Positions 1 through 64,000 of a DNA stretch of 64,000 nucleotides are shown here, piece by piece. The stretch's first letter is position 1. Each line of letters opens with the position of its first letter. Position numbers and translations under genes: made by a program. Source of the stretch: Utricularia gibba (taxonomy: Eukaryota > Plantae > Magnoliophyta); the NCBI GenBank assembly GCA_002189035.1, contig NEEC01000010.1, positions 558,001 through 622,000 of the forward strand, written 5' to 3'. The notes beneath the pieces were generated by a model. The model was given only the letters and a program-made list of their open reading frames with translations. It ran no database searches and was not told the DNA's origin.

Positions 1-3000
1 TGGTGTAATGAGATAGGAGTTGGGCCCGATGCCCATAAAGCAAGAAGCTTGGCATATGCTGAGAGCCCCCGAGACTCTCTGTCTCACTGGTTAGGTATCT
101 GGGATTAGGCTACAGACCTTTTATGGTAACTCTCCAAGAGACACAAGGCCAAGGGCTTAAGGGTAAGAGTTCGGATGGCGACGGAGGCCTTGGTGCACAA
201 ATGGCTTGCAGGATAATCACCCGGATGGGTCAATGAGCAAATGCCAGAAGGACAGTGAAGAGAAGAGTGTCCCAACATTGTGGAATGAGTGTACACTCTT
301 CTCTTGATTATTTTGAAGATAATTTCCTTGTTATGATATTTCTAGATCAGAGTATATTTAGATTTAACATTTTTTAAATTAAATAGTACTAGTTATATTC
401 AATCCTACCAATTTCAATCTAATAAAATCAACGAATTAACTCTCATTCTAATTCTTTGATCTACTTATAGATTGTGTGTATTATATTTCTCCCTTATCTT
501 GGATCTATCCTACAATCGATGAGATACGTGTACACAAATCTTGCACCCTAAGTCAAACAAATACGTGCCCCTTTCATTCTCAAGCTGTCCAGTGAAAATT
601 AGCCACTCATTTTAAAAGAATTTCTTTCTAACTTCATAAACTCAATACATAAAAATGTTCATAATGCTCTCAAGAATAAAAGGAAACAAGCATGAACAAT
701 CAGTGCAAATGCAAAAATTGAAAATCTTTTTTTGATAGTCACTGTTCCTAGTTAGAATCAATAAATCATCTAGACTTGAATGTGTGCCTGCCTGTTTAAA
801 AAAACGGAGTTCTTCTCTTCTCCTGTATTATTCCCATCGTCTCTGGTTTCTTTGTGCTCCCGAAATCGCCATTCGAATGCTGTCCTCGTTGGGGATTGGA
901 GACTCTTCTCCCCCTCTCTTTTCTTTTTCATGATGGGATCCTTGTACTTTTAACCATCCATTACCCATTCTTTCTAGACTTGTTGCGTGTAGCGATATTT
1001 TTGCACGAAAGGGCATATCTGCTTTTCCCTGTCCAAAATTTATCCCATCATAGCCTTCTTCTTATTTTGGGTATCATCTGGTTTTTCATATAGCAAAATA
1101 AAATTTAAGAGTACTAAGTCAATAATTTAATATAGTTTTACGCAATAAAACACAAACTATATTAAAATTACACTTGAACACTTACTTTCATTAAAAAAAA
1201 AAGAAACTAACATTCTAGATAAGGAATCTGGTTTTTTTGGACAACACTGTTTGTCCTTTCTATCATGCGTTGATTTGAGAAGGGACATGCAATCATTTTC
1301 GTATGCATAGAATTTAATGAAATTTCAAACTTTCAAGTATGGTGTTGTTAAAGTTATAACTAGTGAATTCCTAATATTCTTTTACAAATAAAAGATTAGT
1401 TACAAAAAAGCAGGTGGGCATTCCTAGTTACATCAAAGTATGCACTATTGTGTAGCAACCCTGGACTGAAGGAAGGACACAGTTGCGTATCCCAACTTTC
1501 TACTGTGAGAGTCAGCGTGCGACCAAAGTAGAAACAAAAGAGCATGCGTGCTTGATATTTCTATCATCAAGTGCGATGATATGATATGACGTTTCAAGTC
1601 AAGCTGTTCTCACTTTTGCACCACGCGCGCTCCATGTGGAAATCATGACTTTATTCATGATAAGCATTATGGAGATTTTAGTGGATGTAAGGTAATAATT
1701 CAGGAGTTTAGAATAATTTCACTTGGCTGGATTTTTAAATGATATGGATATTTTATTTTTTTTTAATCAGCAAATGAATATTTGATATTTTATGCTAAAA
1801 GTATTAATATATTCATCACAATAATTCAAATTATTTTAGAATATGTATTATATGCATAACTAATTCATCAAGATACTATCAATGAGAATTTTGGTTACTA
1901 ATGTGATCGCATTGAAGCCGTTAATGGGCCATACTTGTGAGATACAAATGGATGTAGAAAGGTGGCCCAAGATGAAATTGGAAAGACTATGCATAGCCGT
2001 ACGACACAAGATTGTTGATATGGCTTTTGGCACTGCATCAAAACCTCCTTTCGGCCGTAAAACTTCCATTGGTCCTTTGATGATGAGATCGAAGGAGTTT
2101 CCTGTCACACGTACTGTAAAAATATATTTCAGGGCTATAAATGTGTAGTGTGAAATGCCCCAACGACCAACGTTGTTGCTACAGGGAGCAATATTTCCAA
2201 CTGATGGAATCTTGAAATTGAGATCTCTTTACTTGGAGTATTTCAAAATTGTTATTTTAAAATAACGGATATTGGATAGTTGAAGCTGTCTCATTTTCCT
2301 TTAAATTTCTTTTGTGCTTTAATTTTTTCAATTAGTGAACTCAAGTTCACAAAAAGATAGACTTCTCCCCTATTACCAACTCCACGGTTTTCTCCACCCC
2401 CACCACACCATTCTCTTACCTTCCACAGAATTATCATGCATTAAGTTATCAGTGGAATATTGAGAAAGAATGCCAAAAGAAGAATTAACAATCGAAGAGA
2501 GAAAAATACTATTAATTGTATATTAGTTATTGAGAATTCACAATAATTTGAGTTGTACCACTGCTTACATAATAAGTTTTTTCTGACCCAATTATTTATT
2601 ATGGAATTTGAAAAAAATTCTGCAGTTATATAAAGCTCCGCATAATTATACTTAAAAAAGTGAATCCACAATTCTTGTCCAAAATTGTTGATTTGCAACA
2701 TAAAATAATTCGGTCTCTACCCATTAATTCTAATTTTCCAACTATTGTTTGTGAGCAAAAAACTGCAACCATTCATTTTTCAAAGATTGTGCCACTTGTA
2801 GCTAGTGTAATCATTCATCTTCCAAAAGGTTGGTGCTTCATGCTCATTCCCTTTTCATACTAGTATAAGAGTTTTCATCTTGGCTTTCAATGCCACTATT
2901 ATTGTAAAATGGCTACCTCTAATACTAGTAAGGTTGCCAACTTTGTCAACCACTATGAAACCCAATAATATCATCTCTAGAAATAAATAGTGATAGACCT

Positions 3001-3245
3001 TAGAGAAAACAGGAGTCTCTATGGACACTTCACTAATGAGATCATACATTCACTAGAATTCATCACTCTTGTAGTAGGTATGGGTGATCCAATCCAACTC
3101 ATCCAAATAGATGTATACAAAACCTAGAGAATCTTCAATGATGAAGCTAGTTAATGGGAACCATACTTTCAAGAGAGAAGACAATTTTTTAGAAGTATCA
3201 CAAAACTTATTATCAATCAACATCACAATATCCTTGGAGAGAAAT

Positions 3246-4438
3246 TGATGGTAATTCTGCAAGTGTATAGAAACCGTCGAAGTAATAAAATAAGATCATA
3301 TCCACAGGGAATTGTTATTGGAATTTTCCTTTCAAAACAAAGATTTAAAAAGACTAAAAACAAAAGAAAGATTGGGTTTTGAAGACAATAAGAAAAGTGG
3401 TCTTGGATCTAAGATCCACCTTACTTAAAACTCGCCCTTGCGTGTGTACAAACCTTGAAGACTGACCTGCTTGCGCAAGCTTTGGAGGTGTTATGCTAAA
3501 GTAGTGCTACTCGGTAACCGTTATAGCACCGTCTCTTGTTTTGTGGGATTATGGAATCAATCACGCCACCAGAGCCATTTCACCTCTTATGATAACCCAT
3601 GTTTTCCCCACACCCAAATCTAACTCCTACACCTCTCACCTCGCAGACAGATTAGACAGAATGTGCCTTACCAACGATGTCTGATTGAGCCCTTTTCCTT
3701 AGGTGCTTGAGGCCAATCTTTGATTCTTCCACACTCCCTTAGGGTTATATGATACTAAAGATCACATTGGTAAAGAAAACGTTGCGAAAAATAGAATAAA
3801 ACCTCAAATTAAATGCTGAAAAACATAGTAAGACAGTCACACGCGCAGAACTTGCGCAAGCAAGGCTTCACAGCAGATCCTTAGCCGCAAGCGCTCACAC
3901 GTGCATGCTTGACTCTAAACAACAAAAGTTGATGTAAAACGAAGGGAAAGGAATCCAAAACTTGCTAGACTCGACTCTAAACCCTAGATTGACTCTCTGG
4001 TCGTCCACCCTTGACTCCTCCCATTTGATCTTCATGTTTGGATCTTTATATAATGGTGGGATTTGTCAGACTTTCTTAATGGGCTCACATCAAATCTTCT
4101 ATCCGGATCTTTTAAGATTTGATACAAATTTTCTAGGATAAGATCCAACTTTTTTAAGATAAGATGCGAATCTTATTTTATCTGAGAATCTTTGACCGAG
4201 TCTTCATCTGGATAGACCAAATCTTGGCCTCTATCAAAGTAGCTCGAAAATCTTCCAAATTATTCCAAATTCGTCCTGAAAAAATCACAAAACGCACTTT
4301 CCCTCTAAAAAGATCAAAGTGGTATGAAAGATATAGAATTCTTCTAACAACATAAGGAAAGTAAGATAAAAAGGATGCAAAACCCATCTAAGTAAATCCT
4401 AAAAAGCACAAATATAAGTGACACAAAATCACTTATCA
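3246..4438 (-). mobile_element. Solo LTR, family D (Athila/Tat-like)
   Basis: Ends TGATGG...TTATCA, perfect 5-bp TSD GAAAT, no internal domain. Closely similar to 28400-29589 and inverse-similar to 16602-17684. Confidence 0.9.
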
Positions 4439-4978
4439 GAAATTCCTTACAGCCTAAAGTTTTTGTGAAACTAATGATCTAAGGATCTTGATAGGAATGA
4501 TGGTTCTAGTATTTTGTCAAAGAGGACATTTTCTATTCTATAGATGGAAGTAAAAAAATATAGCATCTCATCTTGTTGCTCATTGACATCATACCCACTT
4601 CTTAGTAGTGTGATGTGGATTTTCACCTTTGGCTAAATGAGTAGCCTTTGGATGTTGTAGATTTTCACCTTTATTCTGCACTTCTCTGCAATTTGCTTCA
4701 TGATCAATTGAGAAGATTCTTTTTCTTTTGACTAGTTATATCCTAGAGATGGCTTCACTTTTGCTACCTCCTCCTTCATTAAAGAGATCTCTTTAGAGGG
4801 GGTCATATTAATGTAATCAATCTTAGCCCCCATTGCCTATCTTTCATAGCAAATTCATTTATGCAATAATGTGATATCATGCAACCATCATGTAAGATTA
4901 TCACTAAAATCTTTGATATTTGATTGTAAGATATCATCTCTTATGCTCATTCAACATTATAATCTAGTGTTAATAAAC

Positions 4979-5630
4979 TGATAACACATAGTTTTAGTGA
5001 TTTTAAATCTGAAAAGAGTTTTATTATCTTATGAAATTAGTTTGTTATTGAATATTTTGACGTTTTTGCAAATGCCAGCACGGTTTTAGTGTTTTATTCT
5101 AGAATGGGAGTTAATTCTTGATTTAGCCTTAATCATAATTTAATCTTATTCATCATAGTTATGTAGGACTTTTTCAACAAGTCAAATCTCAATAAGCCTA
5201 CAACGCATAGGACGTGAGCAGTAAGATAGAGACGAAAGGAGAGAGACGCTAGAAAATATAAATATCAAATTCCAAGAAGATGAAAAAAAAAGATTTTATT
5301 GGAAGAAAAGTAAGAGGGAGAAAAATATTTAGACTTCGAAAAACAAGCAAAAAGGGGGACAAGAGGTAAGGGATCTAGATGAAAAAAATATCAAAAGAAT
5401 AGAGGTAAAGAGGAGATGAATTCAAAAACTCAACTCAACTTTTGAAAACTTTTTCTTTATCTGGAACACTAGTAGTATGCAGAATTAGATTTCAAAAGTT
5501 TTAGTATTTTGCATGTTACTATTTAATTTTTTCTTATTAGACTGTAATCTTAGATATTTTGATATTGTGTTATAAATTAATATTGCTTCTTCTTAATATG
5601 AATAGCTAAGCACCATGTGGTACCTTGGAA
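4979..5630 (+). mobile_element. 5' fragment of an A-family-related LTR
   Basis: Starts TGATAACACATAGTTTT like other A-family LTRs. Similarity stops after TGAATAGCTAAGCAC...CCTTGG at ~5630. No 3' end. Confidence 0.5.
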
Positions 5631-5810
5631 TCTAAAGAAAGAAGTATGCTCATTATTCATTATACAATTCCAACCAGATAATCACACTAACTTCTTAACA
5701 AGGTAGATACTCCATTTTCTCTTCGAACAATTGGTTGCAAGGCTTCATCTCCTTCAATCTACACATCAGACTTGTCTAAATGTTCTAAAAATTCATGGGT
5801 TGGGAGACTC

Positions 5811-6930
5811 TGATAACACACATTTTTTTTTGTTTTTATGATATGAAAACTATAAATTTTTAATTATATTTTAGTTTTTTATTTTGTAGTCTTAAATATT
5901 TTTAAAAAATTTGGGGAATGTATGAATTTCATGTGCAAATGGACTAAACCCTTGAATTGAGTCCATTCTATGTTGTTAACGCCTTTTGAGTCTAGTAGAA
6001 AATTCTAAAAATCAGGGGAGTAGGTATGGATTTCTTGCAAGCAGCCATCATTTATCATAATGAGCAGCATAAAAAGAGAGACAATGAGTGCACTTCCACT
6101 ATAGCAAACTGTCAATAGGGGCACGAGCAGTAGAGCTGTCGGAGATCATACTTGCTTAGGGAAATGAAGGAAGAAAATATTTTTTTAGGGGGGGGGGGGG
6201 AGGAGAGGAAAAAGAAAGAGAACTTTAGCAACAAAGAATACACACATGAACACGCTCTATGAATATCGAATCAGAAAGGAGAAGAAGGAGATTTTTGATA
6301 AGAAGACTCTCCAACCTGAAGAACACCACCATGACTTAGTCCAATGCTACTGTTCCGGGTTGTGAATAATAGCAAATGAGAATCCGAACTATTTTTACTT
6401 AATTTTCATTTTTTGAATGTTTTTTAGTTTATGTGATTGACTTTCAGACGATGTTTATGATATTTTCAATAATTTATCTTAATGATATCATGCTTTATTT
6501 TCCACATATGAGTATCTAGACTTTAGGGATACCTTAAAGTATGGATAACTGATGTGGATTAGGGTTAATAAGGCAATTGATCAATGTTTCTCAGTTTTTC
6601 TTTCTATCATTTTTCGGGTAGACCTAAGGGAGGAAATGAATAGCTTTGTAGCGCAAATGTTGGATTTAGAAATAGACCAAAAAATCAAGGTGAGGATAGT
6701 AGGTATTAGTCCTAAGTAGAATGAGTAGAGTCGGGTAGATCTAGTTCTACATATCTCGCACTTCGATAGACCTAAAAATGGGATGGGTGATGATATTAGG
6801 GGCTATCGTAACCAAAAAGATGAGAAATGATTTTGGTAGATTTAGGTTTTTTGTAGTTGTGAGTATAGAAACATTGTAAATTAAATAAGTAACCTTAGTC
6901 ATCACCTACACACCCTTGAGACATCTTAGT
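5811..6930 (+). mobile_element. A2-family LTR, 3' truncated
   Basis: Starts TGATAACACACATTTTT. Colinear with 44827-46145 (e.g. GAAGAACACCACC...GTGAATA) until ~6930, where family-B LTR sequence takes over. Confidence 0.6.
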
Positions 6931-9900
6931 ATTAATTTTAGAATTCAATTGTCCAGATTAAAAGTTGTATTGATAAATATTTTATTTTGTTAGAAAAATC
7001 CTATTTTTGTTATTTGTACATATTGTGTTGTCTTTTTGTGTACTTTTACCAAAGTGTCAAGATGCAAGCTTGGAGTATTGTAGGAGAGTAGATATTGGCA
7101 TTTCATGCCATACATGTGAATTGGACCAATTGTGGGTGGAAGACCAACATTTATCAAAGCCCCTAACTTACGATTTGTCAGAGTTTTCAACAATTATTGA
7201 CCACTTACTTGGATGTATTGGAAAATTGATTGCTTACACAACACAGAAAGAATGATGAAAGAGGAACAGAGGAAGTTAATGCATATGTGAATGAATTAAA
7301 ACAAACTTGGATCACTTTGAATCGGACCTAACTTTCATTTTGTTTTTGCACTTGAACTTGTTCTTTCCTCTTCACCTAAGGGAGGAAGAACACTTTATCT
7401 TTCTGTTTTCGTTTTATGCTTTCATGGTTATTTGTGGCTAAACATTAATAATCAATCTCGGTTCTTTGCTGAATTTCTTCTAGATTTTGCATATTTCCAT
7501 GCATCATATTGCATTCTTTTGGTAATGTCTCTTAGTCATGATCCATGAGTAGCAAACCACTTCTTGTGGATTTTGATGAAAAATAAGGTGAAGAGCACCA
7601 TCTCCAACCATATTGGTTTGAGCAAGATAGCAATTGTTTGTGATCCGTATACCGTGATAGTGGATGGGTAGTGGCCTCGTACCCGCCATTGGTTATTGGC
7701 AATAGCTAGACACACGTGTAGAATTTAGTTTAAAGGCAATCCACGGCAGTCCCCTCATCCTCTCAATCGTCCAAGGTGAAATTATATGAGACTATTCCCG
7801 TGCCCCCTTGTCAATCAGAGTGTAAGGGAAAATACGTTATTTCTTGTTCCTATAACTAGTTATTTGGAAAGAATCATTGAAAGTTGAGACGAGGATGGAC
7901 AAATGGAGGAAATGAAATGTCATTCCCAAGAATTACTTCCCTAGTTAAGGTCCATTTGTTACGTTATATTTTTTGTTTTTGTATTTCAAAACCTTCTTTT
8001 TCAAATGCGTGACAATCTATAAAAGTTTAGCACAAAAACTTCTCACAAAACCCAATTCTTTGAGATCGATACTTGTACTACGCTTTATTTGTGTTTCACA
8101 TTTTTTAAATTAAAATTTATTGAGGAAATGACACGTAACAAATTTTTGGCACCGTTGCGAGAGAGTTGTGTATTTTTGTATTTGGTGTTGTGTATAGTTT
8201 TTCTTTTTCTTTCTTCTTCTTGTTTTTCCTTTGTTTTTGTTTTGCTAGTCCGTTTTTTTGTTTTATTCTTTCAGCTCCACTATAGGGACATCGAAGCTTG
8301 AGATCGTACCTAGAAACCTTTTGTCCCCCAGATCCGAAGATTGAGCACACATTTCTGGCGAAGAAGCAAGAATTATCTTCTAGTTCATGTATTGACGAAG
8401 AAATGACCAGTCAACCACCTACCGGAGTCTCCATTGTTCACGGAGAAAAGGAGCAACAACGTCCTCAAATTTTTTCAATTCTACTGATCGCTAATCATGG
8501 CCCAGTACTAAGGATAATTAAATAAGAAATCACTGCAAACCATGGTGACTAACCACTTTGCATTATTTTTGACATGGAAGAGGACTTAGAGCTACGTTTA
8601 TATCTGTTCCAGACACTTCCTAAGTTCGCTAGGAGAGAGAATGACAACCTAAATCGCTATTTTAGAGAGTTGCACACAGCTTGTGCATTCATGCATCCAA
8701 AAGGGGCAATGGAGAACCAAGCCAAGTTGCGGGTCTTCGTTTTTAGTCTCATTGAGTGAACCTTGGAGTGGCTGTATGCACTGTTACCATCCTCTATTGC
8801 AACCTAGGAGCAAGTGGTTCAGAAATTTCTCGATCAATATGTGCCTCTTAAAAGAGCCTCCACTTGAAGAAGAGCTTTAGCCATTATACTACAAAATGAA
8901 GGAGAGAATTTGCATGAATATTATGACAAATTCAACTGGATCTATAACATTTATGCATAGTATGAGTAGCTAGAGCCCTAGGGATGCCTTAAGATAAAGT
9001 ATGGTGGTGTGGATCTAGGATTCTTAATAAATTCACCATTTTTTCTTAGTTCTTATTTCTATCATCCATGGTTAGATCTAAGGAGGGGAACAAGTAACTT
9101 CTCAACTTAAAAGCTTGATTCAGATGTAGAAAAACAAATCAAGGTGGGAGCAGTAGGTGTTAGTCCGAGGTAGAACCAATAGAACCGGGTAGACCTAGTT
9201 CTATACACTTTGCATGCGGGTAAACCTAATTTTAAGGTTGGTAATGACATTAGGGACTAGCTTAACCGAAAATATGATGAATGATCTAGATAGACCTAGG
9301 TGATTTGAAGTTGTGAGTGTAGGAACATGGTAATTTAACTTAGACATTTTAGCACCACACCACCTGCAGAATCTTAAGACATCTACGTATTATTTTGAGT
9401 TAGGACTAGTACTTGTTACTTTTCGCATTGAAACCTTATTTCGTTTATTGAACTTATTTGTCACTGCTAGTCCGAGCTTAGACTAAGACTTACTGTTATC
9501 CAGAATTATGTATTTACTAAGACACTTAGCAAGTACAAGCTCTTCGTGATCGACCCCGACATCCACTATACAAGTTTTCTAAATTTGTATTTTGTGTAGA
9601 TTAGGGACTATAAATTTATTTGATACGAAAATTTTCTTTTATTGCAACGATATGTTAAAATTTCCGTTTATCAAGTGGTTAAGAAGGAGATTCTAAAGTT
9701 ATTGACTGTAGGTATAATCTATCATATTTCTGATAGTGAATGGGTTAGTTCTGTGCAGGTCGTTATGAAGAAAACAGAGATCACAATCATGGCTGATGAC
9801 TAAGGGGAACTCCTGCCTACCAAAGTGCAGAATGGGTTGAGAATGTACATTGACTACCAAAAGTTGAACGCAGCCACCAAGAAGGACCATTACCCACTTC

Positions 9901-10377
9901 CATTCATTGACATAATGCTGCAGAGACTGGCTGCAACGAGCCACTACTGTTGCTTGGATGGTTAGTCCAATTTCCATCAAATACCTGTGGCACTTGAAGA
10001 TCAATCAAAGGTTGTTTTTGTTTTTTGTTTGGGTACTTTTTCTTACCGTAAAATTCCTTTTACATTATGCAATGCACCAGCAATATTTTAAATTTGCATT
10101 GTTAACATTTTCTCTAAATATGTTGAAAACATTATCGATGTTTTTGTGGATGACTTCACATTTTATGGGAATAGTTTTGATGATTGTCTTTCTAATTTGT
10201 CATTGATTTTGAAGCATTGTGTTGAGACTAACCTTGTTTTGAATTATGAGAAATATCATTTTATGGTAGAACAAAATATCATTTTAGGACATGTTTCCCA
10301 AAAGGGAATTGAGGTTTGACAAGGAAAAGATTGAGGTAATCTTCAGATTACCTTATTCCACTTGTGTGAGAGATGTA
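6930..10377 (+). mobile_element. Truncated Athila-like Ty3/gypsy element (family B LTR, PBS, gag and RT remnants)
   Basis: LTR ends GACACGTAACA at 8140. PBS-like TGGCACCGTTGC at 8147-8158. gag remnant ~8300-8950 (LFQTLPKF, LRVFVFSL). RT remnant 9674-10377 (VVKKEILKLL, WVSSVQVV, RKDHYPLPFIDIMLQRL). Confidence 0.8.
8955..9673 (+). mobile_element. 3' half of an A2-family LTR inserted in the family-B element
   Basis: Matches 24900-25581 and 45450-46145 and ends TTTCCGTTTATCA. Its 5' half and the adjacent gag-pol sequence are deleted. Confidence 0.8.
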
Positions 10378-10769
10378 TGTTAGGTTTCTCATAGACATTG
10401 TATGTTTTCAATGCAACGGAATTTAAAATTTTTTGAGAAACCCAAATCATATATCTTGAAATACAGTATACATCAGATAAGGTGATTCTAAAGTACTTTC
10501 AGTGGACTCCTTTATTCACGAATCACCAACAATAGATGACCACTATGATATCTACACGTGAGGCATTTTGTCGATAACCTTCCAAAGGTCACATAATGAT
10601 GGTCGATCTCCATAGGTGCTAATAGAGAAAGTCACTCCTTGCAGATAAATCTCAGAGAGAAGAAGATATGAAAATATCTACGGATTAAATCTTTCTCATA
10701 GATATTTGGTAATATTGCTAATCAAATCTTTGTAAAGATCTTATCTGGTGGAGATATATGTATGTTCCA

Positions 10770-10950
10770 AATCTTATACTCTAATTCACAAAGAGGTACA
10801 GGAATAACATCATGTTATTCCCCCCTTGGATGCTTGAGAGAATAGAAAAATTGTCACCGATTGCTCTTAAAACTGAATTCACATGTGTCCAGCTGTTGCC
10901 AATGACCAATGATGGTAGAAGGTCACTACCCGTTTACTAACGTAGTATCC
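10770..10950 (-). mobile_element. Family-B LTR fragment
   Basis: Reverse complement aligns with ~57660-57815 (CATTGGCAACAGCTG...AAGGGG..AAT.ACATGA..TATTCCTGT.CCTC...AGAGTATAAG). Confidence 0.65.
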
Positions 10951-12844
10951 TGATCACAAACATCATTCACAGAGAAGACTCTCTCTTAGAACAAGTTCTT
11001 GAAACAATGAAACAAAAAGTAAATAAATAACATAAACATACAAATAATTTTATTAAACTGGTACTTACCATTAGTATCATTCCAAGTTCAATGACACCAA
11101 CCATTAAAGCTTCCAAAATATCATCATTGAGTCTACTTCGAATATTTGTAACAAGATTTCCACCCATGCTAAATGTAGACTTCGAAGCAATAGTAGAAAT
11201 AAGAATAGTTAAAATGTCCATGGCAATCTTCTTCAAAATAAGATATGAATTTCCATAGAGTTGTCATCAAGAAAGGATATTAAATTTATCCATTTTTTGT
11301 AGTACTGGTTCCCTTATGTAAGAGTCTACTTCCGATACATTAGAATCATTCAAATTCTCCATCCCTTAAGCCATATATTGATCAAACATTGAAATATCTT
11401 GATCATTAGAATCATAAATAATGGAGCAAGATGAAGTCATATTTTGTTTAGAAGCACCTAAACTATTTGAGAGAGTATCCAAATTAAATCGAGATTTATA
11501 CTCATCATATAAATCTTCAAAAATTTTCTAAAATTCCTTAATTTTTTCATAGAGTCATTTTCAAAAATCTCGGGAAAATAAACTCCATCACTTTCATTTT
11601 ATACCTCGGATCAAGAACGTCACCTACTCTCAAAAATAAATGGCATGTATCCTAATATATAGAGAACTTCACTATCATTTTATTTGCCATCTTATGAACT
11701 ATTTCATCTGAGCTTTTCTCCCAATTATGAATTTTTCTTTCATATCACATACTATATGAAAGAAAAGATTTGAAGTAAGTTATTATGTACTAGAGAAAAC
11801 TAGAGGTTCATGGTAGAATATACCTCTATAAGAGAAGGCAAATTGCAACATTCAATAAGTAGAGTCCCAACAAGTCTTACAATCATAAGATAACTTCTTC
11901 TCATAAGAAATATTAGATTGGCAACATGCATGCTCAAATTTTTCATTTCTTTTCGGTGAAGCTGTCCAATACACTACACCAGCATAGTTTTTATCAATCA
12001 CAACTTCAATCTTTGTAAAACCTACTTGCACAATCAAATCAGGAATGTGAGCATTGCAATGTACATGAAGTACGTTTCCCTTCAATATCAAATCCTTTCT
12101 CATAAGCTTATGTAGAAGTAAACTCAGAACATTGCCATTTGTTGAATAATCCATGTTCCATTTAACAAAAGTTTCTATAAAGCTTCAAAAATGCTTCTCC
12201 AGTATTTGGTTCATGAATATACAAATCTAAAAAAAAAATACTATATTAAATTTAAAATGCAATTGCCATTAATCACTATCAAAATCATATTCATCAAATA
12301 AACATACCTTAGAATAAAAATTTAATAAGTTGTTATTACGATAAATCCTTTATTGTTATTCTCAGATGTCCACATATCTGTTGTTACAGCAATTCAATTT
12401 TCTACCTTTTTTAACTCCTTGTAGTTCTTGGATTTGTACTTCAAATAAAGAGTAAGAATGTGATGCCTCAATGTATTTCTCGTAATAGCTTTAAAACTTG
12501 GATTGAAACCAACACAAAAATTCCTAAAACCAATTTTTTATGCAATCTTATCATTTTTGCAAAGCTTCCTCTTGATTGATCTTGATCAAACACAAATTTT
12601 TAAAAATTTTCAGAGTTTCCCATCTTAAGAACCACTTGCTTAATATTCATATTTGATCTCCTAGGGCATGTATCTTTGAAATGTCTTTTTAAAGATGACA
12701 AATCATTTTTTGTGTCCCTGCTCATCACTTTTTTGCAATGATTGCATTGAGCTTTCCATTCATTTGTCTTGTCGTCAAGGAATTGCTTGAAGTGCTCCCA
12801 TATTTAAAATTTTAGTTTTCTTTTGTTATAGATTCCACCATCAT

Positions 12845-14050
12845 TATTGCGTATCGTTTCCTCAACAAATTTTAAATTAGAAAAATGTAAAACACAATAA
12901 AGCATAGTACGAGTGCCAATCTCAGGGAATTGAGTTTTGCGAAAAGTGTTTTGTAGAAAATTTTTACAAATAGTCATGTGCTTGTAAAAGAGGTTTTTGA
13001 AATGCGGAAATAAAAATTACAACGCAAGTGATGGACCTTGACTAAAGGTTATAGTTCCTGGGAAATGGATTCCGTTTCCTTACACTTTGATCGATAAGAA
13101 GCCACGGGAATAGCCTCATGTGGTTCCCCCTTGTACGATTGAGAAGACAAAAGGATTGCTGTCGATTGCCTTCAAAAGCGAATTCTACGCATGTGCCCAG
13201 CTATTGTCAATGACGAGTGGTGGGTACGAGGTCACTATTCATCCACTGTTGCAGTACCTCGGTCACAAACAATTTGCGATTTCGCTTGAACCGGTAAGGT
13301 TGGAGGTGGTGCTCTTCACCTTGCTCTTCATCAAAATCTGCGAGGGGTGGCTTTCTACTCATGGACCGTGACTAGAAGTCATCACAGAAAGACTGCAACA
13401 AGATGCGTGGAGGTATGCAAAATCCGGAAGAATTTCAGTAAAGAGACGAGATTAATGCATAAGACTTGGAAGGAAACTTCATCTACTCCTAGAAACCAAA
13501 GTTGTCTATCCACGATGGCCATGAAAACAGAAAATGAAAATAGAAAGCTAAGGTGTTCTTCATCCCTTGGAGGAGAGAAAGAACCAAAAGTTTTGAGTGC
13601 AAAAAGTAAGTGTCAAAAGTTCCGAAAGAAATTGTTCTAAGTTAGTTTTATCTCACTCCCTATGTGCATTAACTCTTCATGCTTTCCTTCGATCATTCTT
13701 TTTGTCTTGTGCACCACCAGCTTTCCCATGAGTGCAAGGATGTGCCCAATCATTGATGTAGACTCTGACATGCCATAAGTCAAGGACCTTGACTAGTGTT
13801 AGTCTTCTATTCAAAATTCTTCCAAGTCATGTGCAAGACACGAAATGTCTGAATCTGGTCTCCTGCAACACTCCAAATCTGCCTCCTGACATTTTGGGTG
13901 AAAGTGCATGAATAAAAGACAACAAAATATGTACAGAATACAAAAATAAGGATTTTTTACTAAAATCAAATACTTAATAATATGAATCCTAATTTGGGTG
14001 ACTTAATACTAGATTAACACATAATAATAACTACAAAATGAAACTTAACA
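12845..14050 (-). mobile_element. Solo LTR, family B, inserted in the hAT1 transposase
   Basis: Inverse copy of 56825-58132 with perfect TSD ATCAT. The flanks rejoin the hAT reading frame just upstream of the BED finger. Confidence 0.9.
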
Positions 14051-14110
14051 ATCATCATCTGACAGCTTCGTCCACTCTATCATTACCATCATCAACTCCA
14101 CATCTTCCGT

Positions 14111-14700
14111 TGATAAATGAAAATTTCCTATTGTCGTTGCAAAAATAGAAATCTTCGTATCAAATAAATTTGTAAATTTTAATCCTCACAAAATACAAAT
14201 TAAACATAACATGTAAAGTGGAATTCGGGGTCGATCACAAGGAGCTTGTGCTTGCTAAGTGTTTCGACAGATGCAGAATTCGAAATAACAGTGGTTCTTA
14301 ATCTAAACTCGAAATAATAGTAGTAAACAAGTTCAGTAAACAAGTTCAGGTCTATACGATGAAGGTAACAACGACTGGTTCTAACTGAGAGTAATACTAT
14401 AGGGTCTGCAGGTGGTGTGATGCTAAAATGTGTAATTTAATTTACCATGTTCTTATACTTATACCTTTAAACAATCTAAGTCTACCCAAGTTATTCATTA
14501 TATTTTCAGCTAAGCTAGTTCCCAACATCATCATCAACATTGCAATTAGGTCTACCTGCATGCAAAATGTATAAAACTAGATTTACCCGATCCTACAGAT
14601 TCTACCCGATACTAAGAACTACTGCTCCCGTCTTGAAACTCTAAAATAAACAATAAAAGCATAATTAAAAAGCTATAATTATCATATCCTAAAACATGAA
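14111..14700 (-). mobile_element. Partial A2-family LTR
   Basis: Begins TGATAAATGAAAATTTCC, the inverse of the A2 3' end. Similarity fades at ~14650-14700. Confidence 0.7.
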
Positions 14701-16601
14701 AAATTTGTATGCTATCAACTATGATCTGAAGATCCCAATAACATAAGTGATATTCATGAGTATCTTACTCAGATGTCATCTAAAAAAAATAAAATACATT
14801 ATATACAAAAGAATAAAAAAAGAAATATAAAATAATACCTAAAACTTGGCTATTTCAAAATTCAGAGTTTCTAAAGAATAAGAAACTTTTGTAAGAAAAC
14901 AATAATTTTATTTCCAAATTCAAATGCCGTGTGGTGTGTTTACTAGCTACTGCTTAGTGCTTGCTAAACCCTAAAATTAAAAGACAAAATGCAGAATAAG
15001 AAACCCATCCACACCTGGTGCATGTGAATAAAAAACAGGAGAAAATTTAATTCACATAAAAAAAAATAGTTACAGAAGTACTGAATGAACAAAACAAAAA
15101 AATATCCAATGACAAATTGAAATCGTAAAAAAAAATTCAAAATATTTGAAGTATATTCAAGTTTCCACTGTGATGATTTTAGAAGTTGAAAGAATGGAGT
15201 ATATTAATTATTAAGCCGATTAGTAAATTAAAATATATTAATATTTTGTAAATATTTGTGTATCATTTCGCATACGGGTGTATGAGTTTTAGAAAGCTAA
15301 GCACAAACCCAACTCAATAGCATCATGGGTCTGAGTCAAACAACCCAAAGCCCATAACCGTACCCATTTGGGTTGGTTAGTTCAGCTATGCATAGACTAA
15401 GACACATTCACATCTCTAGTAAAAAGTGTCAAGAAATATAATACAGTGTTAACACACAAATCAATGTCTGGAAATAATATGTAAAAAAAATGGGAAAAAG
15501 TCATTTTAAACACCACTAACATACAAAGCAATGTTTAGAATGATCTTTTTTTCTTTGTTTTATACATATTTTTTGTGATATATAATTTTTTATTTTTAAC
15601 ATTATTTTCAACTTTATATAAATTGCAAAAATATTTTATGAAATATTTTTTTGACAAAAAAAAATTATACGAAGATTTGTTATATTGAACAAATGAGGGT
15701 TTCAATATAAATATTCAGGTCATTGTTTTTATTCTCACTATAATACTTCTATTTTTTTATTTTTTATAATACAGTTGTTTCTATTATAACTTTACATAAA
15801 TATTTTATTATTAAAGACACCGGTATTTTTAAAAAGATTAAAATATTTTAATTGAAAAAGAAAGTAAACATTTTCAATGTATTTTTATGTTTAATTGATA
15901 AATATTTAGATATTTTAATTGAAAATATTTAAACATTTTCATTTTATTTTTTATTAATAAAAATTTATTTCAAAAACTATTAAAAAAATAATAACACACA
16001 CGAGTTCTATATTTTAATAAAATTTGATCATATTTTGTAACACTTGAAAATTAATGGTATACTAGCCTAGTTGATCATATTTTAATAAAATTTGGATTTG
16101 TTAATAGTTTTTTGGTCTAAATATTTTTGACAGAAATTTATTTTTTTAAAAAAAATTTAAAATTCATATTTCTTTGTTTTGTTGGTATTATGTGAGTTAA
16201 AATATAGTCAGATTTAGATTAATGAATTTTTATTAATCATCTGAATTCATGTTATCATTACAATTTTGGATTTTTTTTATTTTTTAATCATTTTGTTGTC
16301 AACAAAATTGTTACGTTGAATTTTTTTGGCAATGATATTAGAAGTCTTTTTATCCAACAAAATATTTTTATAAATTTACCTATTAATATATTTTGATTAT
16401 GAAAATATTATTTCGACATATATTTTTATTAGAGTGCTTGTATTTTTTCCATCATGGTTTGATTTGTTTCGAAGTATATAATTCAATACCAAAAGACGAA
16501 TTATTTGGATTGAATACATTGAAAATTATCCATAAATCTTTGATTATATCTTCATTTACCATTTCAATTGTTTTATTAGATATGAATTTTGTTTGTATTT
16601 A

Positions 16602-17684
16602 TGATAAGTGATTTTGAGTTGTTCCAAAACATGTTATTCTATTACTCTTAAGTGTTGTTTTTATTTATATTAAACTCCACTTTCTCATTATTTTTAATTG
16701 ATTTTATATTTTTCACACTATTTTGATCTCTTTGGAGAGAAAGTGTATTTTATGGATTTTTAAGGCATTTGTGAATCAATTTGAGGACAAATCAAGACCC
16801 ATCAAATTATGAACTTGATGGGCCACGAATCTCAGCTCAAGACTTGGTCAAACGATGAAAATTTGGTCCAATATTCGTGGATAACATAGAAATATGAAGA
16901 TGATCTTCGAAAATTTAAATAAAAAATTTGGATACAAGATCTTATGCAAACCCATCAAACAACCTCAATACAAAGATTTGGATCTACTCTCCTATAAATA
17001 TCTCACTCTCTCAACCATCAGAAACGTCTTTAACTACTTTTTTTTGTATTTTTTGTATTTTCGTATCTATTTTCATGTTAGAGTCGAGTCTGTGCATGTA
17101 GGCACTTGCGACTTAGGATCTGCGGTGAAGCCTTACTTGCGCAGGTCCTGCACGTGTGACTGTTTTACTATGTTTTTCGACATTTAATTTGAGTTTTGAG
17201 TTTGTTTTTCGCAATATTTTCTTTACCAACGTGCTCTTTTGTATCACATAACCTAAAGGGAGTGTGAGAGAATCAAATGTTAGCCTCAAGCATCTAAGGA
17301 GGAGGGTTCAATCGGACATCGTTGGTAAAACACATTCTATCTAATCTGTCTGCGATGTGTGAAGTGTAGGAGCTAGATTTGGATGTGGGGAAAACATGAG
17401 TTATCACAGGAGGTGAAATGGTTTTGGTGGTGTGGTTGATTCTATAATTCCACTAAACTATGGACGGTGCTCTAACGGTCAGTTTGAGCAAACATGTCAG
17501 TTCTCAAGGTTTACTAACACAAGTTTGGGTGAATTTAAAGCCACTTTTCTTATTATTTTTAAAACCAAATCTTTCTCTTGTTTTCAGTTTTTATTTGAAA
17601 AGAAAATTTTAATAACAATTCCTTATGGATTCGATCTTATTTTATTACTTCGACGGTTTCTGTGCACTTGCAAATTCACCATCA
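16602..17684 (+). mobile_element. Solo LTR, family D (older copy)
   Basis: TGATAAGTGATTTTG...GCACTTGCAAATTCACCATCA, TSD ATTTA/ATTTG (4/5), inverse-similar to 3246-4438. Confidence 0.8.
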
Positions 17685-17893
17685 ATTTGTTTGTTTACAA
17701 TATTTAAACGAAAATAAATGATCTTAATTGAAGCAAACACAATTCAAACACACTAATTTTTATTTAGGGATTATGAGTTCAAATTTCTTTTGACCATACT
17801 AATTCTTATTTTTTAAAATAAAAATTTTAAATAATACGAATTTTTACTCTATTCATATTCGATGAGCTCAAACATGATCAGGTTTAGATAGAT

Positions 17894-20800
17894 TGATAAC
17901 ACATATTTTTTAGTGTTTAAAGGTAATAAAATATTTCATGTTTTGCTACAAAACTCAACTTTTAATATGTATTTATATGGTTTTGCAAGTATTACCACTA
18001 TTGCTTCATTTATTCTTAATTGGGACTAAATCGTAGATGTAGGTAGGAAAATTAGTGGTTTATATCATAAACAGATCTAATTAGAGGTAAACCAAAAATT
18101 AGAAAAAAAAAGGGATTGGATAGAGTTGATTCTTTGCTTGTTAGATGAATGATTTTAAGGTTGAATGGGATAGTTATAGCGATTGGGACTAAATGCTACC
18201 CCTGAACGTCCCAAGGTGTCACCATATTTTACTTTAGATAAGGATTTGATTATTGTGAAACTTGTATTTCTAGCTTAGACTAAATTTCCAATCGTGACAA
18301 AAACATCATGCATCAACCTTTACAGGATAAGCCCTTAGCTCTTTGTGTTCGACCCTAATGCACTTTATTTATATTCCTCATAGCATTAGTTGTGAATTAG
18401 GATTATAAATTTTATTTGATAGGACAATTTGTAATTTAAAGACGTTGCATAATTTTTGTTTATCAAGTTGAAGCCGGTGTCGGGGAGTAGTGTTTAATTG
18501 TTGTGTGTTTTAGTTGATGCATTTGCGTTTGATCTTGTTTTATACCCAAAAATCAAAAGAGCTATCAGTAATAACTGCATAAGAGTTAAAGAAGCATCAA
18601 GGTTGAGAAGACTCTCTAATGCAACTCAAGTTAATTTAATAATGTTAGAACAAGAAATTACCCTGAATGAGTTTGATGCAATTGATCATATGTATTGGGG
18701 GTTGTGCATCAGGTTTTCTAATGACACATCCAATTAATTGAAGCTTGCAATGATCAATTTTCTGTCTAAGTATTATGGAAAGATGGGAGAAAAGTCACAC
18801 GAACATCCAAACAAGGTCACTGCTGTTTGCACCTCCTTTAAGAGTGTTGAGATGACTGAGGATGCCATCTGTATGGGGATATTTTAATTTACGTTGAAGA
18901 GAAGTGAAAAAATGTGGTTCAATTTGCTGAAGCCTAGAAGCATCACAAACTACTCAAAGATGAAGAAAGTATTTCTCCATAAGTATTTTTCTACTTCCAA
19001 AGATGAAGGGATACGAAAAGAGATCAATGACATTGAGTTAACAAGTGAAGAATCTCTACATGAATATTGGGAGCGATTTAATATACTGTTAGGCTCCTGC
19101 CCACACCATGGATTTCAAACCAATGCCAAGGTAAAGTATTTTTATGATGGGGTAAAGTATAGGGTATGGTGGATTCAGCTGCAGGTGGATTATAGGGTAA
19201 AGTATTCTTAATCCACTTGAGCACTCCAAGCATATTATAAAAAAGCAAGCATCAAATGGAAGAGTTTCTGAGCTGGAATGCAAATCAAAAACATCAGAAA
19301 AGTGAGCTGATGAAAAATGTGGCTGCTTTGATTCAGATGATAAAGTAATTATTTTTATTCTAAGCTAAGAATATACCTTGTGGGAACTGCCACAAAATGG
19401 GACACATTGTTGATAAATGTTACGATTTGCTAAATGAAGAACATGTGAAGTCAATGGGATATCTGGAGCCATGAAAAAAAGAAATATGATCCTTATTCGA
19501 ACACTTACAATCCAAGATGGAGAGATTATCCAAATTTTAAATTGAGCAACAATGATAAATCTTCCAAGAGTGAAAGTTAATTTGCTGGACAGCAAGGATT
19601 TTAGCAAAATTTCTAGGACTAGTAGCAACGTTCTTATCAGGCTTCACCATTTTGCAAACCAAACCAGCAGGTCCAATAGCAATTTCAACCTCCAAACTAG
19701 AATAATTCTAAAGGAAATTCTCGAGGTTCATTGGAGGAGATTTTGAAGATTTTCATGACTCAATCTATTAAAAATCAAGCTGAGAAACAACAAGTTATAA
19801 AAAACTTGGAAATTCAAGTAATTTAGCTGGCGACAGGGGTTGGGGAGGTCAAACAAAAAAGAAGCCTACCGTCATAAGCCAAACAAAATCTCAACTTTGA
19901 GATAGGACAGAATATTAGTACAATGATATTGAAAAATGGAAAAGAAAAACTTGGAAGAGAATTTTTACAACATGAGCGTAACTCCAAGGCAGGAGAAGAG
20001 TATGAAGTAGTGGTGGAAGGAGATATTGAAGAACAAGAGGTGGAGGCGAGATATTGCTAAAGAGCCTCTCATGGAAAAAGTAACCCCACCACCATTTCCA
20101 AGAAGTCTAAAGGCGAGAGAGGAACAAAATGAGAAGAAAAAAATGTTGAGAGCTTTAGGCAATATCCAATTGAACTTGACTCTTCTTCAGTATATTGACC
20201 TTGTTTCGAAAAGCATGAAGTGAAGCATCTCTGTATGTCAAAGCCAAAACTGAAGGAGAAAGGCAAGATGAAGTTGAGTGAAAGTTGATAAGCTCTTCTC
20301 ACTTGGAAGCTACCAGAAAAGTGTAAGGACCCTGGAACTTTTTTTATTCCTTGAAAAATTGGCGACTTGAACATCAGGAGAGCAATGTCTAATATGGGAA
20401 CCTCCATAAATGTAATGTCATTTTCTGTGTATGAGACTCTTAGGCTAGGATTTTTACAAGCCTCAGAAGTGCAAATTGAGCTTGCTGATCAAAAAGTAAC
20501 TTTACCAAAAGAATTGGTTGAAGATATCCTGGTGAAAATTGAGTAGTCTGTGTTTCTAATAAACTTTTATGTGGTAAATATGTATGCTGGAAGTTCAAGG
20601 GATACAATAGAAGTGGTAAAAAAAGAAATTGTCAAACTTCATGATGCAAGTATTATCTATTCCATCACAAACATCGAATAGGTGAGTCCAATCCATGTAC
20701 TGTCCAAGAAAACTGGTATGACAGTGGTGGAGAACGAGAAGAGAGAGCTGTTGAAACAAAGAATCCAAAATGGGTGACACGTGTACAGACTATAGGAAAT

Positions 20801-23800
20801 TGAATGAAGTGACTAAAAAGGACCATTACCTTTTACCTTTTATTGATCAAATATTCGAAAAATTAGCAGGAAAATCTTTTTATTGCTTTTTAGATGGTTG
20901 TTTTGGATATAACTAAGTTGCAATTTCAGGTACGGATCAAGACAAGACCACTTTCACATGTTCATTTGGGACCTATGCCAATAGTAGGATGTCCTTTAGG
21001 TTGTGCAACGCCCTTGCTACATTCCATAGTTGTATGACTAGTATCTTCTTAAATTTTGGTGAGGATTTCATTTAAATTTTTATGAACGATTTTACAGTGT
21101 ATGGAGAGGATTATGAGTCATGTTTAGATCATTTGGATCAAATATTGTGAAAATGTGTTGAAAAAAATCTTGTTCTTAATCCTGAAAAATATCATTTTAT
21201 GGTTGATTATGTAATTGTGGTTGACTATGTTATTTTTAGGAAATGTATTGAAGTAGACAAAGAAAAAATTGAGATTATGACTGAATTACTGTATCTCATT
21301 GATGTAAGAGGTGTGAATTTTTGGGACATGTTGGTTTTTATAGAAGATTTATTCAGACTTTTTCTAAGATTGCTTTGCCTCTTAGTAGACTTTGTACAAT
21401 GATGTAGAATTTATTTTTGATGATTCATGCAAAAAGACTTTTAATTGATTGAAAGAGGCAGTGACCACTACTCCTATGATGCAACCATCAGATTAGAGGT
21501 ATGATTTTGAAATTATGTGTGATGCTAGTAGCCATGCTATAAGAACAGTTTTGGGACAGAAAATTGAAGGGAAGCACCATGTCATTTCTTACACTTCCAA
21601 AACATTAGATGAGGTGCCAAGAAATTACATTGTGACTGAAATAAAATTTTTCTCTGTGATATTTGCCATCGAAAAATTCAGGTCTTATCTTTTAGGCAGC
21701 AAGGTGATTATTTACATGGCTCATTCAGTTGTGAAGCATTTGATGTTGAAGGACTCAAAACCAAAACTTATCAAATGGGTTCTTCTTGTCTAGGAATTTA
21801 ATGTTGAAATTAAGTATAGACCTGGGAAACAGAAAATGGTGGCTGATGATCTAAATAGGATAGAAGGGAAAAAGAATGATTTCCCTATCACTGAAACGTT
21901 TTCAGATGAACAATTATTCTTAATTAGGACTAACATTCGTGAACTGTGGTTTGCTCACTTTGTCGACTTTGTTTTAGTAGGAGTGATGCCACCAGGAATT
22001 GATTAGCATACAAAGAAAAAATTGAAGAGTGACGTCAAATATTATATATTGAATGATTCAAACCTCTGGAAGAGATGCAATAATGGTGTCAAATAGGGAG
22101 ATTAAACAAATTCTAGAAAAGATAGTGAACCCGAATAGGAAAGACTAGAGCATGAGGTTGAGAGATGATTTATGGGCGATTTGAACAGTATACAAAACAC
22201 CAATTGAGACCTCTCCATTCAAATTAGTTTATGGAAAACCTTGCAGGTTACCAGTGGCGTTAGAGCGCAAGGCCTAGTGAGCTGTGAAGAAGTTACACCT
22301 TGATGAAAGTTTTAGTGCTAGTCAAAGAAAACTATAGCTCTCAGAATTGGAAGAACTGAGGAATGATGCTTACGAGAGCTCAAAATTGTTCAAAGCTAGG
22401 ACTAAAGCTTATCACGACAAGCACATTTCCAGAAGAACCTTTAAGTTGGCAAGAAAGTGTCTCTATTTCAATCCTGATTGAAGTTGCATCTAGGGAAACT
22501 CAAATCTCGTTGGATTGTTCCATTTGTGGTGAAGGAGGTTCTCCTAAACGGAACTGTGGAGATTTATGATGGAGATACTATTGAAGTTTTATTGTGAATG
22601 GACATAGGTTGAAGATTTTCTATGAAAATCCTCAAAACAAGGAAGAAGTTGAAGTCCTTATTCTAAGGTATACAGGAACAACGTAGTACATGCTGAAAGT
22701 CGGGTTCAAGACTGAAAACAAGGATGCTCTTGGGAGGCAACCCAAGTTTAAAATTCATTTTAGTTTTGTGTTTTTATTTTATTTTATTTCGCTATGCTTT
22801 TTTAGACTATGCTAGGAGTTATTTTTGATATGTTTTGTGGTCTTGATAAGAGAAAGGGGTAATATGTTGTAGTTATAGGGGAGTTACTTTCAAGAATCGT
22901 GATTAACCACTGGATTTTATGGAGTTACCCTTATCTCTTGTAACTTTGGGGGTAAATTCCCTCCTAATGTTTAGTTTGTTTCAAAATCCTTCGCTTGTTC
23001 TTGAGATATGCAGAAAATCTCTCCCAAGATGCTTGCTAAGCGCCAACACCAAGAACTAATGTTGTAAGTAGAGAATTGACATGTTGTATGACAGGTTTGG
23101 GGACTTGCTGTGGGAAATAAAGGAACTGAAACATAATGTGAAAGGACTCCTTCCTAATCAAATAACAATCATTGCATCTGTTGTGTTTTATTTTATTTTT
23201 ATTTTTATTTTTACTTCTTTGTGTTAGTTTAAGTTAGGAATAATTTAGTAGTTTGGTACTAGGATCAAGAGAATATTGTGAGCTATTTGAGGAATTTCCA
23301 TATGCATGTGTGATGTTTTTCATGATGTATAGGATGCATGAATTCTGCTATAACCGTTTATATAACTGTGAACATGACTATTAACTTGCTTACTTTCATG
23401 ACATAGCAACATGTGTGATGGATTCTAATTTGTGCATTCAAGATTTTTTTTGTGCAAACTAGCATATCTAGTTCTTTAATAGATATTGATGGTTGAAAAG
23501 CTTATAGAAGGATGAAAAAAGGGTTAGAAAAGCATCATCATGAGAAAAGCAATGAAACCTCATGTCTTGAAAAGCAACACAAAATTAAAAAGCGTGTGTG
23601 GACAAAAAAGTAAAGAAAAAAGAGAGATTATTGGAATAACTCACATAAGTAGAAAACCCTCAAGAGGAATAAAGAGAGGAGTGCTTAGCTCACACTCCAT
23701 ATACAAATGAGGGGATTAACAATTACTTGAGTTGAGCCTAGAATCTTCTCGAATCACAAATCTCTACGCAAAACAAATAGAAAAAAAAACCAAGGAAGAG

Positions 23801-26220
23801 AGGAAGAAATGAAGGGTGACCATCAGTATCTCTTTGAAAGTCGAAATGTGTCATGTTAGCTTATTTAATCTTTGGAAGCACTAATTTTGATGAAATTACC
23901 ATGTGTGCTTGAGTGATAACCCGTCTTGCACACTAGCACTCTTTCAATTCTTGGATTCTGGATATAAATGTTAAGTGTCTGCATGATTGTTTGGAAATCC
24001 CTCAACTGGTTAGCTCCTATTAATATTAATTAGGACTTGAGTACAAGTTTAATGTTGTTGTAGCATAATGGAATAACACATATTTTTGAGTATTTTAAGG
24101 TAGTAAAATGACTAATGTTTTGCTGCAAAACTTAAATTTTATTATGTATTTCTATGGTTTTACGACTAGAACCGCCGTTGCATCTTTTATTCCTAACTAG
24201 GACTAAATCGTAGATTTAGGGCCAATCATAGTTCTAATACTTCCTGATGACACACATTTTTCCTGGATTTTATAATACAAAATAGTTATATTTTATTGTG
24301 GTTTAGGTTAGATAAATGTGGTTTTTCATCTTTATGTGTGTTTAAGTTAATTTTGTGTGTTTATGTTCAAAAGTGGTCTAAATCCCTTGATTTAGTCCAC
24401 CACCTTTGTTACTAATGTTTGACTAAGTTCAGTAAAGAGTTCAGCCAAAAAATCAGGCTTACAAATGTGTGGAACAAGTGAAAAAGGGTGCAATACCCGA
24501 AGAGAGACAAAGAGCACTGTTCTGCCACTGCATGCAGTCTGCAAGTTCAGGGCGGGAACAGTGATGAGGTTAGGAACAGTGCAATGGAGTGAAGGAGGGG
24601 AGATATTTTTCGAAAAGGAGAGAAAGCGGGAACAATGGACAGATGCGACTAGCAGAGAACGCACGCAAGGGGGCTTCTCCCCCAACGCGAAAAATACCAA
24701 CCAGAAGAGGGGAAGAAGGCCCTCATTGTCAAGAGCAGCATCAGAGCCCAATCCAGCGCTACTGTTCCGCGCCGTGGATAGTATCAATCAGGCGACAGAA
24801 CAATCTTTATTTTCTTTCCGTTTTCTGAACGTTTCGAGTTTTTGTACCTGATTTGCTTACAATGTTTCTGTTCTTTTCACTACATTATTTTCCAAGTATG
24901 GGTAGCTAAAGCCTTAGGGATGCCTTAAGGTGAAGTAAGATGGTGTGTGCTTAGGGTTAATAATGAAATTTATGTTTGTTCCTTAGCTCTTGTTTCTATC
25001 AATCCATGGGTAGACCTAAGGAGGGGAATAAGTAGTTTTACAACTAAGATGCTTGGTTTAGAGGTAGACCAAAAAATCAAGACGAGAGCAATAGGTGTTA
25101 GTCCGGGGTAGAACCAGTAGAAACAGATAGACCTAATTGCAATGTTGGTTATAATATTGAGGACTAGCGTAGCCGAAAATATGATGAATGACTTGGGTAG
25201 ACTTAGGTTATTTGAAGTTGTGAGTGTAGGAACATGGTAAATTAAATTAAGCACCTTAGCATAAGTTCACCTGCAGATCCTTAAGGCATCTTCATGTTAT
25301 TCTGAGATAGAACCAGTACTTATTGCCTTTCGCATTGAAACCTAATTCCGTTTACTGAACTTACTTGCCATTACTAGTCCAAGCTTAGACTAAGATCTAT
25401 TGTTATTCCTTATCATGCATTTATTAAAACACTTAGCAAGCATAAGCTCTTCGTGATCGACCCCCACATCTATTATACAAGTTTTCTAAATTTGTATTTT
25501 GTGTAGATTATGGCTTATAAATTTATTTTATACAGAGATTTACTTTATTTGCAACGACATTGTTAAAATTTCCATTTATCACTTCCCTTAAGCAATGTTG
25601 TGTATGTAAGTGAACCAAATTCCAAGAAGCCGAAAGAGAATAGTAAAGTGCTAGTAGGTAGGGACAAAATCTGAAAAAGAAAGAACACCAAAATCCAAGG
25701 AGATAGAGATTGGATTTTGGAAATTATGAGAAATAATGAAGAGTGAAAAAAATATCTGAAGGATCTTGAACAACACGCCATAGACTTTTAAGTGGGAGAT
25801 TTGGAGAAAAACTCACAAGAAAAACGAAGAAAATGAACCAGAACCAATCCTCCTTTTTGAATATTTCTTTCGATTATGCAAAACATTACTCTTAGCTCAG
25901 AAAGTTTTAGCTTTTCCGTGCAACTGCTTATGATTTAAGTCACTGCATGTTTTGTTGTTTCTTTTCATGCTGTTAAGTTGTAGAACGAAGATAGTTTTCA
26001 TGCTATGTTATGAAAGTGTTTTCTTTTTCTTTAATATAAATGACTAGGCACTTGGGAGTGCCTTAGGATAAAAGGGGATGATAAGCACTTAACTCCTTGT
26101 ATTCGACTCTAATCCATTTTACTCATATTATTCGTATGATTTGTTGTGAATTAGGATTATAAATTGTATTTGATAGAAGAATTTCTAATTTAATGACGTT
26201 GCATAATTTTTCTTTTATCA
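17894..26220 (+). mobile_element. Full-length but degenerate Athila-like Ty3/gypsy element (A3 LTRs)
   Basis: 5' LTR 17894-18465, then degenerate PBS AGTTGAAGCCGGTGTCGGGGA. gag (ESLHEYWERF), protease-like AMSNMGTSINVMS, RT, RNase H (MCDASSHAIRTVLGQ), and integrase ending VNGHRLK. 3' LTR ~24071-26220. TSD TAGAT/TTGAT. All ORFs broken. Confidence 0.9.
24245..25581 (+). mobile_element. Solo LTR (A2) nested in the 3' LTR of the Athila-like element
   Basis: TGATGACAC...CCATTTATCA, perfect TSD CTTCC, colinear with 44827-46145. Confidence 0.9.
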
Positions 26221-28399
26221 TTGATAAATCTTTTTTATTCATCCTACTTTATGGTTTATATTACAATTTTTTATTTTTAATTATTATTATTTTTATCATT
26301 AAAATTAATCGAAAAAAATAATTTTTTGATTAATAGTAACTTAGAAGAAACTAATTTATCTTAATATACAATAGCTTACATTTCAATAAAAATAAAAAAT
26401 AGGCATTAAAATCATCATTTCAAACTAATAAGTATTTTTAACATAAAAAGTAGCATTTAACATAATTGACATTCAATAGATTTGTATTTGAGCAACATTA
26501 GTCCCTCATTGGAAAACCTAATTCAACCCAATCTTCCTCGCTCATGAGCCCTCAGTTGGTGACCTCTCCCATATACACCTTTCCCATGTTCTCAACGTAG
26601 TATGACTCACAAGTAGCCCTGGGCATAAGTAGGAGTTGATTTGAGTAACTTACAGGTTGACTCATACAGAATGAATATGAGTGACTCATATTTGTATTTA
26701 TTGAGTATGAGTCGAGCCAAGTATTTTTTTTATCCAAGTTTGATCCGAGTCAACTATACCATTTAATGCACACACAATGTTGTTCACTTTTTTTTTTTCA
26801 TTTTGCAAGTTATGACAAGTATTGATTAACATATACGCGGTGTTACACACTACTTTTATTCTTCATAAATTATAACAAACATCTATTTAATACACACATG
26901 GTGATGCATATTACTATTACCGAAAATTATTACAAGCATCACCTAACTTGTACCTTAAATATATAACTCGGGACAACTTGTAATATGAGTTGAGTCCAAA
27001 TGCCCTGCTCGTAACTCCAGGAGTTTATTTTTTTTTATCTAACTTGTTGAATTCGACTCATGATTCGACAAGTATATACTCATGCTAAGGAATACTCACG
27101 AGGGTTTGGCATTGCTCGCCTGTCCAAATTTCAGCCATCGAGGTTGTCTACCCATCCTGAATTGTGAGCATCAGCATTGCTTACCCATTGCATCATTGGC
27201 AAGTCCAACACTGCCAATTGCATTGTCATAAGTCATGATGGCTGACGATCTTGCCCATTGGTAAAGCACCTTGGCCATGCACCACTTGCGTCAACTTTGA
27301 GCTCTGTAGATCTAACGTCGATGTAGGCCCATTCAATCAGGCCTCATCTTGATCTGGGCTTCTCCATCGACCTCGAGATGATCTACTTCTAGTGGGCCTA
27401 GATGCAGGCTATAAGCCAAACCCAAAATATCGCTCCCCTAGCCAAGGTAAGTTCAAAGCACATTTTGAAGTCACCATATAGCAATTCAGGCTATCCAATC
27501 AGACCATGATAGTGCACCAATAATATCTAGGCACAATTTTGTACAATTCAACTAATTGATATGGCCTTCAAATTGACCCAAGAAAGTCTATCTAGTTAGT
27601 TCTAAGTCTAATTAAGTGTATCTAGTTAGATCTATGCCTAATCAATGTGGCCATCAATTTTGTTCTTGGCTTGAACCTTGTGTACAAATTTAAGACATTT
27701 TCAGAAAAAAATAGGTTTATTAATATAAAACTAATATATTGAACTTGCAAAAGTTAACGACTTATACTAATGCATGTCTCGTAAACCTTGTGTGGTCAAT
27801 ATAGAAATTTACTAGATTGAATGAACCCTCAGAATAAATAATAATATTTTCATTAGTTGATCTACATTCTATTTCAATATTTCATAAAGTTGTGTTATGT
27901 TCTTCATTAACATTTAAGTATTACTATATTAAAACTTTAAAAGTCATTATTAAAGAATTCTCTCTCAAGTATGAATCACTATCATCTGGATTGTAAAATT
28001 AATTTCCAATCTGATATATAAAATATGAATGATGTTTAGATCATTTTACACTTACTAACACCTATATCATCATTAATTTTAGATGGATTGCGAGTTTTGT
28101 AGATGTGCAAAGCATCACACCGTGTGCCAAACATACAAAATTCCGTGTATTTCATGCATAGAGTGTTTCTTATGTGTCAAGCATTTAATGTACTGAGTGT
28201 GAATGAGTGTGCCGTAGAATGTTGTGAGTGTGCTAAGAGAGGAGTGTCTTGAGTGCGCTGTAGAGTATTGCGAGTATGTTAAGAATTTAATGTCTCAAGT
28301 ATGCCAAACTTATGTCTTCCCGAGTGTGGCTATAACCGAGTGTAAAGTTTGTGGGGGTTTTTTTTGAATTTTATTACAATACATAGTCAGCATTATTAG

Positions 28400-29589
28400 T
28401 GATGGTAATTCTGCAAGTGCACAGAAACCGTCGAAGTAATAAAATAAGATCGTATCCACAGAGAATTGATATTGAAATATTCTTTTCAAACAAAGATTCA
28501 AAAAGATCGAAAACAAGAGAAATATTTGATTTTGAAGAGAATAAGAAAAGTGGCTTTGGATCTAAGATCCACCTTACTTGAAACTCGCCCTTGCGTGTGT
28601 GCAAACCTTGAGAGCTGACATGCTTGTACAAGCTTTGGGGGTGTTATGCTAAAATAGTGCTACTCGATGACCGTTATAGCACCGTCCCTTATTTCGTGGG
28701 ATTATGAAATCAACCACGCCACCAGAGCCATTTCATCTATTGAGATAACCCATTTTTCCCCACACCCAAATCTAACCCCTACACCTCACACCTTGCAGAC
28801 AGATTAGACAGAATGTGCCTTACCAACAATGTCCGATTGAGCCCTTCTCCTTAGGTGCTTGAGGCCAATCTTTGATTCTCCCACACTCCTTTAGGGCTAT
28901 ATGGTACTAAAGATCACGTTGGTAAAGAAAACGTTGTGAAAAACAAAATCAGACCTTAAATTAAATGTTGAAAAACATGGTAAGACAGTCACACGCGCAA
29001 AACTTGCGCAAGTAAGGCTTCACAGCAGATCCTCAGCCGCAAGCGCTCACACGCGTATACTTGACTCTAAACAACAAAAGTTGATGAAAAATGAAGGGAA
29101 AGGAATCCAAAACATGCTAGACTCAACTCTAAACCCTAGATTGACTCTCTGGTCGTTCATCACTTTGACTCCCTTTAGGTCTTCGCGTTTGGATCTTTAT
29201 ATAATGGTGGGGATTTGTCGGGCTTTCTTGATGGGCTCGCATCAAATCTTCTATCCGAATCTTTGAAGATTAGATACAAATCTTCTAGGATGAGATCCAA
29301 TTTCTCCAAGATAAGATGCGAATCTTATTTTATCCGAGAATCTTTGACCGAGTCTTCATCCGGGTAGACCAAATCTTAGCCTTCATCAAAGTAGCTCGAA
29401 AATCCTCCAAATTATTCCAAATTCGTCCTGAAAAATCACAAAACACACTTTCCCTCAAAAAAGATCAAAGTGGTATGAAAGATATAAAATTCTTCTAAAA
29501 ACATAAGGAAAGTGAGGTAAAAAGAATGCAAAACTCATCTAACAAAGTCCTAAAAAATACAAATATAAGTGATACAAAATCACTTATCA
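28400..29589 (-). mobile_element. Solo LTR, family D
   Basis: TGATGG...CTTATCA, perfect TSD ATTAG, closely similar to 3246-4438. Confidence 0.9.
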
Positions 29590-29599
29590 ATTAGACAAG

Positions 29600-30400
29600 A
29601 TGTATCCAAGTGTAGTTATTCTTTGTATTATATCTTCAAAGTTTTTATGAATGTTATATCTCAATTTCTTTTCTAGGTGTTTCCTTAGACTTTAAATAGA
29701 GGCTTTCCAAGCATCATTGAGTGTGAGTATGTCTTAGTCTCATCAAGTGAAAATGGATGTAGCAGATTTGGTAGAGGAGAAGAATCCAATTTTTGGGATG
29801 GAATCGATGTTTTTGTATCTGATTTGATGACTTAGGGTCGATTTTGGACAATCACAAAAGCGATAAAAAATATTAAAGATTTTTACGTGAAAACTGCTAT
29901 GATGGAAGATCATAGAATTTGGGAAGCTCATTGAAGAAGTTTTCATTAGGAAAAAAAAAAAGAGAGGATTACAAACTAAGCAACTAATGCAAAATGCCTT
30001 CCTTCTCAATGGAACTCCTATTTTTAGAGGAGATCTAGCCAATCGGTTATGAAAGAGTTAGTTACTTTCTCCATTTGATAGGATATGTTTGATCTCATTT
30101 ATGATCCTACTGATAGATAACCACTGCATGTTTTGAATTTGTATAAATTAACTGTTTTTTCAAACTATCCTAGAGTGACAGGGATCTGATGCTTCTTTTT
30201 TCCTATTTTCTTCAAGGATGTATTTGCTTTATAGGTTGTCTTGGACCGATTTGCGCTTGTTGACCGATTTATTGTTTGTGGGCTGATTAATTATTACTAT
30301 TATGTTTGGTAGCTGATTTTCATCCTATGGCTGATTCATGTGAAGTTTAATGCATTATGTTTTTGTCATGATTTGAAGATTAAATCTAATCTAAGACTAA
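29600..30400 (+). mobile_element. Possible 3' fragment of an L1 LINE
   Basis: Weak resemblance to the zf-RVT region (SNFWDG, RGLQTK) followed by a T-rich tail. No decisive motif. Confidence 0.25.
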
Positions 30401-30860
30401 TACAACTCTATAATAAAATACAGTAAAATAATAAACATGTGAATTTGATTACTATCTAGAATAAGATACTGCAATGTCTTAAGACTTGTAGGAGTAACAT
30501 GCTTATTACTATACTTATCCCATTCAATCAATTAACCACTCATCTAATAAAGAAAAAGTTCAAATCTACCTACATTTTTGTTTTCTCTCAATTTTTGATT
30601 TATCTCTAACTAGAGTTGTTTAATATGAAAATCATTACTTATCTCTCTTGGATCTATCTTGCTTTGATAAGAAATTAATGTGATTATTGAACTAATATAG
30701 TCTAATGAGCAATAATCATGCACACTCTCTTTTGTATCAAAACGTCATATGCATTTAGCTATTCATGATGATGGAAGATAAAACAAGTTCATCACATAAC
30801 ATGAAAAACATATTCATGTCATAGATTGGCAAAGAGAAAGTAAACAATAACAAGAAATTA
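30380..30860 (-). mobile_element. Old A-family LTR remnant
   Basis: CTACCTACATTTTTGTTTTCTCTC...TAACTAGAGTTG...GGATCTATC aligns with ~52745-52850. Confidence 0.5.
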
Positions 30861-31347
30861 AAATAGTTTCCAATAAAGTGCTAAAGTAGTATTCTTTATC
30901 TACTACAGGTTGGGAGTAGTGTTCCTATCGAAGAGTAAATTCTGCAGGTTAAGTTGTGATACGAAGAGTAAAATAATTTAGTGTTACCCGAGTTGACGAA
31001 GGCTGTGGACCCACTCTGGAAAAGATTTTTCCAGCAGGGAATCATTTATTAAAATTTCGTCCCCTAGCCAGCTAATCTAGGTGACACGTGGCGGCACGGC
31101 CGGCTTTCTTCTCCCTATTTTTCTGGCCTATTTTTATATTAATTTCGGAAATTCCGGTCAATGTCATAAGATCTCGTTTATTAGTTGGTGTTGTTTCCTC
31201 GATATTTATGTATTTCTTTATTTATTTTCTTTGGTTGTTGGAATTTTCACGGTTTTAGTGCGAAAACGTTGGGTGGGGCGGGCTGCGCCATGGGCTTGGA
31301 ACCATATTCGGTTGTTTAAAAAGAGGTGCCGTGACTGGTGTTGTTGT

Positions 31348-31359
31348 TCCCCTGGTTTT
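31348..31359 (+). promoter_or_regulatory. HRPE-like (hypoxia-responsive promoter element) motif upstream of pyruvate kinase
   Basis: TCCCCTGGTTTT (reverse AAAACCAGGGGA) is one mismatch from AAACCA(G/C)(G/C)(G/C)GC and lies 85 bp before the ATG. Confidence 0.35.
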
Positions 31360-31443
31360 TCTCCTCCTCGAAGGCTTGAAGAGCACGAAAGGGCGTTCTA
31401 ACAGGATACCCTTCTTCCGAATATTTGAATCTGTGAACCAAAC

Positions 31444-34400
31444 ATGCATTCTAATCATCTGTTGCTGGAGGAGCCCATACGGATGGCTACTATTTTGGAG
31501 CCATCCAAAGCGGTGAGAGTTTGATGCCTTTGGTGTTGCAGATCTGTGGTTTTCCGTGGTGGGTATGGGTTTTGTTTCACTAATACGGTTTTTTGGACGA
31601 CAGAGTTTCTTCCCTGCAATGACGAAGATCGTGGGGACCTTGGGTCCGAGTTCTCGATCGGTTGAAGTTATCTCCGCTTGTCTTAAAGCTGGGATGTCAG
31701 GTAACCGACTTAGAATCCTGTTTTTTTTTTTTTTTCTTTTGCAGTGTTTTGACGTGTTATTATTAAATCTTTGTGTGCGTGTGTGTGTGCTTGGCAGTGG
31801 CAAGATTCGATTTTTCATGGCGTGATGCAGAGTATCATCAGGAAACCCTGGAAAATTTGAGGGCCTCTGTGAAGAGTTCTGGGAAACTCTGCGCTGTATG
31901 TGTTTATTCTTGACATCATTAGTTTTTTTTTTCCGCATGGACGGTCCGCCTCTATTCGTTTTTGTTTTATTCCGAGAAAAATAAACACTTGGCGTATAAA
32001 TGAAGGGTTCTTAGTCACGTCTCAATTATGGCAATTCTTGGAAACCAATTTTGTTTGGTTTCTTGATGAGTTACTAGTGATCTTCTAATATGATCATTTG
32101 ACTTTTGGAACCTTGTCAAACAATGATCTCTTATAACTTTGTGCAGATCATGTTGGACACTGTTGGCCCTGAGTTGCAAGTGGTCAACAAAAGTGAGAAG
32201 TCAATAACGCTTAAGTTGGATGACAAGGTTATTCTCACTCCTGATCAGGGTCAGGAAGCTTCAAATGAATTATTGCCAATCAACTTTGGTGGATTAGCCA
32301 AGGTGAGGCTGTTTTATTTATTCCTCTGTATGTCTTGTTAGCATTGCTCCAGGTGTCTTCTGATCATTGTGAGAATCAGAGCCCTTCGGATACTCAATCT
32401 ATCCCATTACATTTGTAGATAATAATCGCACTCCCTGATTCACTTATCCTCGGATGTCTACAGGCTGTGAAGAAGGGAGATACTATTTTTGTCGGACATT
32501 ACCTTTTTACAGGAAGTGAGACTACTTCAGTTTGGCTCGAGGTTGATCTCAAGATGAATTCTGATTATTGCATTTTTCTTATGTAAATGATGCAATGGCT
32601 GTTTTCCTTTTTTTTTTTTTTTTCTTGCTGGATAAAGCATTGCATCCTTTTTTTAGAGTTGTATTTGGGTCATGCGGATTGTTTGTTATTTGTTCCACCT
32701 ACTCATATACGTTGATGTTGTCTGTTTCCATGATCAGGTGGATGAAGTCAAAGGTAATGATGTTGTTTGTGTTATCAAGAATTCGGCAACATTAGCTGGA
32801 TCCTTGTTTACGTTGCATGCCTCACAAGTTAAAATTGATCTGCCCACTCTATCTGAAAAGGACAAAGAGGTGAGAAAGAAAAGCATCATGTTGGAAATGT
32901 TGTTCAGTTTACTTGAACGACTAGACTGCAAATTTGAGCAGTTCCCATGTTTTATTTCCTCTCGAAAAGTCTCATTTCATTTGACAGGTTATTAGTACAT
33001 GGGGTGTTCAGAACAAGATAGACTTTTTGTCATTGTCATATACGCGCCATGCTGAGGACATTCGCCAGGTATGTTGTGAAATATGTAATTTCTTTGCACT
33101 TTTAGCCCATATTCTCCTCCATTCTTATGATATATATATATATATGTGTGTGTGTGTGATGGCCCTTAGGTACGGGAGCTTCTTAGCAAACTTGGTGATC
33201 TAAGCCAGACTCAAATATTTGCTAAGATAGAAACTGTTGAGGTGAGAGTATTCTGATCATCATAAACGATTATATTTCGTATTTAATAGCTCACTGCCAG
33301 TTTTATTTGTGTCGTGTGCGCAGGGTTTAACGCATTTTGATGAGATCCTTCAAGTGGCAGATGGTATCATTCTTTCCCGTGGTAATCTTGGTATAGATCT
33401 CCCACCAGAGAAGGTTAGATGAGTTTGAGTGAAATCTTTATTACCTGCCTTATTTAAGTGAAATGTGTTTCTATGGTATTATGGCATCATCCAATATCTT
33501 CCTAATCTCATCTTGCTGCTGCATTTTCCATTTATATGTGATGTAGCTACAGGAATCTTTCTTACTTTCTTGTAGGTGTTCTTGTTCCAAAAGTCTGCTG
33601 TCTACAAATGTAACATGGCCGGAAAGCCAGCAGTGGTAACTCGTGTTGTTGATAGCATGACTGATAATCTAAGGCCAACTCGTGCTGAGGCAACTGATGT
33701 TGCCAATGCTGTTTTAGATGGTGAGTTAAAACATCAAATGCCATAGAACAAAAGACAAAACTCCATCGACTAAAAATGTTCGTTTTCATTTATATGTTTC
33801 AGGATGTGATGCAATTCTTCTTGGTGCCGAGACATTGCGTGGATTGTACCCAATAGAAACAATTACTACTGTAGGCAAGATATGCTCTGAGGTGAAACCT
33901 AAATCCCATCATGCATCAGATTTCCATGCGATGCTTGTTTTTTCATGATCACTTTGATATTATCCCTGCTTTCTCTTCTGGGCAATGTTTACTGACGTCC
34001 GTTGTCTGCATTTTTAATGTAGTCTGAAAAGGTTTTTAATCAAGATCAGTACTTCAAAAATACTGTCAAATTTGTTGGTGAACCTATGACCCACTTGGAA
34101 TCTATTGCATCTTCTGCTGTAAGAACAAGATCCGGGGTTCTTTTTTTTTTTTGTGAATTCCTTCTCAATGTGTTCTGGGTATTTGCATAGTCTTATACCT
34201 ATCTCGCTGTCAGGTACGAGCTGCCATTAAAGTAAAAGCGTCTGTTATCATATGCTTTACCTCCTCCGGAAGGGCGGCTAGGCAAGTGAAGGATCATTCT
34301 AAATGCCATAAAATGATCCATCCTGTGGGATAGTCATTGTAACCTTTTTTCCATGTGCGTAGGTTGATTTCAAAGTATAGGCCTACAATGCCTGTTCTGT

Positions 34401-34838
34401 CTGTTGTCATCCCTCGCCTCAAGACAAATCAGTTAAGGTGGAGCTTTAGTGGAGCATTTGAGGTATCATCGAGAATCTCCATGCCATCCTCCATCTGTCG
34501 ATTCTTGGTGTCTTCTTGTGATTGATTTATGGAGCCATCCCTGACTTTCAGGCAAGGCAGTCACTCATAGTACGGGGCCTTTTCCCTTTGCTGGCGGATC
34601 CTCGGCACCCCGTAAGTCGTTCTCCTCCGCACCATCGTCATCCTATGCATTTGTCTTGAGCCATTTTGGTTGTACGGTGATGCAGGCCGAGTCAACAAAC
34701 TCGATGGATGAGTCAGTTCTTAAGGTGGCACTCGACCATGGAAAAGCTGCTGGAGTCATCAAGTCGCACGACCGCGTGGTCATCTGCCAGAAAGTGGGAG
34801 ATGCTTCTGTCGTGAAGATAATCGAGCTTGAAGACTGA
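31444..34838 (+). CDS. PK: Cytosolic pyruvate kinase, 16 exons, 527 aa
   Basis: Exons 31444-31512, 31604-31700, 31798-31895, 32147-32302, 32464-32541, 32738-32869, 32988-33068, 33170-33241, 33324-33413, 33576-33720, 33803-33891, 34023-34118, 34214-34281, 34363-34462, 34552-34611, 34686-34838 (1584 nt, open frame). Motifs [62 protein letters not shown]. Confidence 0.97.
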
Positions 34839-35745
34839 CTGCTGCTCTGTTGTCGGCAAATTTTGATCGAATGCGGCGTATTTTTGCGACCAAGGAACCC
34901 TCGGGTGTTCGAAACTGAAACTGACCGCATCATTAGGTAGCGCAGCTGCTCATTTCTCGGTTGAGCTATCTACAGTGAGCTAGCAATAACCTAAATCATA
35001 TCAGTTTTATCACAACACTTGTTGCCGTTATGCAAGCCGTTTAACCTGTTCTTCTATGCCATCCACTCCGTGTAAAGAGTATTACAGAAGGTTCGGGTGA
35101 ATAGGCAAGTGAGGGAAAGGAGGGAGCAACAACAAAATGGGAATTGCTTACCTCAAGTGTGAAGCAGTGCTTCCTCGTGATCCTGGCCACAATAATGAGG
35201 AAGCAAGTGATTCGCCAGTGGAAAGGAGCTCGCTCCACGTGCGGTGTTTTTGTTAACGAATGTCTGATTTCCTGTTCAACCATGGATCCATGCTCATGCC
35301 TTCATGTCCATGTATCACGAGCTGCACCCATGTCTACCACACCACAGATGCTGACGACACATGTCCGTGCATATCACTGTTTTAGAGTAACCATGAGACG
35401 GGCAGTGTCTGCTGAACACGGAGCCAGGTGAATTTCCCTTATGAGCCGCCACATCCTGGACCTGGGGGCACATCAAAAATAGTAAGCGTCTCCAGCTGAG
35501 AAGAAAGCATGGAAAACAAGGCAGACTTACTTCTCAACATACCAGAGCCGTGGCTAAGCCACCACCGTTGTCTCTCTTCCTTCACCCTCAGATACCGTTG
35601 AGAGTCGGAACACAAAATAAATTGAAGAAAAATGCAGGAATATTTGTGTTTCCGGATTGCCGAATGGAAGCAAAACAGACTGCTGTTTATTACATGAACA
35701 GATTCTACGGGATGGCACAGATCCATCCCCATTATTCGCTGCTGG

Positions 35746-36852
35746 CTATTTTCGGTGGACGGATAAAGGTGTTGGTAAGAGATGATGATGACGAAGCAAG
35801 TCAAGCTGCTTTCCGCGGATTATGAGCGCCATTCTTTCGTTCTCCAATTTCAAACGCTCATTCGTCAGCTTTTCCGTTTCCAGCTCCTTTTCTTTCTTCT
35901 TGCTGAACTTCATCCACCTGAGTTTCTCCTTCTCCAGCTCGAAAGCCTGCGAAGCGATGTTCACCCCTCGTTGTTCCAATCCCGTCAATCTTCTCTTCAT
36001 CCATTCACTTTTTTCCATCATGTTCTTCGCCCCATCTTGTAGCACGCTCATCACGTCAGCTTCCAGCTCTTGAACCACGCCTGAGTATTCCACCCCTTTG
36101 CCTTTTAGGATCTTCCTCGATGCTAATTCATCCGTTTCGTCACTCATCTCGTTGCCGTCTTCTTCATCCGTCTCATCACTCTCAGCCTCTTCGTACACGT
36201 TAGGTGGATTTGAGAGCATACGGCCCTTCTGTTGCTGTTGTGGATTGGGGGCTGATTCATGGTGAAAACCTGCTCCTCCGCCACAGCTGTTGTGATAATC
36301 AAACATCTCCTTGAAGAACAAGTGCTTAGAATTGATGAGTTTCTTCACTTCTTCTCTCAAATGGGGAGACAGATGATCCAATTTATCAACCAAACTGGGA
36401 TTCTCCACAACTCTGGATGAATTCCCCTTCCCCAGAATATCGATAGCCCTCTTGTACCTCTTGTTGAGATCGTTGAACTTGTCTTCACACTGTTGAGGAG
36501 AAACATTGAACCCCTTTTCGATCATCGCATATGAAACCATTTTCCATTTCCCCTTCTTCAGCCCAACTCCTCCACCTCTCTTCTTATCATGACCCTCTGA
36601 AACAACATCATCATCAATGAAGTAAACGACCGTGATCAGTATTCTCACCATGTCATCACTCCATTTCATCCTTTTCCATGTAGAAATCTTCCTTTTCCCA
36701 TTCTCCCCAACGCTTTCAGCTCCAGCTTCATCATCAGTCAGAGTCAAAGTTTGGATCATGGGATTTGGGGCAGATGGATGGTCCAGTTTTGAAGATTTCT
36801 GGGACACGGGGAGCAGTTTTTGGAGCTGCAGGTGATGGTTGTGGAATGACAT
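35746..36852 (-). CDS. HRA1: Trihelix transcription factor, GT-gamma clade, HRA1-like; intronless CDS
   Basis: WKRMKWSDDMVRILI, KKGKWKMVS.AM.EKGF.VSPQQCEDKFNDLNKRYK, KKLINSKHLFFKEM, and a C-terminal coiled coil. First in-frame ATG at 36852; a CTG start at 36924 is possible (see findings). Symbol is by family similarity; orthology not tested. Confidence 0.92.
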   Translation of the reverse strand: MSFHNHHLQLQKLLPVSQKSSKLDHPSAPNPMIQTLTLTDDEAGAESVGENGKRKISTWKRMKWSDDMVRILITVVYFIDDDVVSEGHDKKRGGGVGLKKGKWKMVSYAMIEKGFNVSPQQCEDKFNDLNKRYKRAIDILGKGNSSRVVENPSLVDKLDHLSPHLREEVKKLINSKHLFFKEMFDYHNSCGGGAGFHHESAPNPQQQQKGRMLSNPPNVYEEAESDETDEEDGNEMSDETDELASRKILKGKGVEYSGVVQELEADVMSVLQDGAKNMMEKSEWMKRRLTGLEQRGVNIASQAFELEKEKLRWMKFSKKKEKELETEKLTNERLKLENERMALIIRGKQLDLLRHHHLLPTPLSVHRK

Positions 36853-37010
36853 TTGTAGACCAACGTTTGGAAGTTGAAAGTCCGGAGAAAGTTCAAAAGC
36901 ATGATTCCCAGATACATACTCCAGAGTTATAACCAAGAAGACAACTTGATCTGTCAGAGAGAGAACAACTTGAATCCGACAGGAAGAAGAGGCAACAATC
37001 CGCAGGAGCA

Positions 37011-37021
37011 GCAGCTGGTTT
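37011..37021 (-). promoter_or_regulatory. HRPE-like motif upstream of the HRA1-like gene
   Basis: AAACCAGCTGC on the gene strand, one mismatch to the HRPE consensus. Confidence 0.4.
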
Positions 37022-37276
37022 ACTGTTAGTCCTGCTGCTTGTTTTCAAACTTTGCCCATGGTTTCCAAGGATCTCATGTCTTCCATCTACAGCTTCATTT
37101 ATTTGTTTATTGATTATAACAAGACAAATTCAAACCTTCCCGAGTGCTGATGTCTATGTATGCTGAGGGTGCAGACTAGAGACTTGAATATAAGACAAAA
37201 ACTAATACAAAATCAAGTTTGGTAAGAACTGAATTGTGCATGTAATTTTCATTTTATTATAATAAAACTATAGCTA

Positions 37277-38383
37277 TGTTTGAAAAAATTACTTCAAAAT
37301 TAAAAATTTTACTAAAATAAGAATTTATATATGTTTGAAACTATTTTTTTAGAATGATTAATAGAAAATAAATTTATGGTTGAAATATAAAATTGATTTT
37401 AATAAGTAAATTACATGTTTATTCATATTTATTAATAATTATATTTTATAAATTTATAATTTGAAAATATTATATATATATTATTTATATTATAAAAATA
37501 TTATATGATTTTGAAATTATATTTATGTTATTATTTTAATTTAAATATATTTATATTAAATTATAATTTAAAGATTAAAGTAATTATAATTATTTATAAA
37601 ATGAGTATAATGTTCTTTTAATTTTACAATCACCTCTCGAAAATCAATTTTTATATAAAAACTCATCTTATGTTTCTCATAGAAGTGAAATGATTCTAAA
37701 AAATTAATTCTCATAAAATAAATTTAATATACATTTGAATAGAATTAATTTTGATGATTTCTAAACGTTGTTTAAAATAACGTTTGGAAAAATCACTTCA
37801 AAATTAATTTTAACATAATTAAAAATTTTAATAGAATGAAAATTTGTATATATTTGGAATTGGTTTTTGAGAAATATTATTATAAAATTGATTAATGTTT
37901 GGAGAGTAAAAAAAGAAGAATTGATTTTTATAAATAAATTACATATTTACTCATATTTATTAATAATTATATTTTATAAATTTATTGTAATAAAATATAT
38001 TATATAACATCAATATTTATCAAATTATTTAAATTATTTAAATTAATTATAATTGTGTTATTGATTGAAAATTTGTAAAAGTCTAATCCATATAGTAGAA
38101 TAATTTTTTTAAAAAAAAATACAAATTACTATTATTTTAAAAAGTGGTATTACTTGTAATTTTATATTAATAAATGGATATAAGAGTAAATTTATTTGTT
38201 AAAATCAATTGTGAAAAAATAATTATGTATGAAAATTATATATCTATGGTTATGTGAGAATAGAGTTGATTCTCAAAAATCAATTCTCATAGAAGAAAAT
38301 CGAGTATATATTTGGAAGTTAAAATTAATTCTACGAGAATGGAATTGAATTTAGGAAAATAGAAATGGTTTCCAAATGAGGCC
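37277..38383. mobile_element. Two tandem degenerate Tourist/PIF-like MITE copies
   Basis: Related AT-rich units start GTTTG(A/G)AAAAAT(T/C)ACTTCAAAATT at ~37278 and ~37782. The right end TTCCAAATGAGGCC resembles a PIF/Harbinger-type TIR. TSDs not resolved. Confidence 0.5.
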
Positions 38384-39022
38384 TAATATTACTCAAAATC
38401 CGACAGAGAGCTTCTGTGCGACGTGTTGTGTCCACTCTGTATTCATTGATCATTCGATATTTGGGCCTCAAGGTGTTGCAGAGGGTACGGGCCGATTCTG
38501 GGCCCTGGGGCCCAAAAAGAGCATGTGGTGTGGGCCTGCAGAAAACACATGAAACTGCATCCGCATGGCGTGTCTTAAATGATCATATTTATGGATTGGT
38601 AAGAGGCCAGCAATAATTGGCATTCGAAGCTTTCATGTCGTCCCCCGCTCCCCAGATGAAACCATCTTCGGTATCGCCAAATTCCTGAATACCACATTTG
38701 GTTGCTCTCCTGTAACTCATTCCTTGTGAACTTTTTATGCAAATAATAACATCACAGATCACCACAAATTCTATGAATAAGAACTGGATATTTGTGTTTT
38801 TTTCTGACAAATCGTAGCCCTGATCGTACAAGACCTTCTCAAGAATCACCCCTCATGTGTCTCCATCTCTTGTTAGGATCACTGAACTGAACTGGTGTAT
38901 CCCTCTGTCCGTTTCACGTCCCTAAACAGAGATTATTCACGGGCTGTTGCTACTTATAGTCATACTTGTACAGCAGTGATCCCCTGTGCTTTTGCCTGCT
39001 GGACGAAAGATTCTTTGCAAAT

Positions 39023-39133
39023 GGTCCATTTGAACCCCTCCTGCAACTACACATTTAGGCATAAATAAAAGAAGAAAACACAAAATACAGCAGTCTAATA
39101 ATACAGCTTCCGGGGTCCATTTGAACCCCTCCT
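39023..39133 (+). promoter_or_regulatory. Exact 20-bp direct repeat upstream of the LMI1-like gene
   Basis: GGTCCATTTGAACCCCTCCT at 39023-39042 and 39114-39133. Confidence 0.6.
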
Positions 39134-39699
39134 TGCATTGTATGGTAACTCCCTTCCTTGATCTTCTGTGGGAAGCAAGTCAGAATCAAAAGTCATTCTT
39201 CCTGGGACTCAGAAATTTGAAGGGTTCTCAATTATATTATTTTGGGTTTAAAAAGACAGAGAGACAGGCAGGGGAAAGGAAGCGAGAGAGACACATTGTC
39301 AGAAAGGTGCAAGGGACCAGATCGTGACTAGTGATCACAAGATGAATCCTTGCCCCAACCAACACGAGCTTCAAATCTTCAGTTTTATGGTTATGGTTTT
39401 TATTGTATTGTATTGTGAATTTTGATGTATCTCGTTCTCTCTCTTGCGGACACCCACATCACACCTCCCTCTATTTATTACGTGCATCCAAAGATGTGGG
39501 GTAAATGGATCTTTAGAAAAATGGGTGGTTTTGAAGAAGAGAAATTTCTTCTCCTTCTCTTTCCCTTTTCTAGGTTGTAGTGGTCCTCTTGTCTTCTCAT
39601 CCTCAGTCTTCTAGTATCATATCTAGCTGGGGCGAGCTTGAAGATACCAGGCCTTTCTTCTTCCTTTTCTGCTTCTTCTTTCTGGTTTGAGTGGCGAGC

Positions 39700-40855
39700 A
39701 TGGAATGGAACAACGAGAGTTACAACAAAGTGGCGGGTTTAGGCTTCGCTTCTCAGCCGGAGATCTCCATGCCCTCTATCTACAACTACTCTTATGATCA
39801 GTTTCCTGGTAAGGAAATGCAATGCTCCTGTTGCTCTGTTCTTGCATTTAGACAACTTTGCTCATCTCCTCTGCCAATCTAATGTTGAAAGCTTCTTTGA
39901 ACCCGCCTGCATTGCCTTGAGACAAGTACGCATATGCATGTTGAGACAGTCATAAAAAAGCTAGCTATGGTGTTCAGTCAAGGCATAACAGAACCATCTT
40001 CTTTTCATCTTCTTCGTCTGTGAGTTGAGTCAGTTTGTCTAGTTGTTTCTTGCATGCAATAAAACGGTGAAAGCAACGAGTGATAAACCATTTCCAAAGA
40101 AGCCAGCTTTATCTGCTTTTGCTCTGGAATCAAACTAGTACAGTACCACTTTTTTGTTTCGTCGCTTTCATGTTTAGAGGAAATCAAGCAGCAACAGCAG
40201 CAGCAGCAGCCGCAGGCATGGATCTCAGCAGCAGCATCAGGGCAAATGCTTCCATCGACATTTTTGCGTAAAAACAACGTTGGCTGCAACAACATTTATG
40301 GGCAGGAACTCAAAAAGAAGCGCCTCAGCAATGAGCAATTGGAGTCCTTGGAGAACAGCTTCCAAGAAGAAACCAAACTCGATCCCGATCGCAAAATGAA
40401 GCTCTCCAAAGATCTCGGCCTGCATCCCCGCCAAATCGCCGTCTGGTTCCAGAACCGGCGGGCCAGGTGGAAGTCGAAGCAGCTGGAAAGCTTATACGAT
40501 GCCCTGAAGCAAGAATTCGACGCGGTCTCCAGGGAAAAACAGAAGCTTCAAAAAGAGGTGTTAAGCTAATATGCTAAGCACCACCACTAGGCACTAGACG
40601 ACATCTAGTCTGCTGAAATATGTTCAACTGCAGGTTATGGCATTGCGGGCGATACTTGCCAAGAACCAAATCTCTCCGGGGTACACTAATATTTCCGGCG
40701 AAGAGACGGTGGAGAGCACGTCGGCTCGGAGCTCCGACAATCAGGCATCGGAACGCAAGGACGGCAACAGCAAGAACAACTACATCAACGTGTTAGATTA
40801 CTGCAACCCGATGATGGTCACAACTCCTCCCTACAATTGGGCTGCACTTCCTTAG
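39700..40855 (+). CDS. LMI1: HD-Zip class I homeobox-leucine zipper protein, LMI1/ATHB51/ATHB22-like, 3 exons, 236 aa
   Basis: Exons 39700-39808, 40178-40557, 40634-40855. MEW start, [50 protein letters not shown], and ISGEETVES. Confidence 0.93.
40189..40215 (+). repeat. CAG/CAA repeat encoding Q7-P-Q in LMI1 exon 2
   Basis: cag caa cag cag cag cag cag ccg cag. Confidence 0.9.
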
Positions 40856-41549
40856 AGCAGTTTTTGTTGTGTTAGTCACCGTGGTATTTTGTGATGAAGG
40901 GTGGAATTGGATGATCGTATTTTTCCTGAAAAAGGAAAACGAATTGGCGGTGTAGGGAGCACCTAATTCTGGTGGTAGCGTGGGACAATAATGGGATGCG
41001 TCGTTTAATACGCCTCAAGTCAATTAGTGGGTAGGCTCAGGCTCAGGCCGTGCCGCCACTCGACTCGCCCAACCCCAGGCAGGTTCAGTGTAGAATGGCA
41101 CGTGCGGACTGGACTCCTCCCCCTACAACCAACAAGAACCTGACGCAGTGTAGAATCCTGCTTTGGTAGTTTGGTTAAATACAAGGAACTTTCATAGTGT
41201 TGCCAATGGGTTCCCAACGGTGGGCTTTCAGTTCTAAACTGTTCAATTTAATTGAACTCATAAACCAAGGTTCGATGTCCAATTTGATTCCGATTTTGAT
41301 TTGAAATCGAAACCAAAAAAGTTGAACTAAAATGAACGGTTTTGGGCTTTCTTATTAATAATGAAATGAGAAAAAAATATTTATGAATTACTGTAATTTT
41401 TATTTTTTATATGCATACTCTTTGTAATTATCGAAAATTATTTAGGTTTGAATATTATTTAAAATATAATTAAATGTTACAGTATATATTCATATTATTT
41501 TATTGAGTGACATATTTTTATTACTTCAAACACTCAAATTAGATTAGAT

Positions 41550-41652
41550 GTTGTACGTGCTTGTAAACGTTTTTCTCCAAATACCCATAATAGTTCATAC
41601 TTATAATGTTATAATTAGTTCTATAGAGAAAACGTTTATAAGTACCTACAAC
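41550..41652. repeat. Inverted repeat / hairpin (about 27-bp arms, about 48-nt spacer)
   Basis: GTTGTACGTGCTTGTAAACGTTTTTCTC ... GAGAAAACGTTTATAAGTACCTACAAC. Confidence 0.75.
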
Positions 41653-44600
41653 ACTTCATCTCGGTGTAAAGAGTAAGTATTTTCAACATCCACAACAGAT
41701 TTTGTGGTGCCTAATGAAAATTTATCTAATTAATTACTTAATTAGGTTGAAAATCATTTTCTAATAATTTAAAATACCGAATTACTTTATGGGTTCACTT
41801 AATTATAACCAATTCTCCATTTTTAAAATTTCTCTATTTAATTATTTTATGGATTACCTAACCAAAATTTCTCTATTTAATTAGTTAATTACTTTATGAT
41901 TCATTTAATTATTATCATTTCCTAGACCCACGAACTGAATACGTGTCTACCCACGAGGCTGATGGTTACAATAACCTTAATTACGTAATCGAAATTTATC
42001 CTTTTACCAATTTCTGAATTTGAAAAAAGGCAAGTGATTAATTCTCTCATGCTTCCAAAATTTGGCAAAAACAGAGTAAGTGCTAAATTCTTGAGTTTTT
42101 TCTACTGAATTGTCTTTCAAATTGAATTGAATTCTGAGTTACTTTTTATATTAAATTACAACAAAGAGTAGTATTACTTTTTGAACTGAATATATCTACA
42201 TCAATATTATTTTTTAATATATCAATTTATATTTTTCTATTTTTTATTAATAAATTTTTTTATGTATATTTTTAATTTTATATATTTATATTTATAACAT
42301 TCCTATAATATATGATTATAATACATAGTTTTGAGTGCTTCATAATAGAGAAATGATTATTATTATGCTACAAAAATTTAAATTTTATCACTTATTTTTG
42401 TGTTTTTGTGATTAGTGACAGTGTTTGCGTCTTTTACTCTTAATTAAGACTAAATCTATGATTTAGTCCCAATCTTAATTCTAATTGTTTCCTTGAACAA
42501 TACAGCATATGTCAGCAACCTCAATCTCAAGGAGCTGACAGAGAATAGTAAAGTTACACACTTGGAAAAAGCTAAATGAAGTACACTATATCCCAAGGTA
42601 AAAAAAAGGATTTTTGGAATGATGAGAAAGATAAAATATCTACACACTTGGAAGAACACATCACAAATTTATGAGAGGGAGATTGGGGAAAAAACTTACG
42701 GAAATAATGAAGAAGACAAACTCGGAACCAAGCCCTCTTTTGAAGATTTCCTTTGCTTATGAAGATATTACTTCTAGTTGAGAATAGTTTAAGCTTTTCC
42801 GCATGAACTATTTACAGTTTATGTTTTTGCTATGTGTGAGGGTTCAAGCTTTAAGAACATTGCTCTTTAGTTTTAATTTGTTCTACCTCATACTAACCAA
42901 GCTAATCAAAAGTATTTAAGTGATCACGTATCATACTTTGATAGCAACGCCAAGGCTGAATGATTATGAGAAGTGAGAAAAGGTAGATATAGAGACTCAG
43001 AATGTGTTTCAAGTTTTTTTATGAACTTTTTATATTCTTTTGATTTGACTTGTTTTAAAACTCAAAATTGTGACCACTCTTTTATTTATTTTAGGAGATG
43101 AAGAGAGCTAATAGAGGTCAAGTGATCAACTATGTTTTCCACAGACCTATGGATATGTGTACATAGTAGAATAGCTTATTTACTAGGTTTGTATGAGTAT
43201 AGTATATGTATATATAATATATATTATGTTTATCTATTTGTATAAGCTTACGAACTACGTTAGATAAAAACACTTCGACAGAGTCTTATGTCTAGTTTAC
43301 TTATATATTTACTCATTTTAATATTAATAAATAATATTATGAAAGACACCTTGAGTTTTAGTGTTTTAGTTAGGATTGGGTGGTCACGATTCATCTTTCT
43401 CATGCCCTAAAAATGGGTCATGACAAAGTGGTATCAGAGCAAAAAGGTTCAAGGCCCATTGGTTGATCACTATAGGATTAGGATAGGATAGGGAAGTGTG
43501 TTGTATACTTTGGTGTGTGAAGTGTTCTAACTTTTCTATATAAAATATCTAATTGATTCCACTATAGAAAGTTAAAATGAGAAGGAGAAAGATTGTAAGT
43601 AGAGGAAGGTCAATAAATGCAGGACCTTCTGTTGAACAAGAAGAAGAGCATGTGGAACCTAGAACGAAATCAAAACAATCGAATAGGCTGGCTGATGAAT
43701 TGATGAAGGAAATGATGCAAACTTTTACTACTGCAGTGACAAGTTTGACAAACATGTGTGCTAGTATGGTCCAAAATCAATTGACAAGGCAAGTGGAGTT
43801 TACAAGTTGGAAAAGAACTAGAAGATTACCATGAGATCCTTGAGAAAGTAGGAGTTCAGGTCTTCAAGGAGGGAACACCACAGAAAGCTGCAGCGGTGGC
43901 GGCGTGGCCTCAACCCGAAAGTGCAAAGGAGATTCGAAGTTTCTTGGGCATGGCAAGTTATTGTAGGAAGTTTATTGAAGGATTTTCAAGGATTGCAATA
44001 CCTCTTACAGATTTTAACAAAGAAATGGGTGAAATGTGTGTGGTTCGAGCTTTCAGCTATTGAAAAAAAAAGCTTACTATAGCACTAGTACTAACACTAC
44101 CTAAGATGAATGAGAATTTCATTATTTATAGTGATGCATTGAAAGATGGGCTTGGTTGTGTTTTGATGCAGCAAGAGAGAGTTCTAGCTTATGGCTCTAG
44201 GAAGTTGAAATCTCATGAAAAGAATTATCCTATTCATGATTTGGAACTAGCAGCTGTTGTGTTTGCATTAAAGTTATGGAAACACTATTTATACGAGGTG
44301 AAATGTGAAGTGTTTATTGATCATAAAAGCTTGAAATATTTGTCTACTTAAAAGGAATTGAACATGAGGCAAAGGAGGTGGCTTGAACTACTAAGGATTA
44401 TGATCTTAAAATCAAATACTATCCTCGAAAGATAAATCAGGCTGCTGATACTCTAAATAGGAAGAATCACGGGAGCATGGCTCCATTGTTAGCTAGTAGG
44501 TTGGCAAATCTTAGATTGAAGGTCATAGAGGACGATGAAGAGGTGCAATTGAATACATTACTAGCACTACCAGCATTATTAGAGGAAATTAAAGAAGCTT

Positions 44601-44826
44601 AGAATCAGCTTTAAGATATGCAAGTTGAAACAACAAGTGGAAGCAAGTGAAAGAAAGGAGAAACTTAGATGACAGCTGCTGGTAATTTAATGTTTGAAGA
44701 TAGGTTTGTAGTTCCTAATGAAGCTGAACTTAAGTAATAGATCTTAAGAGAAACTCATGGATCCACTTTATCAATATATTTAGGAGGCAACAAAATGTAC
44801 CACGACTTGAAAACATAGTGGTGGTG

Positions 44827-46145
44827 TGATGACATACATTTTTTTTAAATTTTATAATACAACATGGTTATGTTTTATTGTGGTTTAGGTTCGGTACATG
44901 TGGTTTTTCATGTTTTCTGTATCGTTTATGCTAATTTTGTGTGTTTATGTTGAAAAGTGGACTAAATCCTTTGATTTAGTCCACCACCTTCATTATTAAT
45001 GTTTAATTAAGTTCAGAGATTAGCAGCGAAATTAGACTCCAAGACATGTGGATCAAGTTAAAGGGACACAACATCCGAAGAGAGATAAAGAGCACTGTTC
45101 TGCCGCTTGCAGTCTGCAATCAGGTCGAGAATAGTGTTGGTGTCAATAATAGTGCATTGAAGTAAAGGAGGGGAGATATTTTTCGAAAAAGAGAGCGGGA
45201 GCTGGGAGAGAACGCACACAAGGGGGCTTCTGCTCCAGCATGAAGAACACTGATGAGAAGAGGAGAAGGAGGACTTAATCCTCAAGAACACCACCAGAGC
45301 TCAGTTCAACGCTATTGTTATGGACCGTGAATAGTAGCAAACGGGTTTCAGAACAATCTCTATTTCTTTTTCGTTTACTGAACGTTTTGAGTTTCTGTAT
45401 TTAACTTACAACGTTTCTATTATTTTCGCCACATTATATTCCTAAAACTTTAGGAATGCCTTAAGGTAAAGCATAGTGGTGTTGATCTAGAGTTAATAAT
45501 GAAATTTATATTTGTTTCTTAGTTCTTATTTTTATTATTCCATAGGTGCACCTAAAGAGGGGAACAAGTAACTTCGCAACTAAGATACTTGATTTAGAGA
45601 TAAACCAACAAGTCAAGGCGGGAACAATAGGTATTAGTTCAGGGTAAAACCAGTAGAATCGGGTACACCTAGTTCTATATACTTTGCATGCGAGTAGACT
45701 TAATTGTAATGTTGGTAATGATATTAGGGACTAGCTTAGCCAAAAATATGATAAATAACCTAGGTAGACTTAGGTTGTTTGAAGTTACGAGTATACGAAT
45801 ATGGTAAATTAAATTAGGTATCTTAGCACCACACCTTGCAGACCCTTAAGGCATCTTCGCATTACTCTGTATTAAAACTAGTGTATGTTATTTTCAGCAT
45901 TGAGACTTGATCCTATTTATTGAATTTACCTACCACTGTTAGTTTGAGCTTAGACTATAAACCACTGTTACACCGAATTTTGCATCACGAAAAACACATT
46001 GCAAGCACAAACTTCTTGTGATCGACCCCAAATTCCACTTTATATTTTGTGTTTAATTTGTATCTTATAAAGATTAGGGGTTATAAATTTATTTGATACG
46101 AAGATTTTTATTTTTGCAATGACATTAGGAAATTTCCGTTTATCA
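44827..46145 (+). mobile_element. Solo LTR (A2) in the Tekay integrase
   Basis: TGATGACATAC...TTTCCGTTTATCA, TSD TGGTG (44822-44826 and 46146-46150). Confidence 0.9.
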
Positions 46146-46882
46146 TGGTGACTAGAGGTGGGTTTAGTTTCGAACCGTATGGTTTCGGTTCGCTGTGGTC
46201 AACGGTTCCGGTTTCGGTTAAGAACCATATCCCAAAATCTTGAATCGAACCAGAACCGGAACCGAGATTCGCAAACCGAACTGTAACCGAAACCGATCGG
46301 TTACTGTTTGTAGTTGTTTTCCAAGCACCCATATGAATCATTGTGTATGTATGGCAGTGAAATTTTTAATAATTATCAATTTTATCATATTTGGATATTA
46401 TCAAACAATATATTTAACAATATTAATTTTTATATTTAACTAGATATACTATTTAATATACTATATTAATTTATAAAAGACTTTAATTTAAATTACTTGA
46501 TAAAATATCCTAATAAAGTATAATTAAAATCAATATAATTTGTGACTTAAATAAATGAAATAATTGATTAAATTATTAGCATTTGAATATGCATTTGATA
46601 AAATTAAATTTTTTGAAACAAATACAATAAGATTACAAATCATATAAAATGAATAGAGTTATTATTTATATATTTATTTTTTAAAATAAAGATGTTCATA
46701 TAATTGTTTTATATAATCTCTTATAAGTATTGTGTATTTTTCAAATTAAACTAATAATATCATCTATTTCATAAAGTTTTTCCAAACTTCATATATTTTG
46801 AAAACAAAAAATAAGAATGATTAAATAGATTATATTTTCAAAATTAATATCACATATTTCACATCTCTTTTACGGAACAGTT

Positions 46883-47112
46883 TCTAGACACCTTTAATAA
46901 TCGTTAAGGGTGTCTAGACTTCAGAGAAGATCCCAGACACTCTTAATAATGGATCAGAGTGCCTGGACAACCACTAACCACAATTCTAATTCTAAAGTAC
47001 ACGATACCTTCATTAAGGGTGTCTAGACTCCAGAGAAGATCCCAGACACCCTAAATAATGGATCAGTGTGCCTGGATGAACTTTAACGACAACTCTAATT
47101 CTAAAGTACACA
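46883..47112. repeat. 109-bp tandem duplication with alternating-orientation (T/C)C(T/C)AGACACC motifs and a hairpin
   Basis: Units start TTAAGGGTGTCTAGACT at 46904 and 47013. Inverted pair TCTAGACACC / GGTGTCTAGA at 46883-46919. Confidence 0.85.
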
Positions 47113-47568
47113 CTGTCGAGGTATTAGAGGCACCCTTAGAAATCATTATACGTGCCTCCAAAATTAATTTAACGAATTTAATACTAACAACAATATAATT
47201 GTCTTTTAGAAAAAAGAGTCAACAACAAAAGTATTCCAATTATAACATAAGTGTTCAAAAGAATTAATATTAGAGGCTCCCTCTAGCAATCTTGTAAGCA
47301 TGCATAATACTCCCATAAGGCTATCCTATTCAGTTCTCGTTAACATACTTTGGAACATCATGAGCATACCGTAACCCTTCAAGGAAAGTCCGTATCTCAC
47401 CATCAACATTTAGTGATGCATCATCCCTATTAGTATGCGAATAAAGACTTGGAAAAACGGCATTATTTTCCTAAAAAATTAAGGGTTAGTTTTGATGTAT
47501 AACCAAGTGTATGCTAGAGTAGAATAGCAAAAATAACTTATCGGATTTTTCATTGACTTGTGAGGCGA

Positions 47569-48682
47569 TGATAAACGAAAAATTATGCAATGTCGTTAAA
47601 TGCAAATTTTCCTATCAAGTAAATTTATAACCTAACCCACATTCAAGCATAAAACAATTATGAGCATAGTGATTAGGGTCGAACATGAAGAGCAGGTACT
47701 TGTCAAGTGATTAGCCAAAGCATGAAATCAGTGTCAAGTGGTAAAATTGGTCTTAACTAGGACTAAGTCAGGACTACAACCAAATATAGTAAAGAAAAGT
47801 AACAAGTTTGGATTCGGTAGTTTCTGGAATGGAATGGGTGATGCCTTGGGACTCCTAGGGGATGTATGCATATCACTAAACAAGCTCACATAAATAAAAA
47901 ATCATTCAACTAACTCACAAGATCTAGGTCTACCCGAATTCTTGTTTTTCCCCCTAATCTTTGGTCTACCTCTAATTAGGGTTGTTAGTTGGGTTTCACT
48001 ACCTCCCCCTCCTGGATCTATTCTGGTTTGTTAAGGAAGTAGTGTGACTTATGATTTATTAGGTCTAAGGATAGATTAGCATATTTCTCCCCTTCTCACC
48101 CCAAGGCATCCCCTCTAAGTGCTTATCTAATCATGGTAATGGAAAGTAAAACATCTTCATAGTAGATACTAAGCAACATCTTGGCTACAAATGCTTAACA
48201 ACAACGAGCAATATGAAGCAAAAGTAGGACAAACACTTCATTCACACAGGAAATCCAAATCTAGTCTTCACTAGGAATAGTAAACATGAAGAACGAAAAT
48301 AATTTCTCAAGAGAAGCTGTGTTCTTCTGGTTCGTCGTCCCCTCCTCCTTCTTCCTCCAGAAAAATCTCTAGAAATTTGTCTTGAGTCTCCAAAGGGAGA
48401 TCTACTTTTCTCTCCACCTTTCCTCCCTTTTTGTCCAAAATCTTCCTTTTTCACCTCCTTGGACTTTGTGTGTACTCTTCTTCAGACTTCTATCACCTTT
48501 CCTGCCACCATACTGTTCATACTCGGCTCCTTGGGATTTGTGTTGCGACCCATGCTACATTGTTCGAAAGGAACTGTTAGAAGGTTGGGACTAAATCGTA
48601 GAAACAGTCAATTAAGCTTAATTTTTGTAGCATAAAATGAGTAAATTCCATGCATTGAGCCACTCAAAAATATGTGTTATCA
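47569..48682 (-). mobile_element. Solo LTR (family A) inserted in the HAD domain of the cargo gene
   Basis: TGATAAACG...GTGTTATCA, perfect TSD GGCGA, splits the DDSP|HK codons. Confidence 0.93.
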
Positions 48683-49559
48683 GGCGAATCATCAATCAAT
48701 AAAGTATTGTGATAGTCATATCTTGTGTTCAATCCATTGTTGACAGCCCATACACGACTCAATCCATAGTCATCGTTTGATCCCACACAAAAATGAGTTT
48801 ATCAAATAACGAAGGTGGAAAGACTCATTTAGTGATTGTTTGTAGCTGCTCTCTACAAAATAAATCAATTGCAAGAATTGGCACAATTCTAAATACCAAC
48901 AAAAAAAAAGATGCAACACACATACCTGCCACGGGATGATCATAAGGCTACATCAAAATTATCCAAACACCACCTAATAAAGTCATGGGCATACAGACAT
49001 AGAAAGAATGCATAAATTACAGCAAAAATTACCTATAATATCTCAAAATCTTGAATGCATATAACACAAAAAAATAAGTGCTGTCTTAGTACCTGATCGG
49101 CTATATATAATTTTATCCGGGGGAATTCGTGACCTTGATGGTCCAGCCCTATACACGATGTCTGCGAGCACACCATTGACATCCAAGATTATCAACTTTT
49201 GTTGAGGCTCAAAGGCACTCAAAAAGGGTCCGGTATATGTCCAACGGCTCTCATAATAATCCAACTTGTAGCGAAGCTCTTCATTCTCCTTTGCTATAAA
49301 TTCAAGTCTCTCATCCACATTATTCAGTCCATGTGTAAGCTCGTCCCCTTCAACATCATTACCCTCTTGTGTCCTCTCATTCCTAAACAAGTCTTTATTC
49401 TTTTGGGAGACTCTATGATTCTTCAACACACCACACCAATAACGTTTTGTCCCCAGTGCATCCACAAATGATAATAAAATGTCAATAAACTCTTTTACAT
49501 ACTTGAGAAGAAGAGTATAAGATCTTGTACATCCCTATTGTGCAAGGTATTAAATCCTA

Positions 49560-50050
49560 CAATAAAAATATATTTATTAATAATAGATTCAACAAAAATA
49601 TTTAATAAAAATATTCAATATGAGTAATTTCAATAAGTTTAAACTCGATAGCAATAAATTCAAGAATAAAAATATTCAATAATACTAAACTCAATAAATA
49701 TATACTTAATAAGAAAAGATTAAAAAATATTCAATAATAATAAATTGAATAAAAATAGATAAAAAAAGTATTCAATAAGAATAGATTGAATAAAAATAAA
49801 TTCAAAAAAATATATCTTTCAAAAATATTGAATAAGAACAGATTAAAAAAAATTCAACAAACAAATTTAATTAGATTAGATTGAATAAAAGTAGATTTCG
49901 AAAAATATTCAATAAAACCTAGATTTAATATGATTAACTTCGCTAAAAATATTCAATAAAACTATTCAATAACAATTGATTTAATAAGAGTAGATTAAAA
50001 AAAACACTCAATCATAATACATTCAATACAAAAATTCAATAAAAATATGG
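49560..50050. repeat. Degenerate intronic array of about 15-bp AAAAATATTCAATAA / AGATTGAATAAAA units
   Basis: Dozens of imperfect copies of ATTCAATAA and AGATT...AATAA fill the large intron of the cargo gene. Confidence 0.75.
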
Positions 50051-51013
50051 AATATTTTGATTCATATTTCTTCTAGCAATAAAATAAAAGATTTACCTTT
50101 CGCCTTACCTACTTCACTCGAATTAGGATACATTTGAGGAAATTTGGTTTTCATTGAAGGACGTATCCAAACAAAACTTGTCCACCATTCCTCAAATCTT
50201 CTTCTCACATCGTTCACTAGCACCAACCCTTTTTTCCCCTTTAGGGTGAAGTGGTTCTTGTTTAGAGTCCTAGAGCATACACTCACATCAAAAAAATAAC
50301 GAAGTTCCACTTCAAGAGATAACTACTCACAAATACTCACAAATGTCAACACATATGAGATAAATCTTGGAATCAAATGAGATTAAGGAATCTCTAAACA
50401 TTCTAATATTTCCTCTAAAAAAGGCAATAATGGTAAATGCAAATCGCAACGAAAATGCTCCATGTTTAAAACAAATCCCATTGGACCCACACGGTTTGGA
50501 ATTTCACTCTCAATCAACTCATCCGGTTCTTTGTCCCAAATCTCATATTCATTCGATATCAAGAATCTAGTTCTCAATTTTTCAGAAGTGTGCATTTAAA
50601 ACACCTATAGGTATTGTATAAAAAATCAAACTACAATAATTGGACAAGGTATTTCAATTTGGAACATAGATCAGTAACCCATGGTTGAAAATAAATCACT
50701 TACCTTGTGTGGGTTTTTAGGAAGAGTGGATGAGACCATTTCCAAGCACCCACATTTACTCATATGGGTGTCTGGGTAGGGGTGTTTGAGACAGTTTTCC
50801 AGACATTCACTTCCATCGTGTGGGCGCCTCGGAAGGATGTCTGCAAGTATACAACCATATTCCAGGCACCCACATTTGCTCATATGAATGTTTGGTAAGG
50901 ATATATCCAAAGGTTTCGGTAAGTGCCCAGATCATATAATTTTAGTGAAAGACATGAATACAACATTTTATTACAAAGTAATAATACTTCATGGAGCACA
51001 CAATGTTTCCAAA

Positions 51014-52410
51014 TTAGGAGTCTTCAACTTCATCTTCACTTGAACTGGAGGATAATGTTTGATTTATTTTCAATGCATCCAGCCAATCCTTTAGACAAAT
51101 GCATGCCTTCAGGGTCTCTATGTTCAACTTGGACCGCTTGTGATTAAGAACTCTTCTCCCTGCTGAAAGCGCACTTTCGGATGCCACTGTAGATGCTGAA
51201 GGTGTTAGAAGATCTTTGTCCATTCTATCCAAAATAGGGTAAGTAGTAGAATTTGTCTTCCATCAACCCAATATATCAAAGTTGTCATCATCAACACCCT
51301 CAACAATAAGAATATTATTGTAAAGTGTAATTTGATCAACAGAATTTAATGAATATGATGAAGAGGATGACACAAATGAGCTATATTGTTATTTTCTACG
51401 AATAATGTCCATTGGATTGCGACTGCCAAACATTGAATGATTACATGTTTTAGGAATAGGAAAACTAAGATCACTATATTTAGAAGCATACAGGGAATAC
51501 ATGACATGTAGAACATTGTTAGCATCAACATCTATTTCATCACAATTTTTAATGGAAAAAACAATATCATCTACACTAAATGACTCTGAAATGCATTCAA
51601 GTAATGTTTTCACCCCTCTAGACTTAACGCGGGGATCTAAAATAAGTGCAATAAGAAACATATTTCAAAAACTTTGATGATCATAAAAAGAAAACGAAAT
51701 TTTACAAATACATGAAAGCACAAGTTGAGAAGTGGATAATAAATACCACTCAAAATCTTAGTACAAGAATAAAATGTTTCTAATAAATTTACTAAATCTC
51801 TTATTTTTTTCAAAAATATAATGAGCTAAGAAATTGAAACCCGTAAAAGATTCAAAAAATTCAATAAGAACATTTTTCATAAGGAATCAAAAATTGTAAC
51901 ATGTCATATGAAGAATTCCATTTAATTGGACAATCACTTTTAAATTTTCGATAAAAAATATTCCTTTCTTGACAAACTCTTTTAAAATTATCTCTTTTAT
52001 TAGGTGTAGTTCTAATCATACTAACTAAATCACGAATAGGAGTTAAAAAAACTTCACACTTTTTCAAACCATTTAAAACACACAAATTTAAGATATGACA
52101 CCTTGTGTGGAAGAAAATTGTATTTAACATAGGATTTATGCTACTTTTCAAAATGTCGATAGCATTTTTATTTGCAGATGCATTATCCAAAGAAATAGAA
52201 AAAATCCTATCAGATATTCCAGAAAATGCTGTGAACTTTTCAATGATTTTAGCGATAGAAAAACCATTATGTGGTGATGGTTATTCTTGAAAAGCTAAAA
52301 TTCGTTTTTATATACATCACGAATTATCTACCCAAGAACATGTAATAACAATATAACTCTCATTGTTACAACATTTCCAACCATCACAAGTCAAACAAAA
52401 ATTACATTTT
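51014..52410 (-). pseudogene. hAT transposase pseudogene (5' BED region lost)
   Basis: LTCDGW, SLDNASAN, FHTRCHILNL, DCPIKWNSSYDML, ILDPRVK, and dimerisation domain SASTVASESALSAGRRVL...CLKDWL. Frameshifts and stops present. Confidence 0.93.
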
Positions 52411-53367
52411 TGATAAACGAAAAATTACGCAATGTCGTTAAATTGCAACATTTCCAATCTTCAAGCATAAAATAATTATGAGCATAGTGATTAGGGTCGA
52501 ACACGAAGAGCAGGTGCTTGCTATATGAGTGTGAATGCATGTAATCAGTGTCACGTTGGTAAAATTGGTCTTAGCTAGGAATAAAACAGATCTATGATGG
52601 AATGCAGTAAGGAAAAGATAACAAGTTTGGATTCGATAGTTTCTGGAATGGAATGAGTGATGCCTTGGGACTCCTCGGGGATGTATGCCTATCACTAAAC
52701 AGACTTACATAAATCAAAAATCATACAACTAACTTACAAGATCTATGTCTACCCGGATTCTTGTTTTTCTCCCTAATCTTTGGTCTACCTCTAATTAGAG
52801 TTGTTAGTTGGGTTTCACTACCTCCCCCTCCTGCATCTATCCTGGTTTGCTAAGGAAGTAGTATAACTTATGATTTATTAGGTCTAAGGATGGATTAGCA
52901 TATTTCTCCCTTTTCACCCCAAGGCACCCCCTAAGTGCTTAGCTACTCATGGTAATGAAAAGTAAAACATCTTCATAGCAGATACTAAGCAACATCTTGG
53001 CTACAAATGCTAAACAACAACGAGCAATATGAAGCAAAAGTAGGACAAACACTTCGTTCACACAGGAAATCCAAATCTAGTCTTAGCTAGGAACAGTAAA
53101 CATGAAGAACGAAAATAATTTCTCAAGAGAAGTTGTGTTCTTCTGGTTCGTCGTCCCTTCTTCTTCCTCCAAAAAAATCTACAGAAACTTGTCTTGAGTC
53201 TCTAAAGGGAGATCTGCCTTCTCTCTCATCTTTCCTCCCATTTTGTCCAAAATCTCCTTTTTCCTCCTTGGATTTTGTGTGTACCACTTTTCAGACATTT
53301 GGACTCATCTTCTGCCACTACACTGTTATTCGGTTCCTTGGAATTCGTATTGCGACCTGCACTGCAC
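52411..53367 (-). mobile_element. Truncated family-A LTR with adjacent deletion of the transposase 5' part
   Basis: Starts TGATAAACGAAAAATTACGC. Matches 58570-59520 up to GACCTGCACTGCA, then similarity stops. No second TSD. Confidence 0.85.
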
Positions 53368-55980
53368 AATTGCTCGAGTACCTTCAACCATGAATTGTAT
53401 GTAGAAGTTGAAATAGAATTATTTTTGATAATGAGTGATGAGAAAATAAAAGAAAGTAGTGGAAAACTATAAGATAATCATATCATATATATAAATAAAT
53501 TTTGTTATTAAATTAATAACAACGGTTACTGTCAAAACCATGTGCAACTCTATAATGTGCACAATCACAAACGCATGTACTAGCCGTTGAGATTAATATA
53601 TACATAAAAAATAAGTATTTTAAATATATACTTATATTTAAATATGCATTGAATTACCAATATGGATAAATTAGTAACCTTGACCGCAAATAGTTATTGA
53701 AAAAAATATATAGATAATGAAATGTTAAAATATGTATTTGATTGAATTATCGAAATTATTCAATAAATTTGAGTAATTTAGTAATTTTAAATTGAGGTTA
53801 TACATTTTATATTTATTAATCTCACTCTAATTTTATAATTTATAGGATTAACTCAATAATTATTCATAATCATTTATAAATAATTCATATACATTTATTG
53901 AATATTTAGCATTGTTACATTTCATTGGATTTATTATGTAATATACTATGTTAAATTCTAAAATACCTTAATTTAGAGTATTTGGTAAAATACCTTAATA
54001 AACTATAATTAATATCAACATAATTAGTGACTTAAATAAATGAAATAAATTCTTAAAATGATAAAATTATCAGTAATTAAAAATTTCTACAATAAAATTA
54101 AATTTTTGGAAATAGATAGAACAACATTACAAATTATATAAAATCAATAAAATTATTTTTTATATTTCTTTTACATTTTAATAGTAACCTTTTATCTAAT
54201 CGTTTGTAAATACTATGCATTTTTTAAATTAAAATCAAAATATCATCTATTTTCAGATAACCGGAACCATGGGACATCCATCTCCTGGAACCGAACCGGA
54301 ACCAGAACCGATGGTTTCGGTTTAAACCGCGGTTCCAGTTCAAACCGCGGTTCCGGTTCAAACCGAACCCACCTCTAATGGTGGCCTAGGATGAAAAGAG
54401 ATATTGCAAAGTTTGTAGCTAAATGTGACACATGCCCAAGGATCAAACGGAACACCATTGTTGTTGAACTATCAGAAAGAACAATGGAAGTTTAACAATA
54501 TTACGATGGATTTAATAGTGGAATTACCAAGAAGTATCAGAAAGAACAATGCTATTTGATGATTGTGGACAAATTGACCAAAGTTGCACATTTTCTTGCG
54601 GTAAGGGAACATGAAAGGATGGAAAAACTTGTTGAACAATATATAAAGGATGTGCTTGCATGGTCTGCCTTTAGCAATTGTTTCAGATAGAGACACACAC
54701 TTTGTATCAAGGTTTAGGCAAAGTTTGCAACAAGCAATGGGAACAAAGTTGAATTTTAGTACATCTTAACATCGTCAGAGTGATGGCCAAATCGAAAGAA
54801 TGAATCAAATGCTAGAAGACATGTTGAGAGTTTGTGTTTTAGAGTTTGGTGGATCATGTGACAAATACCTAGCCTTAATGGAATTTTCTCACAACAATAG
54901 CCACCACAGTAGCATAAACATGGCACTCTATGAGGCATTCTATGGAAGGAAATGTATGAACCCTATGTACTGGAGTGAAATATGAACCCTATGTACTGGA
55001 GTGAAATAGGTGAAAGACACATTGTAAGACCTGAAATAATCAAAATTACTAAAGATGTTGTGGATGTAGTTCAAAAAAACTTAAGGATAGCTCAAAATAG
55101 GATGAAAGAATGGGCTGATATGCAAAGAAGACCATTAGAGTTTCTGGTTGGAGACTTTGTATATCTCAAGGTTACTTCAATGAAAGGAGTATCCCGGATC
55201 AAAAGAATAAACTTGCTCCGAGGTATATTGGTCCATACCAAATTGAGAAAAGAATTGGATCAGTGACATATATGCTAAGATTACTTGAAGAGTATGCAAG
55301 AATGCACAACGTTTTTCATGTTTCTCAGCTAAAAAAATGTTTGGATACTAACCAATGTAAGGTGATTCCTGAATCTATTTTTGTTGATGATCAACTATCC
55401 TACAAAGAAACACCAATCAAGATACTTGATAGACAAGAAAGGACTAAGATAATTCATATGGTGAAGGTTCAAAGGTCTAATCACAGTATAGAAGAGGCTC
55501 CTGGGAGTTGAATGTGAGATACTTGTGGAGTTTCCGGAGTTGGTATATATGACCTTAATCGAGTTTCAGGACGAAACTCTAAATAAGGTGAGGTGAATGT
55601 GATGGTTCAATTTTTAAGTACTTTTCTCTTTAGTTTTAACTTGTTCTACCTCATACTAGCCTACCCAATCAAACGTATCTAAGTGACCATCATTGCATAC
55701 GTGTCATGTGTCATCTCGTATGTGTGCCATGCTTCCTCTTGCATGTGTGCCACTGCCCTATTGCATGTGTGCCATTTGTATGTCATGCATGTGTACCACA
55801 TGTTGCACGTAAAATAAGGATGAGATGGAGACAGGAATATATATATATATATATAATGGAATGTAAGGTTCTTTCACTCATATTTGAGTTTTCCAAAGGC
55901 AAGGAGGAAAGTTGAAAGAAAAAGTTATAGTACCTAAGGTGAATAAGATTTAAAATTGGTTTGGAGTCTAAGGTGTTAAC

Positions 55981-58472
55981 TGATAAACGAAAAATTATGC
56001 AATGTCGTTAATTTTGCAAATTTCTCCTATCAAATAAAATTTATAAACCTAATTCACATCAAATCATATGGAAAATATGATCATATGGGACTAGGGTCGA
56101 ACACGAGGAGCTAGGTGCTTGCTATGTGAAAGTTAATGCATGAAATCAGTGTTACGTTGGTAGAATTGGTCTTAACTAGGACTAAGGAAAAACTACGATG
56201 AAATGCAGTAAAGAAAAATAACAAGCTTGGGACTCGGTGGTTTATAATATGAAATGGATGATGCCTTGGGATTTCTAGGGGATGTATGTTTATCACTAAA
56301 CAAGCTCACACAAACTATAAATCATACAACTAACTTACAAGGTCTAGGTCTATCCAGACTTTTGTTTTCCTCCTAATCTTTGATCTACCTCTAATTAGGG
56401 TTTTCAAGCTGGGTTTCACTACTTCCCCCTCTTGGATCTAGCCTGGTTTGTTAAGGAAGTTGCGTGACTTATGGTTGTTTAGGTCTAAAGATTGATTAGC
56501 ATATCTACCCCCCTTTCACCCCAAGACACCCCCTAAGTGCTTAGCCACTCATGTCAAGAGAAAGGAAAACGTTCTCATAGCATATCCTAAACAACATTCT
56601 GGTTTTAAAGTTAAACAATAACAAGCAATGCATAATAGAAAGAGAAAGGACAAATTGTTCACGCAGTGAATCTAAAACTAGTCTTAGCTAGGAATAATAT
56701 GCATCAAGAACTAAAATAAATCTTCAAAGAGAAGCTGTGTTCTTCTGGTTCGTCGTTCCCCTTCTTCTTCCTCTAGAAACCTTCTCCGAAAATTTGTTCG
56801 TGAGTCTCCAATGGGGAGATATGTTGTTAAGTGTCATTTTCTAGTTATTATTTAGGTATTATTATGTATTAATCCAGTGCTAAGTCGCTCAATTAAGAGT
56901 CCTATTATTAATTATTTGATTTTTATTAGAAATTTCTATTTTCCAATTTTGTATATATTTTATGTCTTTTTTCTCACACTTTGACTGAGACATGTCAGGA
57001 GACTGTCATGGAGTGTTGCAGGAGTATTGCAGGTGGTCAGAGTCTCACATTTCGTGCCTTGTACGTGACTTCGAACAATTGTGGGCGGAGGACTGACACT
57101 AGTCAAGGCCCCTGATTTACGGCATGTCAGAGTCTGCAGCAATGATTGGGCACTAACTTGCACGCAAAGGAAAGCCACTGGTGCATGCAAGACAAAAGAA
57201 ATGATGGGAAGGGGGCCCAAAGGAGTTAATGCACATGGAGGAGTGATATAAAAGCCACTTGGAGCACTTAGTTTCGGACTTTTTGCCATTTCCTTTCTAG
57301 ACTTAGAACTTCTAAGTTCTTCCTCCCCTCAAGGAGGAAGAACACTTAGCTTCCTTTTCGTTTCTGTTTCCATGACCCTTTGTGGCTAAAACCCTTTAGT
57401 TTCTAGGAGAAGATGAAGTTTCCTTCCAAGTCTTGAGCAATACACTCGGTTCTTCGCTGAATTCAATTTGGATTCTGCATATTTCCACGCGCTTTGTTGC
57501 AGTCTTTCTATAACGATTCTTAATCAAGGTCCATGAGTAGCAGGCCACTCCTCGCGGATTTTGGTGAAGATCAAGGTGAAGAGCACCAACTCCAACCTTG
57601 CTGGTTCGAGGGAAGTAGTGGATTGTTTGTGGCCTAGGTACCGCGACAGTGGACAGGTTGTGACCACGGACCCGCTACTGGCCATTGGCAACAGCTGAGC
57701 ACACGCACGCAAGTCGGTTTTGAAGGCAATCGAAGGCAATCCTCTCTTCTTCGTAATCGTCTAAGGGGAATCACATGAGGCTATTCCTGTGCCTCCTTGT
57801 CAATCAGAGTATAAGGGAGAGTAAGCTATTCCTTGCTCCTATAACTAGCTATTCGGAAGAAATCAGTGAAAACCGAGGCAAGGACGGACAAAGGAAAGAG
57901 ATGGAATCTTATTCCAAGGAACTGCATCCCGTAGTCAAGGCCCATTACTTAGGTTGTAACTTTTATTTCTACATTCCACAAACCCTCTTTTACAAAACCG
58001 TGACATTTTGTAGAAGTTTCTTACAAAACACTTTTCACGAAAACCAACTCCCTGTGATCGATACTCGTACTACGCTATTTGGTGTTTTACGTTTTAAATA
58101 TTTAAAATTTGTTGAGGAAACGACACGCAACATCTGCCTTCTCTCTCTATCTTTTCCTCCTTTTTGTCCAAAATCTCCCTTTTTCCTCCTTGCATTTTGT
58201 GTGTACTATTTTTCAGACTTTTGGACTCATCTTCTACCACTACACTGTACATATTCGGCTCCTTGGGATTTGTGTTGCGACCTGTACTACATTGTTCAAA
58301 GAAGATTATTAGAAGGCTGGGACTAGATCGTAGATTTAGTCCCAACTAAGACTAAAATAACATAACTCCGATACTTTGCGCAAAAATATAGAACTTGGCA
58401 GTAAAATCTGATTTTTATAGCACAATATGAGTAATTTCCATGCACTCAATCACTCAAAAATATGTGTTATCA
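55981..58472 (-). mobile_element. Solo LTR (family A) in the Tekay 3' LTR, itself containing a family-B solo LTR
   Basis: TGATAAACG...GTGTTATCA, perfect TSD TTAAC. Confidence 0.92.
56825..58132 (+). mobile_element. Solo LTR (family B)
   Basis: TGTTAAGTGTC...GACACGCAACA, decayed TSD TATGT/TCTGC. The host LTR reads GGGAGA|TCTGC|CTT, as in the 53208 copy. Confidence 0.85.
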
Positions 58473-58569
58473 TTAACGTAAGTGGCATGATTGCTTTCGA
58501 AGCTTTGCTTTTCTTTTGAAACTGATTTACGCAAACTGACGTATCTACGTAATGTTGGGGCTTGTTTTC

Positions 58570-59742
58570 TGATAAACGAAAAATTATACAATGTCGTTAA
58601 ATGCAAATTTTTTTATCAAATAAATTTATAACCTAACTCACATTCAAGCATAAAACAATTATGAGCATAGTGATTAGGGTCGAACACGAAAAGCAGGTGC
58701 TTGTCAAGTGATTAGCCAAAGCATGAAATCAGTGTCATATTGGTAAATTGGTCTTAGCTAGGACTAAGACAGAATTAAAACGAAATACAGTAAAGAAAAT
58801 TAATAAGTTCTGGAGCTCGGTTGTTTCTAGAATGAAATGGGTGATGCTTTGGGACTCCTAGGGATGTATGCCTATCACTAAACAAGCTCAAAGAAATCAA
58901 AAATTATATAACTAACTCACAAGATGTAGGTCTACTTGGATTCTTGTTTTTCCCCCTAATCTTTGGTCTACCTTTAATTAGGGTTGTTAGTTGGGTTTCA
59001 CTACCTCCCCCTCCTGAATCTATCCTGGTTTGCTAAGGAAGTAGTGTGACTTATGATTTATTAGGTCTAAGGATGGATTAGCATGTTTCTCCCCTCTTCA
59101 CCCCAAGATACCCCCCTCTAAGTGCTTAGCTACTCATGACAATGAAAAGTAAAACATTTTGATAGCATATCCTAAGCAACATCCTAACTACAAATGTTAA
59201 ACAACATCGAGCAATATGAAGCAGAAGTAGGAAAGACACTTCGTTCACAAGAAATCCAAATCTAATCTTAGCTAGGAACAGTAAACATGAAGAACGAAAA
59301 TAATTTCTCAAGCGAAGCTGTGTTCTTCTGATTCGTCGTCCCCTCCTTCATCTTCCTCTAGGAAAATCTCCAGAAACTTGTCTTTAGTCTCCAATGGAAG
59401 ATCTGTCTTCTCTCTCATCTTTTCTTCCTTTTTGTCCAAAATCTCCCTCTTTCCCTCCTTGGATTTTGTGTGCTCCAATTCGCAGACTTTTGGACTCATC
59501 TTCTGCCACTACACTGTGCATATTCGGCTCCTTGGGATTTGTGTTGTGACCTGCACTGCATTACTCAAATAAAACTATTAGAAGCTTGGGACTAAATCGC
59601 AGATTTAGTCCCAACTAAGACTAAATTGACACTACTGCGGTACTTATGTGCAAAAATATAAAACTAGGCAATAAAGCATAATTTTTGTAGCACAACATGA
59701 GTAAATTCCATGCATTGAGTCACTCAAAAATATGTGTTATCA
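58570..59742 (-). mobile_element. Solo LTR (family A) in the Tekay 3' LTR
   Basis: TGATAAACG...GTGTTATCA, perfect TSD TTTTC. Confidence 0.92.
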
Positions 59743-61819
59743 TTTTCCATTACTTTGGATATGATTGTGTTTACTCTTCGAATCTTTTTACATTACATGA
59801 AGGCTCTAACAAGGGAGTAGGTTATTTCATGTTATTTCTGAAAAAGCTATTTTTGAGTCCCAAAAATGTGATTCTTTTCACTAATAGCCACCCCGTTATC
59901 TTTGAAATGATATTTCAATATCTATCTCTATGTACTATGTAATAAAGAAGCTAGGAAAGAATGGAGGAGATATAGATGCATATCTTCAGCAACATGGTTG
60001 TACTACGAGCACTTTGGCTAATATGTCAAGCATGTCTAAGGCACCATATATAAGTAGAAGACCAAAAAGTATGAACGTATGTAAGAAAGATATCATATGT
60101 TATGTATGGCTTAAGTTTATGATTCTTTGGTGGGAGATAGCTCTATTGACTATAGAACCATGGACAAGGGAATTTTATGCGTCACCTATCATAGTCGAAT
60201 AGCAACACTAAGGTTCAATGGTTATGAGAAGTGAGAAAAGATAGATATGAGAATTCATAATGTGTTTCAAGTTTCTTTTATAACTCTTTATATTCTTTTT
60301 TGATTTGACTTGTTTTAAAACTTAGAAGCATGATCACTCTTTTATTTATTTTAGGGGATGAAAGGAGCCAGTAGAGGTTAAATGATCAACCATACTTTTA
60401 AGAGTCCTATGAATATGTATACATAGTAAATGTATGTATAATATATATTATATTTTGAATCTATTTGTATAAGTTTATGAACTACGTTAAATAAAAACAT
60501 TTTGACAGAGTCTTATGTCTTGTTTATTTATATATTTATCCATTTTAATATTAATAGATAGTATTATGAAAAACACCTTGGGTTCTAGTGTTTTAGCTAG
60601 AATTGGATGGTCATGGTTCATCTTTCCCGAGCCATAAAAGTGGGTCGTGACACTATGCATCCTTTGTTATTGTTGAACTTTCGAACCAGGATTATGCTTA
60701 TGATATGTAATGAAAGTATTTTCATTTACCTTGTTATGAGTAGCTAAACATTTAAGAGTGCCTTGAGGTAAAGGAGATTAGCATGTTTGTTGTTCACTAA
60801 GCCATATTTATCATATAATCATATTATTTCTTTAACAAACTAGGATAGATTTAAGAGGGAGATGTAGTGAAGCCGTTGATTAAAAATAAGTTTCTTTAAC
60901 AAACTAGTTAGTGAACAATCCTAACTAGAGGTAGATTAAAAATTAGTATAAATAAGGGTTTGGATAGACTTAAGCCGTTGATTGTTAGGTGAATAATTTA
61001 TTATTTTGGTGGGATAGATGTAATAATTTACATGCTAATCTTATGAGTCCCAAGATATCATCCCATCTTATCTTAGACAATAGCAGAGTTCAGTGATTTA
61101 TTGTTTTTCTTTCTTATATATTATCATAGAATTGAATGTGTTAGTTTAGACTTAATTTTTTAACTATGACAAAAGAATCATGCATCAACCTTCATACCCA
61201 AGCACATAACCCCTTGTATTCGATCTTAGTCCATTATTCTCATATTTTTCATATGGTTGTGAATTAGGTTTACAAATTTTATTTGATAGGAGAATTTACA
61301 ATTTTAATAACTTGCATAATTTTTTATTTATCAAATGACTATTTGAGAAAAAAAACGAAGTAAAGATACATGATGCAAGAAAATACCAATGCAACCTTTT
61401 ATTTAGTAAATACTTCTTTTCAATATATATTTTACAATTTCATTTATCACTGCCTTCCATCAGTAATATTGTTGTCTTTATAAAGTTATCTGAACACAAC
61501 AAGTTTCCACTTAGTGTTAGTGCATTATTTGGTATTGTAAAGTGTTCAAAAGTTGCTCAGAAAAAATTATTTAAAATATTCTTAAAGGTAAAAATTAAAA
61601 TTGTTACAGGTTTACGAGACTCATATGAAAATTGATGAACTAGTTTCGTATGAATCATTTTACTTGAAGATTTGACAATTAGGATACCTAAACCAATATC
61701 TACCTCATTAAATGTTGGAAAACCAACTTGCAAGAATATTTTCTTTGTAAACATCTTTTGATTAGATTAAAATTCTTGTATTTTCGATTAATAAATTTTT
61801 TTATTGTGAAATATGCATT

Positions 61820-62750
61820 CCATGGATAGAAAGTACAAATTATGTCTCAAATATGCGATTGGTAGATATTTAGCCACCCCTTTCAAATCTTAGAGGCTCA
61901 ATCCAGATATATTGTGGCACTCTTCATAATATAAGCACCATGCATACTTGATCAAAAGAACATAAAGTTAATAAAAATGAGTTACCATATCATGATGAAC
62001 ACAAGGAAGAGATTTTAGATTTTTCTATCACTCAATAAATGGACAACAATAATGTTATCAAGATGTGTTTAGAGTTCGAAGCAACTAAAAATGAAATTGT
62101 GCAACTGAGAGATACTATCTACCAATATGAAACAAGATATCTTATGCTCATTCCTCAAGATGTTGATACATCGAAACCTATGAAATTGATCATTCTTGAT
62201 ATTAATGGTCTACTTGATGATGTGGTGTTCATGGACAAATGGTGAGTGATTGGAAGACAAGATTGCATCATTGAACATCGAGCAATTAGCATAATACATT
62301 TTACATCTCTAACTGTATGTGTAATAATGATGTCTATTTTTCATTACAATTTATATCATATCAAATTATATCAAATTTCTAGATTGATAAATGGAAACAT
62401 TCGATGTTGCATTTTGATCCTCATGAAAAAAAATAAGTTGAAACATTTATAACTTCATTTTCCTTGCTTCTATTATATTAAAACATTCGCCACTTTTTTT
62501 TATGTAGTACACTTGTACGTAAAGTAATCAATTATATTATGGTGAGTTGCAGTTATTGAAAACTTGTATTTTGTTAAGGAATAAGTCAATGTAATGATAT
62601 GGGAATATGTATTGACTGGAGCTTCAACACCATTAAATCTAAAGACTTGCGATGCATTTGGAATGATGCTATAACGTTCAAATATCATTGCAATACAATT
62701 GATACATTGTTAATCGATGGCTCATTGGAGAAATCACTTCTAAATCAGGT
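61820..62750 (+). pseudogene. Second, more decayed coiled-coil plus FCP1-like HAD gene
   Basis: LEFEATKNEIVQLRDTIYQYETRY...MKLIILDINGLLDDVV aligns with LEFIAKENEELRYKLDYYESRW...QKLIILDVNGVLADIV of the hAT cargo. Further on: SFNTIKSKDLRCIW...IDTLLIDGSLEKSLLNQ. Confidence 0.8.
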
Positions 62751-63473
62751 AATACACTTTTTTTTTTATAGAACTAATATTAATTCATCTATGTTAACTT
62801 ATTTTTATCATATTCAATAGGTGACCAATGTAATATTTTTCTTTTCTTACAAGATAATGCAATATTGAGTGATGAATACATTCGATTGTAGAATGTTATA
62901 TGTAAATCTGTTGTGTTATGAATGTTTTATTCTCTAGACCAATTATTTTATATAAATAATCGTTTTAATCTATTATATGTAAATTATATATATATATATA
63001 TATATATAATTAATTATACAAATATTTATATATAATTTAAATGGAAGAATTTGTATTTATCTTTTGCGTTTGTAAATTATTTAAGTATTCAATATTATAA
63101 GTTATGTTTTATAGCATTTTGTATTTTAGTATGCAATTAAATACATAAATTAATAAAATTAGGTTGATTTTGAACATGATAATTTTAAAGAAATGCATCA
63201 CTGTAATTGTAGTCTTGGAGAAATACCGCATTTCTTTGAAGTTGTAATATTAAGGATGGTAAAATTGCAAACCATTTTGAAGGAATACGAGGTTTGTATT
63301 TTGGAATTTTTCACTCTTTATTTTTCTGGGCAACTAGCGGCATGGTGTCAGCGGTGGCTGACACAAGCACCCAAATGTTCACAAATAAGTACACTACACA
63401 GACGGCTGTAGGGTAGGCTGGTCAACGAGGCATTTGACCACACCCTTCCCTCGCTGTTTCGCCGGTTTACAGT

Positions 63474-64000
63474 TCACTGGCTGCTGCAGAAGTCCAAGAA
63501 TCCCATGAATTCGTGGTGGCTGATCATCACCACACTCCTCTCTATTCCAATCACACCTGAAACCAGTCCCAAGGCATGAATAATAACACACGTATGACTA
63601 ATCCGAGGATAGATACTGTTCTGCCTTCTTACCCATTGTCAAGGCGCTGGCGAAGATCACTCCGGCCAGGATGAACACGATGACGGAGGCTCTCTTCAGG
63701 ACTGCCACCATCTTCCTTACCAAGCACTGCCCCCAGAATCCAGCTAACATTGAAACGCCCATCATGTACAGGGCTGCATGCATGCATCATCCGGGATTAG
63801 ACTTCTTCTACTCATCAATACCATTTCCTCCTCATAACAAAACACGTACCAAAGTGGATTGGAAACCTCTTGAGCAGATAAAACTCCACCACGGATAAAG
63901 ATGACGAGAACATCATCACAAAGGTCGCTGTTGCACTAGCCACCTGATGATACCGACACAAACTTTAGTGAAAGGCTTCTTTTTTATTTGTAATGGGAAG
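63474..64000 (-). CDS. Sulfite exporter TauE/SafE family protein, last three exons (gene continues beyond the window)
   Basis: Exons 63943-63850 ([28 protein letters not shown]), 63773-63633 ([15 protein letters not shown]...IFASALTM) and 63556-63474 (GVIGIE...[13 protein letters not shown]). GT-AG junctions keep the frame. Confidence 0.9.

Follow-up and report, generated by a model that had tools for sequence, protein, structure and literature searches.

A dead copy of a probable two-gene hAT transposon family in Utricularia gibba

A hAT element within a 64,000-nucleotide stretch of Utricularia gibba DNA (the window, to which all positions refer) holds a second, intron-containing gene behind its transposase. 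This raises the question of whether that cargo belongs to a transposon family or was captured once by a single copy. Plant hATs are generally regarded as single-gene transposons, and a preliminary description of this locus had proposed that the element carries a complete gene for an FCP1-like phosphatase.

Boundaries, class and insertion history of the element

The element, a cut-and-paste DNA transposon with its gene content on the minus strand, occupies positions 46153-54377. Its terminal and repeated parts, with the palindromes between them, are the following.

46145-46152: left copy of the target site duplication (TSD), ATGGTGAC; its first base doubles as the last base of solo LTR-F
46153-46170, plus strand: left terminal inverted repeat (TIR), TAGAGGTGGGTTTAGTTT, from repeat search and pattern search
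46171-46320: left subterminal region, 11 copies of the AACCG/CGGTT motif
46426-46769: AT-rich block A', direct repeat partner of block A
46884-47160: palindrome array downstream of the cargo stop, imperfect YYAGRCACC-loop-GGTGYCTRR; also reached by contigs of other copies
50735-50900: palindrome units between transposase stop and cargo start, two units of 120 nt with the motif of the downstream array
53911-54252: AT-rich block A, the element's 5' region in minus-strand reading; direct repeat partner of A'
54255-54359: right subterminal region, holding 11 AACCG/CGGTT motifs together with the adjoining right TIR (last motif starting at 54361)
54360-54377, minus strand: right TIR, TAGAGGTGGGTTCGGTTT on that strand, from repeat search and pattern search
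54378-54385: right copy of the TSD, ATGGTGGC

Both the TIRs and the 8-bp TSD of the preliminary description were recovered. The TIRs (18 nt each) are complementary at 16 of 18 positions and perfectly so over the outermost 12 nt, while the flanking 8-mers ATGGTGAC and ATGGTGGC agree at seven of eight. A pattern search of the 64 kb returned both TIR sites and one further site with three mismatches, at a chance expectation of 0.19 sites per window. The TIRs begin TAG.G, and hAT TIRs start with the pattern YARNG. The left 178 nt and the right 138 nt contain 11 occurrences each of the AACCG/CGGTT motif, versus 29 in all of the 55.8 kb beyond the element. Blocks A and A' are 75% identical over 353 nt in direct orientation (blastn, E=1e-65). 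The best hairpins of the array downstream of the cargo stop had z values of -6.9 and -3.6, and one further palindrome unit was seen at 46321.

Between these parts lie the transposase and two long terminal repeats (LTRs) of one family.

47569-48682: solo LTR A, with the termini TGATAA...TTATCA, which interrupts cargo exon 4 and is flanked by a perfect 5-bp TSD, GGCGA
51017-52409, minus strand: hAT transposase remnant, about 465 C-terminal codons with several frameshifts
52411-53366: LTR B, in the transposase, of the same family and orientation as LTR A, 3'-truncated and lacking its last ~125-185 nt

The hAT C-terminal dimerisation domain (hATC, PF05699) was found at 51017-51262 on the minus strand (Pfam, E=1.3e-15; 57.4 bits, the cut-off being 21.4). 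As regards the RNase-H-like catalytic core, PF14372 stayed below its cut-off on the same remnant (Pfam, E=0.021), and a word-indexed protein search with the transposase piece gave one weak match of 242 aa. The transposase of the preliminary description is thus present by its hATC domain, with the correction that the truncated LTR B lies inside it and that its N-terminal part, the place of the BED/DNA-binding region, is missing from this copy, lost beside LTR B. With its 8-bp TSD, short TIRs and hATC domain, the element is a member of the hAT superfamily.

The hAT adjoins the edge of solo LTR-F (44827-46145, TSD TGGTG), which itself lies within a Ty3 pol gene. When LTR-F and the hAT were excised in silico, ...KMYHDLKT*WW joined WPRMKRDIAKFVAKCDTC of the Ty3 integrase and the pol frame was restored. 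The order of the nested insertions is shown: solo LTR-F entered the Ty3 pol gene, the hAT came next, and LTRs A and B arrived last. Insertion A is a solo LTR: its ends read TG...CA and form a short inverted repeat, its TSD is 5 bp long (GGCGA at 47564-47568 and 48683-48687), and it belongs to a family of copies. LTRs A and B are 86% identical (blastn) in direct orientation, 4.8 kb apart, and further members of their family lie at 55981-56823, 58132-58472 and 58570-59742. Contigs of other copies of the element join exactly across LTR A, skipping 1119 nt; these LTR-A-free joints (47562 to 48682 and 47564 to 48684) were found in six contigs from three runs (X1, X4 and X5).

Structure and domain identity of the cargo gene

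The cargo is a spliced gene of five blocks, bounded by GT/AG sites, on the minus strand behind the transposase.

50109-50595, minus strand: exon 1, N-terminal domain, resembling Transposase_28 only when read by eye
49557-50055: AT-rich tandem repeats in intron 1, from repeat search
49093-49491, minus strand: exon 2, coiled-coil-like stretch and motif I (KLIILDVNGVL); paralogue match at E=1.6e-8
48926-48947, minus strand: exon 3, 22 nt, AG/GT-bounded, its phase in this copy clashing with that of exon 2
48683-48852, minus strand: 5' part of exon 4, FVWDQ...NTLLIDDSP, with frameshifts and stops
47542-47568, minus strand: 3' part of exon 4, ...SPHKSMKNP, including GGCGA at 47564-47568; the donor reads ATAAGT
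47333-47470, minus strand: exon 5, NAVFPSLY...LEGL...DVPKYV, then a stop

The motif strings on which the preliminary description had built its cargo protein (LDVNGVL, WDQ, LLIDDSP and LEGL...DVPKYV) all lie on the minus strand, collinear and within the GT/AG-bounded blocks. Exons 1 and 2 join in frame through a phase-1 donor and acceptor, and all five blocks are retained from ATG to stop beside the transposase gene. The gene is not complete, as had been claimed: exon 1 contains two in-frame stops (50383-50385 and 50323-50325), exon 4 contains frameshifts, exons 2 and 3 clash in phase, and the exon 4 donor reads ATAAGT. The view that this copy is dead was correct.

A second cargo paralogue, likewise dead, was found in the window at 61528-63290 on the plus strand (tblastn, E=1.6e-8 and 0.015), with no visible hAT context within the window. 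Its layout is like that of the cargo, yet the proteins are only 32% identical and blastn found no nucleotide similarity between the two. Identity at codon positions 1, 2 and 3 was 0.46-0.49, 0.54-0.56 and 0.26-0.29, respectively, with third positions at chance level; these figures come from an alignment selected at the protein level and are silent on whether selection acted inside a transposon. Read from codons in this way, the pattern shows apparent past selection on the paralogue at the level of the protein.

In HAD phosphatases motif I reads D-x-D-x-T and supplies the nucleophile and the general acid/base Asp. The cargo has D-V-N-G-V (49093-49491) and the paralogue D-I-N-G-L, so that both copies retain the first Asp and have other residues in place of the second Asp and the Thr. 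Because motif I lacks these two residues of the signature, the term 'enzyme' is doubtful for the product, and the CTD-phosphatase-like regulator suggested in the preliminary description is conjectural. Every stop-free fragment of both cargo copies, all of them short, was searched, and none gave a NIF/FCP1 (PF03031), HAD or Transposase_28 match in Pfam (E up to 10), PDB (E up to 10) or the ESM Atlas; such matches as there were stood at chance level. Since no fragment search returned NIF/FCP1, the HAD label rests on motifs read by eye. As in FCP1/SCP proteins, the NIF-like motifs of the cargo (hhhhD.., WDQ, LLIDDSP, NA.FP, LEGL..DV) are collinear; it differs from them in its motif I, D-x-N-G-h instead of D-x-D-x-T, and in having no profile match from fragments.

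Exon-1 pieces of 70 and 86 aa gave no Transposase_28 (PF04195) match in Pfam and no usable match in the ESM Atlas. An exhaustive search of protein representatives with the 140-aa exon-2 ORF returned only one spurious repeat protein (P0001), the word-indexed search with a cargo piece was blank (the searched collections being evidently poor in plant transposon proteins), and metagenome scans, queried with a single protein and with the two-copy alignment, gave no confirmed locus. Extra ORFs of Retand elements contain Transposase_28 (PMC6317226), and the N-terminal block of the cargo resembles that pattern by eye, its fragments being without a profile match.

The cargo in other copies and rival explanations

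Four independent sequencing studies of this organism yielded contigs, 80-95% identical to the element, that cover its end as well as the cargo and the transposase. All 30 bins of 200 nt in 46101-52100 were covered in four runs from the four studies; the Logan contigs, being short and drawn from different copies, do not by such tiling prove one intact element with both genes, and only contig positions were used, read-table depth not being taken as copy number. Versions of the cargo free of the LTR were among the contigs, and other copies lacked ~380-395 nt of the intron-1 repeats (joints 49610 to 50006 and 49619 to 49998). An X5 contig linked exon 1 (50006-50706) to exon 2 (49092-49402). The transposase stop was bridged toward the region upstream of the cargo by an X5 contig (50746-51094) and an X1 contig (50934-51269), and contigs also bridged the left subterminal repeats into block A'. 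None of the displayed contigs bridged 50706-50746. Neither an intact copy nor another full element with a TSD of its own was seen among the displayed contigs or in the window, and the stretch was absent from all runs recorded as RNA. Because the contigs include LTR-free copies of the cargo and bridge its junctions, they show, at the level of sequence, that the second gene travels with the hAT family in other copies and is not a one-off capture. The cargo is carried by contigs of many diverged copies and is part of a repeated family, not a private acquisition.

Three other readings were weighed against a family-borne second gene. The cargo might be a passive passenger, that is, a whole gene of the host or of another transposon that was captured once and amplified with the hAT lineage, after the manner of Pack-type elements, without any role for the element. 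Gene capture by hATs is documented (PMC2528002, PMC8903248), both cargo copies in the window are dead, motif I is without a catalytic residue, and the stretch is absent from the runs on record as RNA. Against it, all five exon blocks and the introns are preserved instead of a fragment, and a paralogue diverged to 32% protein identity, with third codon positions at chance level, retains the same layout; we consider this reading rather unlikely.

The cargo could also be the gene of an independent element nested in the 3' part of this hAT copy, with the palindrome arrays on both sides (46884-47160 and 50735-50900) and the unit at 46321 passing for termini, and the diverged copy at 61.5-63.3 kb without visible hAT context would be in keeping with this. 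A systematic TIR/TSD scan around the cargo nevertheless returned inverted matches that were palindrome units only, none with a flanking duplication, and contigs of other copies run from the transposase stop to the upstream array and from the left subterminal repeats into A'. With no TIR-plus-TSD pair bounding the cargo, a nested element was rejected as very improbable. Neither of the two outcomes that the preliminary description had named as refuting its view, a one-off capture and a cargo with termini and TSD of its own, thus emerged. Hardly credible is the proposal that LTRs A and B, being of one family, in direct orientation and 86% identical, are the two ends of one retroelement-like unit, and that recombination produced the cargo-transposase arrangement between them as an artefact. 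It was rejected because the perfect GGCGA on both sides of LTR A alone and the precise LTR-A-free joints contradict it; with at least three further family copies in the window, two independent insertions are moreover unremarkable.

Proposed organisation and relation to known systems

We regard it as probable that the element is one dead member of a hAT family with two genes and many copies, for which we infer both the accessory role of the second gene and its route of acquisition. Read on the minus strand, the element runs from a TIR with AACCG subterminal repeats through an AT-rich 5' region to the transposase and a short palindrome array. The five-exon second gene follows (N-terminal domain, coiled-coil-like stretch and HAD-like domain with motif I D-x-N-G). 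Beyond it come another palindrome array, the direct repeat of the AT-rich block from the 5' region, and the subterminal repeats with the other TIR. The second gene may once have worked in trans as an accessory gene of the transposon, and its product would probably be a non-canonical or catalytically altered phosphatase-like protein targeting transcription or silencing factors and not DNA. The gene may have entered the family when two hAT insertions in the same orientation were mobilised jointly with the DNA between them, which would explain the direct repeat A/A'; the basis of this model is a single repeat, 75% identical, in AT-rich DNA. Acquisition by joint mobilisation has been published for Pack-type elements, including hATs (PMC8903248).

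The family shares short TIRs, an 8-bp TSD, subterminal short repeats and a hATC transposase with classical hATs of the Ac/Tam3/Tag1 type, which encode a transposase only; it differs from them in also carrying a second gene, which is spliced, and palindrome arrays of its own. Accessory genes are known as mudrB of MuDR, VANC of VANDAL21, TNPA of En/Spm and ORF1 of PIF/Harbinger, each with a demonstrated role in transposition or anti-silencing. Like these, the second gene lies within the TIRs and is retained together with the transposase; unlike these, which belong to other superfamilies and have no sequence relation to the cargo, it has a role that is only putative.

The statement of the preliminary description that plant hATs usually carry only a transposase was incomplete, given Hatvine-6, a hAT with transduplicated genic DNA (PMC2528002), and the published Pack-hATs (PMC8903248); what stands is that both carry fragments and not a conserved whole gene. 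As in these elements, hAT termini here surround genic DNA, and the joint-mobilisation route fits A/A'. Theirs are mostly non-autonomous, with fragment cargo often private to few copies, whereas here a whole multi-exon gene lies beside the transposase across many diverged copies; Pack-type elements are defined as non-autonomous carriers of gene fragments, and this one has a transposase gene and a five-block cargo from ATG to stop. ULP1-protease domains occur in MULEs (KI-MULEs) and CACTAs (PMC2528002), likewise as host-type enzyme domains downstream of the transposase, but the cargo is HAD-like by its motifs and not a C48 peptidase. The searchable literature on hATs or MULEs with FCP1, NIF, PF03031 or Transposase_28 held no description of the cargo gene.

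The evidence for a conserved cargo protein sequence makes the case for an accessory gene stronger. If a whole spliced second gene is kept across many diverged copies, hATs would join the superfamilies with accessory genes, and a phosphatase-like protein would, if that is what the gene encodes, be a new kind of interface between transposon and host. More speculatively, and in our estimate doubtful, the cargo protein could be a dedicated accessory factor common to unrelated DNA-transposon superfamilies, phosphatase-like but catalytically altered, which would bind phosphorylated components of transcription or silencing or modify them, with the palindrome arrays as cis sites for it or for the transposase. 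If true, plant transposons would possess a type of helper that has not been described before, akin to VANC or the ULP1 domains.

Boundaries and insertion history of the hAT element

The preliminary description had placed a hAT transposon with terminal inverted repeats (TIRs) and an 8-bp target site duplication (TSD) at 46153-54377, carrying a second gene (here called the cargo) behind its transposase. The features bearing on its boundaries and its transposase are listed below.

46153-46170, left TIR of the hAT element, from an inverted-repeat search
54360-54377, right TIR, from the same search
44827-46145, reverse-oriented, solo LTR-F of 1319 nt with termini TGATGA...TTATCA
52409 down to 51017, minus strand, transposase blocks in three frames
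52411-53366, LTR B, matching LTR A (a solo LTR inside the cargo) in family and orientation, its final ~125-185 nt missing

The TIRs were complementary at 16 of 18 positions and perfect over the first 12 nt (TAGAGGTGGGTT). Allowing up to three mismatches, a degenerate pattern for the terminus hit the two TIRs and a single poor site across the 64 kb, where shuffles predicted 0.19. The pentamer AACCG/CGGTT occurred 11 times in the left 178 nt and 11 times in the right 138 nt of the element, compared with 29 occurrences across all 55.8 kb beyond it. The bordering 8-mers were ATGGTGAC and ATGGTGGC.

Independent support for these boundaries came from the insertion context. LTR-F, which has relatives of 74-77% identity at 24245-25581, 8979-9673 and 14111-14636, was flanked by a perfect 5-bp TSD (TGGTG at 44822-26 and 46146-50) and had entered a run of Ty3 integrase codons. 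Leftward of it lay RT/RNase H blocks followed by ...KMYHDLKT*WW, and rightward of the hAT element WPRMKRDIAKFVAKCDTC formed a Ty3-type integrase start. Because the frame of the left-side pol resumes beyond the hAT element, a single pol frame is recovered once LTR-F and the hAT element are excised. Since the hAT target site spans the final base of LTR-F, the hAT element is the younger of the two, and the order of insertion is Ty3 element, LTR-F, hAT element and then LTRs A and B. The TIRs, flanking 8-mers, AACCG clusters and restored pol frame thus bear out the element as described.

The transposase itself was confirmed by a Pfam match to the hAT dimerisation domain (PF05699, E=1.3e-15, 51017-51262, minus strand), with a weak PF14372 match upstream (E=0.021), but it is incomplete and has LTR B inside it, neither of which had been mentioned previously. 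Its N-terminal part has been lost, because only about 110 nt separate LTR B from the AT-rich 5′ region; most simply, one deletion took this part together with the end of LTR B. Further copies or fragments of the LTR A/B family, which is very abundant in read data, were located at 55981-56823, 58132-58472, 58570-59742 and 60666-61333. A remnant of a different hAT transposase (11108-12390, minus strand; 33-40% protein identity to the one studied) had no detectable cargo-like sequence beside it. The longest ORF of the window (35749-36936, minus strand; 396 aa), which lies in the window's sole GC-richer stretch (34-36 kb, 46% GC), has a DNA-binding domain of Myb/SANT-like type (PF13837, E=1.5e-13) and could represent either a trihelix-type host gene or an ORF of a transposon.

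The cargo as a second gene of the hAT family

Past the transposase stop codon, and in the same orientation, five coding blocks were found.

50595-50109, minus strand, exon 1, with ATG start and two in-frame stops
49491-49093, minus strand, exon 2, a charged stretch resembling a coiled coil, followed by KLIILDVNGVL
48947-48926, minus strand, exon 3
48852-47542, minus strand, exon 4, FVWDQ ... NTLLIDDSP/HKSMKNP, interrupted by LTR A
47470-47333, minus strand, exon 5, NAVFPSLY ... LEGL ... DVPKYV, then a stop
47569-48682, inside exon 4, solo LTR A, with TGATAA...TTATCA termini and a perfect GGCGA duplication

Introns 2 and 3 had clear GT/AG sites, exons 1 and 2 could be joined in frame via a phase-1 donor and acceptor, and the exon-4 donor read ATAAGT; intron 1 contained an AT-rich tandem repeat of AAAATATTCAATAA-type units (49557-50055). 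Every part of the gene is present, but the gene is not intact in this copy: besides the stops in exon 1, exons 2 and 3 clash in phase and exon 4 is readable only with frameshifts, in agreement with the earlier view that this copy is dead.

Logan contigs from four runs of four studies (three labelled as the same organism, one as plant metagenome) were placed on 46101-52100 at 80% likeness. Read as contig positions and not as depth, and with short contigs derived from differing copies, they covered 30 of 30 bins of this interval in all four runs. At many sites in the cargo, the inter-gene region and the transposase, 10-30 contigs per run shared a letter unlike that of the window copy, and because of this agreement many further family copies exist. 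At least six contigs from three runs carried the cargo without LTR A, joining 47562/47564 to 48682/48684 (1119 nt skipped). A 1578-nt contig (X5 record 20) held exons 1 and 2 with a shorter intron, and other contigs lacked 380-395 nt of the intron 1 tandem repeat. Two contigs (X5 record 22, 50746-51094; X1 record 8, 50934-51269) crossed the transposase stop and reached the upstream array, and X5 record 17 linked the AT-rich block with the left subterminal repeats; no bridge over 50706-50746 was seen among the longest contigs listed.

The four-run coverage and the LTR-free contigs argue against a cargo private to a single copy. The cargo could alternatively be an independent nested element with its own termini and TSD, but an inverted 12-mer scan of the zones flanking it returned palindrome units only, none with a flanking duplication, so that no separate nested element was visible. 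The anatomy of the element is real, and the cargo belongs to the family as its second gene.

Protein identity and signs of past selection

The collinear short motifs of the cargo are ones that we take to resemble the NIF/SCP family. A strongly diverged second copy lay within the window.

61528-63290, plus strand, second cargo copy, decayed

With separate stop-free fragments as queries, no fragment of either copy gave any Pfam match at E up to 10, whether to NIF/FCP1, Transposase_28 or another family; with cargo fragments, PDB sequence searches returned chance-level matches only and Atlas searches no usable match. Motif I reads D-V-N-G-V in the cargo and D-I-N-G-L in the second copy, so both retain the nucleophile Asp. 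Both also have other residues in place of the second Asp and the Thr of the D-x-D-x-T signature, and the protein would be unlikely to act as a conventional phosphatase even if its fold were HAD. The FCP1/NIF HAD phosphatase label, read from sequence motifs, is unproven, as is any function.

The second copy matched the cargo in an exon-1-like part (E=0.015), and its exon-2 part aligned over 113 aa at 32% identity (E=1.6e-8). It also showed a coiled coil, LDINGLL, a collinear TLLIDGS block and, near 63200-63290, what may be the last exon. An LTR fragment (60666-61333) lay just upstream, and no hAT termini were visible for this copy within the window. BLASTN found zero nucleotide similarity between the copies. 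In an alignment chosen at the protein level, identities at the three codon positions were 0.46-0.49, 0.54-0.56 and 0.26-0.29, the third being at chance level for AT-rich window DNA. This is what long divergence under protein-level constraint would be expected to leave, whether that constraint acted inside or outside a transposon, and is a sign of past selection.

Likely acquisition route and novelty

Imperfect palindromes (YYAGRCACC, a 14-18 nt loop, GGTGYCTRR) form two arrays that bracket the cargo.

46884-47160, palindrome array after the cargo stop
50735-50900, palindrome array between transposase and cargo
46321-46359, extra palindrome unit

Of the window's 15 matches to the half-motif, nine fall within the hAT element. 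In folding, the strongest units exceed shuffled sequence by a wide margin (z -6.9, -3.6 and -2.4), the others being decayed. The AT-rich blocks 46426-46769 and 53911-54252 repeat each other in direct rather than inverted orientation (BLASTN, 75% identity over 353 nt, E=1e-65). Such a layout is predicted by the Pack-type acquisition model, in which two same-orientation neighbour insertions and the intervening DNA move as one element (PMC8903248). The repeat is compatible with a fusion origin from two same-orientation elements, and the cargo likely entered when two such neighbouring insertions were mobilised jointly with the DNA between them.

Transposons with an accessory or captured gene are of an already known kind: Hatvine-6 is a hAT with transduplicated genic DNA, and ULP1 domains are carried by MULEs and CACTAs (PMC2528002); Pack-hATs have been described (PMC8903248); and 23% of Retand elements are reported to have Transposase_28 in extra ORFs (PMC6317226). 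Accessory-protein domains are listed in a 2025 survey of plant TIR transposons that are active, and its text makes no mention of a phosphatase. No description of the cargo gene was found in the searched literature on hATs or MULEs with FCP1, NIF, PF03031 or Transposase_28. The cargo gene itself appears to be new, as does an entire conserved second gene within a hAT element.
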